Source: Patescibacteria group bacterium (lineage in GTDB: Bacteria > Patescibacteriota > Patescibacteriia > UBA10025 > JAHIVO01). Taken from it: a DNA stretch of 64,000 nucleotides. The notes below the pieces were generated by a model. It was not told the origin of the DNA, did no database searches, and was given only the letters and a program-made list of their open reading frames with translations. Position 1 is the first letter of the stretch. Each line of letters begins with the position of its first letter. This document shows, in pieces, positions 1 to 64,000 of this stretch. The stretch covers positions 119,770 to 183,769 of the forward strand of contig JBAZKE010000001.1 of the NCBI GenBank assembly GCA_041650915.1, written 5' to 3'. Both the position numbers and the translations under genes were made by a program.

Positions 1-528
1 CAGGGAGTGGTTTTGAGCGCAGCGGACATGTCAGCGGAGGAACGGGCAATTATTGCGGATTTGCACCTGCTCACTATCAAACCCATGCTGTACGTACTGA
101 ATGTAGATGAGGACGCGGCTGCCACCGAGGTGCCCGGGCGCATCGTCATCTGCGCCAAGGTAGAGTCAGAGCTCGCTGAAATGCCGGAAAAAGAAGCAGC
201 GGAGTACCTTCAGACGCTCGGCCTGCAGTTGTCCGGGCTCGACAGGCTTATTGCGGCAGCGTACGAACGTCTCGGGCTCATCACCTTCTTTACCGCCGGT
301 CCGACTGAGGTGCACGCGTGGGCGGTTGAGCGCGGATCTACCGCTCCCCAGGCAGGGGGGAAGATACACTCGGATTTTGAAGAAAAGTTCATACGTGCCG
401 AGGTAATCAGCTGGGAGGACATCGTGCGGTACCGTGGGGAACAGGGTGCAAAAGAGAATGGCAAGATGCGCATTGAAGGCCGTGAGTACGTGATGCAGGA
501 CGGCGATGTCGTGTATATCCGCATTTGA
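1..528 (+). CDS. ychF: Ribosome-binding ATPase YchF, C-terminal part (5' truncated by window edge)
   Basis: Translation ends ...TAPQAGGKIHSDFEEKFIRAEVISWEDIV...DGDVVYIRI, typical TGS/C-terminal domain of YchF/Ola1; frame open to position 1. Confidence 0.85.
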   Translation, partial: QGVVLSAADMSAEERAIIADLHLLTIKPMLYVLNVDEDAAATEVPGRIVICAKVESELAEMPEKEAAEYLQTLGLQLSGLDRLIAAAYERLGLITFFTAGPTEVHAWAVERGSTAPQAGGKIHSDFEEKFIRAEVISWEDIVRYRGEQGAKENGKMRIEGREYVMQDGDVVYIRI

Positions 529-960
529 GAAAGCTGCCCGGCTGTAGTATACTGGAAGAGGAGGGAGCCGCTCTTTCAAAAATATTTTTCAGCGAGCTCC
601 CGTAACCTTTCTGTGCAGAAAGGAGGCTTATATTAGTATATATTCAGGGCGGCGCCTGGACAACCACCTGCTCAGGCGGGCCATGTGGTACGCGCGGATG
701 AAGCTGCGCGCGGTTGCAGGATCCATTGTTTATCCGAAAGGAGGCAACCGTATGATTGCATTGTGTAACCGTCCTCAGCACGGGAGATGAGAGGAGGTGA
801 TCCATTTTTTTGATCCTTGCCGAGCTCCCGGCCTTCCAGGGCATAGGGTAGGGACCCCTAAATACAGAACCCTGGTCGAATGCGATTGGAGGTGATTATC
901 TTCCTCACGAAAGGTATTTTTGCAAAGAATACTGGGGTGCCATTGGCGCCCCAGGTTTTT

Positions 961-2199
961 TCACGTTTTTTTGAAGATAAAGATTTCCCGCTGTACCTTT
1001 TGGTCGGGGCGTTGGTATATGATGGAGCCGCGTGCGGTCGGGCCTGCCTTTGCGAACAGGGACATTTTTTCAGGAAAGGGGTTGGCCCGGCAGAAGCCCA
1101 TGGCGTGCAGCTGCTCGAGAATTTTAAGGGTGTACACTCCGTGTTCGAGCGTGAAAAGGGGGAACACGATGACGGCCGCTCCACGGGGCTTGAGAATGCT
1201 CGCAAAGGAAGTGAACGCGCTCAGGTATAGCGACTCGAGCTCAGCAATGATTCCGAGCATCTGCTGAGCATCGGCATTTTTGGCATTCGGAGGCCCGAGG
1301 TAGGGCTCGGTTACGATAAGGTCGATTGATCCAGGCGCCAGCTTGCCGGCCAGGTTTTTGACGTCGCACTCGTACAGTTCCGCGCGCGTCGATGCTGCGG
1401 CACCGTATTGGGTCGCGAGCCACGCCAGATTTTTTTTCGTATCCAGCATTGCTTTGCTGCTGATATCGCTCCCGGTAATGTGCCGTACGCCCCGGAGCAG
1501 CGCTTCCTGCAGGATAGTGCCTGAGCCGCAGAACGGGTCGAGCAGACGGCTGTCGCTCCGTACACCGCCCAGGTTGAGCATAATCTTCGCGAGCTTGGGG
1601 GGGAGCATGCCTGAGCGGGCATCTCGGTTTGGCCTGCCGTAGTCCCTGCGCGAGTACTCCTCAAAATCTTGGATCGTGAGCGTCGTCCCGAGGTAGGATG
1701 CGTGGATACCGTTAATGACGAGGATATCGGCACCGCGGTCAAGCACTTTGTTCTTTTCGATCTGAACGCTCGTCAGTGCGCCGTCTTCCGCGGCGATGAA
1801 CCGGCCGGGCAAGCCGCTCCTGCGGATCTGGCGTTTCAGGTCGAGGCCGACGGACTTCAGCTTCGTGCGGTACTGTTTGGATACTTCTCCGTACAACGAG
1901 AACCCGAAAATAACCTTGCGCTCCCCCTGGGCGAGGAGCTGCTTGATGTTTGGCAGGGACAGACCCTCAATGAGCGCATCGAGGTCTTGGTACTGGGAGG
2001 TGACGGAGCCGATCTTTATGCAGCCGCCGAGGGCGTGCTGCCATGCATCGGCATCGATGCCGCCTGAACTGTCGACGATGAGGGCATTGCTTGTCAGGTC
2101 CACTATGGTGAGCCGGACGCCGCAAACAGCCTCGTAGCTGAAAATTTCAGCGAGGGATAGCTGGGGATTTTTGCCTAAGATAAAGCCGTACCGTGCCAT
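961..2199 (-). CDS. THUMP-domain SAM-dependent RNA (tRNA guanine-N2-like) methyltransferase
   Basis: SAM-binding motif DPFCGSGTILQEA, catalytic-like TEPYLGPP, N-terminal THUMP-like region; start chosen at MARYGFILGK (ATG 2199) rather than the upstream in-frame Met. Confidence 0.7.
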   Translation of the reverse strand: MARYGFILGKNPQLSLAEIFSYEAVCGVRLTIVDLTSNALIVDSSGGIDADAWQHALGGCIKIGSVTSQYQDLDALIEGLSLPNIKQLLAQGERKVIFGFSLYGEVSKQYRTKLKSVGLDLKRQIRRSGLPGRFIAAEDGALTSVQIEKNKVLDRGADILVINGIHASYLGTTLTIQDFEEYSRRDYGRPNRDARSGMLPPKLAKIMLNLGGVRSDSRLLDPFCGSGTILQEALLRGVRHITGSDISSKAMLDTKKNLAWLATQYGAAASTRAELYECDVKNLAGKLAPGSIDLIVTEPYLGPPNAKNADAQQMLGIIAELESLYLSAFTSFASILKPRGAAVIVFPLFTLEHGVYTLKILEQLHAMGFCRANPFPEKMSLFAKAGPTARGSIIYQRPDQKVQREIFIFKKT

Positions 2200-2379
2200 A
2201 GTGCTCTTTACCAGTATAGCAGGAGACAGCACGGGAGCGCTATACTTGCACATTTTTTTACGCCATGGTACACTCCACAGTACTAAAAAATGGTACCCTG
2301 CTCATATGCGCTTTCGGCACATGAGGGCAGCTCAACTAACCCTGTACCAGCAGGGCAGTAGGTACTAACCGAAAGAACA

Positions 2380-2898
2380 ATGGCACAACACTACGAGATT
2401 CTCTTTATTGTCTCTTCGAAGGTTGACGATGCGCAGCTCGAAGGGGTTGTTAAGGGTGTCAGAGAAGAAGTAACGAAGCTCGGCGGACAGATCACTAAAT
2501 CTGAATCGCTCGGCAAACAGAAGCTCGCGTACGAGATCAAGCACCAGCAGTTCGGCACGTACGTTCTGATGGAGTTCGATGCGGAGGGTGGCGCCTACCG
2601 AAAGCTCAATGGCAGCTTGCGCCTGAAGCCGGAAATCATCCGGCACCTCATCGTCCGGAAGCGGGTCAAGACCGCCAGCGAGGTGGCAAAAGAGCAGCGT
2701 ATCCAGGAGAAAGCGGCGGAACGGCGCGCTGCGGAAGCGAGAGAAGTTGAGGAGCAAGATCGCGCTGCGGCACTGCCTGCAGAAAAGAAAGAGCCTATCG
2801 CGCAGCGGAAAGCCGCTGACCGGGCAAAAGAAGAGAAGAAGATAAGCCTCGAAGACCTCGATAAAAAGCTCGACGATATCCTCAAAGAGGAAATTTAA
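2380..2898 (+). CDS. rpsF: 30S ribosomal protein S6 with Lys/Glu-rich C-terminal extension
   Basis: MAQHYEILFIV...KQKLAYEIKHQQFGTYVLMEF is S6 signature; rpsF-ssb-rpsR conserved order. Confidence 0.9.
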   Translation: MAQHYEILFIVSSKVDDAQLEGVVKGVREEVTKLGGQITKSESLGKQKLAYEIKHQQFGTYVLMEFDAEGGAYRKLNGSLRLKPEIIRHLIVRKRVKTASEVAKEQRIQEKAAERRAAEAREVEEQDRAAALPAEKKEPIAQRKAADRAKEEKKISLEDLDKKLDDILKEEI

Positions 2899-2925
2899 CC
2901 GGCTGCAGCCGCAGGGAACGAACCT

Positions 2926-3363
2926 ATGAATCTCAATAGAGCAATGATCATCGGTAACGTCACGCGTGATCCTGAAGTGAGGTCTACTCCTTCAGGCCAA
3001 AACGTTGTATCGCTCGGCGTGGCGACGAACCGCCGGTGGACCGACCAGTCGGGCCAGAAAAAGGAGCAGGTTGAGTACCACAACGTCGTTGCGTGGCGGA
3101 AATTGGCTGACATCATCGGCCAGTATGTGAAGAAAGGCAGCAAAATATATATAGAAGGGCGGCTGCAAACCCGTTCGTGGGACGACCAGAGCGGAACGAA
3201 GCGGTACCGGACGGAGATTGTAGCGGAGAATATGATTATGCTCGACCGGGCGGGCTCAGTTCCGAGCGGGAGCAACCCGAAGCCGGCATCAAGCAGCGAT
3301 GGTTCCCAGCCGGCGCCTGCGGGGGGAGAACCCGAGATTAACGTTGAAGATATTCCATTCTAA
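2926..3363 (+). CDS. ssb: Single-stranded DNA-binding protein
   Basis: OB-fold SSB N-terminus MNLNRAMIIGNVTRDPEVR, Gly/Ser/Pro-rich tail, acidic C-terminal DIPF. Confidence 0.9.
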   Translation: MNLNRAMIIGNVTRDPEVRSTPSGQNVVSLGVATNRRWTDQSGQKKEQVEYHNVVAWRKLADIIGQYVKKGSKIYIEGRLQTRSWDDQSGTKRYRTEIVAENMIMLDRAGSVPSGSNPKPASSSDGSQPAPAGGEPEINVEDIPF

Positions 3364-3620
3364 TGAGAAACCGAAACAACAATATGAGATCGAATGCCCA
3401 AAAGGCCGGCATGCTGCGCCAGAAAGAGTGCCACTTCTGCACGAACGGCATGACTGAGATTGACTATAAGGACGCCAAAATGCTCCAGCGTTTCACGTCA
3501 TCATACGCGAAGATACTGCCGCGCAAGAAGACCGGGGTTTGTGCAAAGCACCAGCGGAAGCTCGCCCATGCGATCAAGCGTGCCCGTGTCATGGCAATCA
3601 TCCCATTCACGACACGGTAG
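3363..3620 (+). CDS. rpsR: 30S ribosomal protein S18
   Basis: KECHFCTNGMTEIDYKD...ILPRKKTGVCAKHQRKLAHAIKRAR matches S18; TAATG overlap with ssb stop. Confidence 0.9.
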   Translation: MRNRNNNMRSNAQKAGMLRQKECHFCTNGMTEIDYKDAKMLQRFTSSYAKILPRKKTGVCAKHQRKLAHAIKRARVMAIIPFTTR

Positions 3621-3621
3621 C

Positions 3622-4188
3622 ATGCTCGCCATCAATGATTTAAAAGCAGGAACGTACGTGGTCCTCAACGGTGACCCGTTTGTTATCATGAAGCACAGTT
3701 TCGTAAAGATGGGGCGCGGACAGGGAGTCATGCGCACGACGGTCAGAAATCTGAAGACTGGCAAGACCCTCGAGCAGACATTCAAGGGACAGGATAAGGT
3801 TGAGCAGGCTGACATCAGCAGGTCAAAGGCGAATTATCTGTACGAGGATGGCGGCCAGTTTTTTTTCATGGATGCGGGAACGTATGACCAGTTTTTCATA
3901 ACGAAGGAGCAGCTCGGGGAGGGCCTGGCGCAGTTCCTCAAGGAGAACCTCGAGGTTGACGTCCTCAACTTCAACAAGGTGCCGATCACCGTTGAGCTGC
4001 CGAAAAAAATGACGTACGAGGTTACTTCATCGCCGCCCGGCATACGGGGAGATACGGCGCAGGGCTCAGTCACCAAAAAGGTGACGCTCGAGACTGGCTA
4101 TGTGCTTGATGCGCCGCTCTTCATCGAGCAGGGCGATGTCGTTGAGATCAACACGGAAACAGGCAAATACGTCGGCAAGGCGAACTAA
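3622..4188 (+). CDS. efp: Elongation factor P
   Basis: MLAINDLKAGTYVVLNGDPFVI...KMGRGQGVMRTTVRNLKTGK; full three-domain EF-P; ATG at 3622 right after rpsR stop. Confidence 0.9.
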   Translation: MLAINDLKAGTYVVLNGDPFVIMKHSFVKMGRGQGVMRTTVRNLKTGKTLEQTFKGQDKVEQADISRSKANYLYEDGGQFFFMDAGTYDQFFITKEQLGEGLAQFLKENLEVDVLNFNKVPITVELPKKMTYEVTSSPPGIRGDTAQGSVTKKVTLETGYVLDAPLFIEQGDVVEINTETGKYVGKAN

Positions 4189-4207
4189 CTTACCGGCACA
4201 GTCTGTA

Positions 4208-4242
4208 CAAAAAAGAGAGAGCCCACCTCGGGAGGCGGGCTC
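4208..4242 (-). terminator. Rho-independent terminator for minus-strand GalT-like gene
   Basis: Hairpin gagcccacctc/gaggcgggctc (perfect with one G.U on the minus-strand RNA, A.C mismatch on plus) followed on minus strand by UCUCUUUUUUG. Confidence 0.55.
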
Positions 4243-4264
4243 ATTGTTAGGGATGTTCGAAATG

Positions 4265-5416
4265 TTACTGTTCGACCCACTGCCTGATTTGGTCCGGAGG
4301 CTGCTTCAGTATCTGAGCCGCAAATTCGGGCGGGACGGGGTTAATGCTCGTCTGAATGAACTCCTCAATTTCAGACGGGAGCTCCGGGAATTGCGGCACG
4401 ATCGTGATCGAGTAGTGGTACATTGATTCGATCATTGATCGTGAGAGCGGTTGGCTCAGGAACCCTGCATCGAGCGTGAAGCGCTCCGGTCCATTCCTGA
4501 GGATGAGGTAATACGGGAATCGGTCACCCAGCAGCGCCCCGAGTTTTGCGACAGAGTCCTGGATGAGCGCCCCGAGCTCCCCGAAGAGTTCAGGAGGAGT
4601 TGCCTCATACTGCGAGTAGTGATCGAGCGGTGTAATGCAGATCGTGAACGGTGACTGGCTCGCGTACGGTACCAACGCGAGAAAATGTTCGGTAGAGCCA
4701 ACGGTGAGCGTTCCTTCCCGTTCAATCCGGATGATATCGCATACCGGACAGCGTTCGTGCTGCATGTAGAAGCGGTAGAGCTGGGGCATTTCGAGCCGCA
4801 GCGCGATCGAGACGTGCGATACGCCTACAATCTGTACGTGCGTGTGGCTCAAGCCGCGCTCACTGACGACACTGTTTCCTCCGATTCCAATGATGAGTTC
4901 GGGGAGCATTATGATGTCGCTCTGATCGTGAATGTGCTTGAGCGAGAGAATCCGTTCTCTGCAGATTCTGAGCGCTGCGGCAAATACTGCGGGAGGAATT
5001 TCGGGCAGCGTGCTCCCGTGATCGGGAAACAGCACGCGTTCGCGCACGCCGAATGGGCTTTTGATGTTGTAGAGCCCCCGGACCCCTTCCCTGATGAGAG
5101 TTTGCGTGACGAGGAAGCTGAGGCCTCGCAATGTGGTAACCCGTATGCCGTCGCGATTCATGATGTCGGGATTGACCGCACCGCAATTCGGAATGCAGAA
5201 GTTGCACCATTCCTCCGGCGGCTGGTGTACCGAAATGCCACCGTGGTTTGCACGGAAAGCAAGGGCGAAGGTACGTACCTTTTCGAGCTGTTCTCCGGCA
5301 TCAGCGCCATCCGGTGGACGTATTGCTGTCCACGTGCCATTGAGCAGGCTCTGCCGCATATGAGATCCATGCAGGCCAACGGCACCGACCGTTGCTGCGA
5401 TATGCGAAGGGCACAT
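4265..5416 (-). CDS. GalT/HIT-family nucleotidyltransferase (galactose-1-phosphate uridylyltransferase-like)
   Basis: Zn-site-like CNFCIPNCG and active-site-like HTHVQIVG (HxHxQ) in first half, second CPVC in second half; two-HIT-half architecture. Confidence 0.5.
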   Translation of the reverse strand: MCPSHIAATVGAVGLHGSHMRQSLLNGTWTAIRPPDGADAGEQLEKVRTFALAFRANHGGISVHQPPEEWCNFCIPNCGAVNPDIMNRDGIRVTTLRGLSFLVTQTLIREGVRGLYNIKSPFGVRERVLFPDHGSTLPEIPPAVFAAALRICRERILSLKHIHDQSDIIMLPELIIGIGGNSVVSERGLSHTHVQIVGVSHVSIALRLEMPQLYRFYMQHERCPVCDIIRIEREGTLTVGSTEHFLALVPYASQSPFTICITPLDHYSQYEATPPELFGELGALIQDSVAKLGALLGDRFPYYLILRNGPERFTLDAGFLSQPLSRSMIESMYHYSITIVPQFPELPSEIEEFIQTSINPVPPEFAAQILKQPPDQIRQWVEQ

Positions 5417-5519
5417 ATGGGCCCCCTTTCTATGATAAAATGTTCCCTGTTTATTTCTGTATACAAAAAAGTTTAGCCCTCCGCCGGGACATTTCAGCGT
5501 TTGTGAAATGATCTACGGA

Positions 5520-6653
5520 CTATGCTAAACCAACTTTTTTCTTTATCTGTACCATATTCGCCTGCGCCCGCCTCCTTGCCTTCCTGCTGCCGGCCCTGAG
5601 GATTGATTCGATGCTCTTCGGATTCTTGACGAGTTCAGCGCGTTTTTTCCTGAATTCGACGAATTCAGGAAAGTGGGCAATCTGGTCGGCGAGCAGCTTC
5701 TTGTACACGGAAAACTGGATTGACCCGCCGGTGAGGTCTTTGATGAACCGCCTGCGGTCTACCTTGCTGCCGAAGATGTATAGCAACATGTAGAAATTGA
5801 ACAGAGCCATGAACGTGGCGTACTGCTTGCGGCCGAGCCGTTTTTGAATTGTTGAGAGATCCGCCTCCGAGTGAATTTCCCGGTCCGGCGGGTATTTCTT
5901 TGTGATGTCTTTGAATTCGTCCTTGATTTCTTGGGTATTTTTAAGCAGCGCGCGGATGACGGCATGCTCGCTGCCGGTTGCCGTGGGCATCGCCTTCACC
6001 TTTTTTTCAATGATGTCAGGAGTATCAGCGAGTGCAATATACGACCGGGGGCCGAGGCTCTTCGACATTTTCTTGGTCGGGTCAATGAGGCTCATGATTT
6101 TCGGCGTCGGGGTAACCTTTTCTTTTGGTTCTATGAGCACGTTGCCGTACCTCGCGTTGAAGCTCCGTGCAATTTCACGGGTGAGCTCGAGGTGCGGGAG
6201 CTGGTCGAGGCCCACCGGGACCGTATCCGCTTTATAGATGAGAATATCGGCTGCCATAAGAACGGGATACTCGAGCAATCCGACATTGAGGTTGTGTTTG
6301 AACTGGGCAGCCTTGTCCTTGTACGTCGGGACGCGCTCAAGCCACGCGAGCGGAGTCGTACAGTTGAGAATCCACGCAAGGTCGGTGTGCTCAGGCACAA
6401 GCGACTGGAGCATGATCGTGCTCCGCTTCGGATCGAGCCCGGACGCGAGGAAGTCAACGGCCGTATCGAAGACGCGCTGTTCGAGGTCTTTCGGATCCGG
6501 TCCTTCGGTCAGCGCGTGGTAGTCGACGATGGAAAAGATGCAGGCGTGATTCGTGCTCTTCTGGAGCTTGAGCCACATCTGCATCGCCCCGAAATAGTTG
6601 CCTACATGGAGCTGTCCCGAGGGTTGTATGCCTGAGAAAACGATGTGCTTCAT
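5520..6653 (-). CDS. trpS: Tryptophanyl-tRNA synthetase with C-terminal extension
   Basis: SGIQPSGQLHVGNY (HIGH-type motif of TrpRS) and KMSKSLG; start taken at MKHIVFSG. Confidence 0.88.
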   Translation of the reverse strand: MKHIVFSGIQPSGQLHVGNYFGAMQMWLKLQKSTNHACIFSIVDYHALTEGPDPKDLEQRVFDTAVDFLASGLDPKRSTIMLQSLVPEHTDLAWILNCTTPLAWLERVPTYKDKAAQFKHNLNVGLLEYPVLMAADILIYKADTVPVGLDQLPHLELTREIARSFNARYGNVLIEPKEKVTPTPKIMSLIDPTKKMSKSLGPRSYIALADTPDIIEKKVKAMPTATGSEHAVIRALLKNTQEIKDEFKDITKKYPPDREIHSEADLSTIQKRLGRKQYATFMALFNFYMLLYIFGSKVDRRRFIKDLTGGSIQFSVYKKLLADQIAHFPEFVEFRKKRAELVKNPKSIESILRAGSRKARRRAQANMVQIKKKVGLA

Positions 6654-6671
6654 GCCTTTATGGTAGCACAA

Positions 6672-8402
6672 TTATATCTCGATGACCATCGGCATGACCA
6701 TCGGCCGGCGCTCTGTTTTGGTGAACAAGAATTGGCCGATCTGGTCGCGGATTTTATTCTTGATGTATACGTCGTCTGCCTGGGCGCGCGGCTCCTTGTC
6801 GATGCAAATCTTCTTGACCTTTGCACGGACCTGCTTGAGAAGCTCTCTGCTCTCCTTCATGTAGATGAAACCGCGCGAGATAATGTCCGGTTCGCCGATA
6901 AGGCTGCCGGTTTTCCCGTCGATGGTTACGACGATCATGAAAATGCCGTCCGCCGCGAGCATCTGCCGGTCGCGCAGTACGACGTTCGAGACGTCGCCGA
7001 CGCCGAGGCCATCCACAAACACGTAGTCCGTCGGCACCTTCTTCGGGAGCACCCGCGCTTTTTTATTCTGCAGCTCGAGCGTGCTGCCGTTGTCGAGCAC
7101 GAAAATGCCATTGCGCGGAAATCTGTTTTTCCGTTCGACGAGCTTCGCAGCCTCCCGGAGCATGTAGTGGTTTGCGTATACGGGCAGGAAAAAGGATGGT
7201 CGGATTTGCCGCACGATCTCCACGATATCTTCCGCATTGCTGTGCCCGCCTGAGTGCACGTCCATGATTTCTGTATGGATGACGTTATCGCAGAGCCGGT
7301 ACAGGTTGTCTTTGAGCCGTTGGATGGTTCGTTCATTGCCGGGGATGACGGAAGATGAAAATACGACCGTATCCTGGCGTTTGAGCTTGATAAAGCGGTG
7401 GTCGCCGGTTACGATACGCGAGAGCACGGCATTGCCTTCTCCCTGGGCGCCCGTGCAGAGGATGATGAGGTTCCTGTCGGGGATGGAGTTTGCTTGCCGT
7501 ATATCGATGAGGGTCTTTTTTCCTACCTTAATATAGCCGAGTTCTTTTGCGATATCGACATTCATTTTCATGCTGAAGCCATCGAGCGCGACCTTCTTAT
7601 TGATTTTTTTTGCGTACTCAATCACCTGGCGGATTCGCTCGAGCTGGGAAGAGAACGTGCCGATGATAATCCTGCCCGGGGCCTCCCGCATGAGCTTCTC
7701 GAGGTTGCCGTACATGATGTGTTCCGGCGTGCGGAGCGTCCGCGATGTCGCACCGAGGCTCTCGAGCATGAGTATGGTCGGCCGGGGAAGCTTGGCGAGG
7801 TGGTGGTACGTGACTGCGGCCCTTCCGACCGGCTTTTTCTCGTACGTCCAGTCGCCGGGATGGATGACCGTGCCCTGCGGCGTGAGGATTGAGACGCCGA
7901 CCGCGTCCATGATCGAGTGGTCAACCTGGAAGAATTTTACCGAGAACTTGCCGAGCTTGACCGTATCCTGAATGGATTTGACCACGATTGTTTTCAGTTT
8001 TTTTGATGAACCTTTCGCGTGGTCTTCGAGCCTGCGTTTGATGAGGGCAAGCGTCAGGGGGCGGCCGATGATTACCGGGTAGCCGAGCTTCTCGAGCAGC
8101 AGTGGCGCCGCGCCGATATGGTCGAGGTGCCCGTGCGAGAAGATGATGCCACGCACTTTGCTTTCTCTGCCTTTCAGTGAGCTGATATTCGGGATGATGT
8201 AGTCGATGCCCGGCATATCTTCTTCGGGAAACTGTATGCCCATGTCCAGTATGACAATATCGCCGTCGTACTCGTACACGGTCATGTTCCGCCCGACTTC
8301 TTCCTGGCCCCCGAGGGGTGTTATGCGGAGCGGCTGCCTGGGATTGCCCCCTCCCCTGTGTTTTTTCATAGGATGATTTTGTTTTTTTTGTTTGATATCC
8401 AT
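6672..8402 (-). CDS. rnj: Ribonuclease J (metallo-beta-lactamase/beta-CASP RNase)
   Basis: HGHLDHIG metallo-beta-lactamase motif, beta-CASP region, RNase J C-terminal domain; 576 aa. Confidence 0.88.
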   Translation of the reverse strand: MDIKQKKQNHPMKKHRGGGNPRQPLRITPLGGQEEVGRNMTVYEYDGDIVILDMGIQFPEEDMPGIDYIIPNISSLKGRESKVRGIIFSHGHLDHIGAAPLLLEKLGYPVIIGRPLTLALIKRRLEDHAKGSSKKLKTIVVKSIQDTVKLGKFSVKFFQVDHSIMDAVGVSILTPQGTVIHPGDWTYEKKPVGRAAVTYHHLAKLPRPTILMLESLGATSRTLRTPEHIMYGNLEKLMREAPGRIIIGTFSSQLERIRQVIEYAKKINKKVALDGFSMKMNVDIAKELGYIKVGKKTLIDIRQANSIPDRNLIILCTGAQGEGNAVLSRIVTGDHRFIKLKRQDTVVFSSSVIPGNERTIQRLKDNLYRLCDNVIHTEIMDVHSGGHSNAEDIVEIVRQIRPSFFLPVYANHYMLREAAKLVERKNRFPRNGIFVLDNGSTLELQNKKARVLPKKVPTDYVFVDGLGVGDVSNVVLRDRQMLAADGIFMIVVTIDGKTGSLIGEPDIISRGFIYMKESRELLKQVRAKVKKICIDKEPRAQADDVYIKNKIRDQIGQFLFTKTERRPMVMPMVIEI

Positions 8403-8479
8403 AGAGTGTTTATATGTTTCATTGTTACAGAATAATGGTTAATAGTGAGAAATCGTGCTGTTCTGCCTGCCTGCGCCCA

Positions 8480-8563
8480 TGCCGAGAGGGAGACTTGAAC
8501 TCCCATGGGATTGCTCCCACACGGCCCTGAACCGTGCGCGTCTACCAGTTCCGCCATCTCGGC
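8480..8563 (-). tRNA. tRNA-Leu (anticodon CAG)
   Basis: Reverse complement folds as cloverleaf: acceptor GCCGAGA/TCTCGGC, anticodon stem CACGG/CCGTG with loop TTCAGGG (CAG), long variable arm GGGA-GCAA-TCCC, T-arm GGGAG-TTCAAGT-CTCCC; no encoded CCA. Confidence 0.85.
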
Positions 8564-8614
8564 GCATGCATCGGCAGGCAGCACTGCCTGTTCTCTTGTT
8601 TCAGTTAAAGAGAG

Positions 8615-10498
8615 CTAGTCCCATCCGAGCCTGGTTTTAATGTACCAGCTGGTGATGCCGTTAAATCTGTCAGATGGGATGGTAATTCTCGTCGTTGCTA
8701 CCCCCTTGATCTCCCGAGCTATCGCATGGTCATACGTCGGGCTGTACAAGAAGAGTGCGGGCACCTCATCGGCGATGATTTTTTGGAAATCGATGTACTT
8801 GCTTGCGCGCTCATCCGCATTCTCGATTTTTCGCGCCTCCTCGAGGAGCTTGTCGACATCTTTGTTGTAGTAGTTTGAGAGGTTGAGACCGCCGTCGAGG
8901 CTCTGCGAGGAGTGCCAGAACGGATACGGATCCGGATCAGAGCCTAGTATTTCTCCATACAGGAACGCTTCGTAATCTCGCGGCTTGATCACTTCCTTGT
9001 CGACCCGGAGCGGATTCATTATTTTCAGCTCGATGCCGACGCCGATTGCCTCCCAATTCTCACGGAGAATATCGGCTGTTTTCAGGTATTCAGGCTGGTC
9101 GACCGTCGTGAGCGAGAACTTGAGCTCCGCACCGTCTTTGGTTCGGAGGCCCCCTCCCTCGGGGATTGTCCACTCGAGCTCATCGAGCTCGGCAGCGGCC
9201 TGTGCCGGATTGTATGCATACCCTCCGATTTCAGAGCTGAATCCGAGAAAACCCTCGAGGATCGGTGCGCTGATAACCTTGCCCTGCCCCTGCAGCGCCT
9301 CTTCGAGAATTCGGCTGCGATCAACGGCATTCGCGAGCGCTTTCTTGAGCTCTTGGTCTTTGAGCAGCTCATTTTTTTGGTTGAAGAATACCGCGGTGTA
9401 CTGTGGCAGCTGGAGCGGGTATAGGGTGATGCCCTTCTTCTCGGCCAGCGTTTCGCGGTATTCCTTCGGTACGTAGCTCATGCCGTCGACGGTTCCGCTC
9501 TTGAGCGCTTCCGTCGCTGAGGCAAAATCCGGGTACAGCTTCATGATAATCGTATCGATATACGGGAGCTGGCCATAGTAGCGCTCATTGCGTTCAAGCG
9601 TATAGGATTTAATTATGCCGGAGTGGTCTTTCACGAGCTCTTTGAAGGCGTAAGGCCCCGATCCGATCGGTTTCGTGTTGTACTCTGCGAGCTTGAAGTT
9701 CGCGGGTGCGACATCGCTCCAGATGTGCCCCGGCAGAATTCCGATTGTCAGATTTGAGAGGAAGGGCGCGAACGGTTCGTTGAGCGTGAAGGTTACCGTA
9801 TGGTCGTCGATGCGTTCGGTCGCAACCCCATTGAAGTTACTGTAAAAGGGGCTGTTGTAATCCGGATCCTGGACGGTTTCGATCGTGTAGAGGATATCGT
9901 CCGCCAAGAGTTCATTCCCGTTGTGCCATTTGACCCCCTTGCGCAAGTGTATGGTATAGGTTTTTTTGTCTTCCGAAAGTTCGTAGCTAGCGGCGAGGTC
10001 CGGCACGAGCTGGAGCTGCTCATCGTAGCGGAACAAGCCAGAGTAGATGAGCACGGTAATATCGCGGTCGACGTCGCCCTGCGCCAGCACTGGATTGACG
10101 TAGGACGGCTGCCCGACAATCGCCTCCGTATAGCTTCCGCCCTGCTGCGGTAGGTACTCGACGTGGCGCTGGCAAAACCGTACGAGCAAGAAGCCGAGGC
10201 AGATGATTGTTGCCCCAATGAGTAACCGAACGATGAGCTTCTCACGTTGCGTGAGGTACTCAGGCAGGTACTGCAGCTGTTTCCACGTCGGGAAGCGCTG
10301 TTTTGCGAGTGACAGCACGAGCTTCTTATCGAGGTCGAGATTGCCGTTAAATGTCGGGGGGACTTTTACAGGTTTACTTTCGTCTGATGCTTTTCCTCGA
10401 TTGCTGAGCGCTCGTTGGAAGATGTTGCGTACGTTGAATTTCACAAACAGGTGTGTCGGACTAGGTAAGCTACTTGATGAGCACGTTCGCGAGTGCAA
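8615..10498 (-). CDS. ABC transporter substrate-binding protein, family 5 (Opp/Dpp-like), orphan, N-terminal TM anchor
   Basis: Family-5 SBP-like sequence over ~520 aa with a hydrophobic anchor (LLIGATIICLGFLLV) near residue 100; no permease/ATPase genes adjacent; start uncertain (5' end overlaps secG by 29 nt). Confidence 0.7.
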   Translation of the reverse strand: MHSRTCSSSSLPSPTHLFVKFNVRNIFQRALSNRGKASDESKPVKVPPTFNGNLDLDKKLVLSLAKQRFPTWKQLQYLPEYLTQREKLIVRLLIGATIICLGFLLVRFCQRHVEYLPQQGGSYTEAIVGQPSYVNPVLAQGDVDRDITVLIYSGLFRYDEQLQLVPDLAASYELSEDKKTYTIHLRKGVKWHNGNELLADDILYTIETVQDPDYNSPFYSNFNGVATERIDDHTVTFTLNEPFAPFLSNLTIGILPGHIWSDVAPANFKLAEYNTKPIGSGPYAFKELVKDHSGIIKSYTLERNERYYGQLPYIDTIIMKLYPDFASATEALKSGTVDGMSYVPKEYRETLAEKKGITLYPLQLPQYTAVFFNQKNELLKDQELKKALANAVDRSRILEEALQGQGKVISAPILEGFLGFSSEIGGYAYNPAQAAAELDELEWTIPEGGGLRTKDGAELKFSLTTVDQPEYLKTADILRENWEAIGVGIELKIMNPLRVDKEVIKPRDYEAFLYGEILGSDPDPYPFWHSSQSLDGGLNLSNYYNKDVDKLLEEARKIENADERASKYIDFQKIIADEVPALFLYSPTYDHAIAREIKGVATTRITIPSDRFNGITSWYIKTRLGWD

Positions 10499-10691
10499 CG
10501 CCGAAAAATGCGACGCTCAGAACGATAGTTGAAAAAAATAAGATTTTCTCAAAGCCGCGTTTCGTCCGGTAAACGTTGCCCTCTCCTCCGAATACGCCGC
10601 CGAGACCCGCACCGCGGTTCTGGAACAGGATTGCGGTGATGAGCGCCACGGCGAGTACGATCTGTGCGATGTTGAGTATGTTTTCCATCAA
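10470..10691 (-). CDS. secG: Preprotein translocase subunit SecG
   Basis: Two-TM small protein MENILNIAQIVLAVALITAILFQ...GAGLGGVFGG typical of SecG. Confidence 0.8.
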   Translation of the reverse strand: MMENILNIAQIVLAVALITAILFQNRGAGLGGVFGGEGNVYRTKRGFEKILFFSTIVLSVAFFGVALANVLIK

Positions 10692-10912
10692 TGTATTTCA
10701 GGGTATATAAAAAAAGGTGTTTGTAGAGCAACCCCTACAGTATCAAATTCAGCGCTCTCTGTCAAGCTGCTGCACCTTTCGTCCCTTCTCCACGATAATT
10801 CGCTGCAGTTCCCGCACACTCCGGCCGGAGCTCTTTATCTTCGGCGTGCGCTTTTTTTCGCGGATGCGTGCGCGCCGTTCAATTTCCGCTTGGGTTTGTT
10901 CGTGGTCATTGG

Positions 10913-12691
10913 TCATAGTCGTTCTCTGAGCTGCCCGGCGAGCTTCTCGCCGACAGCCGATTTGAGCTGTTCTCGAGAAGCCGCACGGACGCCCTGTACC
11001 GAGCCGAACCGCGCGAGCAGCTTTTTTCTGGTCGCTGGCCCGATGCCTGGCACCTCATCGAACCATGACTTCCGGGCGGCCTTTCGATGCGTCGAGCGGA
11101 AGAATGAGATTGCGAACCGGTGCGCCTCGTCCCGCATGAGCTGCAGTAGGCGGAGTTCCGGTGAATTGGCAGCCATGCGCACCGGGATTTTTCGGCCGGG
11201 GAGGTAGATGTCTTCATTTTGCTTGGCGAGCGCGACGATCGGTATGTTCGCCGGAATGTTTTTCAGGGCCGCGCTGAGCTGTCCTTTTCCGCCGTCGAGG
11301 ATGAGGAGATCTGGCTGAGGCCAGCCCGGTTGCAGACCTGGGGATGCAGGCTCGTGGGCGGTGTGCCGAAAGCGCCGCCCAAGCACCTCGGCGAGCATAG
11401 CGGGATCGTTAATCCCGCTGACCGTCTTGATTTTAAATTTCCTATACCATTTTTTATCGGGTTTGCCGTCCGTGAAGACGATCATCGAGCCGACCGCGTC
11501 GGCTCCCTGTACGTTCGAGATATCGTATACTTCAATCCGCCGCGGGATCGCCGGCAGCTTGAGCACGCGCCGGAGCTGCCCGAGCGCTTCACCCGTCCGT
11601 TCCGCATCGCGCTGCCATGATGCTCGCTGCAGTTCGAGGTAGGACTCCGCATTTTCCGTGCCGAGGTTGAGGTATTGGCGTTTTATGCCGCGTTGCGGTA
11701 CGTGGATTTTTGTTTTGAATGCCCGCTCGATTATGGATTGGGATTGCGGTTTTGCGGGGAGGATAATCATTGTCGGCACGTCCGTCGCCTGCGCGTAGTA
11801 CTGTTCGATGAACGCTTGCAGCACCTCGCCGTCCGTTTGCGCCCTCGTATTCGCGAGGGTGAGGTTTTGTTTTTCTGTAAGCTTGCCGCTCCGGATTCTG
11901 AACAGGTTGATGGCGCTCATGTCGTGCGCGCGTGCAATGCTGACGATATCGAAATTTTCACGCTTGGGCGATACGACCTTCTGCTTTTCTATAATCTTTT
12001 CGATCGAGCTGAGCTTATCTCTCAGTGATGCGGCGCGTTCGTATTCCCTCCGCCGGGAAGCCCCGTTCATCTGGTTCTGCAGATCGCGGCCGATCTCGCG
12101 GTATTGTCCGCTGAGAAACTGGATGATCTTGCCGATAGTCTGGCGGTACTCTTCTTTCGTTGCGGGGCCGAGCAGCTGCGGATACCGTCTCGTCAGGTGT
12201 TCGAGCTGGCTCGTTGACGGCGCCTTTTGGAAGCTGCGGTGCGGGAACAGCTTCCGGAGCAGGTTCAGGGTCTGGCGCACCGAGCCGCCCGATACGAACG
12301 GCCCAAAGTATTTTGCCCCGTCGCTGAGCACGCGGCGCGTGGAAAAAACACGGGGGAAGTCCTCCTTGACCGTGATCTTGATGTACGAAAACGTTTTACC
12401 GTCCTTGAGGTCGATGTTGAAGGGCGGCTGGCGCTTCTTGATCAGATTTGCCTCAAGCAGCAGCGCTTCTGTTTCTGAGGAGGTAATGATGTACTCGATT
12501 TTTTTAATCTTCCCGACCATAAGCCGCTTGTGCGGCGTGAGCTGTGAGGAGCGGTGGAAGTATGACTGGACCCTGCTGCGTAAGCGGCGCGCTTTTCCGA
12601 TGTACAAAACCAGCCCTTCGTTATCCAGGAACTGGTATATTCCGGGCTTTTGTGGGAGGTATTGCACGTTGATGGTTTGTGGTGCATTCAT
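10913..12691 (-). CDS. uvrC: Excinuclease ABC subunit C
   Basis: GIY-YIG motif KPGIYQFLDNEGLVLYIGKARRLRSRV near N-terminus, UvrBC-interacting and RNase H-like/HhH C-terminus; start set at MNAPQTINV (ATG at 12691), the upstream 131-codon in-frame extension is not UvrC-like. Confidence 0.88.
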   Translation of the reverse strand: MNAPQTINVQYLPQKPGIYQFLDNEGLVLYIGKARRLRSRVQSYFHRSSQLTPHKRLMVGKIKKIEYIITSSETEALLLEANLIKKRQPPFNIDLKDGKTFSYIKITVKEDFPRVFSTRRVLSDGAKYFGPFVSGGSVRQTLNLLRKLFPHRSFQKAPSTSQLEHLTRRYPQLLGPATKEEYRQTIGKIIQFLSGQYREIGRDLQNQMNGASRRREYERAASLRDKLSSIEKIIEKQKVVSPKRENFDIVSIARAHDMSAINLFRIRSGKLTEKQNLTLANTRAQTDGEVLQAFIEQYYAQATDVPTMIILPAKPQSQSIIERAFKTKIHVPQRGIKRQYLNLGTENAESYLELQRASWQRDAERTGEALGQLRRVLKLPAIPRRIEVYDISNVQGADAVGSMIVFTDGKPDKKWYRKFKIKTVSGINDPAMLAEVLGRRFRHTAHEPASPGLQPGWPQPDLLILDGGKGQLSAALKNIPANIPIVALAKQNEDIYLPGRKIPVRMAANSPELRLLQLMRDEAHRFAISFFRSTHRKAARKSWFDEVPGIGPATRKKLLARFGSVQGVRAASREQLKSAVGEKLAGQLRERL

Positions 12692-12916
12692 ACGGGGTAA
12701 GTATAGCATGGGTGGTTTTGGCGCCACCCCAGGTTTAATTTGTTTACTCCGAGCGCACCCAGAGACGGGTGCGCTCCGCTGTTTACCATGCATTTTGTCA
12801 CCATCTGCAAAGCGCAGGCAGAGACGCCCGCGCTTTAAAGCCACGGAACTGACCAGATGCGGATCCTTTTTGTTAATATTAGCGAAATATTGGTAATGAT
12901 ATCCACAGCACGGGGC

Positions 12917-12945
12917 TTGACAAACTGGAGGCATGGGTGTATGAT
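12917..12945 (+). promoter_or_regulatory. Consensus sigma70-type promoter (TTGACA-17 nt-TATGAT) upstream of hypothetical secreted protein gene
   Basis: TTGACA at 12917-12922, 17-nt spacer, TATGAT at 12940-12945; ~230 nt leader before ATG at 13174. Confidence 0.6.
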
Positions 12946-13173
12946 AGCCGATTACAATCAAATACTCTTTGAGGAGAGAGTACACGATTAAAGCGGCGTT
13001 TTGTTTGAGCACTGAATCCTCATTGTTTAAACAAAAGGCCGTTTTCTTTAAAACTGAGAGTTTTAAAGGGAACACCTCGCTCATTACAATCCATTGTGCA
13101 AATTAGAGAAGTTAACTGATAGAAATGGCAGAATGGGAATTTTGCCGCAACCCTGTTGAAGGAGGGTCAAAAA

Positions 13174-14271
13174 ATGACTCGGAATTTGTCCGTAACTCTG
13201 ATGGCGGTCTTCGTGATCGCCCTGTCAACCGTCAGCTTTGCCGGCGTCGATCTTTCAAATACTCCGCAAGTACAAAAAATACTCGCTGGAGTATGCGATT
13301 TCAACCAGCCAGTCGGTTTCAAAAGCCTATACGGCAATTATATCTTTGAATGGCAGATGACCGATTCGGTGGCAACGGTTGATATGTATGGAGATTCGAC
13401 GTATGAGTATACTGACTCAGCGCGAGTTCCGGTCGACTCTGCTGTCGTCGCGGTGGACACCACGTTCCACTGTGAGGATATGCTCGTCGACACCACGACG
13501 CTCTACAAACTGGCGCTTGATACCGTAGGCGATTGGGTTCCATCGACCGAGTACTTGGAGCTCTTCGCTGAAAACTTCAAGGATTTCGATCTTTCGAAGC
13601 TGGAACAAAGGGCAGCTGCCTGGCAGAAGCAGCAGATTGAGTTGCAGAAAGCCGCCGATGAACGGGCGAAGTTTGTAGCCGACAGCATGGCTATCGAGAT
13701 GGAGAAATCGTTCTTCATCGGAGTGGACTCCCTTATCAAGGAAGTTCCAAACGAGATCGAGACACTGAATGAGTGGATGGATCCGTTTGACTCGGCGGAG
13801 AAGTTCGCCGCCGCGTTGCTCAAACTCGGCTTTGACAAACGGTCCGCGTACGTATACGCAAACCGGATCGAACCGGACCTGAGGCAGCAAGTGCTCTTCA
13901 ACGCATTTACCAATGCGGTTCAACTGAAGGGTTACGCTGCCGGTGTAAAGCGAAACTTCGTGGAGGTCAATGGACCGGCCATGAAGAAACTGCTCGCTGC
14001 CGACAGCACGCAGCAGGCGCTCATCGTCCAGAACGGCGAGTTCATCGCCTGTCTGGATTCCACTGTCACCGATTTGCAGGAAAACTTCGACGGCTACAAG
14101 TCGAGTACCGATCAGCGGATCGGAGCAGTCGAACGGCAGGTTACTGAAGTCCAGGAGCAGCTTTCAGCGGACCAGGCGTGGAAGCGCAAAATGGAAGGCC
14201 TTGCTGCCAAGGCCAAGTACAATGGTTCTGCGAAGAACCAGAAGCTCGTTGACGAAGCGCTCGGCAAGTAG
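13174..14271 (+). CDS. Hypothetical signal-anchored/secreted coiled-coil protein
   Basis: GGAGGG RBS 8 nt before ATG 13174; N-terminal hydrophobic signal/anchor MTRNLSVTLMAVFVIALSTVSFA; coiled-coil-like middle; no recognisable domain. Confidence 0.65.
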   Translation: MTRNLSVTLMAVFVIALSTVSFAGVDLSNTPQVQKILAGVCDFNQPVGFKSLYGNYIFEWQMTDSVATVDMYGDSTYEYTDSARVPVDSAVVAVDTTFHCEDMLVDTTTLYKLALDTVGDWVPSTEYLELFAENFKDFDLSKLEQRAAAWQKQQIELQKAADERAKFVADSMAIEMEKSFFIGVDSLIKEVPNEIETLNEWMDPFDSAEKFAAALLKLGFDKRSAYVYANRIEPDLRQQVLFNAFTNAVQLKGYAAGVKRNFVEVNGPAMKKLLAADSTQQALIVQNGEFIACLDSTVTDLQENFDGYKSSTDQRIGAVERQVTEVQEQLSADQAWKRKMEGLAAKAKYNGSAKNQKLVDEALGK

Positions 14272-14292
14272 CGTTTCGACACAATGGATAAA

Positions 14293-14340
14293 GGCCGGCG
14301 GAGATACTCAACAGAGTATTTCCCCCGGCCTATTTTTTTT
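14293..14340 (+). terminator. Rho-independent terminator
   Basis: ggccgg...ccggcc stem with internal structure followed by T8 run immediately after the 13174-14271 gene. Confidence 0.6.
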
Positions 14341-14422
14341 ACTTTTTGCGTGAGCAGGCGGCAAGCAGCCGAAGCCTTAGCCCACATTGAAAGGCGGAAT
14401 TACACGATCCTTTCTAAGGGGA

Positions 14423-14451
14423 TTGACCGCCCTTGACATGGGGTGTATAAT
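14423..14451 (+). promoter_or_regulatory. Sigma70-type promoter for uvrA (TTGACC-17 nt-TATAAT)
   Basis: TTGACC 14423-14428, 17-nt spacer, TATAAT 14446-14451, ~80 nt upstream of uvrA ATG. Confidence 0.55.
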
Positions 14452-14533
14452 GGATTCCAACTATTTACCCCGTTTTTTTTATACTGTGAGCGCAACGAGA
14501 GCACAATCAAATGCCAGGAGCACCGAAGAGCCC

Positions 14534-17362
14534 ATGATCACGATCCGCGGAGCGCGGGTGCACAACCTGAAAAATATCAACGTGGATATCCCGCGCGACA
14601 AGCTCGTCGTGATTACCGGCATTTCCGGTTCTGGCAAATCGTCGCTCGCGTTCGATACGATCTACGCGGAGGGGCAGCGCCGGTACGTCGAGTCGCTGTC
14701 TGCGTACGCACGGCAGTTTTTGGGCCTCATGGACAAGCCGGACGTTGACCAGATTGACGGGCTCTCCCCGGCAATTTCGATAGACCAGCGCGCGACGTCC
14801 CACAATCCGCGCTCGACCGTCGGCACCGTTACTGAGATATATGACTACCTTCGGCTGCTCTTTTCGCGCGTCGGCAAGCCGCACTGCCCGTCCTGCGGCA
14901 GGGAGGTTTCGCGGCAGACCATTGACCAGATTGCGGACAGGGTGCGCAAGCTGCCGGCGGACGCGGAATTCATGATCCTCGCCCCGGTCATCCGCGACCA
15001 GAAGGGCGAGCACAAGAACGTGATTATCGAAGTCCGGAAAGCCGGGTACGTGCGGGTCCGCATCGACGGGATCGTGTACCCGATTGAAGAAGCTGAGGAC
15101 CTGAACGTCGACAAGAAAAAGAAGCACACGGTTGACGTCGTCGTTGACCGGCTGACTAACGGCACGCAGCTCGACCGCGGACGGCTCGTTGAATCCCTCG
15201 AAGCCGCGCTCAAGCTCGGCGACGGCCTCGTAATCGTCCAGGAGGCGGAGTCGGGCAAGGACATGCTCTTCTCGCAGCACTTTTCCTGCCCCAGCTGCGG
15301 CATTAACCTGCCGCCGATTGAGCCGCGGAATTTTTCATTCAACAGCCCCCACGGCGCATGCCCCGACTGCACGGGCCTCGGCACCCGCCTCGAGATTGAT
15401 CCCGACCTCATTATCCCGAACCCGAAGCTCACCATCGCGCAGGGCGCGATCCGGCCGTGGGCGCGCACCTCTTCGAACCAGGCGTGGTACATCCGTTTCC
15501 TCGAGCAGGTCGCGGATGCGCACGGCTTTTCGCTCGACGTGCCGGTGAAAGACCTGTCAAAAGGCCACCTTGATATCATCCTGCACGGCTCAGGGAACAA
15601 GGAGTACACCATGGAGTATTCAAGCGACCGCTTTGAAGGTGAGTTCACGAGGAATTTTGAGGGTGTGATACCGAATCTGATGCGCCGGTACAAGGAGACG
15701 CAGTCCGACTACATCCGCGCAGAAATAGAGAAATACATGCGGGTGCTGCTGTGCCCGACGTGCGGAGGAAAGCGCCTCAGGCCGGAGGTGCTCGCAGTAA
15801 CCGTTGCTGACGTATCAATCTCTGATGTCGCAAATATGACGGTCGAGGAGTGCCGGAAGTTTTTCAGTAACCTCAAATTTAAGACCAACAAGGAGCGGAC
15901 GATCGCCAAGCAAATCCTGAAAGAGATCAGCGCGCGCCTGCAGTTCCTGCACAATGTCGGCCTTGACTACCTGACGATTGACCGTGCGGCCTCGACGCTT
16001 GCCGGCGGCGAGGCGCAGCGCATCCGGCTCGCGACGCAGATCGGTTCATCGCTCGTCGGCGTGGTGTACATTCTCGACGAGCCTTCCATCGGGCTCCACC
16101 AGCGTGATAATGAGAAGCTCATTACGACACTCGAGGTACTGCGGGATCTCGGCAATACAGTCATTGTCGTTGAGCACGATGAGGGGACTATCCTGTCGGC
16201 TGACTATGTTCTCGATATCGGCCCCGGCGCAGGGGAGCATGGCGGCAAGGTTGTTGCAGCCGGAACGCCCGCTGAGATTACTAAGAATAAAAATTCGCTC
16301 ACCGGAAAGTATATTTCCGGAAAGCTCTCGATCCCTGTCCCGGAGGAGTACCGCCCGGGGAACGGCAAGGAGCTCGTGATACGGAAAGCGGCGGAGTTTA
16401 ACCTGCAAAATATAGACGTGCACATACCGCTCGGAAAGTTCGTGTGCATCACGGGGGTGTCCGGCTCGGGAAAGTCGACCCTCATGACGGAGATACTCGC
16501 CAAGGCGCTTGCCCAGAAATTCTATGGGGCGAAAGATGCGCCCGGAAAGCACGAAGGCCTCGACGGCACGGAGAACCTCGACAAGGTCATCAATATCGAC
16601 CAGTCGCCGATCGGGCGAACTCCGCGGTCAAACCCCGCAACGTACACCGGCGTTTTTACGTACATCCGTGACCTGTTTACGCAGGTGCCTGAGGCAAAGA
16701 TACGCGGGTACGGACCGGGGCGTTTCAGCTTCAACGTCGCGGGCGGCCGGTGTGAAGCCTGCCAGGGTGACGGCCTCGTCAAGATTGAGATGCAGTTCCT
16801 CCCTGACGTGTACGTTGAGTGTGAAGAATGCAAGGGTAAGCGATATAACCAGCAGACGCTCGAAATCCAGTATAAGAATAAAACGATTTCAGACGTGCTC
16901 GAAATGACCGTGGAAGAGGCGCTCTCATTTTTCCGGAGCATCCCGCCGATCTACAGCAAGCTGAAGACCCTCAATGAGGTCGGCCTCGGGTATATCCACC
17001 TCGGCCAGTCTGCCACCACGCTCTCCGGCGGTGAAGCGCAGCGCGTCAAGCTCGCGACCGAGCTCTCGCGCCGTGCGACCGGCAAGACGCTCTACATCCT
17101 CGACGAGCCGACGACCGGCCTCCACTTTGATGACGTCAGGCGCCTATTGCTCGTGCTCAACCAGCTCGTGGATAAGGGGAATACGGTGCTCGTCATCGAG
17201 CACAATCTCGACATTATCAAGTCAGCCGATTGGGTCATCGACCTCGGGCCCGAGGGGGGGAGCAAGGGCGGTGAAATTGTTGCCGTTGGGACGCCGCGTG
17301 AAGTTGCGGAAGCAAAGAGGAGCTACACGGGCAAGTTCTTGAAGCAGATGCTGAGCAAGTAG
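14534..17362 (+). CDS. uvrA: Excinuclease ABC subunit A
   Basis: Two ABC ATPase modules ([20 protein letters not shown]), zinc-finger CxxC pairs, LSGGEAQR signatures; start at [15 protein letters not shown]. Confidence 0.92.
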
Positions 17363-17448
17363 CGCCGCCGCATGCCGGGTGAACCGCGCCGTACTGTCCG
17401 TACGGCGGCACTTTCGTATACCCTGCGTCCGCGATATAATGACGCCGT

Positions 17449-18375
17449 ATGGATCCACTGGAAAAAGCAATCATCGCGACGCTCAGCTATTTTGACGTGT
17501 TTGACTACCCGTTGACTGCCGTCGAGATTTGGAAGTGGCTGTACGTCAGCAGCGCGGATGGCGTGCCGGTACAGGCTGCTGTCGGTGACGTAGTCGGAGC
17601 GCTCGAGGAGCGTGAAAAAATCCGCCAGCGTGTTGATTTCAAGGATGGTTTCTACTTTCTGAAGGGGAGGGGGGAAACGGTGGAGAAGAGAATGGACCGC
17701 TACCGGCTCGCCGAGCGGAAGTTTCACCGGGCGCTGCGGGTGGTCTCCTTGCTGCGGCGGATGCCGTTCGTGAAGATGATCGGCATCTGCAATACGCTTG
17801 CGTACAGCAACAGCAGGCGGGAGGGGGACATCGATCTCCTCATCGTGACAAAACGGCGGCGGGTATGGCAGGTGCGTTTTTGGGTTACGGGTTTTCTAAA
17901 GCTCTCCAATATGCGGCCGCGCCCCGGCAGGACCGAGGATACCATTTGCCCGTCCTTCTTTGTCGATGAAGATCACCTCGACCTCAGCGGGCTCGCTCTC
18001 GAGAATGACATCTATCTTCCGTACTGGGTTTCGCAGGTCGTGCCGGTGTACGATGAGGGCATCTACCGTACCTTCATTGCGTCGAATGCATGGATTCACC
18101 GGGCTATTCCGAACGTGCTTCCATACGTTCCAACAGCACGGCGTCGGCGGAAGCGCGTGAAGCTCTGGAAGTATTTTATTTCGGCTGCCTGTGCCCCCCT
18201 GCCTGAGCAGCTCTTCAAGCGGTACCAGCTGCGCGTGATGCCGAAACGCCTCCGGGAGCTCGCGAACAGGGACAGCAGGGTTGTGGTGCAGGATTACATG
18301 CTTAAGTTCCACGATAATGACAGGCGCGCGTATTTCTACGATCAGTGGAAACAGCGCCTCGCACGGTCCGTATGA
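17449..18375 (+). CDS. Hypothetical protein with putative minimal nucleotidyltransferase-like motif
   Basis: GICNTLAYSNSRREGDIDLLIV resembles Pol-beta-superfamily GS...DxD motif; 4-nt ATGA overlap with downstream membrane protein gene. Confidence 0.45.
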   Translation: MDPLEKAIIATLSYFDVFDYPLTAVEIWKWLYVSSADGVPVQAAVGDVVGALEEREKIRQRVDFKDGFYFLKGRGETVEKRMDRYRLAERKFHRALRVVSLLRRMPFVKMIGICNTLAYSNSRREGDIDLLIVTKRRRVWQVRFWVTGFLKLSNMRPRPGRTEDTICPSFFVDEDHLDLSGLALENDIYLPYWVSQVVPVYDEGIYRTFIASNAWIHRAIPNVLPYVPTARRRRKRVKLWKYFISAACAPLPEQLFKRYQLRVMPKRLRELANRDSRVVVQDYMLKFHDNDRRAYFYDQWKQRLARSV

Positions 18376-19700
18376 AACAATTTTGCCAAAAAGTCCAATC
18401 GTATGCGCTGTATCTGCTCATCTTTCTCTTGCCGTGGCAGACGCGCTGGATATGGCACCAAGGTTCCCTTAACGGCGGCGTGTGGGAGTACGGCACCTTC
18501 AGCCTGTACGCAACGGATATCCTGGCGGCAATCATCATCCTTTCCGGCATCGCACTCCACGCACGGACACGCGTCCGTTCCCTGGGCAGGATTGGCGGTA
18601 CGGTCGCGGCTTTCTTCCTCATCTGCTTCGTGACCGTTTTGTGGTCGGTGAACAAGGAGGTGTCGTGGTATGCTGCACTGAAGCTCCTCGAGTACGTCGC
18701 CCTGTTCTGGGCTGTTTCCCGTATGCAATTCAGGTGGCGCGGAGTTGCAGCGGCTTTCATTTCGAGCGGGTTTGTACAGGCGATCCTGGGAATCTACCAG
18801 TTTTTTTCCCAGCAGATCATCGAGAGCACGTGGTTCGGGCTCGCAGCGCACAGCCCGGACGTACTCGGCGATTTTGTCGTGGAAACCGCCGGAGGTAGGT
18901 TCCTGCGCGCGTACGGTTCCCTGCCGCATCCGAACATGCTCGCCGGTTTTCTCGTCGTCTGCCTCATCGTGATAATCGGTTACCTGTTCAAGGCGTATCG
19001 CAACCGGTCGGAAAACTTGCCGGCTATCATTCTCGCAGTTACCTCGTTCGTGGTCATGTACTACGGTCTCATACTTACCTTCTCCCGGAGTGCGTGGCTT
19101 GCCTTCGGGCTGGCGATCCTTGCACTCTTTGCGCTCGGGCTCTGGCACCGCGACGAGTACCGGCTCCGCATCCTCGTGCCGGTAACGCTGTGGATTGTCC
19201 TCGTGACAGCGTTCAGCGTGTATCTGCTGCCCGACCTGTGGGAGACGAGGATTACCGGTGGGAGGCTTGAACAGCAGTCGAGTGCAGAGCGCGTGTACTC
19301 GTATGGAGATGCAATCGAAATGATCCGCGGCAACTGGTATCAGGGGGTTGGCATCGGCAGTTATACGCAGGCGCTGTACGATGCTGACCATTCGCTTGAG
19401 TCGTGGGCGTACCAGCCTGCCCATAATGTATACTTGCTCGTCAGCGCTGAGTCGGGCGTTTTCGGCGGTGCGGTATTCCTCCTCCTGGTCGGCGAGGTCG
19501 GCGCGGCGATGCTCTGGAGGCGGAGGCGTGAACTCCGTACGGCGAGCTGGTATACCGTATACAGCCTGTCGTTTATTGTGCTGCTCATTGTCGGGCTGCT
19601 CGACCACTACCTGTGGTCACTCGCATTCGGCGGCATGCTCATGTGGCTGGTATTCGGGTTATGGGCGAAGCGGTATAGTGATTTTTCTGTGGATAACTAA
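18372..19700 (+). CDS. O-antigen ligase/polymerase-like (Wzy_C family) polytopic membrane protein
   Basis: ~10-12 hydrophobic segments; Wzy_C-like motif YQPAHNVYLLVSAESGVFGG in a large periplasmic-type loop. Confidence 0.65.
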   Translation: MKQFCQKVQSYALYLLIFLLPWQTRWIWHQGSLNGGVWEYGTFSLYATDILAAIIILSGIALHARTRVRSLGRIGGTVAAFFLICFVTVLWSVNKEVSWYAALKLLEYVALFWAVSRMQFRWRGVAAAFISSGFVQAILGIYQFFSQQIIESTWFGLAAHSPDVLGDFVVETAGGRFLRAYGSLPHPNMLAGFLVVCLIVIIGYLFKAYRNRSENLPAIILAVTSFVVMYYGLILTFSRSAWLAFGLAILALFALGLWHRDEYRLRILVPVTLWIVLVTAFSVYLLPDLWETRITGGRLEQQSSAERVYSYGDAIEMIRGNWYQGVGIGSYTQALYDADHSLESWAYQPAHNVYLLVSAESGVFGGAVFLLLVGEVGAAMLWRRRRELRTASWYTVYSLSFIVLLIVGLLDHYLWSLAFGGMLMWLVFGLWAKRYSDFSVDN

Positions 19701-19757
19701 GGGAAGCAATGTATTGAATCCTGTTTCTGATTAGAAAAAAGGCGATTTTATTGGGCA

Positions 19758-19786
19758 TTGACGAGTATTTTCTTATGCTATATTAT
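19758..19786 (+). promoter_or_regulatory. groESL promoter (TTGACG-17 nt-TATTAT)
   Basis: -35 TTGACG 19758-19763, 17-nt spacer, -10 TATTAT 19781-19786, directly upstream of CIRCE. Confidence 0.6.
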
Positions 19787-19798
19787 AGATACTGCACA

Positions 19799-19825
19799 TT
19801 AGCACTCTTAATATTTGAGTGCTAA
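19799..19825 (+). promoter_or_regulatory. CIRCE operator (HrcA binding site)
   Basis: Perfect TTAGCACTC-N9-GAGTGCTAA inverted repeat between promoter and groES. Confidence 0.85.
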
Positions 19826-19877
19826 TTTCAGCCAAAAAGTATTGAATCTAAGCTAAAAAATAATTAAGTAAGGCACT

Positions 19878-20153
19878 ATGAAACTAAAACCACTAGGCGA
19901 CCGTGTGATCGTAAAACCGGTAACCGACGAAGAGGTTACGAAATCAGGGATCGTACTTCCCGACACCGTTGAGAAGGAGAAGAAAGAGGAGGGCGAAGTG
20001 ATCGCAGTCGGCGACGGTGAAAAAATTTCCAAGCTCAAGCTGAAAAAAGGCGATAAGGTCATCTTTGGCAAGTACTCCGGAGAAGAGGTAACGCTGGACG
20101 ACGTAGAGTACAAGGTGCTGAAGGAGGATGACGTCCTCGCCAAGATTGAGTAG
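19878..20153 (+). CDS. groES: Co-chaperonin GroES
   Basis: MKLKPLGDRVIVKP...GIVLPDT...GDKVIFGKYSG canonical GroES. Confidence 0.93.
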   Translation: MKLKPLGDRVIVKPVTDEEVTKSGIVLPDTVEKEKKEEGEVIAVGDGEKISKLKLKKGDKVIFGKYSGEEVTLDDVEYKVLKEDDVLAKIE

Positions 20154-20161
20154 TTTTTTAA

Positions 20162-21829
<1,668 letters not shown>

Positions 21830-21852
21830 CATTTCATTCATTGGATATGGAA

Positions 21853-21878
21853 AGCCCCCGAACGATCGGGGGCTTTTT
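21853..21878 (+). terminator. Rho-independent terminator after groEL
   Basis: agcccccga-acga-tcgggggct hairpin followed by TTTTT. Confidence 0.75.
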
Positions 21879-21955
21879 GGCATGATTGCGGTAATGACGT
21901 TTGTCAACGGTGCCCAAATTTACTATACTTTAGGTAATGTAGCGAGAATATTTCT

Positions 21956-22447
21956 ATGGTTGATTACTCAACGCATACGAGTGCAGTCGAAGCTGGAGAT
22001 GAGGCAGATTCGCTGATTGCCGGTAAGAGCTTGGCGTTCTACTGGCGGGCGAGCAGGTTTTTTATCGTCGTACTCGCAGCCGCGACGGCCGCCTGTGAAA
22101 TCTATGAAGTGTCACGGTACATCAGGTGGGGATCGCTCGCGGTTATCTGCGTGCTGTTCTGTTCGTGGCTCATCGTCCGGTTCAACCTCAAGCTCGCAAC
22201 GGTACTCGCTGCCGCTGTTTACCTCGGCGCAATCACCGGCCTGGTGGTGGCGCTTTTTGATATTGTTTGGTACCATCAGTGGTGGTACCTGCTCAATATA
22301 ATTCGTAAACCGTTTATACTCGGTGGGATCAGCGTTGTTGCCGGTTTCGTTACATACCTGGTGCTGCAGAGCATCCGCACACGGGGCAACGCCGCAACAC
22401 CGAAAGGAGGTGGCACGTATGGAAGAACAAAAAAGCCAATCCGCTAG
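21956..22447 (+). CDS. Hypothetical 4-TM membrane protein
   Basis: ORF with four hydrophobic segments; start uncertain; overlaps next gene start by 29 nt. Confidence 0.4.
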   Translation: MVDYSTHTSAVEAGDEADSLIAGKSLAFYWRASRFFIVVLAAATAACEIYEVSRYIRWGSLAVICVLFCSWLIVRFNLKLATVLAAAVYLGAITGLVVALFDIVWYHQWWYLLNIIRKPFILGGISVVAGFVTYLVLQSIRTRGNAATPKGGGTYGRTKKPIR

Positions 22448-22736
22448 TACAGACAGCAACCTCATGGCAGCGCTGTCCTATGTCTGGGTTTTGAGCATCG
22501 TGATGCTGATCGTGAAGAAGGACGATGAGTTCGTCAAATTTCACGCCAAGCAGGGGACGGTGCTGTTTGTAGCGTCGATTATTGGCATGTCCCTTTCGAC
22601 CTTTGTCCTGTTTGTCGGGCCGCTGATCGGCATCGTGGTGGTTGTGCTTGAAATTTTCGGTTTCATCAAGGCGCTGTCCGGCGAGCGGTACAAGGTGCCG
22701 GTGGTAGGTGATCTCGCAGAAAAAATTAAGCTATAA
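22419..22736 (+). CDS. Small 2-TM membrane protein, DUF4870-like (FHAKQ motif)
   Basis: AGGAGG RBS before ATG 22419; SNLMAALSYVWVLSIVMLIVKKDDEFVKFHAKQG motif; tandem paralog follows. Confidence 0.6.
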   Translation: MEEQKSQSASTDSNLMAALSYVWVLSIVMLIVKKDDEFVKFHAKQGTVLFVASIIGMSLSTFVLFVGPLIGIVVVVLEIFGFIKALSGERYKVPVVGDLAEKIKL

Positions 22737-22795
22737 AAAATGTGCCGGGTTTATGGCCGGCGCATTCCTGCATTAAAATACTAACAGAGAAAGCA

Positions 22796-23119
22796 ATGGA
22801 AGAAAAGAAAGAAGAAAAGAAGCCTGAGGGCGCGCAGCCCGCTTCAAAAAATTCCGACAGCAACCTCATGGCAGCGCTGTCCTATGTCTGGGTTTTGAGC
22901 GTCGTGATGCTCGTCATTAAAAAGGACGATGAGTTCGTCAAATTTCACGCCAAGCAGGGGCTCGTGCTGTTCCTCGCGTCGTGGCTTGCCTGGATCCCCG
23001 CCATCGGGTGGGCGCTCGGGCTCGTCATCGTCGTGCTGGTCATCATCGGCTTCCTCAAGGCGCAGTCCGGCGAGCGATATAAGATGCCAGTGGTCGGTGA
23101 CATCGCAGAAAAATTTTAG
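22796..23119 (+). CDS. Small 2-TM membrane protein, DUF4870-like, tandem paralog
   Basis: ~80% identical core to the upstream gene including a 42-nt identical DNA stretch (22457-22498 vs 22857-22898). Confidence 0.6.
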   Translation: MEEKKEEKKPEGAQPASKNSDSNLMAALSYVWVLSVVMLVIKKDDEFVKFHAKQGLVLFLASWLAWIPAIGWALGLVIVVLVIIGFLKAQSGERYKMPVVGDIAEKF

Positions 23120-23223
23120 CAGATTCCGAACATCACAACCGATACAGGAGCTTACACTTCAGCTGTTAAGCTCCTTGTGGTATAATGAGAGCCATCGAGT
23201 TAATACGTAACAAATTTTATCGT

Positions 23224-25641
23224 ATGGCAACAGCACGGTCCAAGAAGCTCATCCTTTGGTTCAATGAGTTGGGGATCAAGGATGTTCCGCTCGTCGGCGG
23301 CAAGAACGCTTCGCTCGGCGAGATGTACCGCAACCTTACGAAAAAAGGCGTGAGCATTCCCAATGGCTATGCAGTGACCGCAGCAGCCTATTTTTATATA
23401 TTGGATAAAGCAGGCATCCGTGATGATGTAAAGCGGGTATTGAAAGATCTCAATACCCATAACCTCCGCAATTTGCAGGAGCGGGGCCGCAAGGTACGCC
23501 ATCTTATTTTAACAGCAAAATTCCCTGCTGATTTGGAGCAGGAAATAATCGCCAACTACCGGAAACTTGAGCGGCAGTACGGAAAAAACGTGGATGTGGC
23601 GGTCCGCTCGTCCGCCACGGCCGAAGACCTTCCGGATGCGTCATTTGCAGGCCAGCAGGAAACGTATCTGAATATCCGCGGCCCGAAAGCCTTGATTGCG
23701 GCGTGCCATCGGTGTTTTGCGTCGTTGTTTACCGATCGCGCGATTTCATACCGCGAGGATAAGCATTTTGACCATTTTTCGATCGGCTTGTCGATCGCAG
23801 TCCAGAAGATGGTGCGCTCGGATAAAGCCGCGTCGGGCGTCATGTTTTCGATCGACACCGAATCCGGGCACAAGGACATGGTGCTGATCAATGCAGCGTA
23901 CGGCCTCGGTGAAAACGTGGTGCAGGGCGCGGTCAGCCCGGATGAGTTTTACGTGCACAAGCCTACGCTGAAAAAAGGGTTTCGGCCGATCGTATCCAAA
24001 ACATTGGGCACCAAGCGCATCAAGATGGTGTATGCGACGGGCGCCAGACCCACGAAGAATATTCCGGTTCCGAATCGCGATCGCATGCGCTATTGCATCA
24101 CTGATAATGAGATTTTGACCCTTGCGCGGTGGGCTGCAATTATTGAAGACCATTATTCAAAAGAGGCCGGCCATTTCAAGCCGATGGACATGGAATGGGC
24201 AAAGGACGGACAGACCGGCAAGCTGTTTATCGTCCAGGCGCGGCCAGAGACGGTCGTTTCACAGCGCAATGCGAACGTATTGGAGGAATACACTTTGGTT
24301 AAGCCGGGCAAGATATTGGTTTCCGGGTCTCCGGTCGGCCAGAAGATCGGAGCCGGCCGCGCGAACGTGATCAAGGACGTGGGCGGCATCCATTCGTTCC
24401 AAAAAGGCGATGTGCTCGTTACCCACATGACAGACCCTGACTGGGAGCCGATCATGAAGATCGCGTCCGCGATCGTTACCAACGAGGGCGGCCGCACGTC
24501 GCACGCGGCAATCGTTTCCCGCGAGCTCGGGATTCCCGCGATCGTCGGTTCGGAAAACGCGACCCGGAAAATTAAAACCAACCAGCACGTGACCGTCAGC
24601 TGCGCGGAAGGGGATGTCGGCCATGTGTACGCGGGCAAGCTGCCGTTCAAGGTAAAGCGCACGAACCTGTCGAAGATGGGCCGGCCGAAATATACGAAGG
24701 TTAAAATGATTTTCGGTACGCCGGAAATGGCGTTTCGGACTGCGCAGGTGCCGAATGACGGCGTCGGTTTGGCCCGGCAGGAATTCATCATCAATTCGTA
24801 CATCAAGATACACCCGATGGCCCTGATCAATTTCAAGAGTTTAAAGGATGCGAAAGCAAGGAAAACCATCGAAGCGCTGACAATCGGATACGCCGACAAA
24901 AAGCAGTACTACATCGATAAACTGGGATACGGCATCGCGACCATCGCGGCAGCGTTTTATCCCAATGAGGTTATTGTCCGGCTGTCCGATTTCCGGTCCA
25001 ATGAATACGCTGATTTGGTCGGCGGCCATGAATTCGAACCGGTCGAGCGCAACCCGATGATCGGCTGGCGCGGGGCGTCCCGGTACTATGATCCTGACTA
25101 CCGTCCGGCGTTTGACCTGGAGTGCAAAGCCCTCAAATACGTGCGGGATGTCATGGGATTGACGAACGTCAAGGTCATGATTCCGTTTTGCCGCACTATT
25201 GAGGAAGCGGTCAAGGTAAAGAAAGCAATGGCAGACAACGGCCTCAAGCAGCACGTGAACGGGCTTGAGCTGTATGTGATGTGCGAGATTCCGTCCAATG
25301 TCGTTCTCGCGGACCAGTTTTCAAAGATTGTCGACGGCTTCTCAATCGGCTCCAATGACCTCACCCAGCTCACGCTCGGGCTTGACCGCGATGCGGGCAT
25401 GCTGACCCACGTCGGCGATGAAACAAATGAGGCGGTGAAGCGCCTTATTGCCCAGGTTATCCATACTGCGCGCACGTACAAGCGGGATATCGGCATCTGC
25501 GGCCAGGCGCCGTCCGACCATCCTGGGTACGCAGAGTTTCTGGCAAAAGAAGGCATCAACAGCGTTTCGGTGACGCCGGACCGGGTGATTAAAACGACGA
25601 TGAATATCCTGAAGCTCGAGAAGAAAAAGAGGAAGCGGTAG
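23224..25641 (+). CDS. ppsA: Phosphoenolpyruvate synthase (pyruvate, water dikinase)
   Basis: N-terminal PEP/pyruvate-binding ATP-grasp (LGIKDVPLVGGKNASLGEM), phosphohistidine domain GGRTSHAAIVSRELGIPAIVG, C-terminal PEP-utilizing TIM barrel; ~800 aa. Confidence 0.88.
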   Translation: MATARSKKLILWFNELGIKDVPLVGGKNASLGEMYRNLTKKGVSIPNGYAVTAAAYFYILDKAGIRDDVKRVLKDLNTHNLRNLQERGRKVRHLILTAKFPADLEQEIIANYRKLERQYGKNVDVAVRSSATAEDLPDASFAGQQETYLNIRGPKALIAACHRCFASLFTDRAISYREDKHFDHFSIGLSIAVQKMVRSDKAASGVMFSIDTESGHKDMVLINAAYGLGENVVQGAVSPDEFYVHKPTLKKGFRPIVSKTLGTKRIKMVYATGARPTKNIPVPNRDRMRYCITDNEILTLARWAAIIEDHYSKEAGHFKPMDMEWAKDGQTGKLFIVQARPETVVSQRNANVLEEYTLVKPGKILVSGSPVGQKIGAGRANVIKDVGGIHSFQKGDVLVTHMTDPDWEPIMKIASAIVTNEGGRTSHAAIVSRELGIPAIVGSENATRKIKTNQHVTVSCAEGDVGHVYAGKLPFKVKRTNLSKMGRPKYTKVKMIFGTPEMAFRTAQVPNDGVGLARQEFIINSYIKIHPMALINFKSLKDAKARKTIEALTIGYADKKQYYIDKLGYGIATIAAAFYPNEVIVRLSDFRSNEYADLVGGHEFEPVERNPMIGWRGASRYYDPDYRPAFDLECKALKYVRDVMGLTNVKVMIPFCRTIEEAVKVKKAMADNGLKQHVNGLELYVMCEIPSNVVLADQFSKIVDGFSIGSNDLTQLTLGLDRDAGMLTHVGDETNEAVKRLIAQVIHTARTYKRDIGICGQAPSDHPGYAEFLAKEGINSVSVTPDRVIKTTMNILKLEKKKRKR

Positions 25642-25833
25642 CCATGATGCGACATATTAAAAAAAAGAGGGGCAGTGGCATGAACACTGTCCCTTTTCGC
25701 ATTGCTAAATTTCACAGTACTTTACCGCTTGTCAGCGCGCGAGATGCATCCCGGACGTCACGAGACGTTAATCGCACAACGCACGATTGTGAGGAAACGG
25801 ATCTCTTTGCTGAGAAGCTCATGCTGGCTTTTA

Positions 25834-26094
25834 TTAAAGTACTGTGCCGCGCATGCCAGGTCCAGCCAACGCCGAAGCATTGACCGACGATTCTCCACCG
25901 ATGAAGATCGTTCGACCGGACGTTGCCCCCGTCATGGCAGGTGAATAGGCATCCACCGCCTGAATAGTGAGAGCATCATCCGGATGCCTTACAGTTTGAT
26001 CACACCAAGGCAACCATACTGTAAGTATACCTGCGTCTATGCACGGAAGAGCTATCATTCCTAACACGCAGAGCGTGTCAATGAATGGGGACAT
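25834..26094 (-). CDS. Hypothetical small protein (hydrophobic N-terminus)
   Basis: GGAGGTG RBS 5 nt upstream of ATG at 26094 (minus strand); lower-GC region; no homology recognised. Confidence 0.3.
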   Translation of the reverse strand: MSPFIDTLCVLGMIALPCIDAGILTVWLPWCDQTVRHPDDALTIQAVDAYSPAMTGATSGRTIFIGGESSVNASALAGPGMRGTVL

Positions 26095-26339
26095 ACTTGC
26101 ACCTCCGTACCTGTCGGCATATTAGCTAAACTGGGTAATTTGTCAATAGTTACGCGAAGATTGAATTGTTGACAGACTGTTAATACCGTTGCGTACTTGC
26201 ACGCTCAGTGCTATGGTATACTGGCTTTAGGCACTTTTTTGCCTGCAGCAGGCACATTCGGGGAGGTTGTCCTTCGGCCGCTGCGGTCTCAGGATAAATT
26301 CCGTGGCTGGGTTGTTTTTTAAAAAAGTGTTGTGCGCCT

Positions 26340-26426
26340 GGAGGCGTGCCAGAGTGGTTGAATGGGCGTCCCTGGAAAGGACGTATACCTTCACGGGTAT
26401 CAGGGGTTCGAATCCTCTCGCCTCCG
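26340..26426 (+). tRNA. tRNA-Ser (anticodon GGA)
   Basis: Acceptor GGAGGCG/CGCCTCC, 3-bp D stem, anticodon stem CGTCC/GGACG loop CTGGAAA (GGA), long variable arm ATACC-TTCACG-GGTAT, T-arm AGGGG-TTCGAAT-CCTCT. Confidence 0.85.
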
Positions 26427-26606
26427 AATCCACGCCCTGACGAATGTCAGGGCCCCTCTGTCATCAAATATCCAGTTTTTCAGAAGGTACAATTAATTCG
26501 CAACGCTGATACCTTTGCTCCATTCATCCTGAATCAAATCTGATTTCTCCATGCGCATCGGAGTAAAAAGCGGGCTGCAGCCAGCCCGTAGCGCTATAGC
26601 ATATCC

Positions 26607-28403
26607 ATGCCAGACAATATCGAGGAAATTAAATCAAAGGTCGACGTTGTCGACCTCATACAGGAGTACATACAGCTCAAACCGGCGGGGACAAACAGCT
26701 TCAAGGCAAATTGCCCCTTCCACAATGAGAAGACGCCGTCGTTTGTCGTATCGCGCGATAAGCAGATATGGCACTGCTTCGGGTGCGGCGAAGGCGGTGA
26801 TATTTTTACTTTTGTCCAGCAGATGGAGGGCCTCGAATTTCCCGAAGCGCTCCGCATGCTCGCCAGAAAAGCGGGCGTCCAGCTCCAGTACCAGGATCCG
26901 GCGATCAGCAGCCGGAAAACGAAGCTCTACGATATCTGCAAAGCGGCTGCCGATTTTTACCACAAGTTGCTGCTCGACCACCCGAAGGCGCAGTTCGTGA
27001 GGGAGTATCTCGGGAAGCGGGGCGTGTCTGGCGAAACGGTTAGCCGGTGGCAGCTCGGGTACGCGCCCGATGCGTGGGATGTTCTCTCTGCGTACCTCAA
27101 AAAGAAGTATCCGGAGGACGACATCTTCCAGGCTGGCCTCACGCTCAAGAAGGATCGGGGAGTCGGGTTCAATGACCGGTTCCGCAACCGCCTCATGTTT
27201 CCGATCTGGGATACGAACGGCAATACCGTCGGATTCGGCGGCCGGTGGCTCGGGAAGGAGGAGAACATCGCAAAGTACATCAATACCCCGCAGACCATCA
27301 TCTACAATAAGAGCAACGTACTGTACGGCATCGATAAGGCAAAGACTGACATTAAGAAGTCTAAGCTTGCGGTCGTCGTTGAAGGCTATATGGACTGCAT
27401 CGCATCGCACCAGGCGGGCGTTACGAACGTTGTTGCTTCATCGGGCACGGCGCTGACGCCGGACCAGGTGCGGCTCCTCAAGCGATTCACGTCGCATATC
27501 GCGTTCGCTTTTGACCAGGATCTCGCGGGGGACACCGCAGCGAAGCGGGGAATTGAGGTCGCATGGCAGGAAGAGATGAGCACGAAGGTTATCCTGCTGC
27601 CGGGCGCATCCAAGGATCCCGATGAGCTCATCAAAGAGCAGGGCGTCGGCGTGTGGAAGCGGGCGATACAAGAGGCGCAATCGGTCATGGATTACTACTT
27701 TGAGTCGACACTCAAGAATGTCGACGCGACTGACGTTGAGGTGAAGAAGAGCGCAGCAAAAACGCTGCTGCCGGTAATTGCAAAGCTCGTCGACCAGATA
27801 GAGCAAACGCACTATCTGCAGAAGCTTGCGACGACGCTCCGTGTCGACGAGCGCGTGCTCCGCGATAAGCTCGGCCAGCTCAGGGCGAAAGCCTTGCGTC
27901 CCTCAGCGCCCGCAGCAAACCTCCATGAAAAAAAGAATATCGACCGTTTTCACACGCTCGCGGAGAGCGTGGTCGGCATAGCGCTTAATTATCCCGATCT
28001 CGTTCCGCGCATCAGCGAGACGTTGCCTCCTGACTATATCCAGGATGAACAGCTGCGCCGACTTTACAAACAGGCGATAGTTTATTATACTGAAAAGCAC
28101 ATTTTTGATTACCGGGCTTTTCTCAAAATGCTCGGATCGGCGGATGGTGGCGCAAGCCTCAGAACGTACGCTGAGGTACTCTCGCTCCGCGTGGAGCATG
28201 AGTATGCAAGCCTCGATGAAAGGTCTCTTGAGCAGCTCGTTACGCACGGTATACGAGAGCTCAAGGCGCAGCACGTACGCTCCGCGCTCCGCGATGTTGA
28301 GGCGCAGCTACGCGAGGCTGAGGCGAATCGCAATTCAGCAGCGGTAGATCAGCTGAGCGCCCGGTTTACCGAGCTTACCGCCGAGCTTAAGCAGTCGGAG
28401 TAG
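26607..28403 (+). CDS. dnaG: DNA primase
   Basis: CHC2 zinc finger CPFHNEKTPSF...HCFGCGEGGD, TOPRIM domain (VVVEGYMDCIA), DnaB-binding C-terminus. Confidence 0.9.
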   Translation: MPDNIEEIKSKVDVVDLIQEYIQLKPAGTNSFKANCPFHNEKTPSFVVSRDKQIWHCFGCGEGGDIFTFVQQMEGLEFPEALRMLARKAGVQLQYQDPAISSRKTKLYDICKAAADFYHKLLLDHPKAQFVREYLGKRGVSGETVSRWQLGYAPDAWDVLSAYLKKKYPEDDIFQAGLTLKKDRGVGFNDRFRNRLMFPIWDTNGNTVGFGGRWLGKEENIAKYINTPQTIIYNKSNVLYGIDKAKTDIKKSKLAVVVEGYMDCIASHQAGVTNVVASSGTALTPDQVRLLKRFTSHIAFAFDQDLAGDTAAKRGIEVAWQEEMSTKVILLPGASKDPDELIKEQGVGVWKRAIQEAQSVMDYYFESTLKNVDATDVEVKKSAAKTLLPVIAKLVDQIEQTHYLQKLATTLRVDERVLRDKLGQLRAKALRPSAPAANLHEKKNIDRFHTLAESVVGIALNYPDLVPRISETLPPDYIQDEQLRRLYKQAIVYYTEKHIFDYRAFLKMLGSADGGASLRTYAEVLSLRVEHEYASLDERSLEQLVTHGIRELKAQHVRSALRDVEAQLREAEANRNSAAVDQLSARFTELTAELKQSE

Positions 28404-28432
28404 CCCCTTTTTCTTTATTGTAATGATCTGAT

Positions 28433-29704
28433 ATGCCAATTAAGGCGAAAACGAAAGCAAAAAAGACAATCAAGCATACAACGAAGGCGAATAAAAAAAC
28501 TCGGGCAGCTCGCGCACCGGCACAGAAAAAAACAACCCACCGTAAGGCATCGGTAAAAAGGGGAGGGACACAGGGGACTAGCCGAACAGCCCTCAAGAAA
28601 AGAGCATCCGCGAAAAAGGTTGTGCTCGATCTTAGGAAGCTCGAAAAGCTGTATGCAAAGGGGCATTCGCGCGGTTTCGTTACCGAGACGGAGATCCTCT
28701 ATACGTTTCCCGAGCTAGAAGAGTACGTTGCTCAGTACGAGGATTTTTTGGAACAGCTCGAAACAGGCGGCGTCCAGGTTGTGGAGAATACCGGCAATAT
28801 TCTCGATGATCGGCAGTCGATCCTGGACGAGAAGCCGAAGAAAGAGGTCGACCGCCGCCGGCTCGATCTTTCTGATATTTCAAACGATTCTATCCAGATG
28901 TACCTGCGGGAGATCGGTAAGGTACCGTTGCTCAAACAGGAGGAGGAGCTCCAGCTCGCCAAGCGGAAGGAGAAGGGAGACGTGGAAGCGCAGCGCAAGC
29001 TCGTTGAAGCAAACCTCCGGCTCGTTGTCTCGATCGGCAAGAAGTTTACCGGCCGCTCCCTCTCGCTCCTCGATCTGATCCAGGAGGGCAACATCGGCCT
29101 CTTCCGTGCGGTGGAGAAGTTTGATTACCGCAAGGGGTATAAATTTTCTACCTACGCGACGTGGTGGATCCGCCAGGCGATCACGAGAGCGCTCGCCGAC
29201 CAATCACGCACTATCCGCATCCCCGTGCATATGGTTGAAACGATCAACCGCTTCCAGCAGGTTGAGCGCCAGCTAATCCAGGATCTCGGCCGGGAGCCGC
29301 TTCCGGAGGAGATTGCGGCCGAGATGGGCGAACCGGTTGACAAGATACACCATATTATGAAAATATCCCAGGACACGGTCTCGCTCGAGACATCGGTTGG
29401 CGACAGCGACGACGAGGATTCAGTGCTCGGTGACTTTATTGAGGATGTGAAGACGATCACGCCGGACCGTGTCGCTGCGATGCAGCTGCTCAAAGACCAC
29501 GTCCGCGAGATCATCAGGGAGCTCTCAGCCCGTGAACAGAAGATCCTCGAGATGCGGTTTGGGCTGCAGGACGGCGTTTCACACACGCTTGAAGAGGTTG
29601 GCCAAGAGTTCGGCGTTACCCGCGAGCGCATCCGCCAGATTGAAGCAAAGGCGCTCGAAAAGATTGAGGAGCACAAAGGCATGAAGAAACTGCGCGATTA
29701 TTAA
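28433..29704 (+). CDS. rpoD: RNA polymerase sigma factor RpoD (sigma-70) with basic N-terminal extension
   Basis: Regions 1.2-4 present: region 2 ([20 protein letters not shown]), region 4 ([24 protein letters not shown]); immediately downstream of dnaG. Confidence 0.92.
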
Positions 29705-29725
29705 AAAAGAGTTTTTCACGATCAT

Positions 29726-29766
29726 CCCTGCACCACTCCGCGATAGCTCCCCGTCATTCGACGGGG
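29726..29766 (+). repeat. Partial duplicate of tRNA-Asn 5' end fused to a 7-bp-stem hairpin
   Basis: ccctgcaccactccgcgatagctcc (29726-29750) is 22/25 identical to the leader+5' end of tRNA-Asn at 29786-29810, followed by ccccgtc-attc-gacgggg hairpin. Confidence 0.6.
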
Positions 29767-29796
29767 CAGGCAATGGTCACATGATACCCGCACCAC

Positions 29797-29868
29797 TCCG
29801 CGATAGCTCAATGGTAGAGCAACCGGCTGTTAACCGGTAGGTTGTCGGTTCGAGCCCGACTCGCGGAG
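29797..29868 (+). tRNA. tRNA-Asn (anticodon GTT), copy 1
   Basis: Acceptor TCCGCGA/TCGCGGA, D-arm GCTC-AATGGTA-GAGC, anticodon stem ACCGG/CCGGT loop CTGTTAA, T-arm GTCGG-TTCGAGC-CCGAC; acceptor helix extended by flanking complementary cccgcaccac/gtggtgcggg. Confidence 0.85.
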
Positions 29869-30045
29869 TGGTGCGGGGATTTTAATGTCTAGATAGCGAA
29901 ATGGGCCGAGGCAACGAAGTAAACTGAACTGCTTCAGTTCACGAGTGCCGAGGCGGGCATGGCGATGCGGGAACCGCCGACGTGCCCAGGAAGAGCAACC
30001 CCCGCCAAAGGCGGGTCAGCCTCTGGCTGAGGCTGCCTGCCCCGC

Positions 30046-30128
30046 CGACTGGCGGGGTTAACCGGAAGGCATGCCCCGTAGGAGCGAAGAGACTTACGGG
30101 GTTGTCGGTTCGAATCCGACTCGCGGAG
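30046..30128 (+). repeat. tRNA-Asn-derived 3' fragment (anticodon-arm piece + T-arm + acceptor 3' strand) with 33-nt hairpin insertion
   Basis: ggggttaaccgg...ggggttgtcggttcgaatccgactcgcggag; last 25 nt 23/25 identical to tRNA-Asn 3' end; no matching 5' half, so not a functional tRNA. Confidence 0.65.
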
Positions 30129-30268
30129 GTGATTGTTTTTTTATTGCGGAAAACGCAAAGGCTGCCTGCCTCGCACTCTAAACGGAGTGAAGAGCTGCGG
30201 GGTTAACCGGTAGAGGCTGCCCTGAGCGCTGGGCCGTTGTTTGGCAGTTGGTTCCTATCTTATTTACC

Positions 30269-30667
30269 CTAATCGTGATGTTGCTCGTTTGACTTATTTT
30301 CCTTGCCAAGTTTTTTCATGACGTTTTGGTTCAGCGCATTGCGCCAATTTTCCGGGTATGTTTTGGCGCTCTTGAGTAGCTCGTCGCAGAATGATGCCAC
30401 ATCCTTACCCGTAATGCTGAGCACCGGCCTGCCGTTTGCCTCGCTTTCTTCAAACAGTCCCAGTAAATCTTTCAGAATGACGACCAGGTCCATGCCGCCG
30501 CCGGCAGAAAACCTAAACATGTACTTCTTTATTTCATTATAGACAACCCGATAGTCGTTGGGCAGCGCTTTTGCGCGCGCTTCCATCTTTCTCCATTCTT
30601 TTTTATCCCCGGTGACTTTTTTAAAAAAGTTATTTATTTCTTTAAAAAAGGTAGCCATATTATTCAT
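30269..30667 (-). CDS. DUF1048-family protein (PadR-associated)
   Basis: KKEWRKMEARAKALPNDYRVVYNEIKKYMF...LLGLFEESEANG...VASFCDELL matches DUF1048 pattern; 4-nt overlap with upstream PadR gene; low GC. Confidence 0.6.
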   Translation of the reverse strand: MNNMATFFKEINNFFKKVTGDKKEWRKMEARAKALPNDYRVVYNEIKKYMFRFSAGGGMDLVVILKDLLGLFEESEANGRPVLSITGKDVASFCDELLKSAKTYPENWRNALNQNVMKKLGKENKSNEQHHD

Positions 30668-30981
30668 CCTTTTAGTTTATTAATGCGTGATGATACAAAT
30701 TCCCATTTCGCCCAAAACATTGCGAGTTCCTTTTTCCCCGCGTTGTTGAGTGTGTAGAATTTGCGCGGCGGGCCAATGGTGGACGATTTTTTCTTGATGT
30801 TTACGAGAGCGTCTTTCTCGATGCGCAGGAGGATGGTATATACCGTACCCTCCACGACATCTGTAAATCCAAGTTCGCGCAGCGAGGACGCGATTTCATA
30901 GCCGTAGGTCTCGCCGCGGCTGATGATCTCGAGAACGCAGCCCTCGAGCACGCCTTTGAGCATCTCAGTTAAATTTTGCAT
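30664..30981 (-). CDS. PadR-family transcriptional regulator
   Basis: Winged HTH MLKGVLEGCVLEIISRGETYGYEIASSL...GTVYTILLRIEKDALV; start at MQNLTEML. Confidence 0.75.
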   Translation of the reverse strand: MQNLTEMLKGVLEGCVLEIISRGETYGYEIASSLRELGFTDVVEGTVYTILLRIEKDALVNIKKKSSTIGPPRKFYTLNNAGKKELAMFWAKWEFVSSRINKLKG

Positions 30982-31098
30982 GATATGCACCTCCTTTCTA
31001 TTGATTTTATTGGTGATATATAGTAACACTTAGTACTGCTATATCGTATCACATAGTAGTATGTGGTGTCAAGGAATACACCGTAAGGCGAGGCAGGC

Positions 31099-31112
31099 GG
31101 GTTGTCGGTTCG
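31099..31112 (+). repeat. Third tRNA-Asn T-arm-derived fragment (gggttgtcggttcg)
   Basis: Exact 13-mer ggttgtcggttcg shared with tRNA-Asn (29841-) and fragment at 30099-; followed by ggttcgc/gcgaacc hairpin; lies between the two PadR cassettes. Confidence 0.5.
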
Positions 31113-31381
31113 CCGCGAACCACTAAAAAGCTCACGGCACCCATGTACCCTTTCGTAGTACATGACGAATTTCGTCTTCGGAGTTGGAGATTTTTAATGG
31201 AGCAATTCCGCAGAGCGGGGTAGGTTGCCCCGGCGCATAGTCGGGGCTCGTGGAGTTCGCCTTTTTATTCGCGTTGAAATTGATAGTGAAAATCTCGACG
31301 CACCGCGAAAGCGGCGCGGAGATCCCACGCAGAGGCAGGAGTTTGGCTTGTCCCGACAGAAACCGCAGCATCAGGAGGGGC

Positions 31382-31409
31382 TTGACAGTACTATTCGGTG
31401 TATTATACT
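31382..31409 (+). promoter_or_regulatory. Promoter for second PadR operon (TTGACA-16 nt-TATACT)
   Basis: TTGACA 31382-31387, TATACT 31404-31409, ATG at 31431. Confidence 0.5.
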
Positions 31410-31430
31410 CAATATATCGCATTACGATAT

Positions 31431-31757
31431 ATGGACCAACAATTACTCAAAGGCCATTCCCGACTCCTCATTCTGGCGGCTTTGAATAAGCGGCCAATGC
31501 ACGGGTATGCATTATCGGAATTCCTCAAAGAGGAAATGGCCGAAACTTTTAAATTTGGTGTCGGTATGTTATACCCGCTTCTCCATAAACTCGAGAAAGA
31601 TACATATATTGTCGGACGCTGGGAAGAATCTGGTGGATTGCCGAAACGGGTGTATCGGCTTACCAAACAAGGGGAAAAAGAGTTCAAGAAAAAAAAGCAA
31701 GAATGGAACAATTTGTCTCTGCTGGTGCGAAACATTATTAGCCACTCAACGATATGA
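31431..31757 (+). CDS. PadR-family transcriptional regulator
   Basis: LLKGHSRLLILAALNKRPMHGYALSEFL...GMLYPLLHKLEKDTYIVGRWEE winged HTH PadR signature. Confidence 0.75.
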   Translation: MDQQLLKGHSRLLILAALNKRPMHGYALSEFLKEEMAETFKFGVGMLYPLLHKLEKDTYIVGRWEESGGLPKRVYRLTKQGEKEFKKKKQEWNNLSLLVRNIISHSTI

Positions 31758-32590
31758 CCAATGGGCAATTTTTAAAGGATTTTCAACATCACCTCGAGGT
31801 TGGCGGCCCTCAGCGTAATGAGATCGTCAGTGAGGTGAGGAGCCATTTGCAGGAACAGCCAGCTGGTCAGCTTGGTAACCCGGCGGTAGTAGCGAAAAAA
31901 ATGAACCGCGTGCATTTGGGATTGTTTGCTTCATTTTTTTCTTTGGCGATGGCAGCTACGCTAGTAACATTACTCTTTGATGTAGTTGTCCCTTATGTCG
32001 GACTCATTTATCACGGAAGTCCAGTGTGGAAAAATGTTTCATGGATATCCTCAATACTCTGGCAATGCATCCCGTTTATTTCCCCAATCCTGTTTATTTA
32101 TGGCGCGCATGCCATCAGCCGCATGCGGAATCGGTGGGTTTACGTGGCGATACTTGTAGCAATTTTTACGGCGGGATTTTCCATGCAACAGGAGCTGATG
32201 CAGGCAACGGGTTATTTATTAATCTCGACGGTTAGCGGCAGTACGTCATTGTGGTCGATACATATTCAGCCAATTGTTACTTTTTTCTTTACCTACGCCA
32301 TCATCGGGTATGCGGTGATGGCCATCACGGCGGGCCGACAACTGATCATTTCTCGTCATCCGGTTATTGACATTACGCTTGCTTTTATTCTTGGAGGCGG
32401 GGCCGCCCGCTTCTTGCTACCGATGGTTTGGAACGCCATCACGTCGTTTCATTATACGATGGCCATGTCCGAATGGTCAGCCTCCGCCTTTCAATATCTC
32501 ACGGTGGCTAGTATCGGCATCGGTCTGTTATGCGCGGGCATTGAATGGCTCCGTATACGGTCTGTAAAAAAACTCGCCACCATCAAATAG
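31754..32590 (+). CDS. DUF1700/HAAS-like polytopic membrane protein (PadR-associated)
   Basis: N-terminus MTNGQFLKDFQHHLEVGGPQRNEIVSEVRSHLQEQ matches DUF1700 N-terminal pattern; followed by ~6 TM helices; ATGA overlap with PadR. Confidence 0.55.
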   Translation: MTNGQFLKDFQHHLEVGGPQRNEIVSEVRSHLQEQPAGQLGNPAVVAKKMNRVHLGLFASFFSLAMAATLVTLLFDVVVPYVGLIYHGSPVWKNVSWISSILWQCIPFISPILFIYGAHAISRMRNRWVYVAILVAIFTAGFSMQQELMQATGYLLISTVSGSTSLWSIHIQPIVTFFFTYAIIGYAVMAITAGRQLIISRHPVIDITLAFILGGGAARFLLPMVWNAITSFHYTMAMSEWSASAFQYLTVASIGIGLLCAGIEWLRIRSVKKLATIK

Positions 32591-32749
32591 CTCTTAAGCA
32601 GTATCTCAAATGTCATTTATTCCACGAATGGTGCGAGATTAGCCGGAAGGCTCCTATAGGTTCCAGACCGTAGTGGGGAGCTTTAGTTTTTTTAGTTGCG
32701 CATGGTGATGAATATTGACTGTCGGGGGCACACACATTACAATTGATAT

Positions 32750-34237
32750 ATGAAAACATTTTTTTTCCTAGGCCTCGTAAGTGCAGGTATTTTGTTTTTT
32801 TGGGTTTCGCCTGCAAGCGCTGATCTTGGCCCGCCGCCCGTCTTTACCCAGGGTGGCATGTTGCAAACCGATGCCGAGGCGACGAATGTGGCTATGGTGA
32901 ACGAGGAGGTTGTATTGAAATATAGCCAACCCCATAGTGATGATTTGTTCGGTACGGTGATGCCAGTTCATGTAACTGCCACATTTACCATGCGAAATAC
33001 CGGCACGGAAGCAGAAACTCTGCAGGTTTATTTTCCCTCAAACGATAGTGTTTTTATCGGCGGCTATGAGGGGGAGTATGGGACGGTGAGTAATTTTACC
33101 GTTAACGGCCGGGTAATCGGTGATGAGGGCCTCGGCCACATTGCTGCGAATATCAATAGCGAGGACCAGTCTATCCTGGTCTACCAATGGGAAGAAACTT
33201 TTTTACCGGGAGAAGATACCGATCTTGTTATTTCATATGATGCCAAGAGCGGTAAGGATTACGAAGTGTACTACCTCACGTATGTGCTCGGCACTGGCCG
33301 GGGCTGGAAAGGGCCGATCGCAAACGGCACGGTGTCCTTTGAACTGCCTGAAACTCTGACAGATTATAGCGTGGTCGATGAAGCCCCCTTGGTGGCGGAA
33401 AACGCTTTGCCGTATACGGTGGCAGGCAATACGATAACCGTGGCACTGAAGGACTACGAGCCAGAATCCGATGCAGTCATCGTTCTTGGTGTCTATAATT
33501 TTGATTTGGTGCAGCAGGTTGAAAACCTCAAACGGAATGCAACGAGCTTTGAAAATACGCTTAAGCTTGCCGGTGCCCTCCACGCTCTCTCGAGCGGTCC
33601 GCACTGCGTTTTCTGTACGGGGAAAGCTTCGGATATGGCTCTATCGTATTATTTGGAAAGTTTGGAACAGGCGGCTGCGGGAAGCGATTTAGACCGTGTG
33701 CTTGCCTCGTTTATGTTCGGGGATACAGGATTGTATGAAGACTGGACACCACCTAGCCCGTCAGAGGCAAAAGCATTGTTTTCTTTCCCGGCTTGCGGAG
33801 TTGATGATACAAACTGCCGTTATAGCGCGTATTTCGACCGCGGAGGGCTTGGCGAAACACCATTCAGCTTTGATTATACTACCCACGCCTTGAAGCATAC
33901 GGATTTCTTGGAGCTGTATGTTTCAAAAATACGTTCGTATGATTCGGTAACCGCTGATGCTATTGAGCGCTATATCCAGGATGCACCAAAAGCCTACGAA
34001 TGGCAGAATGGGCAGTATGCCCTCCCAGAGGCCGCGGACGAAGGGGCCAATGTGAATAGCACTGTGGTAAATACAAATGCCACGATTACGAATACATCGT
34101 CAGAAAATAAAAACTCATCAGCCGCGTCGGTTTCTGCTCGCCATGATGACACGCAACGCAACTGGCAATTGGTCGGTTTAGGCGTTTTGGTGGTTGCGCT
34201 GGCTCTCGGCTATTTGGCAGTTAAAGGAAAAATCTAA
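32750..34237 (+). CDS. Hypothetical exported protein with C-terminal TM anchor
   Basis: Signal peptide MKTFFFLGLVSAGILFFWVSPASA, C-terminal LVGLGVLVVALALGYLAVKGKI anchor; no recognisable domain. Confidence 0.6.
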   Translation: MKTFFFLGLVSAGILFFWVSPASADLGPPPVFTQGGMLQTDAEATNVAMVNEEVVLKYSQPHSDDLFGTVMPVHVTATFTMRNTGTEAETLQVYFPSNDSVFIGGYEGEYGTVSNFTVNGRVIGDEGLGHIAANINSEDQSILVYQWEETFLPGEDTDLVISYDAKSGKDYEVYYLTYVLGTGRGWKGPIANGTVSFELPETLTDYSVVDEAPLVAENALPYTVAGNTITVALKDYEPESDAVIVLGVYNFDLVQQVENLKRNATSFENTLKLAGALHALSSGPHCVFCTGKASDMALSYYLESLEQAAAGSDLDRVLASFMFGDTGLYEDWTPPSPSEAKALFSFPACGVDDTNCRYSAYFDRGGLGETPFSFDYTTHALKHTDFLELYVSKIRSYDSVTADAIERYIQDAPKAYEWQNGQYALPEAADEGANVNSTVVNTNATITNTSSENKNSSAASVSARHDDTQRNWQLVGLGVLVVALALGYLAVKGKI

Positions 34238-34277
34238 ATCCGAACGCCCAGGGATGAGCAACCCTGCTATGCGGAAT

Positions 34278-34309
34278 GGGTTGTCCTGCCGTGTGACGGG
34301 CTCACGGAG
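34278..34309 (+). repeat. Degenerate tRNA-Asn 3'-end-like fragment
   Basis: gggttgtcctgccgtgtgacgggctcacggag aligns with gggttgtcggttcgaatccgactcgcggag (shared gggttgtc...ctc(a/g)cggag). Confidence 0.35.
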
Positions 34310-34432
34310 TTGGGCATGAGTGCGGGGGATAGGGGCGTCGCAAATCGTCTTTTTGGGTTGATTATTTGCTTGAATAAAGCTAGTAATTGAGGGATAATCA
34401 ATATATTCTTATCCCTACAAGAATCATGGACT

Positions 34433-35494
34433 ATGCATATCCACGAAGTATTTGGCTCAATAAAGAACAACAAGAAATTTGCAGTACCTATAATTGTTGC
34501 AGTTGTTTTGGTTATCGTGATTGCCGTTATCTATTTCTTCGCATTCAGCGCTCCGGAGAGGCAAGCCGGGTTGGGGCAATTTCTTGTTAACACAAACCGT
34601 ACCGATAGCGGCGAAGTGGTAGATAATTTAGTTTTAAAAGATTTTATTAAAAGCCCGGTTGCGTTTAAGATTGTTTATTTACTGCACGGTAGTCCTGACA
34701 TTCAACCGGGTGCCTATCAGATTTCTAAATCCATGTCAGTCTGGGAAATCGCTGATATTTTGAGCCAAGAGCCAAACATGAAGTGGGTGACCGTTCCCGA
34801 GGGTTTACGCAAGGAGCAAATCGCCAACATTCTGGCGGACAAGCTCCATTGGAGTGACGAACAAACCGCTAAATGGGTAACTACCTACACGGCTATGAAG
34901 TTTGATTACGTGGAAGGCGTGTATTTCCCTGATACCTATCTTATTCCCGTTGACGAGGCACCGCTGGCTGTGGCTGAACGAATGCAGAGGCGCTTTGAAG
35001 AGCAATTCACTCCATACTCAAAAGAAGCTCTTGAACAGAACATCCAGTGGACAAGCGTCATCAAGCTCGCTTCCGTAATTCAGCGAGAAGCCGCAGGTAG
35101 TGAAGATATGCCCTTGATAGCCGGGATATTATGGAACCGTCTGAACCAGAAGATGAAGCTTGAAGTTGACGCCACCATTCAATACGTTCGGGACAGTTTA
35201 GCGCATTACGGCACGGCACCCGATTTGTATCAAGATAAGAGCTACACGGCAGAGGGAACGTGGTGGAAGCCGATTTTGGTGGCGGACAAGCAGATCGATT
35301 CGTTGTTCAATACGTATCTTTATGCGGGCCTACCGCCGCGACCTATATCTAATCCTGGTTTGGATGCTATTCAAGCTGTCTTACATCCTGAAGAAACCGA
35401 CTGTTTGTATTACCTGCACGATAATACCCGGACCATTCACTGCGCCAAGACTTTGGCTGAGCATGAGCAGAATATTGAGGAGTATCTTCGCTAA
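34433..35494 (+). CDS. mltG: Endolytic murein transglycosylase MltG (YceG-like)
   Basis: N-terminal TM, YceG-like domain with WNRLNQKMKLEVDATIQY and PPRPISNPG motifs. Confidence 0.8.
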   Translation: MHIHEVFGSIKNNKKFAVPIIVAVVLVIVIAVIYFFAFSAPERQAGLGQFLVNTNRTDSGEVVDNLVLKDFIKSPVAFKIVYLLHGSPDIQPGAYQISKSMSVWEIADILSQEPNMKWVTVPEGLRKEQIANILADKLHWSDEQTAKWVTTYTAMKFDYVEGVYFPDTYLIPVDEAPLAVAERMQRRFEEQFTPYSKEALEQNIQWTSVIKLASVIQREAAGSEDMPLIAGILWNRLNQKMKLEVDATIQYVRDSLAHYGTAPDLYQDKSYTAEGTWWKPILVADKQIDSLFNTYLYAGLPPRPISNPGLDAIQAVLHPEETDCLYYLHDNTRTIHCAKTLAEHEQNIEEYLR

Positions 35495-35714
35495 ATATTA
35501 CGCCGAACCAAGCCAAATGGGTCTCCGCCTACAATGTTAATTTTCAAGATGACTGGCGGATCCGTCTCTGGCGGAAAGAATGAGACACCCCTGTGTACTG
35601 TTTTATTTGTCTCATTCGTACCCCGAAAGACCCCCTGAGATTCCTTGAAAAAGACCCCCAAAGGCTATAGACTGTAGCGGTGAGTTCTGCAATAATTTTC
35701 CTATCTATCGCACG

Positions 35715-36710
35715 ATGGACACGCGCCAGCTGGAAAAAATTATGGAGCATGAGAAACCGTACCGACTGCGACAGGCGCGGCGTGCGGTGTTTCACGATTT
35801 TATCGGCGATTGGAATGAGGCGACCATGCTGGCGACCGATCTGCGGCAGGAGCTGAATAGCGGATGCCCGCTCGGAATGGACAAAAAGCTGTATGCCTCG
35901 GCTGACGGACAAACAGTTAAGGCGCTCCTGAAGCTTGGTGACGGGAAAAAGGTTGAAACGGTGCTGATGCGGCACGGAGACGGCCGCAATACGGTTTGCG
36001 TCTCTTCCCAGGTTGGGTGCCCCATCGGCTGCGTATTCTGTGCCACTGGCCAGATGGGATTCCAGAGGAACCTGGCGCTCGGTGAAATCATCGACCAGGT
36101 GCTTATTTTCAGCAGGCTGCTGAAGGGGGATTCAGCCCGGATTACCAACGTTGTATTCATGGGCATGGGCGAGCCGTTCCTCAACTACGATACGGTCACG
36201 GCAGCTTTACGGCTGCTCAATTCGCCGGATTACTTCGGTTTGGGCTCGAGAAAGCTGGCCGTCTCGACTGCCGGCATTGTGCCCGGAATCGAGAAATTCA
36301 GCCGGGAGGATTGGCAGGTCAACTTGGCGGTCTCACTGCACGCGCCCGACAATGCCCTCCGTACCAGGCTGATGCCCATCAACAAAGCGTACCCGATCGA
36401 AAAGGTGCTGGCGGCGGTTGATGCCTACATCGCCAAGAAAAACAGGCGGGTCATGTTTGAGTACCTGATGATCAGGGGAGTCAATGATTCCACGGAGCAT
36501 GCCCGGCGGCTCGCGAAACTCTTGAACAAACCGCTCTACATGGTGAATGTAATTAGGTACAACCAGACCGGCTCGTACCAGCCGTCCGACGGCGATACGA
36601 TCTCAAAATTTATGCAGGTGCTGCTCAACGCCGGCCTGACAGCCACCCAGCGCTACAGCTACGGCAACGACATCAAGGCAGCGTGCGGCCAGCTGGCGGC
36701 CCTGCCGTGA
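35715..36710 (+). CDS. rlmN: 23S rRNA/tRNA m2A methyltransferase RlmN (radical SAM)
   Basis: Radical SAM CPIGCVFCATG, RlmN-specific C-terminal Cys (GNDIKAACGQLA). Confidence 0.88.
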   Translation: MDTRQLEKIMEHEKPYRLRQARRAVFHDFIGDWNEATMLATDLRQELNSGCPLGMDKKLYASADGQTVKALLKLGDGKKVETVLMRHGDGRNTVCVSSQVGCPIGCVFCATGQMGFQRNLALGEIIDQVLIFSRLLKGDSARITNVVFMGMGEPFLNYDTVTAALRLLNSPDYFGLGSRKLAVSTAGIVPGIEKFSREDWQVNLAVSLHAPDNALRTRLMPINKAYPIEKVLAAVDAYIAKKNRRVMFEYLMIRGVNDSTEHARRLAKLLNKPLYMVNVIRYNQTGSYQPSDGDTISKFMQVLLNAGLTATQRYSYGNDIKAACGQLAALP

Positions 36711-36805
36711 TCGGACTGGCATTCGTGCAGCTCATGGGACCGCTGATTCAGATTTCGGGAAGTGAGCATCGTCTGTTCCCCCATAGCTCGTAGTCCTTTT
36801 AATGT

Positions 36806-36859
36806 TTGACACGATTTTTGAGGTTTGGTAGACTTCATTATGGGTATATACCCATAATG
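36806..36859 (+). promoter_or_regulatory. Promoter (TTGACA-17 nt-TAGACT) followed by 24-bp perfect palindromic operator
   Basis: TTGACA 36806-36811; TAGACT 36829-36834; CATTATGGGTATATACCCATAATG (36836-36859) is exactly self-complementary; RBS GGGAGGTG follows. Confidence 0.6.
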
Positions 36860-36875
36860 AAGGGAGGTGAGAAAT

Positions 36876-37130
36876 ATGCCAAATTATAATGGGCAAGGGC
36901 CTTATTGGGGCGGCGGTCCGGCAGCCGGCTGGGGCATGGGTTCGTGCGGAGGCGGGCAAGGTTTTGGTCCTCGCTACGGACGTGGACGCGGGTTTGGACG
37001 CCGTTTTCCAGTGCGGTGGACTCGCAAGGATGAAGAGAAAGCGCTGGCCGACGAGGAAGCGATGCTCAAAGAAGAGCTCGAAGCGGTGCAGACAGCACGG
37101 AAAGAGCTCGGGTCTGAGCCAACAAAGTAG
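36876..37130 (+). CDS. DUF5320-like small Gly-rich protein with C-terminal coiled coil
   Basis: MPNYNGQGPYWGGGPAAGWGMGSCGGGQGFGPRYGRGRGFGRR followed by DEEKALADEEAMLKEELEAVQTARKEL; strong RBS. Confidence 0.55.
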   Translation: MPNYNGQGPYWGGGPAAGWGMGSCGGGQGFGPRYGRGRGFGRRFPVRWTRKDEEKALADEEAMLKEELEAVQTARKELGSEPTK

Positions 37131-37212
37131 TTGCACTGCTATTTGAATGGTACTAAAATGTACGTTATACTGCGTACACGGGTGTATTTATTCACTAAGG
37201 ATGCAGCAGGAT

Positions 37213-37491
37213 ATGCCGCGACCGCGACTGTGCAGACGGGTCCGTTTCAGGCCTGGCGTTACCTTTTTTAAACCGCAGGGCATACCGATGCGGGCACTCG
37301 AAGTAATCGAGCTCGCACGGGAAGAGGTCGAAGCGCTTCGCCTCAAAAACGTCGCCGGTCACGATCAGGCAGTATGCGCAAAGATGATGAACACTTCACC
37401 GAGTACGTTTCAGCGGATTCTGACGTCAGCCGAGGCCAAGGTAAGCCAGGCGATCGTATACGGCAAAGCGATTGCAATTGAACAGCAATGA
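37213..37491 (+). CDS. DUF134 (UPF0251) family putative DNA-binding protein
   Basis: MPRPRLCRRVRFRPGVTFFKPQGIP...LEVIELAREEVEALRLKNVAGHDQAVCAKMMNTSPSTFQRILTSAEAKVSQAIVYGKAIAIE matches DUF134 signature. Confidence 0.65.
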   Translation: MPRPRLCRRVRFRPGVTFFKPQGIPMRALEVIELAREEVEALRLKNVAGHDQAVCAKMMNTSPSTFQRILTSAEAKVSQAIVYGKAIAIEQQ

Positions 37492-38714
37492 TTTTTTTTA
37501 AACGCAAACTGCGAATATCGATTGTTATAGCGGTTGTCCTGCTGCTTGTCTGCGTGACTGCCGTGCAGGCCGCTGTGCCTGTACCGGTTTACTTTTTCTA
37601 TAGCGATACCTGCCCGCACTGCCACAAGGAAAGTACGTTCCTGACACAGCTCGAACAGGAGTACGGCAGCAGCATTGACGTGCGCCGGTACGAGGTAACC
37701 GGCGATAGCTCCGCCCAGCAGCTCTTTAGGGCGTTTGCGCAGACGGCGAGCCAGCCTATTACGGGCGTACCCGCGACCTTTATCGGCAACCAATTCCTGG
37801 TCGGGTTCGGATCGGCGGATACGACGGGTGCGGAGATCAGGAACCTCATCGACCGCTGCATTGCTGCGCCATGCCCTGACATCGGCGCACAACTGGCTGG
37901 CGAGGCGGCCGTGCCGGAATCAGCCGATGAGCCGGATTCGATCATTACAGAGTCGGCAGGCAGCGGATTGACCATCGACGTGCCCCTCTTTGGAACGCTC
38001 GATTTATCAGATTCGTCGCTATTAAGCCTGACGGTGATTATCGCGGCGGTTGACGGTTTCAATCCGTGCGCGATGTGGGCCCTCGCGTTCCTTATCCTCG
38101 TACTCCTCGGGATGCAGGACAGGAAGCGGATGTGGATCCTCGGCACCGTGTTCATCCTTACATCGGGAGCGGTGTACTTTCTGTTCATGACGGCATGGCT
38201 CGAGTTTTTTAATGCGGTCGGGCACGTGGTGTGGATCCGGAGCACCATCGGCATCGCCGCGATAGCAATCGGCGCCTACTACTTTCGACGGTTTTTTAAG
38301 ATGAAGCCGGGTGTGTGCGAGGTCACGAATCCGGAGCAGCGGACTAAGATCATGAATCGCATTAAAGCCGTTGTCCAGCGTCACTCGCTCTGGCTCGCGG
38401 TCGCCGGTATCGTAAGCGTCGCGGCGCTCGTGAACCTCGTTGAGTTTTTCTGCTCGTTTGGGCTCCCCGCGGTGTACACTGAGGCGCTCGCGCTCTCGGG
38501 CATTGAGGGTGTCGGTAAATACCTCTACCTGCTGCTGTACGTCTTTATATTCATGCTGGACGATATGGTTATTTTTGCTATCGCGATGGCCACCATGAAA
38601 GCAGTCGGGACGACCGGCAGGTACTCACGGTATGCGACGCTGATCGGCGGCGTGGTGATTGTGCTGCTCGGGCTGTTGCTCGTGTTCAAGCCCGAGTGGA
38701 TCATGTTCGGTTAA
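37488..38714 (+). CDS. Thioredoxin-fold domain fused to cytochrome c-biogenesis CcdA/DsbD-like membrane domain (thiol:disulfide interchange protein)
   Basis: N-terminal signal + CPHC motif (FFYSDTCPHCHKE), then polytopic domain with DGFNPCAMW (CcdA-like NPC Cys) ; ATGA overlap with DUF134 gene. Confidence 0.7.
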   Translation: MIFFKRKLRISIVIAVVLLLVCVTAVQAAVPVPVYFFYSDTCPHCHKESTFLTQLEQEYGSSIDVRRYEVTGDSSAQQLFRAFAQTASQPITGVPATFIGNQFLVGFGSADTTGAEIRNLIDRCIAAPCPDIGAQLAGEAAVPESADEPDSIITESAGSGLTIDVPLFGTLDLSDSSLLSLTVIIAAVDGFNPCAMWALAFLILVLLGMQDRKRMWILGTVFILTSGAVYFLFMTAWLEFFNAVGHVVWIRSTIGIAAIAIGAYYFRRFFKMKPGVCEVTNPEQRTKIMNRIKAVVQRHSLWLAVAGIVSVAALVNLVEFFCSFGLPAVYTEALALSGIEGVGKYLYLLLYVFIFMLDDMVIFAIAMATMKAVGTTGRYSRYATLIGGVVIVLLGLLLVFKPEWIMFG

Positions 38715-38736
38715 TTCATAAACCGTGTCTGCTAAC

Positions 38737-38766
38737 GGCCGATGCACGATCGGCCTTTTTTGTTTT
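38737..38766 (+). terminator. Rho-independent terminator
   Basis: ggccgat-gcacg-atcggcc hairpin followed by TTTTTTGTTTT. Confidence 0.7.
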
Positions 38767-38794
38767 CTTTATAAAAGTACTATAAGATGTATGC

Positions 38795-39484
38795 ATGAAC
38801 GAGGTATCACAAAAAATATCCAGTTTTCTGCACCAGCGGAAGATCAGCTGGAAAACGGACGCGCTCTGGCTTGCGGTGATTGTGCTTATTATCCTCGTCT
38901 TTACGTACTTCGATACGATCATACCGGAACCTGAGGTCATTGAATCGTGGACCAATCAGTTCGGCGCGTGGGGTCCGCTTGTCATAATCGGCATCATTAT
39001 CGCTGAGACAGTATTCGCACCGGTGCCTGGTACGTTTATCCCGATCGCCATCGGCGCGCTCTATGGCGTATGGCCGGGCGTGCTGATCGGGTGGGTGGGA
39101 AATGTTATCGGCTCGGTCATCGCCTTCTGGATAGCGCGGAAGCTTGGGCGCCCGGTGGTCCGGAGGATCATTTCCGAAGAAAAGCTGCAGAAGTACGACC
39201 ACTACCTGCACCGCCGCAAGATGATGATCTGGGTCGCGTACTTCATTCCGCTCTTGCCGCTTGATGTTATCAGTTTCGTGGTCGGCCTGTCGCAGATCAG
39301 GTTCAGCTTCTTTTTCAAGATTATCGCAATCGGATTCGCGGGCAACCAGCTCTTGCTGACCCTGTTCGGGGAGCGCCTCGTCGGGGCTGCTGGCTGGGAA
39401 AAGGCACTGTGGATAGCGCTGACGGTCGTGTTCCTCGCAGCGGCGATGTTGTTCGAGCGCTCGTCGGAGCGGCAAAAAAAATAA
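38795..39484 (+). CDS. DedA/TVP38/TMEM64-family membrane protein
   Basis: VTP38/DedA core (GPLVIIGIIIAETVFAPVPGTFIPIAIGALYG...RKLGRPVV) with flanking TM helices. Confidence 0.75.
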   Translation: MNEVSQKISSFLHQRKISWKTDALWLAVIVLIILVFTYFDTIIPEPEVIESWTNQFGAWGPLVIIGIIIAETVFAPVPGTFIPIAIGALYGVWPGVLIGWVGNVIGSVIAFWIARKLGRPVVRRIISEEKLQKYDHYLHRRKMMIWVAYFIPLLPLDVISFVVGLSQIRFSFFFKIIAIGFAGNQLLLTLFGERLVGAAGWEKALWIALTVVFLAAAMLFERSSERQKK

Positions 39485-39496
39485 TCCCACCCGAAG

Positions 39497-41038
39497 ATGG
39501 AGAAAAAAAGCATTGCTACCGTTTTGCTCGTCGCGATCCTCGTACTCGGAGGCATACTGCGCTTTGTGACGCTGGACCGCGAACTCATTTTCGATGACGT
39601 CTTCAGCATCCACTACGCCTCCCTCCCCGCCGGTGATATCATGCACTACTCCGCGAGCGAGGTATCCGAGGTGCCGCTCTATTACCTCATGCTCCACGGC
39701 TGGATAGGAATGTTCGGATCCGGAGCGGTTGCAGCCAAGATGTTCTCACTGCTCATGAGCCTCGGCTCAATACTCGCGATGTACTTTTTGGGCAGGCTGC
39801 TGTTCAGCAAAACGGTTGGATTGGTAGCGAGCTTGCTCCTGAGCGTGAGTTCGATTGATATCCTGCTGTCCGGGGATGTCCGTGCATACACGCTGCTCAT
39901 ATTCTTGACGATCGCCTGTGTGTACCATTTTTGGCAGTACGTACGGAGCAGGAAGCTATCGGTACTCGTGTTGTTTTCAGCGTGCTCGGTTCTGGCGGTC
40001 TATACGCACTACCAAGCGTGGCTTGTCGTGCTGGCGCTTAATCTATTTATTTTCGTTTTTTATAAGCACCATAGCATCCCAGTCAGGCAGTGGCTGCTCG
40101 CCCAGGTAGCAGTCGTACTCTCGTTCGTGCCGTGGATCCTGTACAGCGTCATCCCAAACTTGCGGGATGGCATCTTCGGTACGAGTTGGACCAACCTCAT
40201 ACAGCAGCAGTATAGCAGGCTGATGGTATTCGACATGCCGCTCAACTTCATGCTCATGCCGCGCTTCACCGATAATGCCGCGTTTCAGCTCGGCATCCTG
40301 TGGTATACGCTTTTTTTCATCGCCATTGTTTTTGCCGCCGTCTCGTTCCGCCGCGGGCATTTTACGATTGACAAACAGCACGTGCCGGAGCGGATTCTGC
40401 TGCTCGTGCTCTTGCTGATCCCACTGTGCGCATTCTTCGTTTTTGTAGTTCCCGTGCCGAAATACTACGTCGTAGCAGCGATACCGCTCTATGTGATCGC
40501 TGCGTACGGCGCCTCGTCGGCGGTAAAAAAACCTGCGGTACTGTTTGGGATCGGCGCCACAGCGCTCGGGAGTACGTTGCTCTTTATGCCCCAGCTCATA
40601 CAGCTCGCCGCAGCTACGGGCGCCCAGGAGCAGGCAATCGCGTACATCCAGTCGCAGGAACAGGACGAGGATGTCATCCTCGTGCACCACTACCGCGCGC
40701 GGCTCTTCTTTGACCAGCACTACACCGGCACCGCGCGGGTAGCGGGCATTTACCCGAAAGACGATTTTACCGATCTCGACTATGAGATCGCGCGCTTCAA
40801 TTCGCTGCAGGAGCCGGTCATCACCCGGGATACTGTCGATGTATTGCAGAATATGATTTGCAGCAGCAACAGGATTTGGCTATACGCGAGCGAGCTGACT
40901 GCCGCTGAGAAAGAGAGCGGATTGCGGATCAGGGAGTGGCTTGATGATAACGGATGGAGAGCCGTGGAGCCGGAGAACAGCCCGTATGATTTCATTACGC
41001 TGTATGAGAGGGGCAGGCAGGTTGACGTAATCCGGTAG
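39497..41038 (+). CDS. Glycosyltransferase family 39/83-like (ArnT/PMT_2-like) polytopic membrane protein
   Basis: ~11 TM helices, early loop with DDVFS acidic motif, soluble C-terminal domain ~180 aa; RBS-less 12-nt gap after DedA gene. Confidence 0.6.
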   Translation: MEKKSIATVLLVAILVLGGILRFVTLDRELIFDDVFSIHYASLPAGDIMHYSASEVSEVPLYYLMLHGWIGMFGSGAVAAKMFSLLMSLGSILAMYFLGRLLFSKTVGLVASLLLSVSSIDILLSGDVRAYTLLIFLTIACVYHFWQYVRSRKLSVLVLFSACSVLAVYTHYQAWLVVLALNLFIFVFYKHHSIPVRQWLLAQVAVVLSFVPWILYSVIPNLRDGIFGTSWTNLIQQQYSRLMVFDMPLNFMLMPRFTDNAAFQLGILWYTLFFIAIVFAAVSFRRGHFTIDKQHVPERILLLVLLLIPLCAFFVFVVPVPKYYVVAAIPLYVIAAYGASSAVKKPAVLFGIGATALGSTLLFMPQLIQLAAATGAQEQAIAYIQSQEQDEDVILVHHYRARLFFDQHYTGTARVAGIYPKDDFTDLDYEIARFNSLQEPVITRDTVDVLQNMICSSNRIWLYASELTAAEKESGLRIREWLDDNGWRAVEPENSPYDFITLYERGRQVDVIR

Positions 41039-41146
41039 GTGCGCTATGCTCTATGCGCTATGGGATACGGCACAGCACAAACCAATAACAATAATAACCG
41101 CTTCGCCTCGGCGTGATTTTCATTGTGTAATTCAATTGAAGGAAAT

Positions 41147-41171
41147 CCCGCCGATGAGCGGGTCTTTTTTT
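41147..41171 (+). terminator. Rho-independent terminator immediately upstream of tRNA-Asn copy 2
   Basis: cccgc-cgatga-gcggg hairpin followed by TCTTTTTTT. Confidence 0.7.
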
Positions 41172-41173
41172 AT

Positions 41174-41249
41174 TCCGGGGTAGTTGAGTTGGTACAACGC
41201 CGCACTGTTAATGCGGATATCGCTGGTTCGAATCCAGCCCCCGGAGCCA
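41174..41249 (+). tRNA. tRNA-Asn (anticodon GTT), copy 2, CCA encoded
   Basis: Acceptor TCCGGGG/CCCCGGA, anticodon stem CCGCA/TGCGG loop CTGTTAA, T-arm GCTGG-TTCGAAT-CCAGC, 3' GCCA; sequence clearly different from copy 1. Confidence 0.85.
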
Positions 41250-41280
41250 GATCGGCTTGGCAGCTTACGGCGCATCTTAG

Positions 41281-41580
41281 TATGGCATCTGGGGATTTAT
41301 TGAGGATTTTGCCCTAAAACTCGGCAAGCAGGGGGTGCGGGTTAACGCCATCGCCCCGGGCGGCGTGGTCACTGAAGGTGTGGCTAAGATGGGCGAAGCG
41401 GCAGCTACTACTGGTATTGACATGAAGGAGATGACCAAGCAATTCATGGCTTAGATACTGCTCGGACGCATGGGCGAACCTGATGGGATTGGCGCGGCAG
41501 TATTATTGCTTGCAAGCGATGCTTCCGCGTACATGACCGGTTCAATGATTGTCGTTGACGGCGGAGCACTGTTGGCATAA
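41281..41580 (+). pseudogene. Short-chain dehydrogenase/reductase (SDR) C-terminal fragment with in-frame stop
   Basis: Frame translates ...ALKLGKQGVRVNAIAPGGVVTEG...[48 protein letters not shown]: typical SDR C-terminus lacking N-terminal Rossmann part and interrupted by TAG at 41452. Confidence 0.65.
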
Positions 41581-41730
41581 GAGGAAAGAATAGAGGATTA
41601 CTCATAGTCCATTGGACTGAAACCACAACCCTCGCATCATGCCATCCGACAGGCGCGGGTGTATTAATGGCGAGCAAAACCGCCCGTCGGAATTTCATTC
41701 AGTTTATAGACAACCTTTCATTCTGTCCGC

Positions 41731-41771
41731 TTGACAGTATACAATATCGTATGATATCATGATGATATCAT
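41731..41771 (+). promoter_or_regulatory. Promoter (TTGACA ... TATCAT) with tandem 10-bp palindromes ATGATATCAT-G-ATGATATCAT
   Basis: TTGACA 41731-41736, -10-like TATCAT 41755-41760; palindromes at 41751-41760 and 41762-41771, 11-bp spacing, just upstream of SPFH ATG 41793. Confidence 0.55.
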
Positions 41772-41792
41772 TAACATTAACTCACAAATCCT

Positions 41793-42662
41793 ATGATTTC
41801 CGAACGTACAGTCCTGCATCAGAAAGGTATTCCCGTGGTCGTTATTCTGCTTGTATTGCTTATCGCTTGGGTAGCGTTATCTATCTGGGCTGGCTCCGAA
41901 GAGAACGAGATCGGCGTCACCGTTGCGGTTTTCCTGTTGACCGTGACGATATTTTGCTGCCGTGGACTCATCATCGTGAACCCGAACCAGGCTACGGTCG
42001 TGCAGCTGTTTGGGAAGTACTCAGGCTCGGTCAAACAGGCCGGCTTTTGGTGGGTCAACCCGTTCACGACCAGAAAAACGGTTTCCTTGCGGATCCACAA
42101 CTTCGAGACCGGCAAGCTCAAAGTCAATGACCAGGATGGCAATCCGATAGAAATTGCCGCCGTCGTGGTATGGAATGTCGTCGATACGGCTGAAGCCGCG
42201 TTCAACGTGGAAGACTACAAGGATTTTGTTCACGTGCAGAGTGAGGCCGCAGTTCGCAACTTGGCAACCTCATTCCCCTACGATGCGCACGAAGAGGGAA
42301 AGCAGTCTTTGCGCGGCAATACCAATGAGATAGCGGTCGAGCTGCAGAAAGAAATCCAGGACCGCCTCGCCAAGGCCGGAATCACGGTCATTGAGGCGCG
42401 CATCAGCCACCTGGCGTACGCGCCGGAAATTGCCAGTGCCATGCTCCGGCGGCAGCAGGCGAACGCCATTATCGCCGCGCGCCAGCGCATTGTCGAGGGT
42501 GCGGTCAGCATGGTCCAGATGGCGCTGACGCAACTGGAGGAAAGCCATACGGTGAAGCTCGATGAGGAACGGAAAGCTGCAATGGTATCAAATTTACTGG
42601 TGGTTTTAACCAGTGATCGCGATGCGCAGCCGGTTGTGAACACCGGTACGCTCTATCAATAA
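41793..42662 (+). CDS. SPFH/band-7 (stomatin/prohibitin-like) domain membrane protein
   Basis: N-terminal TM then SPFH core (LIIVNPNQATVVQLFGKYSG...FETGKLKVNDQDGNPIEIAAVVVWNVVD) and C-terminal coiled coil. Confidence 0.75.
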   Translation: MISERTVLHQKGIPVVVILLVLLIAWVALSIWAGSEENEIGVTVAVFLLTVTIFCCRGLIIVNPNQATVVQLFGKYSGSVKQAGFWWVNPFTTRKTVSLRIHNFETGKLKVNDQDGNPIEIAAVVVWNVVDTAEAAFNVEDYKDFVHVQSEAAVRNLATSFPYDAHEEGKQSLRGNTNEIAVELQKEIQDRLAKAGITVIEARISHLAYAPEIASAMLRRQQANAIIAARQRIVEGAVSMVQMALTQLEESHTVKLDEERKAAMVSNLLVVLTSDRDAQPVVNTGTLYQ

Positions 42663-42841
42663 TGGCGAACGCGAACGGGCAAAAGCGGTTTTTACTGCGC
42701 GTAGAGTCCGGTTTGTACGATGCGCTCCAGCGGCTGGCGCGGGACGAATACCGGAGCGTCAATGGGTTGATCGAGTGGATGCTTGCTGACGCGCTGCGCA
42801 AGCGGGGCCGGCTCCCGCAGAGCCGTGTGCCGAAGGGATAG
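42662..42841 (+). CDS. Small ribbon-helix-helix (CopG/Arc-like) putative DNA-binding protein, 59 aa
   Basis: MANANGQKRFLLRVESGLYDALQRLARDEYRSVNGLIEWMLADAL fits RHH beta-strand+two-helix pattern; TAATG overlap with SPFH stop; below 60-aa ORF-track cutoff. Confidence 0.45.
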   Translation: MANANGQKRFLLRVESGLYDALQRLARDEYRSVNGLIEWMLADALRKRGRLPQSRVPKG

Positions 42842-43116
42842 TGCCTGAGGCATGAATTCTGTTTGAGGAGCGCCGCTGCGAAGTTTGCCATTGGCAGCGG
42901 CGTGCCGCTGGCATCAGCGGGCAATATTAGAAAAAACGGTTACCATCGGGCAACCGTTTTTCGTTGAAAGAGCATTGATGCGCAAGATTGGATGAGCGCC
43001 TAACAGGACGTTGTTCCGGCGCTCGGCGGCAGGGCCATCTGGTTCAGGCTCCTGATTTCCCGCAGGACCAACAGCGGGCCGCGGCCATTTTCAGCATTCA
43101 TGGCAAACCTCTTCAC

Positions 43117-43398
43117 TCAATTCCAGACCTGCCCAACGCGGGCGCGCTGATCAGGGTCCAGTTCCCGAGCTGCGAGCTCCTTGAGCGCGAATCGGTACAG
43201 TTCTGGCCGCAGGGTTGGGAAATGGTGTGGGCTGGCCAATGTGATCAGCTGGCCGAATGTCAGAGCACTCACGGCTTCCTGTACTGCGGTTCCTGATTCA
43301 AGCGCATTCATGGAGTTTTCCCAGCCTGCGTAGACTTCCATGAATTTTTCCGGCAATCCATGGGGAAAGCTGGAGCCCAGTTGCAACTGCTTGTCCAT
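43117..43398 (-). CDS. Hypothetical protein, 93 aa
   Basis: Strong AGGAGG RBS 7 nt upstream of ATG (minus strand, 43398); no recognisable domain. Confidence 0.55.
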   Translation of the reverse strand: MDKQLQLGSSFPHGLPEKFMEVYAGWENSMNALESGTAVQEAVSALTFGQLITLASPHHFPTLRPELYRFALKELAARELDPDQRARVGQVWN

Positions 43399-43615
43399 GT
43401 GAGGACCTCCTTCTGTTTTTGGTGTTGAAAAAAGAACATAAAAAAACCGGCCTCGTTGGCCGGAATTCTGGAACGGTAGCTCTATTCGTTAAAAAATATT
43501 ATGCAGCACCAAGTGGCCAAGAGGATAAGGATTCCTTGTGGCGTGGCGGGATGTGGCTATAGAGAGTTGCGTGTTGCATACGAAGGCATATTATCATAAT
43601 GTATTGTCATGTCAA
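43399..43615 (-). promoter_or_regulatory. Putative cis-regulatory leader (attenuator/riboswitch-like): promoter, ~120-nt leader, intrinsic terminator, then RBS of 43117-43398
   Basis: Minus-strand promoter TTGACA (plus 43610-43615) -16 nt- TAATAT (plus 43588-43593); terminator hairpin ccggcc-aacga-ggccgg + U7 (plus 43440-43463); leader segment cuuggcc can pair with terminator 5' arm ggccaa (antiterminator). Confidence 0.4.
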
Positions 43616-43695
43616 TGGGTGCGCGCCTGAGGAACAATCCACGCGGAGCATAGCACCCGTGACCTCCTTTTTCCTATACGCACAGTGGCCTGCGG

Positions 43696-43704
43696 TGGTA
43701 TAAT
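43696..43704 (+). promoter_or_regulatory. Extended -10 promoter (TGgTATAAT) for 43739-44137 gene
   Basis: TGNTATAAT at 43696-43704, 35 nt upstream of ATG 43739. Confidence 0.45.
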
Positions 43705-43738
43705 AACCCTATCTTATTCATCATTATCAAATCATAGT

Positions 43739-44137
43739 ATGGCAGACCAAGAAAAAGAGAAAGGAAGTTGCCCTGAGTGCGGGTATCCTGCCGAAGCAGG
43801 GCATAGTCCGGCTTGCCCGGCAGGGGCGGGAAAAAGTGAAAATCAAGTGCCGGAAGCTGGCGAAAAAGAGGCCGATTCTCAGGAGCAGTATGCTGATTTT
43901 AGTGAAGTCGCCGACCTGTTTGCTGCAATGAGTACAGGCGATACACAGCGCGTGACTCTAGCGAATGGGCGTGAAGTGTTATTGGTTGTCGAAAAAAAAC
44001 TCGTCAGTATCGTTGAGGAAGTAGGCGGTGAAAAAATAGTGAGCCGTTTTTATCCTAATGGTACGGAGTTTGACCGGAAGTCCTTTCAGACGAGTGACGA
44101 GCTCCGGTGGGCACGGTTGAAACGGCGGGAGCGCTAG
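43739..44137 (+). CDS. Hypothetical protein with N-terminal zinc-ribbon-like CPECG...ACP motif
   Basis: MADQEKEKGSCPECGYPAEAGHSPACPAG then acidic linker and small C-terminal domain; start at ATG 43739 (upstream part of ORF is GTG-initiated and unlikely). Confidence 0.5.
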   Translation: MADQEKEKGSCPECGYPAEAGHSPACPAGAGKSENQVPEAGEKEADSQEQYADFSEVADLFAAMSTGDTQRVTLANGREVLLVVEKKLVSIVEEVGGEKIVSRFYPNGTEFDRKSFQTSDELRWARLKRRER

Positions 44138-44245
44138 GTTATTTTCACTCGCAGTTGGGATAGTCTTGCTGCCTGGGCGTTAGGCAAAGGTATCCCGTGA
44201 GCCGGCACTCTTTTTTATTAGCGGCAGATGCGGTAGAATAGGGGC

Positions 44246-45028
44246 ATGCCTGAGACGGGTATCCGTATAATGAGCGCCCAAAATCCGAGCGTCAAAGCCC
44301 TCAAGAAGCTCCAGCATAAGAAGTACCGTGACGAGCGAGGCCTTTTTGTCATTGAGAATCCACTGACGGTGAGGGATGGCATCGCGCGCGGTGCAGTGGC
44401 CGAGGAGCTGTACCTCACCCCGGCATTCGAAGAGCGGTACGGGGAAGCGTATCGTAAAATCATATCGGCCGTTCCCGCGGAGAAGGTGTACCGGGTCACG
44501 GATGCCGTGCTGGCATCGTGCGTTTCTCTCGAGCAACCGCAGGGCATCGCGGCGGTGTATGCGAAGCCGGCTGAACGCGTTGATACGGAGCGGTCAGTCG
44601 TTTTTTTAAATGGAATTGCAGATCCGGGCAACGTCGGCGCGATCGTGCGATCGTGCGCTGCGTTTGGGATCGCTTCAGTCGTTGGCGACCAGGAGAGCGC
44701 GGATTTTTTCAATCCGAAGGCCGTCAGCGCCGCGAAGGAGTCGATTTTTTCCGTCGGGCTGTCGCGGAGCAGTGCTGGTTTTCTACGGCGAATACAGAAA
44801 AATATGCCCGTGTACGGCCTCGAAGCACACGGCGATTCTTTCCTTGCTGGCGTGCCGTTGAAGCACCCGCTCTGCCTCGTCTTCGGGAGCGAGGCGCACG
44901 GGCTGGGCGACGACGTACGTTCATACGTCGATAAAACCGTAACGATCCCGATTGATACGTCCCGGGTCGAGTCGCTCAACGTTGCAGCTGCCGCGGCAAT
45001 TGTACTGCAACTCATGCGCCCATCTTAA
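44246..45028 (+). CDS. TrmH/SpoU-family RNA 2'-O-methyltransferase
   Basis: SpoU_sub_bind N-terminus and SPOUT motifs (VFLNGIADPGNVGAIVRSCAAFG, LVFGSEAHGL, IPIDTSRVESLNVAAAAAIVL); true start may be MSAQNP at 44270. Confidence 0.8.
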   Translation: MPETGIRIMSAQNPSVKALKKLQHKKYRDERGLFVIENPLTVRDGIARGAVAEELYLTPAFEERYGEAYRKIISAVPAEKVYRVTDAVLASCVSLEQPQGIAAVYAKPAERVDTERSVVFLNGIADPGNVGAIVRSCAAFGIASVVGDQESADFFNPKAVSAAKESIFSVGLSRSSAGFLRRIQKNMPVYGLEAHGDSFLAGVPLKHPLCLVFGSEAHGLGDDVRSYVDKTVTIPIDTSRVESLNVAAAAAIVLQLMRPS

Positions 45029-45039
45029 CCGTAGCAGCT

Positions 45040-45588
45040 ATGTTCAACGAACTTCTCGACATTGTCGATGATCGCGGGCAGCTTACCGGCGAACGGAAAG
45101 CCCGGTCGGACGTGCACGCGCAGGGGCTGTGGCACCGGGTGGTCCACGCGTACCTGTACCGTGCCCGCGGCGGCACAATCGAGCTGCTCGTCCACAAGCG
45201 GTTTGCCGGGGCCGACTCTGATCCGAATGCGTGGGATACCCGTTTCGGCGGGCACTGCATCGCTGGCCAGGACTACGATGAAACGGTTTTGGAGGAACTG
45301 AAAGAGGAGGCCGGCATCGAGGTACCGCTTGCGAAGCTCACCCGGGGCCCGGTACTGAAGCGGCACAAGGGCAATAATAAAGAGTTTACCGCCACCTACT
45401 TTTTAGAATATGCTGGTGGTGCGGCTGCGCTTTCGTTTCCAGACGGGGAAGTCACAGACGCCCGGTGGATGCCGATTGAGGAGATTGAGCGCGCGCTCAA
45501 GACAGAACCAGCTGGGTGGGCGCCTCGCGCAACCGGATTCCATGAGATCAAGGATTTTTTGCGGCGCGCCGCGAGCAAATCGGCATAG
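45040..45588 (+). CDS. NUDIX hydrolase
   Basis: Nudix box GGHCIAGQDYDETVLEELKEEAGIE. Confidence 0.75.
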   Translation: MFNELLDIVDDRGQLTGERKARSDVHAQGLWHRVVHAYLYRARGGTIELLVHKRFAGADSDPNAWDTRFGGHCIAGQDYDETVLEELKEEAGIEVPLAKLTRGPVLKRHKGNNKEFTATYFLEYAGGAAALSFPDGEVTDARWMPIEEIERALKTEPAGWAPRATGFHEIKDFLRRAASKSA

Positions 45589-45644
45589 TCTTGGAGGATT
45601 CGTATGCACATGCCAATAATTACTAAGCTGTAACCATAATACGT

Positions 45645-48179
45645 ATGAAAACGATTCGGATGGGGTATCTGCTCTTTGCGTTCCTTGCCGTCGGCGGATT
45701 GCTCATCGGCGCACAGGCCGCACGAGCAGCGGAAAATATCACGTGGGCGCAAGCTAACGAGGACGGCTTTGGCGATCCCGATCGTATGGTTGTGTATGAT
45801 TTTCAGGAATTCGACGGGATGCTCTATGCCTGCGTGGTTCATGGAGTGGCCGATTATAGCATCATGGCATACGATGGAACTGAATGGACATTAGCATCGA
45901 TAACCGGATTCGGGGACTTCAATAACAGCGATTGCTATCATATGGCCGTATTTAATGGCAACCTGTATGTGGGTACCCGGAACGACGTAACGGGCGCTGA
46001 GGTCTGGGCGTACGATGGTACCGACTGGTCCCAGGTGAATACGGACGGTTTTGGGGACGCTGCTAATTCATCCATTTGGGGCATGTATGGGGATAACGAT
46101 TATTTATATGCGACAACACTGAACCTGACAACGGGAGCGCAAATATGGGCGTATGACGGCACTGACTGGACGCAAATTGTTGCTGACGGATTCGGGACAA
46201 CCTTCACCCTATACGCAGTCCCCATGGTTACGTTTCAGGATAAGCTGTTTACAGGAACGTACAATGGGAACGGCAGCCAGCTGTGGGCGTATGACGGCAC
46301 TGACTGGACGCAAATCGGCACTGACGGATTTGGAACAACGAACATCGGGATTATCAGCCTCGCCGTGTACGAGGATCGGCTGTTTATCGGCACATACAAT
46401 CCAATAACTGGCGCTGAAATTTGGACCTATGACGGCACGAATCTGGATTCCCTGATGACGGGAGGGTTCGGGAGCGCGGACAACTGGACCGTTCTTTCGC
46501 TTGCTGAGTACCACGACCTGTTATACGCGAGCACCACGAACGAAGCGAGTGGCACTGAAGTGTGGGTGTACGAGCTTGACGAGTGGACCCAGATAAACGA
46601 TGACGGCTTCGGAAATGCATTGAATTTTCGGTGCCGCGATCTCGCGGTGTGGGAGTACGCGCTGTATGGTAGTGCAGATAATTTAGTAACCGGAGTTGAG
46701 GTATGGGTTGGCAGCGTGGATGACAGCGGCGGCCCAGTTGTATTGTCTCCATCACCGGCAGCAAATGAAATCAGCGTCGCCTCTGACGCCGATGTTTCAT
46801 TTGAAATTACCGACGCTGTTTGGGACGTTGATCTCGGGACGCTGAGCGTGGTATTTGGCGATACGGATGTGATTCTCGGAGGCGTTTTCCAAGCTGGATA
46901 CAGCGGCACGATCGAGCACAACGGCGAGAACGGGTATGTCGTAACGATTAATCCTGCTGATAGTTTTATACCCGGAGAGCTTATCAGCGTTGGTGTTGCC
47001 GCGGATGATGTCGTGGGAAATGCGATGGCCGGTGCATGGACGTTCACCATTGATCGCATCCGGCCCTCCCTCGGCATCGTCGTTACCCCCGCCTCAGCAG
47101 GCGGCCCCAACGTCCGGGTTGTGGATGATGCTGGCACCCAGATTTCCTCCTTTTTTGCCTATGACCAGTCTCTCCGCATGGGCCTGGAAGTGGAGCAGGC
47201 GGACATTGACGCGGACGGGGTGAACGAGATCGTGATTACGCCCGGTGCAGGCGTCGAATCCCGCATCAAGGCGTTTGAATTGGACGGCACGGAAATGGCA
47301 AACACACTCGCGTTCAACGAGGGCTTCACCGGCGGGGTGAACGTCGCGACCGGGGACTTTGACGGCGACCACGCGGAAGACATCGCGGTAACCCCGATCG
47401 GCGCCGGCGGCCCCAATATCCGCATCTATACGTACGATGCAACCGAAGAAGCATTTGAGCTTCTGGACTGGTTTTTTGGGTACGGCGAGGAATTCCGCGG
47501 TGGCGTGAATGTGGCAGCCGGCGACCTTGACAATGACGGTATTGACGAGCTCATCGTGACCCCCCGGGGCGCCATGTCGCCGGAGGTGAAGGTATTCCGG
47601 TACAATGCCGGCACTCAGGCATTTGACCTCGTCGACAGCGTGACCGCGTACCAGGATACGTTTTTCGGCGGGGTGCAGGTAGCCACGGGTGACGTGGATT
47701 CTGACGGCAGTGACGACATTATTGTCGCCCCGTTCCTGAATGGCGGCCCCAATATCCGCATTTACTCGCTCAACGGCTCGGATGAGCTCGAGCTGCTGGA
47801 CTGGCTCATGGCGTACGATAACAGCTACCGCGGCACGCTTTCCATGCAGGTCGGGGACACGGACGGCGATGGTTACAACGAAGTCGTCGTCGCTCCCAAG
47901 ACCTTGGGTGATTCCACGGTCAAGGTGCTGCGCTATGACGGCACTGATTTCGAAGAAGTCGATTCATTCATGGCGTATGACGAGCATTTCACGGGCGGGG
48001 TAAACCTGTTTGTGCACGACACTGACGCTGACGGTTTTGACGAGGTCATGGCGTCGCCGGCCTCCCATGGCGGCCCGAACCTGCGCGTGTACGATTACGA
48101 TTCCGATGTCGAGGTGCTCAAAGACTGGTTTTGGGTATTTCCCGAGGGTTTCCGGGGCGGAGTGAATTTTGGGAAGTAA
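45645..48179 (+). CDS. Large secreted repeat protein: N-terminal ~48-aa propeller-like repeats (WAYDGTDWTQ...DGFG) plus C-terminal FG-GAP/VCBS-like repeats
   Basis: Signal peptide MKTIRMGYLLFAFLAVGGLLIGAQAARA; seven or more N-terminal repeats; C-terminal repeats with GGPN(I/V)R(I/V)...F.AYD..FRGGVNVA.GD.D.DG.DE(I/L)(I/V)V.P. Confidence 0.7.
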   Translation: MKTIRMGYLLFAFLAVGGLLIGAQAARAAENITWAQANEDGFGDPDRMVVYDFQEFDGMLYACVVHGVADYSIMAYDGTEWTLASITGFGDFNNSDCYHMAVFNGNLYVGTRNDVTGAEVWAYDGTDWSQVNTDGFGDAANSSIWGMYGDNDYLYATTLNLTTGAQIWAYDGTDWTQIVADGFGTTFTLYAVPMVTFQDKLFTGTYNGNGSQLWAYDGTDWTQIGTDGFGTTNIGIISLAVYEDRLFIGTYNPITGAEIWTYDGTNLDSLMTGGFGSADNWTVLSLAEYHDLLYASTTNEASGTEVWVYELDEWTQINDDGFGNALNFRCRDLAVWEYALYGSADNLVTGVEVWVGSVDDSGGPVVLSPSPAANEISVASDADVSFEITDAVWDVDLGTLSVVFGDTDVILGGVFQAGYSGTIEHNGENGYVVTINPADSFIPGELISVGVAADDVVGNAMAGAWTFTIDRIRPSLGIVVTPASAGGPNVRVVDDAGTQISSFFAYDQSLRMGLEVEQADIDADGVNEIVITPGAGVESRIKAFELDGTEMANTLAFNEGFTGGVNVATGDFDGDHAEDIAVTPIGAGGPNIRIYTYDATEEAFELLDWFFGYGEEFRGGVNVAAGDLDNDGIDELIVTPRGAMSPEVKVFRYNAGTQAFDLVDSVTAYQDTFFGGVQVATGDVDSDGSDDIIVAPFLNGGPNIRIYSLNGSDELELLDWLMAYDNSYRGTLSMQVGDTDGDGYNEVVVAPKTLGDSTVKVLRYDGTDFEEVDSFMAYDEHFTGGVNLFVHDTDADGFDEVMASPASHGGPNLRVYDYDSDVEVLKDWFWVFPEGFRGGVNFGK

Positions 48180-48244
48180 ATTGGTTCAAATGAAAAAGAG
48201 GACGTCCGGAATGGGGCGCCCTCTTGATAAGATGCTTCTTCAAT

Positions 48245-48769
48245 CTATCGCGGCCACTTCGCCGTGAAGTAGTCAATCGCGAGCCTGAGGGCAGGCAGCT
48301 GATGGGGAATGAGATTCGGCGGGAGATTATCCACGTCGTAGAATGCGCCGACCGTTGGTTCCCTGTCAGCCGTGCAGAGATAGATAATCTCCACGGTCTT
48401 GCCACGAGGGGTATCAATGAGCAGCGGCGGTTCATTGCCGTATCCCACGTAGTGGGCGTCAACGAGTTTCGCGTTAAGCTCATTATTGAAGATGCGTTGT
48501 ATTGCATCCTCAAAAGTGCTGTCGGTTTCCCTGACAACGCTGCCGGTAAAGTGCAGCTGGCCCCTGAAGTCGGGATCGGTGGCGTCCCGTTCAATCAGAT
48601 GGACCAGGATGTTGCCATCCACACGCTTGAGGAGGATCACCTCCACCGAAGCGTATGGGATTTTTGTTACCATGGCTCGAAACACGGAATAGGGCCACGG
48701 CTGTGGCAGGCGTTCGAGCAGTTCGACGAGCGTGCGCTCGTCATCAGGCGTCCAGGAAGTAGTGGTCAT
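48245..48769 (-). CDS. Hypothetical protein (possible degenerate NUDIX-like fold)
   Basis: GGAGGG RBS 8 nt upstream of ATG; GQLHFTGSVVRETDSTFEDAIQRIFNNELN loosely Nudix-box-like but lacking RE-EE core. Confidence 0.5.
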   Translation of the reverse strand: MTTTSWTPDDERTLVELLERLPQPWPYSVFRAMVTKIPYASVEVILLKRVDGNILVHLIERDATDPDFRGQLHFTGSVVRETDSTFEDAIQRIFNNELNAKLVDAHYVGYGNEPPLLIDTPRGKTVEIIYLCTADREPTVGAFYDVDNLPPNLIPHQLPALRLAIDYFTAKWPR

Positions 48770-48972
48770 GAAGTTGACCCTCCATAGGCGCTTCCTTCCC
48801 CTGGAAAGAGGTCGCGGGTTGCGTAACTCTAGCCTCGAATAGAAGGAGGTATTAATAGAGTGTTCTTATAAAAAAGAACTAGGCATGATAGCTTATGCGG
48901 GGCGGTTTGTCAAGCCCAGGCGAAACACGGGACGTGGTATACTGAAGAAAAGATTTTTTAACCATGCTCACT

Positions 48973-49221
48973 ATGGCAGGAAAAGAGTATCTCAAAACAA
49001 TGCTGCAGCTCGCGACAACGGCGTTCGGGCTCGTCGCGGCACTCGCCTGGAACGAAGCAATTAAGGCGCTGTTCCAGGAAGTATTCGGCTCAACGTCGAA
49101 TATTATCGGTTTATTCGTCTATGCGATTGCCGTCACGGTAATCGTTGTGGCTGTTACAACGAGGCTCGCAAAACTAGCGGAAAAAGCGGGCATTCAAGAG
49201 CAAAAAAACAGCAGCAAGTAA
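48973..49221 (+). CDS. Hypothetical small 2-TM membrane protein
   Basis: MAGKEYLKTMLQLATTAFGLVAALAWNEAIKALF...IGLFVYAIAVTVIVVAVTT; extended -10 TGgTATACT promoter at 48938-48946. Confidence 0.5.
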   Translation: MAGKEYLKTMLQLATTAFGLVAALAWNEAIKALFQEVFGSTSNIIGLFVYAIAVTVIVVAVTTRLAKLAEKAGIQEQKNSSK

Positions 49222-49345
49222 TTCTTGGGGAATTTCATTATTCTCTCTTGACAGAGATGCCTTTGTAGTGTACGATGCGGAGCTCGTTCGTATTACTGTT
49301 CTTTGTGAAAACTGCGTTATACGCAATAGCACAAGAGGTGTTGAG

Positions 49346-50266
49346 ATGGGGTTAATGCAGATTGTAGTCAAGGGAGAGCCCATCGTTCTTGACTTAGGCG
49401 AACCGATCCATGTTGGCGCGTTAGATCGCGCTCATCGTATTCTCGATGAACGCATGCCCGAGCTTTTTAATCGTTTACCTGCGGACCACATGTGGCGCAA
49501 GAAGCTGCAGCATGTGGTCGTGACGCCGGAGCTCGTCCATCCAATAATCGCCAGTTTTCGAGGCGAATTGAGCAATGAGCTGTTTCAGCTGTTGGTCTTC
49601 ATCTACCGGGCCCATGATATCGGGAGAGCGATTGAAGCGCTGAAAAAACTCGGCTCGCTGCCCGGTGATTATCGGCAATTCGAGCACCACGGTGAAGAAT
49701 CAGTGAATCTATTGCAGGAGTGGGGAGTGATTGATGGGACCCTTTCGGCGGGAGCATGGGAAGTCGCCCAGTACGCGATTCTCCACCACTTCGGCGCATG
49801 GACACCGACCCTTCCGGAGTCGCCTGAGTACCTCGATAACGTAAAGTACTTCGTGACGGTCTTGCTCCGCGATATCGACAAGTTGAGCACGTTCAAGGAG
49901 ACTACGGCGCAGTATCTCTACCTGCGCTGGAAGAAGGAGCGGGAGATTGCGATGCACGGGATACCCGAGCGTCATGCGGTCATCCCCGCCTCGTTTCTGT
50001 CGACGTTTGAGCGACGGGAAGTTCCGGACTTCCATGGTGTGAAACGGCGCAATGAGGAGCGTTCATATGAGGGGTACATGCTGTACTTCTTAGCATGGCT
50101 CTTCGATGTGAATCTGGCGCGCGTCATGGCAGAGATTGTCGAATCGAATGCGATACGGTGGCTGCTGCAGTACTTCAGTGAGCAGCTGCCGGAAACGGAC
50201 TTCGGGCGAATCAAGAGGACGGTCAGGGAGTACCTTTCCGGATATGGAATTGCGGTCGACGAGTAG
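49346..50266 (+). CDS. Hypothetical protein, 306 aa, no recognisable domain
   Basis: GAGGTG RBS before ATG 49346; ORF with uniform coding character; upstream 26 codons of the tracked ORF lack RBS. Confidence 0.55.
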   Translation: MGLMQIVVKGEPIVLDLGEPIHVGALDRAHRILDERMPELFNRLPADHMWRKKLQHVVVTPELVHPIIASFRGELSNELFQLLVFIYRAHDIGRAIEALKKLGSLPGDYRQFEHHGEESVNLLQEWGVIDGTLSAGAWEVAQYAILHHFGAWTPTLPESPEYLDNVKYFVTVLLRDIDKLSTFKETTAQYLYLRWKKEREIAMHGIPERHAVIPASFLSTFERREVPDFHGVKRRNEERSYEGYMLYFLAWLFDVNLARVMAEIVESNAIRWLLQYFSEQLPETDFGRIKRTVREYLSGYGIAVDE

Positions 50267-50295
50267 TTGAACGCAGTCCAACGAGGAGTAGCGTT

Positions 50296-50330
50296 AGCGG
50301 CTGAGGTTTTTTGCTCCAGCCGCTTTTTTA
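50296..50330 (+). terminator. Rho-independent terminator
   Basis: agcggctg / cagccgct 8-bp stem with 13-nt loop followed by TTTTTT. Confidence 0.6.
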
Positions 50331-50389
50331 TTGTGGAGAAGTTTGTTATACTGGAATTAGCAATAATAAACTAACTAGGGGAGCAGGTT

Positions 50390-50878
50390 ATGCGTATGAA
50401 AAAAGCATTACTCATCGCTGCGGTTTTCGTGCTCGCCGTTACGCTGAGTGCGTGCGGTGAAAAAGCTGCCGAGACGCTCATTGAAAGCTCGACGAACGAA
50501 AGCGCGGACGTTGATATTGACGATGACAGCCTTTCGATCAACACGAACGGCAGCTCGATGCAGTTCGGGGATGCGGCGAGTGTACCTGATAATTTTCCGT
50601 CAGATGTTTACGTGATAAGCGGAACGGTGCTGTCATCGCTCACGATCGATGAGACGGACGGGTTCCAGGTGGGAATTGAAACGGACGATTCAGTTGCGGA
50701 CGTGAAAGCTGAGTACCAGTCGCAGCTCACCGATGACGGCTGGGAGATCACTGCTACTCTCGACGTCGGGGACGGCATGACCATGACCGGCGAGAAGGAA
50801 AACCGTTATGTGACCGTTTCGGCGAATGTCGTCGATGACAAGACGAACGTCACTATCATTACCGGTTCAAACGAGTAG
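50390..50878 (+). CDS. Hypothetical lipoprotein
   Basis: Signal peptide with lipobox LSAC (MRMKKALLIAAVFVLAVTLSACGEK); acidic Asp/Thr-rich mature region. Confidence 0.6.
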   Translation: MRMKKALLIAAVFVLAVTLSACGEKAAETLIESSTNESADVDIDDDSLSINTNGSSMQFGDAASVPDNFPSDVYVISGTVLSSLTIDETDGFQVGIETDDSVADVKAEYQSQLTDDGWEITATLDVGDGMTMTGEKENRYVTVSANVVDDKTNVTIITGSNE

Positions 50879-50999
50879 GTTTTCCAAAAACAGGAAAGAA
50901 TATACTCTACCCCCGAATTTTTTCGGGGGTAGTTTTCTATTGAAAGAACGTTCAATTTATGCTATAATGTAGATACAAATCAAAATAAAAAACAAAAAA

Positions 51000-51230
51000 A
51001 TGAAAGAAAAGTTTATATCCGCCGGGATTGTAAGCTTACTGATTGGAGTAGGAGCTTTTTTGATTAGCATTTCCGGATCAGCCGCACAGGGTGAGGTACA
51101 GGCTGCCGCTGATTTTACCATTACCGTTACTGGCAGAGTGATGCTGTCGGACGGCGAAGACGAAGTGCTCGTCATGCCCCGTTCAGGTGGCGGCCCCAAC
51201 GTCAGGATCATTGAGCCGGGGGATATTTAG
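51000..51230 (+). CDS. Small ORF: signal peptide + C-terminal FG-GAP fragment duplicated from end of downstream gene
   Basis: Last 22 aa (DGEDEVLVMPRSGGGPNVRIIE) and 66 nt (51150-51215) nearly identical to 3' end of 51246-53978 gene. Confidence 0.4.
   Translation: MKEKFISAGIVSLLIGVGAFLISISGSAAQGEVQAAADFTITVTGRVMLSDGEDEVLVMPRSGGGPNVRIIEPGDI
51150..51215 (+). repeat. Direct repeat copy 1 (66 nt, 61/66 identical to 53899-53964)
   Basis: gacggcgaagacgaagtgctcgtcatgccccgttcaggtggcggccccaacgtcaggatcattgag. Confidence 0.8.
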
Positions 51231-51245
51231 AAATAACATAAAAAT

Positions 51246-53978
51246 ATGAGTAAACATTTTGCATCCTCTTTGATTGTTATTTTTTCTTGCACGATTGTCA
51301 TACTCTTTTTTTCCACATTAGCAATTGATGTGGAAGCAGTGACTGAATCAACGCTACCTATTATTACAGTTACGGGGACATTATACGGGTATGATGATAC
51401 CCCTGTAAATAGGGGCGTAACAGTGATGCTCTATGTTGGACGAGATAATAGTCCTTATAATGAACAATTTCAAATAGGGCAGGGAGATACGGTAAGTAAT
51501 GAGGGTGATTTTTCGGTTACCTCGTGGGATTGGGGATCGTTGGGGGGTTACTTTGAGGGTGGCACCGATCCGTACACTCCAGAGCAGCTCGCAGCATACG
51601 ATCCAGAGACATACCACGTGTACGTTACTTTCATTGGTGAGAGTAAGCAGATGATTCGTGATGTAAATGGTGATTTTAAAAAGCAGCATCGGCCTGATCG
51701 AATTGATCTTGGGATCGTAACCAGCAATAAAACATTTAAACTTGGGGATATTAGTTTTCGAGAACCAAACGTGTATGGGCGAATTCTGACGGATGATGGA
51801 ATCTACACTGCTGAGACGAGAATGTTGATCACTCCAAAGGGAGAAGAAGCAACATATGATGACCAGATGATTAGTGATATCATGGGTTTTTGGATGTATC
51901 GTGAGCCAGGTGAGTACACGGTGAAGCTCTATGATGAGTATGATGAGTGGGCAGGAGGATTTCAGCCCGCAATAACGGAATCAAATTTAATGCGCACCTT
52001 TGACATAACTATAGGTCAAAATGGTATTCAGTCTGCAGATTTTTTTGAAAATGATAATCACCTTGATGAAGAAGGATACATCGCAATACCGCAAGGTGTT
52101 GTTTCGCCATCAATTGATTCTCTGCTAGCAGAAATAAATACAACTACACTTTCAAAAGACACTGTCGGCCTCAACGTTCACCTCGCCATCACGAGCGGAG
52201 CAGGCTATGACGCCTCAATGATTGAAGCGTTGACGGAGTCTGAAACGCGGTGGGTCCGGGAACGTTTTGACATCGAATCATACGCTCAGCCGTCGGTACC
52301 AGAGCGCTATGAAGAGGTGCGCAATTTGTACCGGGACAACGGGATGAATATTGTTGGAATGATCGCCGGAGGCGTTGACCAGCTTCCAAGCATTGATGGC
52401 TGGAAAGAGTTTGTAACCGAAGTAGTTACCGCCCACAAAGACTACATCAAGGTGTGGGAAATGTGGAATGAGCCGGATCTGGAAAAGTATTTTTTACCGA
52501 ATACTGTTGCCGCCTACATTCCATATCTCAAGGCCGGATACGAGGCGGTTAAAGCGGTCGATCCTGATGCGCTTGTCTTGCATGCGCCGCTTTCATGGCC
52601 AAACGCCTCATTCCTCGAGGGTTTGTACCAGCAGGCAGGGGATTATTTTGACGAACCGTCTTTCCATGTGTACTACTGTGATCGATATAAAGCAGACGGT
52701 AACCTGGATTCGCTGCAGCGCGACTTCGCAAGCGCACTTGCCGTCGTGAACAAGTACCGCTCGTCGGATAAAATCTGGATTACCGAGCTTGGGTGCTCGA
52801 CCTATAGTGATTACTCGGAAGATTTTCAGAATCAGTACCTACAAGCAGCGGTACCATATTTACTCTCGACAAACGAAGTTGAAAAAGTATTATTGTTTAA
52901 TGTTATTGATAGAAACACTGGCGATGCATATGAGGATGATTTTGGTTTACTGAAAACAGATTTTTCTGCAAAACCTGCGTGGGAATGGTATATGACTTTT
53001 CAGGCAGGGACTTCAGTTTCAAATCAATACACCGCCCCCGTCGCCTCCGGCACATCCTTTTTCGCGTACGCCCAATCCCTCCGGGGCGGGTACCAGCTCA
53101 CGTCAGGGAACGTCTTGGGTTCCGATGCTGCCGAGATCATCACCGGCACGGGCGACGGCATGGGCCCCCACGTACAGGTATTTGACGCAAACGGCAACAA
53201 GAAAGCCCAGTTTTTCGCGTACGACCAGTCCCTTCGCAATGGCGTCACGGTCTCAGCCTGCGACGTGAACGGTGACGGCTACGACGAGATCGTCACTGCC
53301 CAGGGCACGGGAGGCTGGCCTGTAGTAAGGATCTTTGATTCAGGCGGCACCCAGGTAGCCGATGAGTTCTACGTTCTGGACGGCAAATACACGGGCGGCG
53401 TCCACCTCTCGTGCGGCGATACGGACGGCGACGGTACCTCCGAGATCGTGGTTGCTGCCCGCCAGGGCGGCGGCCCCCACGTACTGGTGTACAGCATGGA
53501 AGGCAAAATCCTCACCAATTTCATGGCATACGACCCCAACTTCAGAGGGGGCATCAACATCACCACCATTGACATGGACGGGGACGGCAAGGATGAGATC
53601 GTGACCGGACCCCAGTGGGGCGCCCCCCATGTCCAGATATTCCAAATCAGGCCCAATGAGCTCAAACGGCTCTCCCCCGGGTTCTACGCGTTCAACACCG
53701 ACTACCGCGGCGGGGTGCAGGTTGCCGGGCTTGATACGGACGGCGACGGCACCAAGGAGCTCATTGTCGGTGTCGGCGACAACGCCACGCCTTTAGTCCG
53801 CCGCTACAACATCCGCGAAGAACTCCAGCAGGAATTCTTCGCCTTCGGCACCAATTACCTTGGCGGCGTCATGGTCGCAGGCGGCGATATTGATGCTGAC
53901 GGCAAAGACGAAGTGCTCGTCATGCCCCGTTCAGGTGGCGGGCCCAATGTCCGGATCATTGAAACATCCGAAATATGA
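51246..53978 (+). CDS. Secreted clan GH-A (GH5/GH39-like) glycoside hydrolase domain fused to C-terminal FG-GAP repeats
   Basis: Signal peptide; WEMWNEPD (acid/base NEP motif) and ITELGCST (nucleophile TELG motif) of clan GH-A TIM barrels; C-terminal repeats FFAYDQSLRNGV...GGPHV... homologous to 45645-48179 C-terminus. Confidence 0.65.
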   Translation: MSKHFASSLIVIFSCTIVILFFSTLAIDVEAVTESTLPIITVTGTLYGYDDTPVNRGVTVMLYVGRDNSPYNEQFQIGQGDTVSNEGDFSVTSWDWGSLGGYFEGGTDPYTPEQLAAYDPETYHVYVTFIGESKQMIRDVNGDFKKQHRPDRIDLGIVTSNKTFKLGDISFREPNVYGRILTDDGIYTAETRMLITPKGEEATYDDQMISDIMGFWMYREPGEYTVKLYDEYDEWAGGFQPAITESNLMRTFDITIGQNGIQSADFFENDNHLDEEGYIAIPQGVVSPSIDSLLAEINTTTLSKDTVGLNVHLAITSGAGYDASMIEALTESETRWVRERFDIESYAQPSVPERYEEVRNLYRDNGMNIVGMIAGGVDQLPSIDGWKEFVTEVVTAHKDYIKVWEMWNEPDLEKYFLPNTVAAYIPYLKAGYEAVKAVDPDALVLHAPLSWPNASFLEGLYQQAGDYFDEPSFHVYYCDRYKADGNLDSLQRDFASALAVVNKYRSSDKIWITELGCSTYSDYSEDFQNQYLQAAVPYLLSTNEVEKVLLFNVIDRNTGDAYEDDFGLLKTDFSAKPAWEWYMTFQAGTSVSNQYTAPVASGTSFFAYAQSLRGGYQLTSGNVLGSDAAEIITGTGDGMGPHVQVFDANGNKKAQFFAYDQSLRNGVTVSACDVNGDGYDEIVTAQGTGGWPVVRIFDSGGTQVADEFYVLDGKYTGGVHLSCGDTDGDGTSEIVVAARQGGGPHVLVYSMEGKILTNFMAYDPNFRGGINITTIDMDGDGKDEIVTGPQWGAPHVQIFQIRPNELKRLSPGFYAFNTDYRGGVQVAGLDTDGDGTKELIVGVGDNATPLVRRYNIREELQQEFFAFGTNYLGGVMVAGGDIDADGKDEVLVMPRSGGGPNVRIIETSEI
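53899..53964 (+). repeat. Direct repeat copy 2 (66 nt)
   Basis: gacggcaaagacgaagtgctcgtcatgccccgttcaggtggcgggcccaatgtccggatcattgaa. Confidence 0.8.
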
Positions 53979-54769
53979 TTGAAGGCGTGCCATACGGTCC
54001 AATCCTCGCTCTCGCGTTTATATCCGGAATCACGACAATAATCGGCGTGGCGTTCGCGTACCTGTGCAGGCGGAGCTCCACTATCATCGTGGCGGGCATC
54101 GGTTTTTCAACTGGCATTATGGTGCTTATTTCAGTTTTTGAGCTCCTTCCGGAGGCGGCCAGCGAATCGGGCATTGCCGCAACGTTGTTTGCTGTAGCTC
54201 TTGGGGTTGGGCTTGCGATTCTGCTTAACCATATTATTCCGCATACCCACCTCATACGCGAGGGACGCCGTCCACACAGCGGGATGGGCCGGTGCCATGA
54301 ACCGCCCGGGAGGGGCCGCCACCGGATGGTCGTCGCCGCGTATATGATTGCACTCGGGCTCGTGCTGCACGATGTGCCTGAGGGATTTGCAATGGCTAAC
54401 TCGTATATCCACGCTCCCAACCTGGGAATCCTCGTCGCGATTGCGATAGCGCTCCACAATATTCCGGAAGAATTTGCCATGGCGATACCGCTCATCGCTG
54501 CGGGGAAGAGCCGGTCATCGGTTTTTAAAATCGGTTTTATATCAGGATTAGCCGAACCCGCCGGGGCGCTGCTCGGGCTCGTCGCTGTTCAATTAATGAG
54601 TGGCATCAATGCATACCTGCTCGGAGCGACAGCCGGAATCATGATCTACATATCTCTCCATGAACTGTGGCCAATGGCACATAGCTATAAAAAACCAGGG
54701 CTCCTCGCGATGGGCATGCTCGGAAGCGTGGCTGTGTTTGTTGCCCTAACCCTGCTCCTGCCGGAGTAG
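53975..54769 (+). CDS. zupT: ZIP-family zinc/metal transporter (ZupT-like)
   Basis: HDVPEGFAMA and HNIPEEFAMA motifs, 8 TM, His-rich loop; ATGA overlap with upstream gene. Confidence 0.8.
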   Translation: MIEGVPYGPILALAFISGITTIIGVAFAYLCRRSSTIIVAGIGFSTGIMVLISVFELLPEAASESGIAATLFAVALGVGLAILLNHIIPHTHLIREGRRPHSGMGRCHEPPGRGRHRMVVAAYMIALGLVLHDVPEGFAMANSYIHAPNLGILVAIAIALHNIPEEFAMAIPLIAAGKSRSSVFKIGFISGLAEPAGALLGLVAVQLMSGINAYLLGATAGIMIYISLHELWPMAHSYKKPGLLAMGMLGSVAVFVALTLLLPE

Positions 54770-54772
54770 TGT

Positions 54773-55648
54773 TTATGCTGCCTTTCGGCGGTAGGTTTTC
54801 AGGAAGTTGCTGAATTCCGCCAGTGCCGGGAAAAACCGCGCGCATTTTTTTGATTTCCACGGGGCGTACGTGAATTTTTTCCCCCACGCGCCGCCTCCGA
54901 AAGCGAGGCAGATGCCGTTTTTATCAGCAAATGCAAAGAGCTTCTTGTAGTATGCGGGCGATTCCTTTGTCGCATACGTCTTTGAGCTGATGATGACCCG
55001 CGGCTTGATTTTTTTCGCGGCCTTGATGAGCTCTTGGATGCTGATGTTTACGCCGAGCGTGTGGGTATTCCATCCGTTGATTTTAAAGACGAGCTCAAGC
55101 AGCTGCAGCGGAAGTTCGTGGTACTCGCCGGGCGCGCAGGTGAGAATAGCCGAGGGTGACCGTTTGGTGACCGTTGACGGCACGTACTGTGAGAGCTTCA
55201 TGAGGTGCGTACGGATCGTGAAGCTCATTCGGTGCTCTTCATACACCGAGATTGTATCATCGGACCAGTCAGCGCTCATCTGCCGCATCGTCGGCGTGAT
55301 CACCTTGCTGAGGATTCCCAGGATCGGGGAGCCCGCGAGGTACTCTTTGTCAATGATTTCAGCTGCCCGGTCTCCCTCATTATTCTTGAGGAGCCGGTAG
55401 TATGCCTTCCAGCAGTGGACGTCCGGACAGTGCTCTTTCTTGAGCAGCCGGCGCAAGACGTATGAATTTTTAGCATACCGCGGGTACTTTTTGATAAAAA
55501 ACTCGAGCTGCTCCCTGGATATTCTGCGGTGGCCTCCGGCGGTGAGGTCTGTTTCGAGGTAGCCGTTATCAGCCCACCGTTTGATCGTGGAGACGTTTAC
55601 CCCGAAGAGCGGGGCGAGCTGCGGTGGCGTAAAATGCACGTTTTGCAT
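54773..55648 (-). CDS. MerR-family regulator with C-terminal cobalamin-binding domain (CarH/LitR-like)
   Basis: N-terminal MerR HTH (FTPPQLAPLFGVNVSTIKRWADNGYL), C-terminal B12-binding Rossmann-like region (ILTCAPGEYHELPLQLLELVFKINGWNTHTLGVNISIQELIKAAKKIKPRVIISS). Confidence 0.55.
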   Translation of the reverse strand: MQNVHFTPPQLAPLFGVNVSTIKRWADNGYLETDLTAGGHRRISREQLEFFIKKYPRYAKNSYVLRRLLKKEHCPDVHCWKAYYRLLKNNEGDRAAEIIDKEYLAGSPILGILSKVITPTMRQMSADWSDDTISVYEEHRMSFTIRTHLMKLSQYVPSTVTKRSPSAILTCAPGEYHELPLQLLELVFKINGWNTHTLGVNISIQELIKAAKKIKPRVIISSKTYATKESPAYYKKLFAFADKNGICLAFGGGAWGKKFTYAPWKSKKCARFFPALAEFSNFLKTYRRKAA

Positions 55649-55757
55649 ACCCCTACTGTACCAGAAATCCGCCCAGAGTCAACCGGTGGCTCCTTGACGA
55701 GATTGTTCAGGCCGTGTACGATGATCCGTACAGTAACCTGTCGGGTGTCTGCCTACT

Positions 55758-56045
55758 ATGAAAATTCAACGGAAAAAAAAGAAGGGAACGGTACCGGGTA
55801 CGAGCAGGAACAAGGCCACTGTGCAAAAGGATATTCTCATCGGAGAACTTTTACATAAGTACCCCGAAGCGGCCTCCGTACTTATGCGCCACGGCTTTCA
55901 CTGTATCGGATGCGCCGTATCGCCGTACGAGTCTCTCGAAGCCGGTGCAGCGGTACACGGCATACCCCTCGAACCGCTCATGAAAGAGCTTAATGCCGTG
56001 CTGGCCGAGCGTAATGGGCCGAGCGGCACGAGTTATCCTCGATAG
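55758..56045 (+). CDS. DUF1858-domain protein (hybrid-cluster-protein-associated redox/disulfide domain)
   Basis: IGELLHKYPEAASVLMRHGFHCIGCAVSPYESLEAGAAVHGIPLEPLMKELN matches DUF1858 CxxC core. Confidence 0.55.
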   Translation: MKIQRKKKKGTVPGTSRNKATVQKDILIGELLHKYPEAASVLMRHGFHCIGCAVSPYESLEAGAAVHGIPLEPLMKELNAVLAERNGPSGTSYPR

Positions 56046-56164
56046 GATCGGGCGTGGATTGATGGGGGTTTGACTGCAGTGATGCAGGTGTCTTTGTTTT
56101 TTCAAAAAAGGTACGCTATACTGTATGTACCGTATGAATGGTTACGCATTGAGGAGCATGGGTT

Positions 56165-57088
56165 ATGCCAATTAAGTTTAACAAAATTTACAACCTCAGG
56201 TGGGTCCACATTACCGATATCACTGACGAAGATATCGAGTACCTTGAGGAGAATTTCAAATTTCACCCCCTCGATATCAAGGACTGCCGGGAAGGAGTGC
56301 AGCGGCCAAAGCTCGACATCTATTCCGGGTATCTGTTTATGATTTACCATTTTCCGATCTATGATGAGCGGACGCGCCGCGTGCACGTTTCATCGCTGAA
56401 TGTTTTCCTCGGCATAGACTACCTTATCACGCTCACGACCGAGCCGGATAAATCGCTCAATGACTATTTCGCGCGCATGCAGAAGAAGGTGAAGCGCGGT
56501 TTCAAATTTGATGAGCTAAAAAATAATCCCGCATACCTCCTCTATAAGATTATCGACATGCGCTACCGCCAGAGCTTTTCGGTCATTAACGTTGTTGCCG
56601 AGCAGCTGTCTGTGGTCGAGGAGGAAGTGTACTCGAGCAGGAATAAAGCCGCCACGACGAATCTCGCGATCATCAGGAGGAATATCCTCAATCTCCGCCG
56701 GTTGCTCGAACCGCAGATTAAAATGATTGACCGCCTCGTCCATCTTAAAGGGCAGCTGATCCCCGACAGGCTCTCTGTGTACTATGATGATGTGCATGAC
56801 TACATCGAGAATACCTGGGCAGCGTTCGAAGGCTACCGCGATACGGTCGATGGCTTGTACTCGACGAACGAGTCGATGATCAACCAGAAGACGAACGAGG
56901 TCATCAAGACACTGACGCTCATTTCAGTTGCACTGCTGCCGATGACGCTCGTTGCGAGCATCTACGGCATGAACGTCGAGGGGCTTCCGTTCGCAGACCA
57001 TCCGATCGGTCTCTGGGTAGTCTTCGTGCTCATGGGTTGTATCGTACTCACGAGCATTTATTTTGCCCGTCGGAATAACATGATTTAA
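56165..57088 (+). CDS. corA: CorA-family Mg2+/Co2+ transporter
   Basis: YGMNVEG (GMN motif) before two C-terminal TM helices; CorA cytoplasmic domain. Confidence 0.85.
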   Translation: MPIKFNKIYNLRWVHITDITDEDIEYLEENFKFHPLDIKDCREGVQRPKLDIYSGYLFMIYHFPIYDERTRRVHVSSLNVFLGIDYLITLTTEPDKSLNDYFARMQKKVKRGFKFDELKNNPAYLLYKIIDMRYRQSFSVINVVAEQLSVVEEEVYSSRNKAATTNLAIIRRNILNLRRLLEPQIKMIDRLVHLKGQLIPDRLSVYYDDVHDYIENTWAAFEGYRDTVDGLYSTNESMINQKTNEVIKTLTLISVALLPMTLVASIYGMNVEGLPFADHPIGLWVVFVLMGCIVLTSIYFARRNNMI

Positions 57089-57110
57089 TACATAAGACAG
57101 GCTGGCGGCT

Positions 57111-58640
57111 ATGCCATTTTTTTTACGCGCACGCAAGCTCGACTTCGCATCCGGCGGACAGCCGTGGGTTGTCGTGCTTCAGCAGGAAGAGGCGAAGACC
57201 TTCGGAATTGTCATGGGTGACCTCATTGAGATCCGCTGGAAACACAACCGTGCAACGGCGGTTGCGTACTACACCCGCAGCAAGGTTCAGAAGGGCGAGA
57301 TCGGTTTTTTTCGGGAAATTTGGAAGTACCGTTCAGTCAAGCTCAACGAACCCGTTTCGTTGCGTGTTTTGTCGCGCCCGCACTCTATCGAGGCAATCCG
57401 GAAGAAGCTTTTGGGCGGTGAGCTCTCGTACGATGAGATGCATTCGATCATCGACGATATCGTGCACCACAAGCTTTCAAAAGTAGAGACGACATACTTC
57501 GTCGCGTCGAGCTTCATTAAACCGTTCACCAACGAGGAGCTGTACTACATGACGAAGGCAATGGCTGAGACCGGGGAGGTGCTTAAGCTGCCGTCAAAGA
57601 TTATTGCCGATAAGCACTCAATCGGCGGCGTTGCCGGCAACAGGACAACAATGGTAGTCATCCCGATTGTTGCTTCCTATGGCGTCGTCATACCGAAAAC
57701 TTCGTCGAGGGCCATTACCTCTCCTGCCGGCACGGCTGATACGATGGAGGTACTCGCGCCGGTTTCAATCCCCTTCAATAAGGTGCAGCAGATTATTAAG
57801 AAAATTCAGTGTTGCTTGATATGGGGCGGCAGTTTTCGCCTGGCTCCGGCTGATGACTATATCATTCGCGTACAGCACTCGCTCCGGCTCGAGCCGCTCG
57901 ATAAGATGGTCGTCAGCATCATGGCCAAGAAGGTTGCGATGGGCGTTACCCACCTCGTCGTTGACTTGCCGTACGGTCCGCATGTCAAGGTGACAACAAA
58001 GGAACAGGCAATCGGTGTCAAGAAGGACTTTGAGTACGTAGCAAAGCGTTTTGGGATCAAGATTAATGTCGTACTGACTGAAACGATGGAGCCGGTAGGC
58101 CGTGGCATCGGCCCTGCGCTCGAGGCGCGCGATGTGCTGCGGGTGCTGCAACAGAAGGACTACCGGCCGTCAGATCTGCAGAAGAAAAGCGTCCGATTGG
58201 CCGGTAAACTGCTCGAGCTGACCGGAAAGGCAAAACCAGGCCAGGGTCACATGCTCGCGGCGGAAGCGCTCTCGTCAGGCAAAGCATGGAAGAAAATGCA
58301 GCAAATCATTAAAGAACAGGGAGGAAATCCGAATGTGGATTCAGAAGATGTGACTATGGCAGCATCGCGGTGCCGCCAGCACGCCGCCTTCAGCGGTATC
58401 GTTGTCGATGTTGATGATGAGATGATTGATCAGGTTGCGAGAATCCTCGGCGCCCCGCATGAGAAACTCGCCGGCATCTATATCAATAAGCACCTCGGCC
58501 AGACAGTGCGGAAAGGAGAGCGCCTGTTTACCCTGTATGGCCAGAGCGATGACCGCATCAGCCTGGCGCTCGAGGCGCTCAAGAAACGGAGAATTTTTGA
58601 GATCGAGCGGCATAATATCACTGAGGGAGTAAGCGGTTAA
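57111..58640 (+). CDS. AMP phosphorylase-like (thymidine/pyrimidine-nucleoside phosphorylase family with N-terminal extension)
   Basis: KHSIGGVAGNRTTM and TSSRAITSPAGTADTMEVL glycosyl-transferase family 3 motifs; 509 aa with extra N-terminal ~80-aa domain as in archaeal-type AMP phosphorylase. Confidence 0.75.
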   Translation: MPFFLRARKLDFASGGQPWVVVLQQEEAKTFGIVMGDLIEIRWKHNRATAVAYYTRSKVQKGEIGFFREIWKYRSVKLNEPVSLRVLSRPHSIEAIRKKLLGGELSYDEMHSIIDDIVHHKLSKVETTYFVASSFIKPFTNEELYYMTKAMAETGEVLKLPSKIIADKHSIGGVAGNRTTMVVIPIVASYGVVIPKTSSRAITSPAGTADTMEVLAPVSIPFNKVQQIIKKIQCCLIWGGSFRLAPADDYIIRVQHSLRLEPLDKMVVSIMAKKVAMGVTHLVVDLPYGPHVKVTTKEQAIGVKKDFEYVAKRFGIKINVVLTETMEPVGRGIGPALEARDVLRVLQQKDYRPSDLQKKSVRLAGKLLELTGKAKPGQGHMLAAEALSSGKAWKKMQQIIKEQGGNPNVDSEDVTMAASRCRQHAAFSGIVVDVDDEMIDQVARILGAPHEKLAGIYINKHLGQTVRKGERLFTLYGQSDDRISLALEALKKRRIFEIERHNITEGVSG

Positions 58641-58867
58641 TGTTTTTGAAATGAAAGGTCAGGCAGCGCGCTGCCCTTCAGCGAGCGTATAAAATGGGCA
58701 GGGTGTTTTTTCTTGCCCATCGCTGCACAGGCAGAATCCAGAGTTGAGCGCTTGAGGGGGCATTACGTTTTTTTAACAACGACGCTTAGATCCCATATTC
58801 TCTCAGTTTAATGGATGAACGGATTCGTTCGAGTTGAAAAAACTGCCGGTACGTATAGAATAACAGC

Positions 58868-59248
58868 ATGAAGCTCGAACAGTTTGAACAGTATGTCCGC
58901 GAAGCGATCGCGGAAGTGCCCGTTGCGGTTCGCGGACAAATGAGTAATGTCGCGTTCGTGGTAGAAAATTCGGTTCGCGCAGCCCGGCAAACAGAGCGGC
59001 AAATCAGGTCGCGCGGCTTGCTCCTTGGGCTGTATGAGGGAGTGCCGTTGCCTGGGCGGAGTGCGTACTATTCGGGCGTTCTGCCAGATAAAATTACGCT
59101 TTTCAAGCGCTCGATCGAGCAAATCGCCGGTTCGGATCCGTCTTCGGTCCGGCAGCTTATACGCGAGGTCGTACATCATGAGATCGGACACTACCTCGGG
59201 ATGAATGAGCGGGAGGTGCGTGCGTGGGAGCGAAGGCGGAGGCGGTGA
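58868..59248 (+). CDS. Zincin-like metallopeptidase-family protein (HExxH; DUF1025/Zincin_1-like)
   Basis: VVHHEIGHYLGMNEREV with preceding DP..V pattern. Confidence 0.55.
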   Translation: MKLEQFEQYVREAIAEVPVAVRGQMSNVAFVVENSVRAARQTERQIRSRGLLLGLYEGVPLPGRSAYYSGVLPDKITLFKRSIEQIAGSDPSSVRQLIREVVHHEIGHYLGMNEREVRAWERRRRR

Positions 59249-59313
59249 ATTGACATCATAATGAACAGGGGGTATAATACTTATTGATAATTATTCTCAA
59301 TAAGTTTTTTGCA

Positions 59314-59877
59314 ATGCCCCGGCAGAAGGCCCCAGCGACGAAGAAAAGCGATTGGCGCTTGACCAAACAGCGCCTCGTTATCTTGGATTACGTGCGGCGG
59401 GATCATTCGCACCCTACTGCAGAAGCGATTTTTTCCGGCGTCAAGAAGGTGCTCCCTCGGATCAGCATCGGCACCGTATACCGGAACTTGGGCTTTCTGC
59501 GTGAACACGGCTACCTGAAGGAGTTTGCCATCGATAAGGTTACTCGATTTGAGGGCAGGGTCGACAGTCACGTGCACTTTGTGTGCGAGCAGTGCCATGG
59601 GATTGAAGACCTCCGGGGCAGTACGGATGCCAGGCTCATGCGGGAGATGAAAAAGCTCGCCCGGAGTAACCATTTTATGGTTCGGTCGGAGAACTACGAG
59701 ATTCGGGGCGTGTGCAGAAAGTGCCAGCGTACGCATTCGCCGCAAGAGCTCACCCCCGAACTTTTCTGCATGGCATGCGGCGACCTGCTCGAAGATTTAA
59801 AAAAAGACACGCCTGTATGTAAAGCGTGCAGTTTCAGTGCTAACTGCGATTACTATGCCTCTGCAAAATCGCGATAG
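59314..59877 (+). CDS. Fur-family transcriptional regulator (Fur/Zur/PerR-like) with Cys-rich C-terminal extension
   Basis: LTKQRLVILDYVRRDHSHPTAEAIF...RISIGTVYRNLGFLREHGYL winged helix; HFVCEQCH metal site; extra tail with CRKC, CMAC, CKAC, C. Confidence 0.75.
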   Translation: MPRQKAPATKKSDWRLTKQRLVILDYVRRDHSHPTAEAIFSGVKKVLPRISIGTVYRNLGFLREHGYLKEFAIDKVTRFEGRVDSHVHFVCEQCHGIEDLRGSTDARLMREMKKLARSNHFMVRSENYEIRGVCRKCQRTHSPQELTPELFCMACGDLLEDLKKDTPVCKACSFSANCDYYASAKSR

Positions 59878-59995
59878 GTATTACGGCGACCATACGCAGG
59901 ACTGCCCGGTCTGCGGTGCGATGATGTGCTCGCTCAGCGGCGGCAAGTCGTCGGTATGCGAAAACTGCGGGTATAAGGAGAGCTGCTGCTACTGA
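59855..59995 (+). CDS. Putative Cys-rich micro-protein (46 aa, 7 Cys) in +1 frame overlapping Fur-gene 3' end
   Basis: MPLQNRDRYYGDHTQDCPVCGAMMCSLSGGKSSVCENCGYKESCCY; ends 6 nt before sufC ATG; no SD; could reflect a frameshifted continuation of the Cys-rich Fur tail. Confidence 0.25.
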   Translation: MPLQNRDRYYGDHTQDCPVCGAMMCSLSGGKSSVCENCGYKESCCY

Positions 59996-60001
59996 CGCCG
60001 T

Positions 60002-60748
60002 ATGGAGAACCTTGCCGTTAAAAAGCTCCATGTCGTTGCAGGGGGCAGGAAGATCCTCAAAGGCCTCAGCCTCTCCGTGAAGCCCGGAGAGATCCATGCG
60101 CTTATGGGCCCGAACGGTTCGGGCAAATCAACGCTCGCATCCGCTATTATGGGCCATCCCGGATACCGTGTGACGAACGGATCAATCTGGCTGAAAGGGA
60201 AGCGCATCACGGCGAAAAAACCAGATGAGCGGGCTCGGCTCGGCCTCTTTCTGTCGTTTCAGTATCCCGTTGAAGTGCCCGGCTTGTCGATCGAACATTT
60301 CTTGAGGTCAGCGTACCGTGCGGTCCATCCGGACAGGGCAATGCCGCCTCTCGAATTCAGAAAACACTTTGAACACAAGCTCAAGCTCCTCGGTATTAGG
60401 CGGAAATTAACCGACCGTTCGCTCAACGAGGGATTTTCTGGTGGAGAAAAGAAAAAAATGGAAATACTCCAGCTCGCCGTACTGGAGCCCACCGTCGCGA
60501 TACTCGATGAAACTGATTCGGGGCTCGACATCGATGCACTGCGGGCAGTCACGCAGGGCATCAACAGGGTGATGAATCCGCAGATGAGCATCCTCGTGAT
60601 CACCCACTACTGCCGGATACTGAAGTACCTTAAGCCGGACCACGTGCACGTCGTACGTGACGGCAAGCTCGTGCGGTCAGGTGCCCGCTCGCTTGCAACG
60701 CAGATCGAGAGGCGGGGGTACGATTGGCTTTGGAAGAAGGGCATATGA
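60002..60748 (+). CDS. sufC: Fe-S cluster assembly ATPase SufC
   Basis: Walker A GPNGSGKSTL, ABC signature FSGGEKKK, Walker B/D-loop ILDETDSGLD, H-loop ITHY. Confidence 0.92.
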   Translation: MENLAVKKLHVVAGGRKILKGLSLSVKPGEIHALMGPNGSGKSTLASAIMGHPGYRVTNGSIWLKGKRITAKKPDERARLGLFLSFQYPVEVPGLSIEHFLRSAYRAVHPDRAMPPLEFRKHFEHKLKLLGIRRKLTDRSLNEGFSGGEKKKMEILQLAVLEPTVAILDETDSGLDIDALRAVTQGINRVMNPQMSILVITHYCRILKYLKPDHVHVVRDGKLVRSGARSLATQIERRGYDWLWKKGI

Positions 60749-62145
60749 GGAAAACGCTTCCCAGTATCGGCACTGAAGCGGCGGCCGAGCGGCCCGACGA
60801 GGTCGCGTATTCGTACTCGAGCGGAAAGGGGCTGTCAGAAAAGATCGTCGAAGAGATTTCACACGTTAAATCCGAGCCTGACTGGATGCGCCGCAAACGC
60901 CTGCACGGGTACCGCACCTTCATGAGAAAGCCGATGCAGCGGTGGGGGCCGGATGTATCACCCATTGATTTCGGCGAACTATACTACTACCTCAAGCCAA
61001 CAGAACGCGTCGCAGAGAGTTGGAATGACGTGCCGCCAGCGATAAAGTCAACATACGATCGCCTCGGCATCCCCGCAGCGGAGCGGAAGCATCTCACCGG
61101 AGTAATGGCACAGTATGAGTCAGAGGCGGTATACCATTCCATACAGGAGAAGATGGAAAAAATCGGGGTGATCTTTACCGATATGGATACGGGTCTCAGG
61201 AAACACCCGGAACTCATTGAACGGTACTTCGGTACGGTCGTTCCCGCCGGCGACAATAAATTTTCGGCACTCAATACGGCGGTGTGGTCAGGCGGCAGCC
61301 TCGTGTACATTCCCGAGGGAGTGTCGGTTGATTTTCCGCTGCAGTCCTACTTCAGGATCAATGCAGAACGGGCAGGGCAATTCGAACGCACGCTCATCAT
61401 TGCAGAACCCGGCAGCTTCGTGCACTATATGGAAGGCTGTACGGCTCCCGTGTACTCCTCGGCTTCCCTCCACTCAGCGGTCGTGGAAATCATCGTCAAG
61501 CCCGGTGCGCGCGTCCGGTATACGACCGTGCAGAACTGGTCCCGTAACGTGTATAACCTCGTCACCAAGCGTTCATTCGTGTATGAGGAGGGGACCGTCG
61601 AGTGGGTCGATGGGAACCTCGGCAGCCGGGTGACCATGAAGTACCCGTCCGTCTACCTGCTCGGCAGGAAGGCGCGCGGTGACCTGCTCTCGATCGCGCT
61701 CGCCGGCCGGGGCCAGCACCAGGATGCCGGCGCCAAGGCGATTCACGGCGCCCCCGAAACATCTTCAAATATCATTTCCAAGTCGATTTCAAAGGAGGGG
61801 GGGCGGACATCGTACCGAGGCCTCGTTCGGGTTGCACGGGGGATGGAGGGCGTGCGTTCGAACGTTGTCTGCGATGCGCTTTTGCTCGATGAGCATTCGC
61901 GGTCGGACACGTACCCGAGGATGGAGATACGTGAGCCGCGCTCGCGCATCGGCCATGAAGCGTCCGTCGGCCGCATCGGCGAGGACCAGCTCTTCTACCT
62001 CATGAGCCGCGGGCTTACTGAGGCGCAGGCAATGAGCATGATCGTATCGGGCTTTATTGAGCCGATCGTGAAGGAGCTTCCGCTCGAATACGCAGCGGAG
62101 CTCGACCGCCTCATTGAACTCGAGATGGAAGGATCAGTAGGATAA
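60745..62145 (+). CDS. sufB: Fe-S cluster assembly scaffold SufB
   Basis: SufB/D beta-helix core; ATGA-type overlap with sufC; 466 aa. Confidence 0.9.
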   Translation: MRKTLPSIGTEAAAERPDEVAYSYSSGKGLSEKIVEEISHVKSEPDWMRRKRLHGYRTFMRKPMQRWGPDVSPIDFGELYYYLKPTERVAESWNDVPPAIKSTYDRLGIPAAERKHLTGVMAQYESEAVYHSIQEKMEKIGVIFTDMDTGLRKHPELIERYFGTVVPAGDNKFSALNTAVWSGGSLVYIPEGVSVDFPLQSYFRINAERAGQFERTLIIAEPGSFVHYMEGCTAPVYSSASLHSAVVEIIVKPGARVRYTTVQNWSRNVYNLVTKRSFVYEEGTVEWVDGNLGSRVTMKYPSVYLLGRKARGDLLSIALAGRGQHQDAGAKAIHGAPETSSNIISKSISKEGGRTSYRGLVRVARGMEGVRSNVVCDALLLDEHSRSDTYPRMEIREPRSRIGHEASVGRIGEDQLFYLMSRGLTEAQAMSMIVSGFIEPIVKELPLEYAAELDRLIELEMEGSVG

Positions 62146-62155
62146 GGCGCACATT

Positions 62156-62776
62156 ATGCCACTCGCTCAAATGGATATAAAGGTAAGCGGCTCGGCAGCC
62201 ATTTCCAGACCTACGCGCTGTGTCATCCGGGCAGGCGTGCATGCCACCGTTGATCTGGCGGGTACGCAGACCGCTTTGTTTATCCTGGAGCGGGAGAGCT
62301 TGTTGCAGCTCGTGAATGTGGTACGGAACCACGGCACCATTGAGCAGGTTGTCGGGATTGAACTCTGCGGAACGGGCGCCCGGGCCGAGGTGCTCGCGGG
62401 ATTTCACGGAAAGGGGAGAGCCCGGCACTCGTTTGATATAACCATGCACCATCGGGCGCCAAAAACAAAAGGTGGTATACTGATACATGGGGTATTCGAA
62501 GGGCGGTCGGCGGGAGCGTTCACTGGAATGATTAAGATAGATCCGGGAGCGCAGCAGGCACAGTCGCACTTCACCGACAATGTGCTCCTGCTTGATGGAG
62601 CCACGGCGACATCAGTGCCGAAACTCGAGATTTTAGCTGATGACGTGCGCGCTTCACACGCTTCGACGACGAGCGGAATTGACGAGCGGCAGCTCTTCTA
62701 TCTGATGTCACGGGGAATCGCCGATGCCGAAGCGAGGAGCATGATCGTGGAAAGTTTTTTACATCCGGTCATCTGA
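62156..62776 (+). CDS. sufD: SufD-like protein (short SufBD-domain protein)
   Basis: SufBD C-terminal beta-helix pattern with ...DERQLFYLMSRGI...ARSMIV, paralogous to SufB C-terminus; only 206 aa. Confidence 0.7.
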   Translation: MPLAQMDIKVSGSAAISRPTRCVIRAGVHATVDLAGTQTALFILERESLLQLVNVVRNHGTIEQVVGIELCGTGARAEVLAGFHGKGRARHSFDITMHHRAPKTKGGILIHGVFEGRSAGAFTGMIKIDPGAQQAQSHFTDNVLLLDGATATSVPKLEILADDVRASHASTTSGIDERQLFYLMSRGIADAEARSMIVESFLHPVI

Positions 62777-62789
62777 TAGAGCAGCAACT

Positions 62790-64000
62790 ATGGGCAGAAA
62801 ACTAGGAGAGAAAATCCGCAAGGAGTTCCCGATTTTTCATAACAATCCAGACCTTGTCTTCCTCGATTCCGCAGCTTCGACACAGAAACCTCGGGCAGTC
62901 ATCGATGCAGTGAGCGAATGCTATGATCGTTACTACGCGAATGTGCACCGAGGAATATATTCCCTCTCAGAGCGGTCGTCGGAGGCGTATGAGGCGGTGC
63001 GGGAAAAGGTGCGTTCGTTCATCAACGCAGGTTCCGTCAGGGAAGTCATTTTTACCCGCAATGCGACCGAGAGCATCAACCTCGTCGCGTATTCGTGGGG
63101 CAGGCATACACTTCAGAAGGGGGATGAGATCCTCATAACCATCATGGAGCACCATGCGAATATGGTGCCGTGGCAGGAGCTTGCACGCGAACGTGGCGCT
63201 GTGCTGAAGTACGCGCCGATCACGCCTGAGGGAAGGATTGACCTCAGAGCATTCGCGCGGCTCCTCAGCGAGAAGACGAAGCTCGTGGCATTCACCCACA
63301 TGTCGAACGTGCTCGGCACGATTAATCCGGTCACAGAGATGGTACGCATGATCCGTAAGCATACGGGCGCGGTCATTCTGGTTGACGGGGCGCAGAGCGT
63401 GCCGCATTTTCCGGTTGACGTGCAAGCCCTCGGAGTTGATTTCTACGCATTTTCGTCGCACAAGATGCTCGGCCCATCCGGGGTTGGGGTACTGTTTGGA
63501 AAGCAGGAGCTGCTCGAATCAATGCCGCCTTTCCTGACGGGCGGAGATATGATCTCCCGCGTACGAATCGGGGGCGCGGAGTGGAACGAACTCCCGTGGA
63601 AGTTTGAGGCCGGTACGCCGAGCATCGCCGACGTGATCGGTTTCGGTGCGGCAATCGACTTTCTGCAGTCGATCGGCATGGGAAATGTTTTTCAGCACGA
63701 GCTCGAGCTGACGGCCGAGGCTCTCGATGTGCTTAAAAAGATTGGCGGCATATCAATCGTAGGACCTGGCGAAGCAAAAGAGCGGGGGAGCGCTATAGCC
63801 TTTACCGTCGCGGACGTCCATCCGCACGACCTTGCTTCAATTTTTGATGAGGAGGGCGTTGCGGTGCGGGCAGGAAACCACTGTACGCAGCCGCTCCACG
63901 AGCATATTGGAATACCGGCGACGGCCCGTGCGAGCTTTTACCTCTATAATACGAGTCAAGATATCCATGCACTCGTAGATGCAATTAATAAAGTCAAAAA
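62790..64000 (+). CDS. sufS: Cysteine desulfurase SufS (3' end beyond window)
   Basis: Class V aminotransferase; PLP-Lys motif FSSHKMLGPSGVG; active-site Cys region RAGNHCTQPL; ORF open to window end. Confidence 0.88.
   Translation, partial: MGRKLGEKIRKEFPIFHNNPDLVFLDSAASTQKPRAVIDAVSECYDRYYANVHRGIYSLSERSSEAYEAVREKVRSFINAGSVREVIFTRNATESINLVAYSWGRHTLQKGDEILITIMEHHANMVPWQELARERGAVLKYAPITPEGRIDLRAFARLLSEKTKLVAFTHMSNVLGTINPVTEMVRMIRKHTGAVILVDGAQSVPHFPVDVQALGVDFYAFSSHKMLGPSGVGVLFGKQELLESMPPFLTGGDMISRVRIGGAEWNELPWKFEAGTPSIADVIGFGAAIDFLQSIGMGNVFQHELELTAEALDVLKKIGGISIVGPGEAKERGSAIAFTVADVHPHDLASIFDEEGVAVRAGNHCTQPLHEHIGIPATARASFYLYNTSQDIHALVDAINKVK

Follow-up and report, generated by a model that had tools for sequence, protein, structure and literature searches.

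The window analysed here, a 64-kb stretch of Patescibacteria DNA, carries a functional tRNA-Asn(GTT) gene at 29796-29869, called by ARAGORN and scoring 72.5 bits in Rfam (coordinates are those of the window, and features lie on the forward strand unless the reverse strand is named). The gene does not encode CCA and belongs to a larger unit (29787-29892) in which a 10-bp leader/trailer helix, CCCGCACCAC / GTGGTGCGGG, encloses the tRNA and is followed by a T-run. Relatives from a Kerfeldbacteria-like Patescibacteria clade, given L numbers below, all share the order dnaG-rpoD-tRNA-Asn, and comparison of the flanks revealed covariation of the helix in L084, L087, L089, L093, L097, and L098. With the tRNA at the helix tip and a T-run behind it, the unit also looks like a terminator of the dnaG-rpoD operon. 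A second, divergent tRNA-Asn(GTT) with CCA encoded lies at 41174-41249. L081, L082, and L087 also have a second tRNA-Asn 4.6-7.6 kb downstream of the first, as does L086 at 1.8 kb, with an assembly gap between the two.

The initial annotation proposed that the tRNA-Asn gene is preceded by a partial duplicate of its own 5' end, and this is confirmed by sequence matching and spliced alignment. The partial copy spans 29721-29775, and its first part (29721-29749), which includes 16 nt of upstream flank, is 90% identical over 29 nt to 29781-29809. It consists of the upstream flank, tRNA positions 1-12, a 22-nt GC hairpin (CCCCGTCATTCGACGGGGCAGG), and positions 13-19, with counterparts in L091/L094, L093, and L096. 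Downstream of the gene lie at least four degenerate copies in the same orientation, each retaining patches of tRNA and ending in a T-run. In these copies GC-rich hairpins take up the D, variable, and T loops as well as the anticodon loop, where they sit between G34 and T35. The first copy, F1 (29893-30141), was delimited by spliced alignment, Smith-Waterman, and nhmmer and is almost full length. It comprises positions 6-16, an 86-nt D-loop insert, 17-28, a 30-nt insert, 29-32, a 22-nt anticodon-loop hairpin, 33-43, a 32-nt variable-loop hairpin, 44-72, and a T7 run. Its segment 30100-30128 matches tRNA 29840-29868 at 27/29 positions. This match is highly significant (Smith-Waterman score 48, with shuffles reaching at most 25; nhmmer E 7.6e-6), and no other fragment is significant against the tRNA taken alone. 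Positions 44-72 of F1 are identical to the relatives' tRNA and clade consensus at 29/29 sites. The RNA fold of F1 has a z-score of -3.8, and homologues are present in L098 (8304-8452, 77%) and L091.

A third copy is split in two. Its left part, F2a (30160-30213), contains GGCT, a 38-nt anticodon-loop hairpin, and GTTAACCGGTAG (30202-30213), an exact 12-mer of tRNA positions 33-44. The right part, F2b (31099-31200), begins with GGGTTGTCGGTTCG (positions 43-56), within which GGTTGTCGGTTCG (31100-31112) is an exact 13-mer of positions 44-56, and continues through a hairpin (31141-31164) to CGGAGTTGGAGATTTTTAATGG, a sequence similar to the 3' end of the tRNA and its trailer. The two exact matches are neighbours and collinear in the tRNA, and here flank a DUF1048-PadR gene pair on both sides. 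Singly they are borderline, scoring 24 and 26 where the null maximum is 25, but taken jointly they are significant. On one strand of 6 kb, ~0.02 and ~0.005 exact matches of these lengths are expected.

Another degenerate 3' copy, F-new (31205-31270), is absent from the initial list of fragments and consists of GGTAGGTTG, a 20-nt hairpin, CTCGTGGAG, and a T-run, with a terminator-like site at 31244-31258. When scored against the tRNA, F2, F-new, and F4 are singly near noise, but against the relatives' pseudo-copies F-new (31216-31262) reaches 29 over a background of 23. The most distal copy, F3 (34246-34370), corresponds to tRNA positions ~17-72 with the T arm replaced, and ends with a trailer/terminator (AAATCGTCTTTTTGGGTTGATT) adjoining mltG. 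It is supported through relatives only: 34278-34309 scores 20-23 against the tRNA itself, which is noise level, while 34246-34309 scores 41 against the L082 pseudo-copy over a background of 23, and 34303-34369 has its match in L086, at the 3' end of the tRNA and its trailer. L098 has a degenerate F3 homologue after its orthologue of the neighbouring secreted-protein gene. At least three 3' fragments had been proposed: the first thus stands by itself, the 13-mer jointly with the 12-mer, and the third by way of relatives. A weaker fourth suggested near 32655-32695 (F4, 32633-32700, an 82% match with a T7 run) has no statistical support, its score of 26 falling within the shuffled-window maxima of 26-31. 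No 5' boundary common to the fragments was found by spliced alignment, with starts at 6, 17, 28, 33, and ~40.

Genes occupy the spaces in and between these copies. DUF1048 (30269-30667; GC3 0.55) and PadR (30664-31029; GC3 0.59), both assigned by Pfam, lie on the reverse strand at the variable-loop position of the F2 copy, with a promoter-like site at 31072-31043. Next come a 119-aa PadR and a 278-aa membrane protein (31398-32590; promoter-like site 31382-31409), which are 75% identical in nucleotides and 70% in amino acids to a pair in L082. The gene calls of the initial annotation hold, except that its DUF1700 assignment for the membrane protein is reduced to a weak HAAS match below the Pfam threshold. 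A secreted or anchored 495-aa protein of unknown function (32750-34237; promoter-like site 32715-32743) has an orthologue in L098 at the equivalent relative position (76-77% amino acid identity), and MltG/YceG follows at 34433-35494 with a GC3 of 0.51, low as in the modules. Each module has its own promoter-like site. The low-GC block described earlier is borne out both by windowed GC, at 0.43-0.52 across the island and 0.52-0.60 in the flanks, and by GC3. Six consecutive genes have values of 0.45-0.59 compared with 0.683±0.048 in the 32 other genes of the window, placing them 2-5 sd under the mean and below nearly all others. This composition is foreign-looking, and GC3 is low in the homologous L098 and L082 modules as well.

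In accordance with the proposal of a variable hotspot, the DNA 3' of tRNA-Asn differs in every relative. Six lineages (L082, L089, L091/L094, L093, L096, L097) lack the island and have the 5' partial copy, a degenerate second copy, or both. The relatives' degenerate second copies have GC hairpins in the same four tRNA loops as those of the window; the insert sites recur at equal positions, and proximal copies with no genes between them occur among the relatives. In L095 the second tRNA-Asn is complete but interrupted at 35/36 by a group I intron (Rfam 61.6 bits, GA 50), in L086 a copy starts behind the tRNA end precisely with GTTAACC, and L089 contains a repeat-gene-repeat unit. In L098, rpoD, tRNA, pseudocopy, a reverse PadR module, the secreted protein, and a distal fragment follow in the same order as in the window. 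The L098 module lies inside the pseudo-tRNA at the anticodon-loop hairpin, while that of the window is at the variable loop, and the PadR proteins share 28% identity; these are non-orthologous modules at an equivalent place. In L082 the homologous PadR-278 aa module directly follows the second tRNA-Asn, and in L087/L088 mltG (79% amino acid identity) is directly 3' of rpoD-tRNA-Asn, compared with which the window has ~4.5 kb of extra DNA. None of the relatives shows the predicted empty site in which rpoD and tRNA-Asn are followed directly by rlmN.

Sequence comparison indicates that the copy adjoining tRNA-Asn is under sequence constraint and conserved far above the neutral expectation, since the pseudocopies of the window and L098 are 77% identical over 150 nt and their rpoD third codon positions only 48%. 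The 5' duplicate likewise exceeds the neutral expectation. Compared with L091, the window has ~68% identity in the leader and ~80% in the trailer, and 36-38% at rpoD third codon positions. Compensatory changes affect 8/39 predicted pairs in a comparison of three sequences only, so covariation is weak. Rather than selection, part of the high similarity could reflect gene conversion, or a recent lateral transfer in which the tRNA region was exchanged as a whole. Because L098 shares the layout, including a module in the pseudo-tRNA and the distal fragment, the core of the array is old. The initial annotation had named such an ancient arrangement in relatives as evidence against its own reading, and for the core this is what is found. 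Exchange of content nevertheless continues, as the PadR modules and mltG positions differ among relatives.

With its layout shared by relatives, the array is best taken as an old and partly conserved recombination hotspot rather than a recent island made by an integrase. The account favoured here, with about even confidence, is that tRNA-Asn copies form an array conserved in this lineage and serve both as terminator-like spacers and as landing pads for recombination. Low-GC two-gene PadR modules with promoter-like sites of their own, and other genes, lie inside or between the copies and vary among relatives at equal positions. The array may have arisen as the tRNA-Asn gene was duplicated and underwent recombination; L095 still keeps its complete, intron-bearing second copy. 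Dead copies may persist because, as structured spacers resembling terminators, they separate transcription units that are convergent or in tandem, a role we infer from the hairpins and T-runs alone. Their tRNA-derived sequence and hairpins may also make them preferred sites for the insertion or swapping of incoming DNA. The recombination could be homologous or illegitimate and follow DNA uptake, or a recombinase encoded elsewhere could carry it out. Of the original interpretation, the hotspot, the foreign-looking composition, and the movement of modules are supported, while a simple series of attR scars from recent integrations and integron-like cassettes are not.

Serial site-specific integration seems unlikely. 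Islands would have entered tRNA-Asn in turn, pushing earlier 3' ends downstream as attR, with the integrases and most island DNA later deleted to leave integrase-less remnants of the CIME type. This would account for same-strand 3' copies each with their own trailer, for starts at or near the anticodon loop in F2a, F-new, and the L086 copy, and for the low GC3 of the cargo. It would also explain why F3 keeps a genuine tRNA trailer and adjoins mltG, the gene found beside the tRNA in L087. Integration-derived tRNA gene fragments are moreover common (PMC9897764). However, as first stated for the window, no recombinase was detected among its ~48 ORFs with Pfam and PHROGs, no integrase was found across the 64-kb window or in the ±10-kb flanks of ten relatives, and viral sequence collections scanned with the array sequences gave no match. 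The unequal 5' boundaries, the 5' partial copy, and units of only 0.07-1.6 kb also argue against it, as do proximal copies that are gene-free and constrained in relatives and the tandem complete copies of L095. A simple attR series from recent integrations is contradicted by the recurrence of the 5' duplicate and first fragment in island-less relatives.

It is also conceivable, if doubtful, that F1 descends from an intron-bearing second tRNA-Asn which lost self-splicing, with the anticodon-loop hairpin as the intron remnant and the rest as decay. Group I introns at 35/36 of tRNA-Asn are frequent in Patescibacteria (Nakagawa et al. 2026, PMC13011429), and L095 carries one in its second copy. 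The hairpins of F1, F2a, L093, L097, and L087 fall within one or two bases of this site and share the start GCCYGCCYCG, and the 31-nt hairpin of F2b resembles an L095 intron hairpin, being identical at 27/31 positions to the opposite strand of part of that intron. Yet a search of 29500-36000 with Rfam gives no sign of a group I intron, even at E≤10, and the L095 intron ends share no sequence with the hairpin inserts. Comparable hairpins also occupy the D, variable, and T loops, which are sites of no known intron, and decay does not explain the constraint.

A very unlikely reading treats the hairpin and G|TTAACC unit as an attC-like site, with the modules as cassettes and the recombinase encoded elsewhere. 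Inserts between the G and TT of GTTAACC, modules bordered by hairpin-rich repeats (including the L089 unit), and the different modules of the window and L098 at an equal site are set against the absence of an IntI-like gene from the window and of any conserved core/inverse-core pair. The module junctions have no common sequence, the insertion points are unequal, one module is inverted, and each has its own promoter-like site, unlike integron cassettes. That the matches beyond 30128 are chance and the low-GC block ordinary gene-to-gene variation has next to no probability: distal fragments score within shuffle range against the tRNA, but F3 and F-new exceed background against the relatives' pseudo-copies, F3 has a syntenic counterpart in L098 and a match in the L086 trailer, the 12-mer and 13-mer are collinear and adjacent in the tRNA, and six consecutive genes have GC3 below nearly all of the 32 others. 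Comparison with relatives largely refutes this reading.

Read as an old array of tRNA-Asn copies, the locus resembles several known systems. Like tRNA-linked genomic islands with displaced tRNA 3' fragments (attR), those built by tandem accretion included, it has a variable region at a tRNA, downstream same-strand 3' fragments, cargo of foreign composition, and a native trailer in F3 next to the ancestral neighbour mltG. It differs in its lack of an integrase and constant boundary, its 5' partial copy, its very small units, and hairpin-filled proximal copies that are conserved and constrained over deeply diverged genomes. CIMEs are remnants of integrative elements, without an integrase but flanked by att sites, and can be mobilised in trans. 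As in the array, their gene sets are small, lie between att-like pieces, and have no recombinase of their own; here those pieces come from a tRNA, no module lies between a matching att pair and no helper element was seen. The tRNA-Asn 35/36 group I introns (PMC13011429) agree with the array in phylum, in tRNA, and, to within one or two bases, in site, whereas the window has 18-40-nt hairpins instead of an intron, and three other loops are also occupied. Integron cassette arrays similarly have hairpin-forming repeats between small gene units and insertion inside a GTT triplet, but the array has no IntI, attI, Pc, or R''/R' core pair, and its units are self-promoted and of mixed orientation. Small RNAs processed from tRNA 3' external transcribed spacers are tRNA-linked structured RNAs, and the array likewise has a conserved structured sequence directly downstream of a tRNA. 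This element is probably co-transcribed with tRNA-Asn and differs from those RNAs in being itself derived from a tRNA copy.

The source genome of the window is near Candidatus Kerfeldbacteria, within the Patescibacteria (CPR), and homologues of its RpoD at 78–94% identity are labelled Patescibacteria or Kerfeldbacteria by their sources. The genes for DnaG (26607-28403) and RpoD (28433-29704) are followed by a functional tRNA-Asn(GTT) at 29796-29869. Beyond it lie DUF1048 and PadR genes on the minus strand (30269-31029), another PadR gene with one for a 278-aa membrane protein (31398-32590), and genes for a secreted protein of 495 aa (32750-34237), MltG (34433-35494) and an RlmN-like radical SAM protein (35715-36710). 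Windowed GC confirmed the low-GC block reported by the initial annotation, and the dip is sharper at third codon positions than in overall GC. GC3 is 0.45–0.59 in six island genes against 0.683±0.048 in 32 others, which bears out a foreign base composition. Further downstream, 67 nt between the RlmN-like and DUF134 genes (36874-36940) are 81% identical to positions 335-401 of the related loci L091/L094, in a region that is otherwise non-syntenic with the window.

ARAGORN and Rfam call only two complete tRNAs in the window, at 29796-29869 and 41174-41249, and Rfam found no known RNA family besides tRNAs (whole window at the gathering threshold, 29500-36000 at E≤10). Both are tRNA-Asn(GTT), yet they are strongly divergent, and a CCA end is encoded by the second alone. 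The functional tRNA-Asn is carried by a leader/trailer helix of 7–13 bp followed by a T-run, in the window (29787-29892) as in relatives L084, L087, L089, L093, L097, and L098. The helix sequence is wholly different in each lineage (e.g. CCCGCACCAC, CTCCCCAGAAC, CCCTCAAAGC, ACTCTGC) but still complementary. With such a helix and a T-run behind it, the tRNA resembles the loop of a processing stem or of the terminator of the rpoD operon. Directly 3' of the second tRNA-Asn, a 47-codon remnant (41311-41454) shows similarity to no more than the C-terminal portion of short-chain dehydrogenases (positions 158-188 of the 236 in the adh_short_C2 profile). The remnant is a truncated gene and suggests rearrangement at this tRNA as well.

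Degenerate copies of the first tRNA-Asn surround it. All sequence features of the initial list were located, and the list was extended. The 5' partial duplicate noted initially spans 29 nt at 90% identity, includes upstream flank, and after a hairpin of 22 nt resumes at positions 13-19 of the tRNA. The first 3' fragment is also real, with 27 of 29 positions at 30100-30128 identical to the tRNA (score 48 vs. a shuffle maximum of 25; nhmmer E 7.6e-6). It is part of a nearly full-length degenerate copy, F1 (29893-30141), which has no 5' acceptor strand and contains inserts of 86 nt in the D loop, 30 nt in the anticodon stem, 22 nt in the anticodon loop, and 32 nt in the variable loop. None of the degenerate copies makes up a full cloverleaf in which both acceptor strands are present. 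The exact 13-mer reported initially lies at 31100-31112 and adjoins, in tRNA order, an exact 12-mer at 30202-30213. As these two are adjacent in the tRNA and flank the DUF1048-PadR pair on either side, the gene pair sits where a third copy would have its variable loop.

The more distal pieces fared unevenly. Against shuffled controls they lie within noise when compared with the tRNA alone, as does the fragment proposed near 34278-34309; the larger stretch F3 (34246-34370) becomes convincing through relatives only. F3 lies next to mltG as a degenerate copy of the tRNA 3' part, has a trailer of native type and begins at about tRNA position 17. Its counterpart in L098 means that F3 is old. A weaker fourth fragment (32633-32700) is unsupported, and a further tRNA-derived piece, absent from the initial list, was found at 31216-31262. 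By eye, these two pieces flanking the second PadR gene have only a general pattern in common, without an extended match. The stretch 31283-31345, just ahead of that gene, was rejected as a decayed form of the second tRNA-Asn type, its local alignment score of 16 not being significant. Genome-wide REP-like hairpins were likewise discarded; CGGGGCAGGCA occurs five times in 64 kb where 1.5 matches are expected, and as three of the five fall in this locus it is not a dispersed repeat.

Relatives in the species-level genome collection are distant, and nearer ones were fetched via RpoD homologues and by scanning metagenomes once for the T-arm/acceptor pattern of the tRNA. All relatives fetched have dnaG-rpoD-tRNA-Asn, and the DNA after the tRNA differs in every lineage. 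This differing content and the low GC3 support the initial view of a hotspot with foreign DNA. The 5' partial copy with its hairpin recurs in L091/L094, L093, and L096, and a degenerate second copy past the real tRNA in L082, L089, L091/L094, L093, L097, and L098; the proximal fragments are thus not private to the window genome. Across copies the same four loop positions are filled by GC-rich hairpins. Anticodon-loop inserts share the start GCCYGCCYCG in F1, in the left part of the third copy, and in L093 and L097, with a closely related start in L098 (GCCTGTCCTG) and a looser one in the second tRNA-Asn type of L087 (CTTGCCCCG).

One explanation for the second copy is descent from an intron-bearing gene. 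L095 holds a complete second tRNA-Asn copy 67 nt past the first (2670-2961, minus strand), interrupted at 35/36 by a group I intron of 220 nt (Rfam RF00028, match 2715-2938, 224 nt, 61.6 bits); ARAGORN makes no call for this gene. Such tRNA-Asn group I introns have recently been described, and their self-splicing shown, in Patescibacteria (PMC13011429). No RF00028 match occurs at 29500-36000 of the window at E≤10. A hairpin at 31135-31165 is 27/31 identical to one of the L095 intron (score 38 vs. background 23), and this single 31-nt match, on the opposite strand, is too little to identify an intron remnant. Descent from an intron-bearing gene is plausible for the anticodon-loop insert only.

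L098, whose RpoD is 81% identical, shares the order of the window. There the tRNA is followed by a pseudo-copy with a reverse PadR module inside it, a secreted protein (77% identity at the aa level) and a degenerate counterpart of the distal fragment; with this matching order, the core arrangement is old. The PadR of L098 is only 28% identical to that of the window and is partnered by a HAAS/Sensor protein, not DUF1048. The window's pair of PadR and the 278-aa protein lies directly 3' of the second tRNA-Asn in L082. The empty site named initially, rpoD-tRNA-rlmN, occurs in no relative; in L087/L088 the gene next to the tRNA is mltG (79% aa identity), giving rpoD-tRNA-mltG, and L098 has most of the filled layout in common with the window. 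Content is exchanged at the locus despite its old core.

Sequence identity also points to constraint. Between the window and L091, rpoD third codon positions are 36–38% identical (saturated at synonymous sites), compared with ~68% for the leader and ~80% for the trailer and start of the D-loop insert. In the comparison with L098, identity is 77% over 150 nt of the pseudo-copy and 46–48% at rpoD third positions. F1 positions 44-72 are identical to the functional tRNA of relatives, and folding of the region is far stronger than that of shuffled sequences (z -3.8). Compensatory changes occur in 8 of 39 predicted pairs and many pairs are broken, which from three sequences is suggestive only. On these comparisons F1 and the leader are conserved above the neutral rate, for which selection, or else repeated gene conversion or exchange, must be responsible. 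As their identity exceeds that of rpoD third positions, the pieces are not neutral scars. Together with the proximal copies in relatives and the old core in L098, this leaves the proposed recent serial integrations unsupported.

Classical integrase action at the tRNA-Asn is possible. Against it, Pfam and PHROGs searches of ~48 window ORFs found no integrase, resolvase or transposase, as the initial annotation had noted, and the relatives' flanks hold no tyrosine or serine recombinase. Crossover boundaries are not constant; F3 does not begin at a crossover site, and by eye no junction or core sequence is shared at module borders. Viral origin was rejected, with no IMG/VR match to the tRNA 3' half, the F3-type T-arm variant or the F1 hairpin block in exact-pattern scans. 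The integron-like array also raised initially fails on every defining feature tested, with no recombinase among the window ORFs where an integron has intI with adjacent attI and Pc, a promoter-like site for each unit and one inverted unit in place of promoterless co-oriented cassettes, and no conserved core pair at junctions in place of attC with complementary R''/R' cores.

Other arrangements were seen among the relatives. In L089 (1085-1352, minus strand) and L087 (18010-18290), whole tRNA-Asn genes, each with its own leader/trailer helix and T-run, lie within the anticodon region of a different tRNA-Asn copy that is filled with hairpins; both tRNA-Asn sequence types are involved. A ~130-nt element (AAGTTGTCAGGCGACCGTTYCCC ... 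GTTCGAATCCG ... AGATTCGAACCA) opens with a tRNA 3' copy that starts from the anticodon loop, and lies directly against the tRNA end, in L086 (11340-11480), L089 (1400-1350, 920-790, and 190-60, minus strand) and L095 (3028-2965); in L089 a single gene is flanked by two copies. One GC hairpin family (cccgcccgcaacgcctcgcaagc...gcttgcgtggYgggcggg) is found in L093 (6600-6645) and L089 (1060-980, minus strand), filling the variable loop of one and the D loop of the other, and ccccRtaggagc...gacttacgggg is found in the window's variable loop and L093's anticodon loop. The hairpins may be mobile. The contigs of L001 and L096 stop exactly at tRNA-Asn, and in L086 an N gap (12839-12849) precedes a second rpoD 3' end and tRNA-Asn; the locus breaks or confuses assemblies.

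What has been shown is consistent with a conserved array of tRNA-Asn copies. Given that every module comes with a promoter-like site, the dead copies would be kept as hairpin-plus-T-run units between transcription units. Insertions have entered their loops repeatedly, ranging from 20-nt hairpins to whole modules. A bolder proposal, which we consider unlikely, is that hairpin-expanded copies are previously undescribed selected tRNA-derived elements serving as landing pads for PadR-type modules, shuffled from genome to genome and from one tRNA-Asn locus to the other by a host enzyme or by a recombinase whose gene lies elsewhere. If true, this would in effect be an integrase-unlinked cassette-exchange system on a tRNA scaffold.

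Genomes of Patescibacteria are tiny, with few mobile elements that can be recognised, despite which gene modules are swapped here at a fixed place. If the hairpin-filled copies are exchange sites, they would provide a simple sequence marker for horizontally exchanged DNA in the phylum and a pointer to a novel recombination route. The constrained, tRNA-derived element beside tRNA-Asn is a candidate new non-coding RNA, and the intron-bearing copy of a relative joins it in a natural series on the decay or reuse of tRNA gene duplicates. In practical terms, such arrays break assemblies and can mislead tRNA annotation. The structure is a variation on the known theme of tRNA-linked hotspots, the unexpected part being the conserved family of hairpin-expanded tRNA-Asn copies.

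Follow-up and report, generated by a model that had tools for sequence, protein, structure and literature searches.

Ribosome-mediated leader-peptide attenuators, as described by the Yanofsky model, precede amino-acid operons, for example as trpL, hisL, leuL, thrL, pheL and the ilv leaders. The element that we describe here, upstream of the second of two tRNA-Asn genes (Asn1 and Asn2) in a bacterium of the candidate phyla radiation (CPR, Patescibacteria), shares their design: a short promoter-proximal ORF in which codons for a single amino acid stand in a row, a stop codon at or within the antiterminator strand, and an intrinsic terminator with a mutually exclusive alternative helix. The logic that we predict is also the same, with stalling leading to read-through and completed translation to termination. 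Unlike the amino-acid-operon leaders, the Asn2 element would regulate a tRNA for the same amino acid, here asparagine, in place of a biosynthetic operon. It also differs in its leaderless or almost leaderless leader mRNA, its weak 1:2 hairpin and its CPR hosts.

Two further systems are similar in what they sense. In E. coli the pheM leader attenuator precedes pheST, which encodes phenylalanyl-tRNA synthetase. Here, too, a translation component for the same amino acid is attenuated, and charged tRNA is sensed by codon-specific stalling. The output of pheM is a synthetase mRNA, whereas that of the Asn2 element would be a tRNA, which is freed by RNase P and not translated. T-box riboswitches also respond to a shortage of one charged tRNA by antitermination in the 5' leader of aminoacylation-related genes. 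However, T-boxes work independently of translation: their specifier codon and T-box sequence contact the uncharged tRNA itself. The Asn2 element, in contrast, has an ORF, lacks the specifier-loop architecture and yields no T-box match. To our knowledge, leader-peptide attenuation acts on operons for amino-acid biosynthesis and on a small number of synthetase genes. Searches of open-access full texts turned up no tRNA gene reported to have a leader-peptide attenuator in front of it.

The locus lies in a stretch of 64,000 nucleotides, which we call the window. Its features are collected in Table 1.

Table 1. Features around the two tRNA-Asn genes, in window coordinates.
Feature	Position	Strand	Details and basis
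Sigma-70-type promoter	41022-41050	+	-35 TTGACG 41022-41027, 17-nt spacer, -10 TATGCT 41045-41050; promoter scan
Candidate leader ORF	41060-41116	+	MGYGTAQTNNNNNRFASA, 18 codons + TGA; read from sequence
Regions 1-2, predicted antiterminator 5' strand	41098-41121	+	overlap leader stop 41114-41116; pair with 41142-41161
Regions 3-4, predicted intrinsic terminator plus 5 upstream nt joining the antiterminator	41142-41171	+	terminator scan, folding
tRNA-Asn(GTT), Asn2 type	41174-41249	+	CCA 41247-41249; ARAGORN, Rfam, fold, L025 orthologue
SDR pseudogene, C-terminal ~110 codons, KduD/FabG-like	41251-41580	+	Pfam, homologue alignment
tRNA-Asn(GTT), Asn1 type	about 29796-29869	+	no CCA encoded; ARAGORN, Rfam, directly after rpoD
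Degenerate tandem copy of Asn1	29888-30128	+	four GC-rich insertions; sequence comparison
Further Asn1 fragments	29721-29749, 30197-30213, 31099-31112		

A first-pass annotation of this DNA had already recognized a second tRNA-Asn with a GTT anticodon and an encoded CCA, and ARAGORN, Rfam and the cloverleaf fold all agree with it. Asn2 scores 71.4 bits against the Rfam tRNA model, Asn1 72.5 bits (gathering score 29). The minimum free energy (MFE) fold of Asn2 is a perfect cloverleaf with the acceptor stem UCCGGGG/CCCCGGA and discriminator G, and GTT occupies positions 34-36, as expected of tRNA-Asn(GUU). The two genes are also as divergent as the annotation had claimed for the acceptor stem, D-arm and T-arm: only 45 positions are identical, and the differences span acceptor stem, D-arm, anticodon stem, variable loop and T-stem. 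U1-A72 and G73 are common to both. Charging with Asn would be direct or would pass through Asp-tRNA(Asn) and GatCAB; a scan of window ORFs gave no gene for a synthetase or an amidotransferase.

Asn2 belongs to a family of 18 genes, in which 58-69 of 73 positions are identical. Of the four tRNA genes in the window, only Asn2 encodes CCA. This is no mark of foreign origin, however, because nine of the 18 Asn2-type genes have it. Judged from its sequence and neighborhood, Asn2 is a native, conserved gene of an uncultured CPR bacterium. Retro-insertion of a mature tRNA, which the precise 5' end and the CCA could bring to mind, was considered and rejected, since a terminator leading directly into the tRNA and a CCA leading directly into unrelated DNA are the usual layout of the family.

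The DNA downstream of Asn2 contains the truncated C-terminus of a short-chain dehydrogenase (SDR), as the first-pass annotation had proposed. It matches Pfam adh_short_C2 (E=6.8e-20, profile positions 152-234 of 236), and its C-terminal 110 residues align with KduD/FabG-like classical SDRs, reaching 62% identity with KduD-like proteins from metagenomes. The homology does not start at 41281, where the annotation placed it, but at 41251 (IGLAAYGAS...), 1 nt after the CCA; hence the remnant abuts the tRNA. The reading frame is broken, as claimed, although by two in-frame TAG codons and not by a frameshift. The first (41278-41280) follows YGAS and aligns with the catalytic Lys of the YxxxK motif; the second (41452-41454) aligns with K, R or Q in the homologues. 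The natural stop is at 41578-41580. Unlike its intact relatives, the piece also lacks the Rossmann half (the N-terminal ~140 residues were found nowhere in the window), and at seven of 21 nearly invariant family positions it is the sole deviant. Its GC3 is 0.57, compared to 0.65-0.75 for most intact genes. The sequence including both stops is 100% identical in contigs of ENA ERZ27247363 and Logan SRR8542065, assemblies that are possibly not independent. Recoding of TAG was rejected as an explanation: PMT_2 ends in TAG, the N-terminal half is missing and the seven conserved residues deviate. The SDR piece is a decayed, non-functional pseudogene in a recombination-prone tRNA flank. A homologue in another CPR-like genome (P0025, locus L004) is likewise truncated, and frameshifted, beside tRNA-Tyr and tRNA-Thr genes; we set it aside as an unrelated remnant and a case of coincidental decay. 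The context of a further homologue, P0026, ends at the contig end.

In our reading, a deletion or rearrangement left the remnant behind, with a left end that could not intrude into the selected tRNA gene. One could also argue that the junction arose by site-specific integrase recombination between the tRNA 3' end and a secondary site in the SDR gene, and not by an ordinary deletion bounded by selection. The junction does fall exactly after the CCA, and relatives carry short copies of the tRNA-Asn 3' end 130-310 nt downstream, as expected of integrase crossovers. The tRNA end, read in the SDR frame, gives P-R-S-Q-I-G, which weakly resembles the family consensus H-P-S-M-V/I-G. However, microhomology at the junction amounts to 6 of 12 nt in a hand count, which is not significant, neither an integrase nor a second att-like copy was found, and none of the relatives examined has an intact SDR gene at the Asn2 site. 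We therefore regard an integrase-made junction as unlikely.

Upstream of Asn2, the first-pass annotation had noted an abutting terminator. The hairpin is indeed present (41147-41162; stem CCCGC/GCGGG at 41147-41151/41158-41162, loop CGATGA), as is a run of seven T at 41165-41171, which ends 2 nt before the tRNA. The reading as a plain terminator is the part that we would revise: the hairpin looks like part of an attenuator controlled by a leader peptide with Asn codons. The promoter sits between the stop codon of the glycosyltransferase gene PMT_2 and the leader ORF, and its -10 hexamer ends 9 nt 5' of the leader ATG. Five consecutive Asn codons (AAT AAC AAT AAT AAC) follow at 41084-41098. The MFE structure of the free leader is the long alternative helix, the predicted antiterminator, at -30.1 kcal/mol. 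The duplex of 41107-41121 with 41142-41155 reaches -15.7 kcal/mol compared to -7.2±2.4 for shuffles. The terminator hairpin is predicted to form once regions 1-2 are removed (-13.8 kcal/mol), and also when a ribosome masks the stop codon. The folding z-score of the window leader alone is modest (-1.8). Rfam yields no leader or T-box family match at E<=5 in 41000-41850, nor at gathering score in the window.

The arrangement recurs. We compared the window with 12 other distinct loci (n=13). All 12 have a near-leaderless leader ORF of 15-19 codons with an Asn-codon run at the same position. The runs are broken by whole codons only, that is, in multiples of three, and vary synonymously between AAT and AAC. 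Ten of the 13 loci have a sigma-70-type promoter (TTGAnn-17-TAnnnT) ending 6-11 nt before the leader ATG; in L025 the promoter lies at the aligned place and has the consensus TTGACA-17-TATACT. Terminators were found at all 13 loci. In 11 of them a gap of 11-17 nt lies between the end of the stem and the tRNA, too short to hold a promoter for the tRNA alone. Region 2 overlaps the leader stop codon in most loci. The leader ORF with its Asn run is specific: it precedes 12 of 16 Asn2-type genes (L030, L037, L045 and L033 lack it) but none of five Asn1-type genes and none of 27 other tRNA genes. Downstream of the tRNA in L034 and L042, a hairpin and T-run follow directly (by eye), so the tRNA is apparently the sole regulated product there.

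The two helices can be compared between loci in several ways. The antiterminator duplex has a mean energy of -16.6 kcal/mol, compared to -7.6 for shuffles, and exceeds the terminator in strength in 12 of 13 loci. When a ribosome covering the stop codon is imposed on the fold, all 13 loci form the terminator. When the ribosome is placed near the start of the Asn run instead, 10 loci, the window included, lose the terminator; the fold of the window leader described above agrees. L028, L031 and L036 keep the terminator in every modelled state. Naked RNA defaults to the antiterminator in seven of 13 loci, again including the window, because the 1:2 hairpin is weak.

MAFFT alignment followed by RNAalifold gave a near-zero consensus energy, because the helix positions shift between loci, and was replaced by duplex tests per locus and a covariance-model alignment. 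The model, seeded with six loci that excluded the window, was searched against 513 kb. It recovered the window element (41084-41170; 31.5 bits, E~0.005) and four other non-seed loci, and matched nothing else in the 513 kb apart from reverse-strand echoes of the seeds. In an alignment that is fitted to this model and takes in three reverse-strand rows, 90.9% of the antiterminator pairs are paired, and seven of the 13 pairs are changed on both sides. The antiterminator covariation score is 0.378 versus 0.192, reached by none of 500 shuffles, and slid controls give 14-41%. The terminator pairs are 88.3% paired in an alignment fitted to the antiterminator structure, with two of 500 shuffles reaching the score. 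Slid controls for both structures together range from 10% to 45%. Taken as model-based evidence, folding, covariance model and pair counts support both mutually exclusive structures.

Could the same sequences be explained without a switch? The hairpin might be the terminator of VTT and PMT_2, or of a small peptide or sRNA gene, the tRNA might be made by constitutive leak-through or from an unrecognized promoter, and the Asn run might be an A-rich motif. It is true that the hairpin is a normal intrinsic terminator located after PMT_2, that no Rfam family matches the leader, that the terminator persists in all modelled states at the three loci named above, and that the promoters and translation signals of CPR bacteria are little characterized. 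Against this stand the promoter between PMT_2 and the ORF, which is kept in L025 and eight other loci, the Asn runs that stay in frame while wobbling between AAT and AAC, and the overlap, at most of the 13 loci, between the stop codon and the antiterminator strand. Covariation is seen in each of the two exclusive helices, only Asn2-type tRNAs have the module, and a promoter cannot fit into the short gap between terminator and tRNA. An explanation without a switch is hence quite unlikely in our view.

We think it probable, from the modelled structures, that a ribosome stalling at the Asn codons lets transcription enter Asn2. Asn2 would then be a small transcription unit of its own. Asn1 lies behind rpoD, and the two are ancient paralogous tRNA-Asn(GUU) genes. 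We assume leaderless initiation in CPR bacteria for the translation of the leader. As long as charged Asn-tRNA(Asn) is plentiful, the ribosome would reach the stop codon and cover region 2, the terminator would form, and transcription would end just 5' of Asn2. When charged tRNA-Asn is scarce, the ribosome would stall in the Asn run, regions 1-2 would pair with regions 3-4, the terminator would be blocked, and RNA polymerase would read into Asn2. RNase P would then remove the leader of roughly 115 nt. Such a circuit would raise the supply of tRNA-Asn when the decoding of Asn codons slows. More tRNA should help only where the tRNA and not asparagine is in short supply, or where Asn is synthesized on its tRNA.

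A broader proposal, to which we incline by a small degree only, is that a second tRNA-Asn of distinct structure serves many CPR bacteria as an inducible reserve, turned on when ribosomes stall at the Asn codons of a leaderless leader peptide. Yanofsky-type attenuation would here have a tRNA as its output for the first time. Its role may be to boost tRNA-dependent synthesis of Asn-tRNA in times of shortage, or to replace tRNA-Asn that has been damaged, for example by anticodon nucleases. The structural and comparative models support a functional attenuator controlling a tRNA; the specific physiological role is speculation.

CPR bacteria have minimal genomes in which each tRNA is usually encoded once, and hardly any regulation is known in them. 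If our model is true, a tRNA gene controlled by stalling at its own codons would provide direct feedback on tRNA supply, and it would explain why CPR genomes retain two very different tRNA-Asn genes. The element of about 115 nt is compact and can be tested in vitro. There are also two lessons for annotation: a duplicated tRNA beside a pseudogene is by itself no evidence of a mobile element, and a terminator that abuts a tRNA is a reason to look for a mini-ORF upstream.

The first of these lessons concerns where Asn2 came from. The first-pass annotation suggested that the divergent copy had arrived with a mobile element. Four related CPR contigs (RpoD 69-85% identical) carry rpoD, an Asn1-type tRNA and, 0.3-1.4 kb further on the same strand, an Asn2-type tRNA, compared to a distance of 11.3 kb in the window. 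One of them, L042, additionally shares tRNA-Ser(gga)-dnaG-rpoD. L025 is colinear with window positions 38628-41177, from VTT through PMT_2 and the intergenic region into an orthologous tRNA-Asn. This tRNA is identical to Asn2 at 63 of 73 positions, and most of the ten differences are compensatory changes in the acceptor, anticodon and T stems. Asn1 and Asn2 are, from these comparisons, evidently old paralogues that have been conserved together. The annotation had named two observations that would count against its reading, conservation of both copies in related genomes and an SDR gene that becomes intact once a sequencing error is corrected. The first is what we find, whereas the SDR piece is a true pseudogene and not a sequencing error.

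Other searches point the same way. No integrase was found within ±10 kb, and none appears in the gene tables and Pfam matches that cover 29.5-51 kb and further tested ORFs. The 3' end of Asn2 recurs nowhere in the window as a distal direct repeat, even allowing up to 2-4 mismatches. Exact tRNA patterns had no match in viral contigs, and blastn against phages and plasmids returned generic tRNA-Asn only, at 76-79% identity. The GC3 of PMT_2, SPFH and RHH is 0.68-0.80, as in most of the window, so these genes are not atypical in composition. The SPFH-RHH cassette (41726-42841) does occur elsewhere in unrelated contexts; its relatives in L046 and L048 have neither an SDR nor a tRNA beside them. 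The genomes that come closest by YceG, Kerfeldbacteria L006 (82%) and L007 (67%), share YceG alone and have no tRNA-Asn there. Although the encoded CCA, the SDR truncated exactly at the tRNA 3' end, the partial tRNA-Asn copies near tRNA-Asn genes in several genomes and the context-independent SPFH-RHH cassette could suggest that Asn2 was imported on a mobile element or serves as the attachment site for one, with the SDR fragment and neighbors as decayed cargo, the L025 orthologue, the conserved pair, the CCA in half of the family, the typical GC3 and the negative searches make this very improbable, and for Asn2 itself largely refute it.

Our results give partial support to a related idea, that the tRNA-Asn flanks are variable and prone to recombination and insertion, hot spots whose content differs between genomes. 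As in tRNA-anchored islands, there are partial direct copies of tRNA-Asn, neighbors that vary among relatives, and an atypical block after Asn1, where the genes at 30.2-35.5 kb have a GC3 of 0.45-0.59 compared to 0.65-0.75 for most others. Unlike in such islands, no integrase was found, and the partial copies are only 130-310 nt away and interrupted by conserved hairpins, with none for Asn2 in the window. The 3'-end copies of Asn1 are short-range only.

An Asn1-type tRNA also lies behind rpoD in L029, L034, L035 and L042. The leader and trailer of Asn1 in the window pair with each other, which lengthens the acceptor stem to 17 bp. L042 and L034 carry the hairpin insertions of the degenerate tandem copy at matching tRNA positions. 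Across 560 kb of loci these insertions occur only beside tRNA-Asn genes, save for two single-motif matches. As a side observation, the motif GCTGCCTGCC is enriched in the window, with 16 matches compared to 5.4 expected. Its source appears to be the helices of leader with trailer, together with the hairpin insertions beside tRNA genes.

The terminator abutting Asn2, the second and divergent tRNA-Asn(GTT) gene of the window, is most likely part of a conserved Asn-codon leader-peptide attenuator that controls transcription of this tRNA. The first-pass annotation had placed a terminator directly upstream of Asn2; the hairpin and its T-run are present, but they are better seen as one component of this leader. 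Between the stop codon of the PMT_2 glycosyltransferase gene and the tRNA, the window and L025, a Logan contig, share a promoter, an ATG 9 nt beyond the -10 hexamer, a short Asn-rich ORF (product MEYIIVLNRNRNNNRLTSA in L025) and a terminator. The same unit lies directly upstream of Asn2-type tRNAs (homologues of Asn2) in eleven further distinct loci, with peptides such as MKRLIVKSNNNNNQF, MEKKTAKLNNNNNQT, MKKLAISLNNNNNQS, MSYIKVNNLNNNNRL, MKFRCRNNNNQNNNPLFRR and MFGKVLNNVNNANRLL. Across these 13 loci the ORFs have 15–19 codons, and their Asn runs are interrupted by whole codons only and vary between AAT and AAC. A TTGAnn-17-TAnnnT promoter ends 6–11 nt before the ATG in 10 of the 13, so the leader mRNA is leaderless or nearly so, and in 11 the terminator stem ends 11–17 nt from the tRNA, which leaves no room for a separate tRNA promoter. 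Twelve of 16 distinct Asn2-type tRNAs follow a mini-ORF in which Asn is the most enriched residue. As a control, in 560 kb of loci no run of the tRNA's own amino acid was found upstream of the five homologues of Asn1 (the tRNA-Asn(GTT) gene after rpoD) or of 27 other tRNAs.

Features near the two tRNA-Asn genes (window coordinates)
Feature	Position	Details
Asn1 fragment	29721–29749	16 nt of leader + first 13 nt of tRNA, 60 nt upstream of gene
tRNA-Asn(gtt), Asn1	29796–29869	ARAGORN; Rfam 72.5 bits (gathering score 29)
Degenerate but complete Asn1-like copy	29888–30128	tandem after Asn1; split by four GC-rich insertions
Insertion 1 of this copy		about 85 nt, in D-loop
Insertion 2		hairpins A+B (CCCCCGCCAAAGGCGGG, TCAGCCTCTGGCTGA), tRNA position 29/30
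Insertion 3		22 nt, near 34/35
Insertion 4		hairpin C (CCCCGTAGGAGCGAAGAGACTTACGGGG), 45/46
Asn1 fragment, anticodon-arm-like	30197–30213	GCGGGGTTAACCGGTAG
Seven consecutive genes	30269–35494	DUF1048, PadR, unknown, PadR, HAAS-like, 495-aa unknown, YceG
Asn1 fragment, exact 14-mer	31099–31112	GGGTTGTCGGTTCG, 1 kb downstream
Sigma-70-type promoter	41022–41050	TTGACG-17-TATGCT; in L025 TTGACA-17-TATACT
Leader ORF	41060–41116	product MGYGTAQTNNNNNRFASA
Terminator hairpin	41147–41162	CCCGC-CGATGA-GCGGG, then seven T (41165–41171); ends 2 nt before Asn2
tRNA-Asn(gtt), Asn2	41174–41249	ARAGORN; Rfam 71.4 bits (gathering score 29)
SPFH + Arc/RHH cassette	41726–42841	near-consensus promoter TTGACA-18-TATCAT; two TGATATCAT operator-like repeats

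The anatomy of the leader matches a Yanofsky-type attenuator. Regions 1–2 form the 5' strand of the antiterminator, and region 3 comprises the terminator's 5' arm and a few nucleotides before it. In all 13 loci region 2 lies at the leader stop codon, overlapping it or only a few nucleotides away, and is complementary to region 3; the helix sequences vary widely from locus to locus. The duplex of regions 2 and 3 averages -16.6 kcal/mol, versus -7.6 for shuffled region 2, and exceeds the terminator hairpin in stability in 12 loci. For the window (41107–41121 with 41142–41155) it reaches -15.7 kcal/mol (shuffles -7.2±2.4). The free window leader folds as a long alternative helix (41098–41121 with 41142–41161, -30.1 kcal/mol), and the terminator (-13.8 kcal/mol) forms once regions 1–2 are removed. 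When a ribosome footprint was modelled by constraint folding, the terminator formed in all 13 loci with the ribosome at the stop codon and was absent in 10, the window included, with the ribosome early in the Asn run.

A covariance model of the antiterminator structure, seeded with six other loci, recovers the window element (41084–41170, 31.5 bits, E about 0.005) as well as those of L025 and three further loci (L027, L028, L041), the only other matches in 513 kb being reverse-strand echoes of the seeds. A plain MAFFT/RNAalifold analysis gave a near-zero consensus energy, as helix positions shift between loci. In the alignment from the covariance model, which was fitted to the antiterminator and not to the terminator and includes three reverse-strand rows, 90.9% of antiterminator cells are paired and 7 of 13 pairs have changed on both sides; the covariation score (0.378 vs 0.192) is reached by none of 500 shuffles, and slid controls are 14–41% paired. 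Terminator cells in the same alignment are 88.3% paired, a value that 2 of 500 shuffles reach (slid controls 10–45%).

From this comparison and folding across 13 loci, we consider it probable that the attenuator works as follows. A ribosome that reaches the stop codon would cover region 2, the terminator would form and transcription would end at about 41170. A ribosome stalled on the Asn codons would allow the antiterminator to form, and RNA polymerase would read into Asn2, which RNase P would then release from the read-through transcript. In two loci (L034 and L042) we noticed by eye a hairpin with a T-run directly 3' of the tRNA, which suggests that the tRNA is the sole consistent output. 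It would be a known mechanism in a new form, leader-peptide attenuation with a tRNA gene as its output. Neither Rfam nor the open-access full-text literature yielded an Asn leader or a leader-peptide attenuator before a tRNA gene, and we know of no such case. The circuit could serve as feedback on tRNA abundance, support tRNA-dependent Asn synthesis or provide a spare tRNA after tRNA loss; no AsnRS, AspRS or GatCAB genes were found among the window ORFs scanned.

That the window holds a second, divergent tRNA-Asn(GTT) with an encoded CCA is confirmed. ARAGORN finds four tRNA genes, two of them tRNA-Asn(gtt), and Asn2 folds into a perfect cloverleaf with CCA at 41247–41249. Asn1 and Asn2 are identical at only 45 positions and differ in all stems, in D-loop length and in the variable loop. 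The proposal that a mobile element imported one of the two is wrong for Asn2. A synteny comparison shows that L025 is colinear with window positions 38628–41177 (VTT, PMT_2 and the intergenic region; 65% nucleotide identity), and that its tRNA-Asn(gtt) beyond this stretch matches Asn2 at 63 of 73 positions. Where the two differ, it is mostly by paired substitutions in the acceptor, anticodon and T stems; the Asn2 locus was therefore inherited, not imported. Of the two findings that the first-pass annotation had named as jointly refuting its proposal, conservation of both copies in relatives is also seen. Scanning metagenomes for the distinctive D-arm of Asn2 gave 20 loci, four of which (L029, L034, L035, L042) carry rpoD, an Asn1-type tRNA and, 0.3–1.4 kb further on the same strand, an Asn2-type tRNA. 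Their RpoD proteins are 69–85% identical to that of the window, and tRNA-Ser(gga)-dnaG-rpoD is common to L042 and the window as well. Hence, the pair is older than these lineages. Finally, an encoded CCA does not mark a gene as foreign, since 9 of 18 Asn2-type genes have one; in most of the rest, the acceptor stem is lengthened by a leader/trailer helix.

The host lineage is thinly sampled: at E<=1e-20 the only homologue of the PMT_2 protein is the one on L025. NCBI labels the window PMT_2 and SPFH proteins 'MAG: ... [Patescibacteria group bacterium]', and YceG is 82% identical to a protein of a Candidatus Kerfeldbacteria MAG, its other relatives being nearly all from the candidate phyla radiation (CPR).

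Downstream of Asn2 lies a genuine decayed pseudogene of a short-chain dehydrogenase (SDR). It had been described as a frame-interrupted C-terminus at 41281–41580; a truncated remnant it is, but homology begins at 41251, 1 nt past the CCA, and the frame (IGLAAYGAS*YGIWGF...VVDGGALLA*) contains two TAG codons, at the catalytic Lys of YxxxK (41278–41280) and at 41452–41454, and no frameshift. The piece matches Pfam adh_short_C2 (E=6.8e-20, profile positions 152–234 of 236), its best database relatives are KduD-like enzymes with at most 62% identity, and it is the sole deviant at 7 of 21 nearly invariant alignment positions. The second refuting finding, a gene left intact once a sequencing error is corrected, does not apply: contigs under two sample accessions (possibly not independent assemblies) carry the piece at 100% identity with the same stops, and the N-terminal half is absent throughout the window. 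The junction is most simply explained by a deletion or rearrangement, its left end bounded by selection on the tRNA. Integrase-type recombination at the 3' end of the tRNA, where the junction lies, seems unlikely: none of the ORFs tested proved to encode an integrase, the window lacks a distal copy of this 3' end, and in no relative compared is an SDR gene present at the site. A further KduD-like SDR remnant, truncated and frameshifted, is internal to an AT-rich CPR-like contig (L004, 4205–4580), next to tRNA-Tyr and tRNA-Thr on the opposite strand; it is an independent decay of the same enzyme family.

The suggestion that the tRNA-Asn flanks are integration sites is reasonable as far as instability goes, given an interrupted Asn1 copy, recurrent insertions and a low-GC3 block. 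The block of seven genes next to Asn1 was likely acquired: GC3 is 0.45–0.59 versus 0.65–0.75 for most other window genes, the Kerfeldbacteria MAG with the similar YceG has about 40% GC as its name indicates, and a PadR+HAAS pair (82% and 70% identical) directly follows an Asn2-type tRNA in L039. No integrase occurs in the block. The SPFH-RHH cassette is self-contained; it recurs in unrelated contexts in two loci (L046, L048), and the best 120 database matches of its SPFH protein, Acidobacteriota included, are 64–81% identical.

The interrupted Asn1 copy is too conserved for plain decay. L042 has hairpins A/B and C at matching tRNA positions, and L034 has A/B there, despite an RpoD identity of only 69%. 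Within 560 kb of loci, all occurrences of the motifs lie beside tRNA-Asn genes, two single-motif matches excepted. Counterparts of the copy lie at ~7885–8060 in L042, ~1995–2095 in L034 and ~640–720 in L029.

Several further observations concern the tRNA-Asn loci of other contigs. In L036/L043 (~8655–8990) an older, disrupted Asn2-like copy has its 5' part (TCTGGGGTAGTT...) after the attenuator terminator and its matching 3' end (GGTTCGAATCCTCCCCCCAGAG) after the functional tRNA, which has its own leader/trailer helix; the inner tRNA is therefore nested in a broken outer one. Between its terminator and tRNA, L025 carries hairpin B and part of the hairpin-A motif. These arrangements suggest that tRNA-Asn cassettes replace resident copies. 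The 5287 nt of L025 begin and end with an identical 29 nt (1–30 and 5258–5287, ttgcgagtgaaacgagcttgcggggttaa), one of the tRNA-Asn-associated hairpin elements, which points to either a circular assembly-graph path or a repeat on both sides of the Aminotran_3-P5CR-VTT-PMT_2-leader-tRNA block. U33 is near-universal in tRNAs; the L025 tRNA-Asn (5147–5219) has C at this position (anticodon loop CCGTTAA).

In the window, Asn1 and tRNA-Leu lack CCA and sit inside long leader/trailer helices that prolong the acceptor stem, an unusual tRNA precursor architecture for bacteria. Around Asn1 (29780–29885) the stem is prolonged to 17 bp (-57.6 kcal/mol, z=-6.6), and around tRNA-Leu (8450–8600, minus strand) the strands are CTGCCTGCC and GGCAGGCAG. 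Such helices also surround the CCA-less Asn2-type genes of L025, L029, L035, L036 and L039. In L034 (~2447–2466) and L042 (~9441–9460), the last 16 nt of the tRNA and the CCA recur (GAGTCCTGCCCCCGGAGCCA) ~120 nt past the CCA of the Asn2-type gene, beyond the T-run hairpin and a GC-rich stretch of ~85 nt.

Follow-up and report, generated by a model that had tools for sequence, protein, structure and literature searches.

Leader-peptide attenuation is a textbook mechanism of transcriptional control, and nearly all of its described examples are from cultivated Proteobacteria, Actinobacteria and a small number of other bacteria. In the proteobacterial leaders (trpL, hisL, leuL, thrL, pheL and ilv), a short ORF contains the regulatory codons, and the RNA can form a 1:2 pairing, a 2:3 antiterminator or a 3:4 intrinsic terminator. 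Termination is the default outcome, segment 1 is masked when a ribosome stalls at the regulatory codons, and the controlled genes serve biosynthesis of the cognate amino acid. T-box and riboswitch leaders show the order promoter, leader, terminator/antiterminator and RBS, and a proline-specific T-box is known on Bacillus proBA. In Salmonella, conserved Pro codons in mgtL and mgtP, which are the short leader ORFs of mgtA and mgtCBR, couple charged tRNA-Pro to downstream transcription and act through alternative stem-loops (PMC3641672). In mycobacteria, leaderless polycysteine short ORFs are Cys-responsive attenuators, in which a first-cistron ORF with amino-acid-specific codons tunes the downstream genes (bioRxiv 10.1101/834739). 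Our full-text literature search turned up no account of a leader-peptide attenuator for proline biosynthesis.

In this study, we analyzed a 64-kb stretch of DNA (hereafter the window) from a Patescibacteria metagenome-assembled genome (MAG), which contains a compact leader upstream of a small gene on the minus strand. We consider it probable that this element belongs to the ribosome-mediated (leader-peptide) transcription attenuators of the trp/his type, most likely sensing the supply of charged tRNA-Pro; the transcription start site, translation of its upstream ORF (uORF), stalling at the Pro codons and proline as the signal are what we infer. Like the proteobacterial leaders, it has a short ORF with regulatory codons, the same set of three pairings with termination as the predicted default, and a stall site at which a ribosome would cover segment 1. 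It differs from them in its proline codons, in a uORF that would start at the 5' end of the transcript and lacks a Shine-Dalgarno sequence, in having no sequence or covariance-model similarity to Rfam families, in its host (a Patescibacteria MAG and relatives), and in its target, which is a biosynthetic gene of the cognate amino acid in one locus and a small uncharacterised protein in eight of the nine. Short Pro-codon ORFs acting through alternative stem-loops are shared with mgtL and mgtP, whereas the sequences and hosts are unrelated, and the Salmonella ORFs sit in long multi-signal leaders controlling Mg2+ transporter and virulence genes, in contrast to the compact single attenuator with a canonical intrinsic terminator found here. 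The mycobacterial ORFs are leaderless, as is predicted for this one, and likewise use amino-acid-specific codons, but have Cys rather than Pro and belong to a different phylum. With T-box and riboswitch leaders the element shares the order of its parts and would likewise sense amino-acid supply, but it is without a specifier loop, T-box motif or aptamer, and the Rfam models do not match it.

The leader lies in a divergent intergenic region (43399-43738). The promoter that a sequence-only reading of this region had proposed (TTGACA-16-TAATAT) was found by consensus scan at 43615-43588 on the minus strand, with the -35 hexamer TTGACA at 43615-43610 and an extended -10 element, TGaTAATAT, at 43596-43588 (hexamer TAATAT at 43593-43588). 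With a 16-nt spacer, a TG before the -10 box and 10 of 12 consensus positions, it is the best match in the 2 kb scanned. The leader itself is present; counted from the likely start site through the last U of the U-tract, it is about 140 nt long, rather than the approximately 120 nt first estimated. The canonical terminator reported at its end proved to be perfect: CCGGCC-AACGA-GGCCGG followed by U7 was recovered by scans and folds at 43463-43440 (minus strand), with the hairpin at 43463-43447 and the U-tract at 43446-43440. The terminator at 43463 cannot be that of the upstream gene (43739-44137), which is encoded on the plus strand. The Shine-Dalgarno sequence GGAGG of the regulated gene, which starts with ATG at 43398, occupies 43410-43406; the terminator thus lies just before a strong RBS as described, with the U-tract ending 29 nt before GGAGG and not about 20 nt. 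Between the terminator and the RBS there is a semi-conserved motif, GTTCTTTTTTCAA (43425-43437, minus strand), of which GTTC(N)TTYCAA-like versions occur in most related leaders. This motif is at the same position between U-tract and RBS in L048, L054, L055, L056 and L057, and in L054 it could pair with the Shine-Dalgarno region.

The divergent ORF at 43739-44137 encodes 132 aa with a CPECG...CP motif and is preceded by an extended -10 element (TGgTATAAT, at about 43694-43702), with no clear Shine-Dalgarno sequence. A word-indexed search of 5.8 billion proteins revealed no homologue of this ORF, matching only itself. No second copy of the leader was found in the 64-kb window or in related contigs. 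In two other assemblies of the same organism the locus is 100% identical, and thus no population variation could be used.

Homologues of the downstream gene provided the comparison. A total of nine distinct leaders, some of which are close relatives of one another, were compared: that of the window, that of its closest relative L047 (55% protein identity), and seven leaders of a different type, here called group 2 (L048, L049, L054, L055, L056, L057 and L058). Each homologous locus reads TTGAC[AG], a 16-18-nt spacer, TAnnnT, 8-10 nt and an ATG-initiated uORF of 23-26 codons, followed by a hairpin, about 40 nt, an intrinsic terminator, about 30 nt, the RBS and the ATG of the gene. TTGAC[AG] is at the same place and TAnnnT follows after 16-18 nt in all nine leaders. 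The promoter-leader-terminator-RBS order claimed for the window was found with every element on the minus strand and with the same layout upstream of all seven homologous genes found elsewhere (7/7); since the architecture recurs in this way, the arrangement, as judged from sequence, is not a product of chance. The leader has been kept in every relative that carries the downstream gene, which is the opposite of the outcome that the sequence-only reading had named as refuting it.

The window uORF (43579-43499, minus strand) comprises 26 codons followed by TAA and encodes MQHATLYSHIPPRHKESLSSWPLGAA. Its ATG is located 8 nt after the -10 box, and no Shine-Dalgarno sequence precedes it. An ORF of this kind is kept in all nine leaders (23-26 codons), and in each the distance from the -10 hexamer to the ATG is 8-10 nt. 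Such a start, lacking a Shine-Dalgarno sequence so close to the -10 hexamer, indicates a leaderless or nearly leaderless message. The mRNA is thus predicted to be leaderless or nearly so, with a start site placed from the -10 box alone; a 5' UTR of 1-3 nt would be as likely as a truly leaderless start. Across the nine leaders, the uORF frame contains no stop codon, against 9 and 8 in the other two frames, and only one of 2000 composition-preserving shuffles kept all nine uORFs open. All nine stops fall within nt 70-79.

The peptides encoded in the other leaders are MHRNTQYNQIPPRQQESISSWPPVAA (L047), MQNAICQIPPQNHLTHVSRFGLGA (L057), MQNAICQTPPQNHLTYVSRFGLDL (L055), MKNIALQPQPQKQLIKVSRFMLRR (L048), MINKNLQPQPPKKLTRVSRFVLW (L049), MKNNALQPNPEKELTYVGCFEFHR (L054), MHYCRSHNPQPERTDRGQSFHAVHNH (L056) and MYQSLPKPQPENHLTQSVVSLRA (L058). 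The sole feature common to all nine is the presence of two or three Pro codons, as PP or PxP, in codons 6-12, so that every uORF has at least two Pro codons in this interval. In the window they are CCG CCA (codons 11-12; 43549-43544, minus strand), which form the end of an Ile-Pro-Pro at codons 10-12. Most leaders have PxP rather than a run of Pro, and each has only two or three Pro codons. In L058 (1 nt in the hairpin loop) and L056, indels of a length not divisible by three have removed the C-terminal 'VSRF' peptide; these indels lie before or after the Pro codons, and both the nucleotide segment GUCAGUCGUUU and the in-frame Pro codons were retained. The 3' half of the uORF is therefore conserved as RNA and the 5' half as in-frame Pro codons. 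Third-position changes are in modest excess in the uORF, and RNA pairing accounts for part of that excess.

The RNA of the window leader can adopt alternative folds. In its minimum free energy (MFE) fold, segment 1 (GCCAcaAGGA, 43542-43533, minus strand) is the 5' arm of an anti-antiterminator hairpin, whose other arm is segment 2 (UCCUcuUGGCC, 43525-43515, minus strand). Folds and duplex energies indicate that segment 2 pairs with either segment 1 or segment 3 (GGCCAAcGAGG, 43461-43451, minus strand), and segment 3 overlaps the terminator from the 5' arm through the loop to the second nucleotide of the 3' arm. The leader therefore has both an antiterminator and an upstream hairpin that holds the antiterminator strand. 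The complementarity to the terminator 5' arm noticed earlier (UUGGCC with GGCCAA) is real and extends to 10 bp with one bulge. The resulting 2:3 duplex between UCCUCUUGGCC and GGCCAA(C)GAGG has an energy of -16.6 kcal/mol, which was matched by 3 of 1000 dinucleotide shuffles; the folding check thus bears out the suggested antiterminator, as terminator and antiterminator are mutually exclusive. Outside the segment 1 hairpin, an outer helix joins 43579-43567, which includes the uORF start codon, to 43512-43501, which covers the final codons of the uORF together with the first nucleotide of its stop (both minus strand, MFE folds).

These structures recur in the relatives. In L047, the segment 1 hairpin is kept with changes in the loop and an internal loop, the outer helix is kept with a different sequence (GCAACA:UGUUGC), and the 2:3 duplex has an energy of -13.9 kcal/mol (matched by 13 of 1000 shuffles), its bulge being shifted by an AC-to-CA swap in the loop. 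RNAalifold analysis of group 2 yielded the terminator and three stacked helices (P1) that start in the Pro-codon region and reach the uORF end, with compensatory changes in five pairs. The 5' arm and loop of the terminator, AAACGGCUGAC, are complementary to GUCAGUCGUUU, the inner hairpin's 3' strand, and this 11-bp antiterminator pairing is formed in 94.8% of alignment cells. Antiterminator duplexes in group 2 range from -13 to -22 kcal/mol; those of five leaders were matched by 0-2 of 500 shuffles, and those of L055 and L057, in a shifted register, by 12 and 21 of 500. The terminator is at this place in all nine leaders and is present in the fold of each free leader. Between the window type and group 2, segments 1-3 are wholly different in sequence and yet all three pairings are kept, which, at the level of sequence comparison, is the strongest covariation evidence available.

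The cassette as a whole, rather than its surroundings, is what the window and L047 have in common. In the core and the terminator, the leaders of L047 and the window align position by position, the aligned core being ATCCCGCC(A/G)CGCCA..AGGAATCC...TCCTCTTGGCCAC..TG.TGCTGCATAA. When window positions 42934-43586 were aligned with L047 positions 3814-4423, the leader, the gene and the 3' terminator alone were similar, and the flanking genes differed. Neighbouring genes differ in every locus examined. This pattern suggests that the cassette has been relocated as a unit or sits in fast-changing regions. A contig scan with the neighbouring SpoU methylase gave only matches of about 30% identity, and thus no close relatives or synteny information were obtained from it. 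The group-2 covariance model scored the window leader at 13.4 bits (E = 0.59; the top hit in the 64 kb, with exact ends) and the L047 leader at 15.4 bits. As the model detects both only weakly, RNA-level homology between the two groups is marginal, and the link between them is drawn from gene orthology, an identical architecture and a uORF of the IPP type.

The proposal that this is a cis-regulatory leader or attenuator stands, given the mutually exclusive structures and their retention in relatives; the riboswitch version of it is not supported. No conserved aptamer-like fold was found, the 5' third of the leader is poorly conserved, and the consensus is a single stacked hairpin plus terminator. 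As the sequence-only reading had noted by eye, no known riboswitch consensus is present: in an Rfam scan of the window at gathering thresholds, only tRNAs passed, and under permissive settings the best matches in the leader had E = 8-9. Rfam searches of eight related loci gave no match in the leader at E ≤ 1. What was found instead is a conserved leader ORF with conserved Pro codons and a terminator between this ORF and the gene. An apparently leaderless uORF of 23-26 codons, whose Pro codons immediately precede the first hairpin arm, characterises ribosome-mediated attenuation and not a ligand-binding RNA.

A working model for the window leader can be outlined as follows. Transcription from the sigma-70-type promoter would begin at the uORF AUG or 1-3 nt before it, and the uORF would be translated as a leaderless message. 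With no ribosome, or with one that runs through to the UAA, segment 2 would be held by segment 1 or covered by the ribosome; the CCGGCC/GGCCGG-U7 terminator would then form, and transcription would stop 29 nt before the RBS. A ribosome stalled at Pro-Pro (codons 11-12) would cover segment 1, which starts 2 nt further on. Segment 2 would thereby be freed to pair with segment 3 inside the terminator, no terminator would form, and RNA polymerase would enter the gene.

We examined the effect of ribosome position by placing a 27-nt mask at each P-site codon and computing the equilibrium probability of the terminator stem. In group 2, the terminator probability fell from about 0.9 to 0.0-0.4 at codons of approximately 8-12, the Pro codons included; in L049 and L058 the fall began at codon 5, and L049 dipped again near the stop codon. 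The L047 leader showed a low terminator probability at most positions, with a minimum of about 0.1 at Pro11. For the window leader, the probability decreased from 0.8 to 0.6, with the minimum when the P site was at Pro11, and under the mask the terminator was still the MFE structure (-20.6 vs about -18 kcal/mol). The small size of this drop reflects the stability of the six-GC terminator, which exceeds that of the antiterminator state by about 2.6 kcal/mol. In this equilibrium model, the thermodynamic switch of the window leader itself is weak. Classical attenuators likewise have terminators that are more stable than their antiterminators, and the outcome is set kinetically. A truncated-transcript ('co-transcriptional') version of the stall scan gave no discrimination between positions.

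The regulated gene had been read as encoding an unknown 93-aa protein, which is also the annotated product. It is actually an ORF of 132 codons (43398-43000, minus strand) with an in-frame TGA at 43119-43117, and the part after the stop aligns with homologues of 120-126 aa. The 38 codons after the TGA are about 80% identical to the closest homologue, and in the alignment the window sequence WN*VKRFAMNAENGRGPLL corresponds to WSYVRRHAMNAENGLGPLL of P0003. An alternative genetic code was considered and rejected, since TGA ends 9 of the 43 long ORFs in the window. With TGA an ordinary stop in the window, the gene is either a recent nonsense mutant or read through. Downstream, an end-of-unit terminator consisting of ACGGTTGCCCGATGGTAACCGT and a T-run was detected by terminator scan at 42957-42930 (minus strand), with a homologous one after the L047 gene, and the transcription unit therefore has a proper end; in a stricter scan, the two strands of the 64 kb together had about ten such terminators.

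A word-indexed search with the 93-aa protein matched only the protein itself (a hypothetical protein from a 'Patescibacteria group bacterium' MAG at NCBI). An exhaustive HMMER search against 1.84 billion representative proteins identified seven homologous clusters of 120-126 aa and 32-55% identity, and a subsequent profile search added no further homologues. The family consists of small all-alpha proteins with no recognisable metabolic fold, and in the eight loci in which they follow the leader they are without a known link to proline. In L048 (301-1074), two tandem paralogues, P0006 and then P0004, which are 54% identical and 15 nt apart, follow a single leader.

On the other side of the regulated gene, a SPFH/Band-7 gene overlaps by one base a 59-aa Arc/ribbon-helix-helix gene (41793-42841, plus strand), and this pair converges on the attenuator-controlled gene. 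Farther away, tRNA-Asn(GTT) (41174-41249, plus strand) is followed by two short ORFs (41335-41580) that resemble C-terminal fragments of a short-chain dehydrogenase (SDR) and are probably a truncated pseudogene. Synteny of these fragments with the SDR gene of L047 was rejected, as tblastn gave no match.

One further locus bears on the connection to proline. A metagenome scan was carried out with a DNA pattern built from segments 2-4, the Pro-stall hypothesis having been set out beforehand. The scan returned L054 again, together with two new loci, L057 and L058, whose conservation in segments 2-4 is biased by the retrieval pattern that fixed those segments. In L057, the leader is upstream of another member of the small-protein family; the same 8.3-kb contig contains a nearly complete bacterial 16S rRNA gene (1-1372, minus strand). 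In L058, the leader is directly upstream of proC, encoding pyrroline-5-carboxylate reductase (TIGR00112, 260.6 bits against a cutoff of 196.75; also Pfam P5CR_dimer). Its uORF, beginning MYQSLPKPQPENH, contains three Pro codons. The search pattern specified none of these codons, nor the spacing of the promoter, the position of the ATG (8 nt from the -10 box) or the place of the stop (nt 70). About 80 nt after proC there is a gene with a tRNA-binding domain (Pfam tRNA_bind), possibly in the same operon; leader, proC and this gene lie in L058 4416-5820. Among the nine loci, proC is the target in L058 only, and the uncharacterised all-alpha protein is the target in the window and seven others. 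An attenuator with a Pro-codon uORF before the enzyme for the last step of proline synthesis would be expected of a prolyl-tRNA sensor. We tentatively propose that these leaders may form an undescribed family of proline-starvation attenuators in Patescibacteria and related uncultured bacteria, controlling proC and the all-alpha family (about eight clusters worldwide).

The same architecture could also respond to a broader signal, namely general translation stress at Pro motifs (EF-P shortage, loss of the m1G37 tRNA modification or ribosome-targeting antibiotics), in which case the small protein would be a translation-stress factor. The leaders of the window, L047, L055 and L057 do contain a true Pro-Pro (IPPR, IPPQ or TPPQ) of the EF-P-dependent kind, but most group-2 leaders have PxP (QPQP, QPNP, KPQP), which is not the classical EF-P-dependent motif. 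The absence of a recognisable metabolic fold in the regulated protein would suit this reading, as would the reported response of Salmonella Pro-codon leader ORFs to both proline and EF-P (PMC3641672); the control of proC by one leader, however, is what a proline sensor should display. On balance, general stress at Pro motifs appears unlikely to be the signal.

Less likely still is an attenuator that works at the level of RNA only, with an incidental ORF and a first hairpin that is stabilised or opened by a ligand or by an RNA-binding protein recognising the C/A-rich (G/A)CCAC repeats. The window leader does contain GCCAC four times, segment 2 retains its nucleotide sequence where the C-terminal peptide has been lost (L056 and L058), several 'synonymous' changes are in fact compensatory base-pair changes, and the uORF lacks a Shine-Dalgarno sequence. 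An incidental ORF, however, would not be expected to be open in all nine leaders against a total of 17 stops in the other frames, with its ATG at a fixed distance from the -10 box and with in-frame Pro codons that survive indels. Moreover, the positions at which a ribosome destabilises the terminator coincide with the Pro codons, and neither a conserved multi-helix aptamer nor an Rfam match was found. A stand-alone trans-acting small RNA of about 140 nt, with the downstream ORF a pseudogene here that is expressed by leakage, is very improbable. In its favour are a strong promoter and a strong terminator, the nonsense codon that interrupts the ORF in this genome, and the reported ability of terminated attenuator RNAs to act in trans in other bacteria (bioRxiv 10.1101/606483). 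In the loci examined, however, the element never stands alone and always precedes the RBS of a gene by about 30 nt, the downstream homologues are intact elsewhere, and a role in trans would add to attenuation and not replace it.

Annotation pipelines miss uORFs of this kind and split the regulated gene at its in-frame TGA. If the reading as a proline-sensing leader-peptide attenuator is true, this would be the first report of an amino-acid leader-peptide attenuator from Patescibacteria and related uncultured bacteria, and it would make available a compact proline-responsive genetic switch of about 140 nt. The orphan protein family would gain a functional handle, that is, induction upon proline shortage, and the protein would be part of proline homeostasis or of the response to a shortage of prolyl-tRNA. 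It would also mean that uncultured bacteria with reduced genomes sense the charging of a single tRNA by transcription-translation coupling.

Follow-up and report, generated by a model that had tools for sequence, protein, structure and literature searches.

Decay remnants of tandem paralogs, and concerted evolution by gene conversion, are general phenomena of bacterial genome evolution. Orphan modules are also found in the Rhs/CDI systems, where modular, polymorphic surface or toxin loci carry orphan fragments. At the protein level, the closest described relatives of the gene considered here are PslG of Pseudomonas aeruginosa and the GH39-like clan GH-A exopolysaccharide hydrolases (PDB 4zn2, 5bx9; also 5jvk) for one part, and the FG-GAP propellers of integrin alpha and of Vibrio cholerae Bap1 (PDB 6mlt) for the other. 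The Patescibacteria, in which this gene occurs, are DNA-scavenging, episymbiotic bacteria.

The locus lies in a 64,000-nucleotide stretch of DNA from a Patescibacteria group bacterium, called the window below, and we consider it rather probable that it holds the relic of a lost tandem family member together with a tract of gene conversion, and neither a mobile cassette nor foreign DNA that was inserted recently. It would thus be a case of gene-family decay and concerted evolution with no new mechanism, which corrects the horizontal-transfer or cassette reading that composition alone suggests. As in tandem-paralog decay, a truncated copy stands beside an intact member and intact counterparts are found in relatives, and, as in gene-conversion systems, a short tract is closer within the genome (61/65) than between orthologs (51–54/65). 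Unlike the usual decay remnants, the window relic keeps both ends in frame as well as a promoter, so that it is still an ORF and probably a transcript leader. The likeness to Rhs/CDI loci may be taken as an analogy: there is a conserved module common to neighbours, there are variable modules, and a truncated fragment with a recombinogenic tract sits beside a full gene. In contrast to those loci, the window has no toxin/immunity pair, it is the C-terminal part that is conserved and the N-terminal part that varies, the fragment lies upstream, and no evidence of switching was found. The features are as follows (L055 to L058 are loci of relatives, L001 a contig of an ENA assembly).

45645–48179, plus strand: distant resident paralog, with WAYDGTDW-type repeats, Big_5 and FG-GAP repeats
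50390–50878, upstream of the small ORF: AF_1845-family lipoprotein gene (Pfam AF_1845, from the L001 gene table)
50907–50932, plus strand: terminator-like hairpin (11-bp stem with 7 GC pairs, then a T run) that ends the AF_1845-family lipoprotein gene
50940–50968, plus strand: predicted strong sigma-70-type promoter TTGAAA-17-TGcTATAAT (11/12 match, extended −10)
51000–51230, plus strand: small ORF WC505_00655 (hypothetical protein at NCBI), 76 codons, read as an in-frame relic of an upstream family gene
51000–51149, plus strand: 5′ half of the small ORF, made of MKEK, a 20-residue hydrophobic segment, SGSAAQG and ITVTGRVMLSDG
51139–51155, plus strand: junction zone where FG-GAP 3′ similarity starts, with TGATGCTG, a 4-nt indel and GACGGC
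51150–51214, plus strand: repeat copy R1, within the last 26 codons of an FG-GAP propeller module, matching R2 at 61/65 and the GH gene ends of L055 and L057 at 54/65
51215–51230, plus strand: ancestral-type tail and stop (…EPGDI, stop), 14/16 to the L055 GH tail (EPGDV, stop) and 6/16 to the window GH tail; in the relic only
51231–51245, plus strand: AT-rich spacer of 15 nt from relic stop to GH start (18 nt in L055, 35 in L058, 50 in L057)
51246–53978, plus strand: GH/FG-GAP gene, coding for a 910-aa predicted secreted protein (profiles, alignments, structure model)
53898–53962, plus strand: repeat copy R2, near the GH/FG-GAP gene end
53963–53978, plus strand: replaced tail (…ETSEI, stop), where the ZIP 5′ region abuts the GH gene and the rearrangement breakpoint is the right edge of the repeat
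53975–54769, plus strand: ZIP metal transporter gene, whose ATG overlaps the GH stop (ATGA)

The 910-aa protein is predicted to consist, in order, of a signal peptide, an all-beta region (about aa 40–265), a clan GH-A (beta/alpha)8 hydrolase (about aa 300–590) and an FG-GAP beta-propeller (aa 591–910); it is, as predicted from its sequence, a GH-A hydrolase head with an FG-GAP propeller tail. Pfam Glyco_hydro_cc (PF11790) matched at 33.1 bits (cut-off 21), FG-GAP (PF01839) at 47.7 (cut-off 22.1) and FG-GAP_3 (PF13517) at 51 (cut-off 26.9) over four stretches, while GH39 (PF01229) scored 19.7, under its cut-off of 26. The hydrolase motifs are WNEPD and ITELG, with VWEMWNEPDL aligning with WQVWNEPNL of PslG and IWITELGCS with IWSTEWGWS, and Glu409 and Glu514 are invariant across five orthologs. 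We take the catalytic residues of PslG to be the acid/base Glu in its N-E-P and the nucleophile Glu in its T-E motif. The structure model has a mean pLDDT of 60.8, with values of 70–89 in most 10-residue blocks of the all-beta propeller region; aa 310–552 show an alternation of strands and helices with pLDDT mostly 35–85.

When the hydrolase part was compared by Foldseek, PslG, 5z3k and a GH10 xylanase were retrieved with TM (target) values of 0.41–0.50. This and the modelled beta/alpha alternation suggest a PslG-like fold; the NEP and TE-x-G motifs are also in common, and the Glyco_hydro_cc match exceeds its cut-off. The sequence relation to PslG is weak (E about 1e-6 to 1e-9), and, unlike PslG, the protein carries an additional all-beta stretch of about 265 residues at its N-terminus and a propeller at its C-terminus. 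For the propeller, in which about six units of ~52 aa are visible in the sequence and DxDxDG-type calcium-loop motifs are repeated (by inspection), the top Foldseek matches were integrin alpha propellers (E about 1e-8), and Bap1 was also found; the profiles and calcium loops point the same way, with only moderate model confidence. In contrast to integrin alpha and Bap1, the propeller here is found at the C-terminus behind a wide range of heads.

The original prediction had described direct repeats of about 66 nt and about 92% identity at the ends of the small ORF and the GH/FG-GAP gene, coding for the same FG-GAP terminal peptide, and this is borne out: R1 and R2 agree at 61/65 positions (94%), or 61/66 (92%) with one base added, and DEVLVMPRSGGGPNVRIIE is encoded by both. 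The start of R1 at 51150 stands, while the second copy had been placed one base off, and the perfect core, thought to be 35 nt, is in fact 37 nt (51157–51193). Gapped blastn lengthened the match to 51139/53891 via a 4-nt indel. Such a match is expected by chance in 64 kb at an estimated frequency of about 1e-22, and the remaining FG-GAP repeat copies within 44–56 kb are just 60–79% alike. The claimed GC shift was likewise confirmed on computing, the head (51246–53015) having 44.6% GC and a GC3 of 0.43 against 60.3% and 0.75 for the tail (53016–53975), and the division into GH-A head and FG-GAP tail agrees with GC3, Pfam matches and alignments. The asserted likeness of the tail to the paralog at 45645–48179 holds at only 31–35% amino acid identity, and blastn gave no DNA match; this paralog is therefore ruled out as the source of the repeat.

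The age of the gene can be judged from its orthologs. The collections searched (5.8 billion proteins) contain five orthologous GH/FG-GAP loci, none closer than 71%, and in four other Patescibacteria assemblies the signal peptide, GH-A hydrolase and FG-GAP architecture is colinear at 53–71% identity (908, 912, 896 and 938 aa at 71, 68, 57 and 53%, all with Glyco_hydro_cc and FG-GAP). On these alignments the architecture is old. The tails of the GH genes (87, 82, 74 and 69%) track their heads (64, 61, 47 and 52%) phylogenetically, and not the resident paralogs. Some orthologs are also found in genomes of 36–40% GC.

The head GC3 of 0.43 is the window minimum and lies 3.4 SD below the 46 long window ORFs (0.661 ± 0.067), the tail being inside the native range. 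Low constraint does not explain the value, since the fast-evolving AF_1845 gene has a GC3 of 0.65. The low-GC tract spans about 50880–53000, with edges that do not fall at R1 or R2, and R1 (GC3 0.69) is a GC-rich islet within it, between the 5′ half of the small ORF (0.44) and 51231–53015 (0.43). The same contrast between head and tail is seen in two mid-GC orthologs, namely 0.51 versus 0.71 in L055 (genome 0.61) and 0.32 versus 0.58 in L057 (genome 0.47). Because the fusion is conserved end to end in the orthologs and the GC3 contrast recurs, the recent foreign GH insertion between the repeats that had been proposed is not upheld. The low-GC head and high-GC tail would instead be a trait of the GH gene in mid-GC genomes and no fresh insertion scar, as part of the explanation that we favour as a whole with the reservation stated above. 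At four-fold sites, the window and L055 agree at 0.29 in the head (chance 0.26), which is saturated, and at 0.59 in the tail (chance 0.46). The lower divergence of the tail could reflect different module histories, or merely its stronger codon bias, and some foreign or recombinational past of the GH head is possible.

The small ORF gave no Pfam or NCBIfam match, and among 5.8 billion proteins it matches itself alone. Its start, from MKEK through the hydrophobic segment to SGSAAQG, is signal-peptide-like by inspection, and ITVTGRVMLSDG resembles in alignment the GH-family N-terminal motif ITV[TS]GTLYgyDGTP. Against an HMM of the family N-termini the 5′ half scored 10.0 bits, while shuffled sequences scored 4.45 ± 1.23 and 9 of 2000 reached 10.0 (p about 0.005, a modest signal); its DNA similarity to the GH 5′ ends is weak (p about 0.02–0.03), and it does not fit the FG-GAP blade HMM, for which 545 of 2000 shuffles equal its score. 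At 76 aa against the 346–1174 aa of colinear tail carriers, the product is grossly truncated. We infer that its function is lost, and the ORF is best read as the remnant of a former upstream family member, with 51139–51155 as a presumed deletion junction or conversion-tract edge.

This assignment follows from the relatives, since L057 and L058 have a full-length gene at this place and L055/L056 a decayed copy. In L057, a full-length FG-GAP-ending gene (1115 aa) stops 50 nt before the GH start, and the gap contains neither a convincing promoter nor a convincing terminator; in L058, an FG-GAP-ending gene, itself cut by the contig end, stops 35 nt before the GH start, and a second GH-type paralog lies downstream. 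The last 65 nt of the upstream and GH genes of L058 are 89% identical over a background of about 70%, with both genes intact. L055 and L056 keep a decayed 35-nt copy of the FG-GAP 3′ end, 18 nt before the GH ATG and 29/35 identical to their own GH end, in the syntenic order AF_1845 lipoprotein, promoter, short ORF, GH, and then MerR/B12, DUF1858, CorA, PYNP and more. The small ORF had been viewed as the displaced 3′ end of the GH-carrying gene; it is indeed a leftover FG-GAP gene 3′ end, yet not of that same gene, since its counterpart in L057 and L058 ends an intact upstream gene. The short ORF of L055 has 44 codons and no signal peptide, and its 5′ half has no detectable DNA homology to that of the window relic. 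That the two derive from one ancient relic is suggested by position, promoter and the 3′ 35 nt, and independent origins are possible. In no relative does a full-length gene separate AF_1845 from GH. The ancestral frame has stayed open in the window relic and in the short ORF of L055 alike, a possible hint of a kept function.

Around the locus, the neighbours code for a SpoU methylase, NUDIX, an FG-GAP protein, DUF5654, HD, AF_1845, ZIP, MerR/B12 and DUF1858. At the position equivalent to the window promoter, L055/L056 have TTGCCA...TGcTATAGT. From the promoter to the GH gene end there is no plus-strand terminator-like site, and transcription from this promoter would cover the small ORF and the GH/FG-GAP gene and probably extend into the ZIP gene. 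AF_1845 homologs elsewhere stand in unrelated contexts.

The near-identity of R1 and R2 indicates gene conversion, because the two share 7 derived bases that differ from both orthologs (L055 and L057), whose GH ends each of them matches at just 51–54/65. At the right edge, colinearity of the GH gene with four orthologs continues until four codons from its end, and the gene order changes from GH-MerR(−)-DUF378-ZIP in L055 to GH-ZIP-MerR(−) in the window.

Taken together, these observations suggest the following history. A family of Patescibacteria secreted proteins would combine a variable N-terminal head with a conserved C-terminal FG-GAP propeller of ~310 aa, its members often standing in tandem, head-to-tail, and the 910-aa gene, with its PslG-like GH-A head, would be an old member conserved by vertical descent. 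The upstream member probably lost its interior by an internal deletion with a junction near 51139–51155. Its 5′ part, with the promoter, the start codon, the signal peptide and the first beta-strand motif, would thereby have been fused in frame to its own last 26 codons; the retained promoter would now transcribe the relic and the hydrolase gene together, and probably the ZIP gene. After the split from the nearest known relative, conversion between the neighbouring members would have made R1 and R2 nearly identical, and a later rearrangement would have set the ZIP gene onto the last four codons of the hydrolase gene, giving the repeat its right end.

It is unlikely, in our judgement, that the head was instead replaced by homology-guided recombination, in which a resident family gene took up DNA from another array of the family. 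The donor DNA would have comprised the 3′ end of an upstream FG-GAP gene, spacer, signal peptide, GH head and part of the tail, with the FG-GAP tail as right arm and a GACGG microhomology in the resident N-terminus as left join, so that the small ORF would join the N-terminus of the resident gene to the upstream 3′ end brought in by the donor, from which the low-GC head would also come. The native-like GC3 of R1 and the tail (0.69 and 0.75) around a segment 3.4 SD low fits such an event, as do heads saturated at four-fold sites with tails that are not, the modularity of a family with one tail and many heads, the 36–40% GC genomes as possible low-GC donors, and the CAZJUO genome, whose GH gene is in another context (AF_1845-VTT-ZIP on one contig, X-GH on another). 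However, relic and GH gene are arranged alike at this locus in L055, which would place the replacement before a window/L055 split with saturated synonymous sites, and its compositional scar should have faded since; moreover, each GH tail tracks its head, the 5′ half of the small ORF itself has a low GC3, and a close donor was looked for and not found. A more general version, in which the FG-GAP tail and the preceding gene's 3′ end act as portable homology arms and heads are swapped between arrays or cells by homologous recombination, appears improbable. Here the arms would bracket spacer, signal peptide and variable head, native-GC3 arms around the GC3-0.43 head would be the footprint, and the 37-nt core would permit one-step deletion of the hydrolase gene, bringing ZIP directly behind a strong promoter; if true, it would mean recombination-based surface-protein diversification in episymbiotic bacteria. 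Still a little less probable is that the short ORF, whatever its relic origin, with which this is compatible, has been retained as useful, either as a small secreted peptide or as an upstream ORF that helps translation of the GH gene by terminating 15–18 nt ahead of its start, in a bacterium where Shine-Dalgarno sites are seldom used. Most window genes, GH included, lack such a motif, and in the window (76 codons) and L055 (44) the frame is open up to the ancestral stop from an ATG that closely follows the conserved promoter (TGcTATA[AG]T), with chances of staying open of about 0.03 and 0.05 as estimated from base composition alone; R1 and R2 differ at four positions, and at three of these the change is synonymous, with too few substitutions for a test of selection. 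On the other hand, the ORF has no homolog among the 5.8 billion proteins, the 5′ halves in the window and L055 are unrelated, with a signal peptide missing in L055, no Rfam or structured-leader signal was found, and a 26-residue propeller fragment would presumably be unable to form a blade alone.

The original prediction had offered as its alternative a mobile cassette between attachment-like direct repeats, moved by site-specific recombination, which we regard as very improbable. The 65-nt direct repeats do bracket one gene, and in the related CAZJUO genome AF_1845 and ZIP are near neighbours with no GH gene between them; there, however, a VTT gene lies between them and the site is not cleanly empty. 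No integrase, transposase or recombinase domain occurs among the called genes of 41–56 kb, the context is not att-like, the repeats correspond to the homologous ends of the coding sequences of paralogous modules, a kind of repeat that also flanks intact genes in L058, the composition boundaries are off the repeats, and the right repeat edge is accounted for by the ZIP rearrangement. A collapse or misjoin of the assembly at the repeat is equally hard to credit. The source is a metagenome, and contig L001, which reproduces window positions 41000–53342 at 100% identity, stops at 53342 inside the FG-GAP tail, before R2; it nevertheless includes R1 and both its flanks, although the two assemblies may share reads. 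The final k-mers, given in the contig identifiers as k141, exceed the length of the 65-nt repeat with its 37-nt perfect core, the colinearity of the GH gene with its four orthologs argues against a misjoin, and L055 too has a relic at the same place.

With relic and conversion as the preferred reading, the locus adds a caution for calls of recent transfer based on GC, since a persistent GC3 contrast between head and tail can be a family trait despite saturated synonymous sites. The GH/FG-GAP protein itself, a predicted PslG-like hydrolase with an integrin-type propeller, is a rare and uncharacterised Patescibacteria surface protein (five orthologs among 5.8 billion proteins). Its ~310-aa propeller is, in contrast, a widespread C-terminal module on many heads: it ends proteins of 346–1174 aa (3383 representatives at E ≤ 1e-30), many of the top matches being colinear and C-terminal, and in L055 and L057 it is also carried by NAGPA and NHL heads.

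From the alignment of the two repeat copies, it is clear that the original prediction of a direct repeat carrying one terminal peptide was correct: R1 (51150-51214), in a small 76-codon ORF (51000-51230), and R2 (53898-53962), near the end of the glycoside hydrolase (GH) gene at 51246-53978, are identical at 61 of 65 positions (94%), have a longest perfect run of 37 nt (51157-51193) and both encode the peptide DEVLVMPRSGGGPNVRIIE, three of the four differences being synonymous. A gapped alignment gains the upstream 'TGATGCTG' across a 4-nt indel, out to 51139/53891. The pair stands out, since other FG-GAP repeat copies within 44-56 kb are just 60-79% alike. Judged from the sequence, the feature is most likely the relic of a tandem family member together with a conversion tract, and it lies next to an old, conserved gene for a PslG-like hydrolase and an FG-GAP propeller. 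As an example of genome evolution it is of a familiar type, met here in a rare, uncharacterised family of Patescibacteria surface proteins.

The small ORF is preceded by two elements:

50907-50932, terminator-like hairpin
50940-50968, predicted strong promoter (TTGAAA-17-TGcTATAAT)

No terminator-like site is present on the + strand between the small ORF and the GH gene, and the ATG of the downstream ZIP metal transporter gene overlaps the GH stop as ATGA (window 53963-53978 / 53975-54769). Shine-Dalgarno motifs are absent from most genes here.

The 76-aa product has no family match in Pfam or NCBIfam, and the DNA of its 5′ half is weakly similar to the 5′ ends of family genes. The last 26 codons are the family 3′ end, and the first 52 residues fit a profile of hydrolase-family N-termini (signal peptide, then ITV[TS]G…DG) with 10.0 bits, as compared with 4.45±1.23 for shuffles, 9 of 2000 of which reached this score. 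The 5′ half was also modelled as a diverged FG-GAP blade, for which no deletion junction would be needed, with a score of 1.4 bits that 545 of 2000 shuffles equalled or exceeded; an N-terminal origin is preferred because of this lack of fit to the preceding blade profile. Nor does the small ORF stem from a recent tandem copy of the GH gene that then lost its interior: this source is excluded, since the two N-termini are only ~24% identical, though R1 and R2 reach 94%. The simplest reading is that the small ORF represents an in-frame internally deleted upstream family member. Such a gene would have lost its interior by a deletion with its junction at 51139-51155, which joined its 5′ part (promoter, start, signal peptide, first strand) to the last 26 codons.

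Loci of other Patescibacteria assemblies with orthologs of the GH gene contain related arrangements. In L058, an FG-GAP-ending gene (X) stops 35 nt before the hydrolase gene, downstream of which stands a second paralog of hydrolase type; tandem hydrolase-type paralogs whose N-termini cannot be aligned are thus observed directly here. Over their last 65 nt, gene X and the hydrolase gene are 89% identical (background ~70%), which is the same 'bracketing repeat' as that of the window, with both genes intact. In L057, the gene of a 1115-aa NHL/FG-GAP protein stops 50 nt before the hydrolase gene. The L055/L056 locus shows synteny with the window, in the order AF_1845 lipoprotein, promoter, short ORF, hydrolase, MerR/B12, DUF1858, CorA, PYNP, ABC and SufBD. 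Its short ORF, of 44 codons, begins just past a TGcTATAGT promoter; within it, 18 nt ahead of the hydrolase start, lies a 35-nt stretch that is a decayed family 3′ end (…NVSIIEAGDE*). As a side observation, three family genes stand in tandem in L058 1-5004 as X(FG-GAP)-GH-GHb, and of these GH and GHb are 53% identical over aa 152-643 and unalignable over the first ~150 residues.

Both R1 and R2 match the orthologous gene ends of L055 and L057 at 51-54 of 65 positions, and at seven positions R1 and R2 agree with each other against both orthologs. These seven shared bases and the 61/65 identity mean that R1 and R2 had a common ancestor later than the split from L055; since a relic already occupies that position in L055, their likeness points to gene conversion within the window lineage. 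An alternative timing is that the window relic arose independently and later, from a tail-homogenised paralog. After R1, the ancestral tail GCCGGGGGATATTTAG (EPGDI*) is kept, with 14 of 16 positions identical to L055's EPGDV*; after R2, ZIP upstream sequence stands in place of the ancestral end (ETSEI*, ATGA overlap). Gene order also differs, being GH-MerR(-)-DUF378-ZIP in L055 and GH-ZIP-MerR(-) in the window. From the replaced R2 tail and this difference, the right edge of the repeat is a rearrangement breakpoint, not a recombination site.

Compared with CAZJUO, a related genome in which AF_1845-VTT-ZIP (L005 8739-10756) has a similar stop/start overlap, the window ZIP protein is 53% and the AF_1845 protein 49% identical; compared with L055, the values are only 28% (ZIP at L055 14123-14872) and 26%, although six downstream genes syntenic with L055 share 56-82%. 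Together these values suggest that the surroundings of the locus are locally mosaic or rearranged.

The 910-aa product of the GH gene comprises, from N to C terminus, a signal-peptide-like N-terminus, an all-beta region of ~225 residues, a clan GH-A hydrolase domain and an FG-GAP propeller. Pfam Glyco_hydro_cc matches it with 33.1 bits (cut-off 21), and its WNEPD and ITELG motifs align with their counterparts in PslG. The structure model, of moderate confidence (mean pLDDT 60.8; 70-89 across most of the propeller), gives hits to integrin alpha propellers, Bap1 and PslG. NCBIfam gave no match for this protein, exact-protein lookup with it and with P0001 returned no record, and a literature search on FG-GAP with Patescibacteria or CPR yielded nothing beyond a passing mention of FG-GAP surface proteins for Peregrinibacteria (PMC4736985).

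Colinear orthologs of the same architecture occur in four other assemblies (71% identity in L055/L056, 68% in L057, 57% in L058 and 53% in L060), so the joining of a hydrolase head to a propeller tail is old. The original prediction is partly supported: it holds for a gene of two compositional parts, and the proposed insertion of a foreign GH module is not supported. A metagenome scan with the GH-head alignment found one true ortholog only, already known; the other 79 kept loci are GH relatives of lower identity (23-53% over best segments). With the tail alone, phmmer against 1.84 billion representatives found 3383 proteins at E<=1e-30, and many of the best matches are single, colinear and placed right at the C-terminal end of proteins 346-1174 aa long, which indicates a portable C-terminal module under many heads. 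The ~310-aa tail is found under an NAGPA-domain head (L055 7413-9200) and an NHL-repeat head (L057 3738-7085), 69-77% identical to the window tail.

The predicted GC shift was borne out, third codon positions included: GC is 0.446 and GC3 0.43 in the head (51246-53015), and 0.603 and 0.75 in the tail (53016-53975), as compared with a GC3 of 0.661±0.067 for 46 long window ORFs. The low-GC tract extends from ~50880, upstream of R1, to ~53000, 900 nt short of R2, and is therefore not bounded by the repeats. Head and tail GC3 are 0.51 and 0.71 in L055 (locus genes 0.61±0.06) and 0.32 and 0.58 in L057 (0.47±0.06); the contrast does not recur in low-GC L058 and L060. At four-fold sites, window/L055 identity is 0.29 in the head (chance 0.26), 0.59 in the tail (chance 0.46) and, like the head, 0.32-0.39 in neighbouring genes (chance 0.27-0.31). 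An insertion scar older than the window/L055 split should have faded, so the GC contrast is no evidence for a recent event. Possible causes are replacement of the head by one from lower-GC relatives, or codon bias and GC-biased conversion in the repeated tail. Low constraint alone does not account for the head's low GC3, since AF_1845, only 26% identical between window and L055, evolves much faster yet has a GC3 of 0.65. Tail identities largely follow head identities across genomes, with a slight within-genome excess in L057 and L058. Along the two GH genes (window 51246-53975, L055 10001-12724), four-fold identity stays at chance for codons 0-500; for codons 500-905 it reaches 0.49-0.59, which exceeds per-family chance by 0.06-0.22, more than most flanking genes do. 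The two gene halves may differ in history, or codon bias in the tail may be strong and site-specific.

A site-specific cassette flanked by attachment repeats, as had also been proposed, finds no support: the neighbouring genes include no recombinase, R1 and R2 are coding ends of paralogous modules, and no clean empty site was found. When genome contigs were scanned with the ZIP protein, no relative above 58% and, apart from CAZJUO's AF_1845-VTT-ZIP, no syntenic empty site turned up, and a search with the AF_1845 lipoprotein (gene 50390-50878) gave no homolog above 52%, the four inspected contexts being non-syntenic. Misassembly at the repeat is unlikely, since an ENA contig reached via the 76-aa ORF (L001, ERZ27247363 k141_215290) is 100% identical to window 41000-53342, reproducing R1 and both its flanks in a second assembly. 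This MEGAHIT-style contig stops inside the FG-GAP tail, at window 53342, 556 nt before R2, which could be due to differences between strains or to a complex assembly graph at the propeller repeats. It is possible that the short ORF is functional, as a uORF or a small secreted peptide, given that it is open to the ancestral stop in both the window and L055 lineages; however, the 5′ halves of the two short ORFs are unrelated (DNA similarity not above shuffles), an Rfam search of the leader found no RNA family, and the 76-aa ORF has no homologs among 5.8 billion proteins, its sole match being itself, a hypothetical protein of a Patescibacteria MAG.

Elsewhere in the window, the 844-aa FG-GAP paralog (45645-48179) has N-terminal repeats with a 138-141-nt period ('WAYDGTDWTQ…DGFG'), of which the copies at 46146 and 46284 are 89% identical in DNA; it matches only Big_5 and, weakly, TIGR04534 (ELWxxDGT). 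A second lower-GC stretch at 30200-35500 (GC 0.47-0.50, GC3 0.51-0.55, mean 0.66) contains DUF1048 (30269-30667, -), a HAAS-like 278-aa ORF, a 495-aa ORF without Pfam match and YceG (34433-35494). On another Patescibacteria contig (L142 9469-10266), and unrelated to the repeat locus, an AF_1845-family lipoprotein gene is followed downstream by a 255-aa ORF and then by a heliorhodopsin gene.
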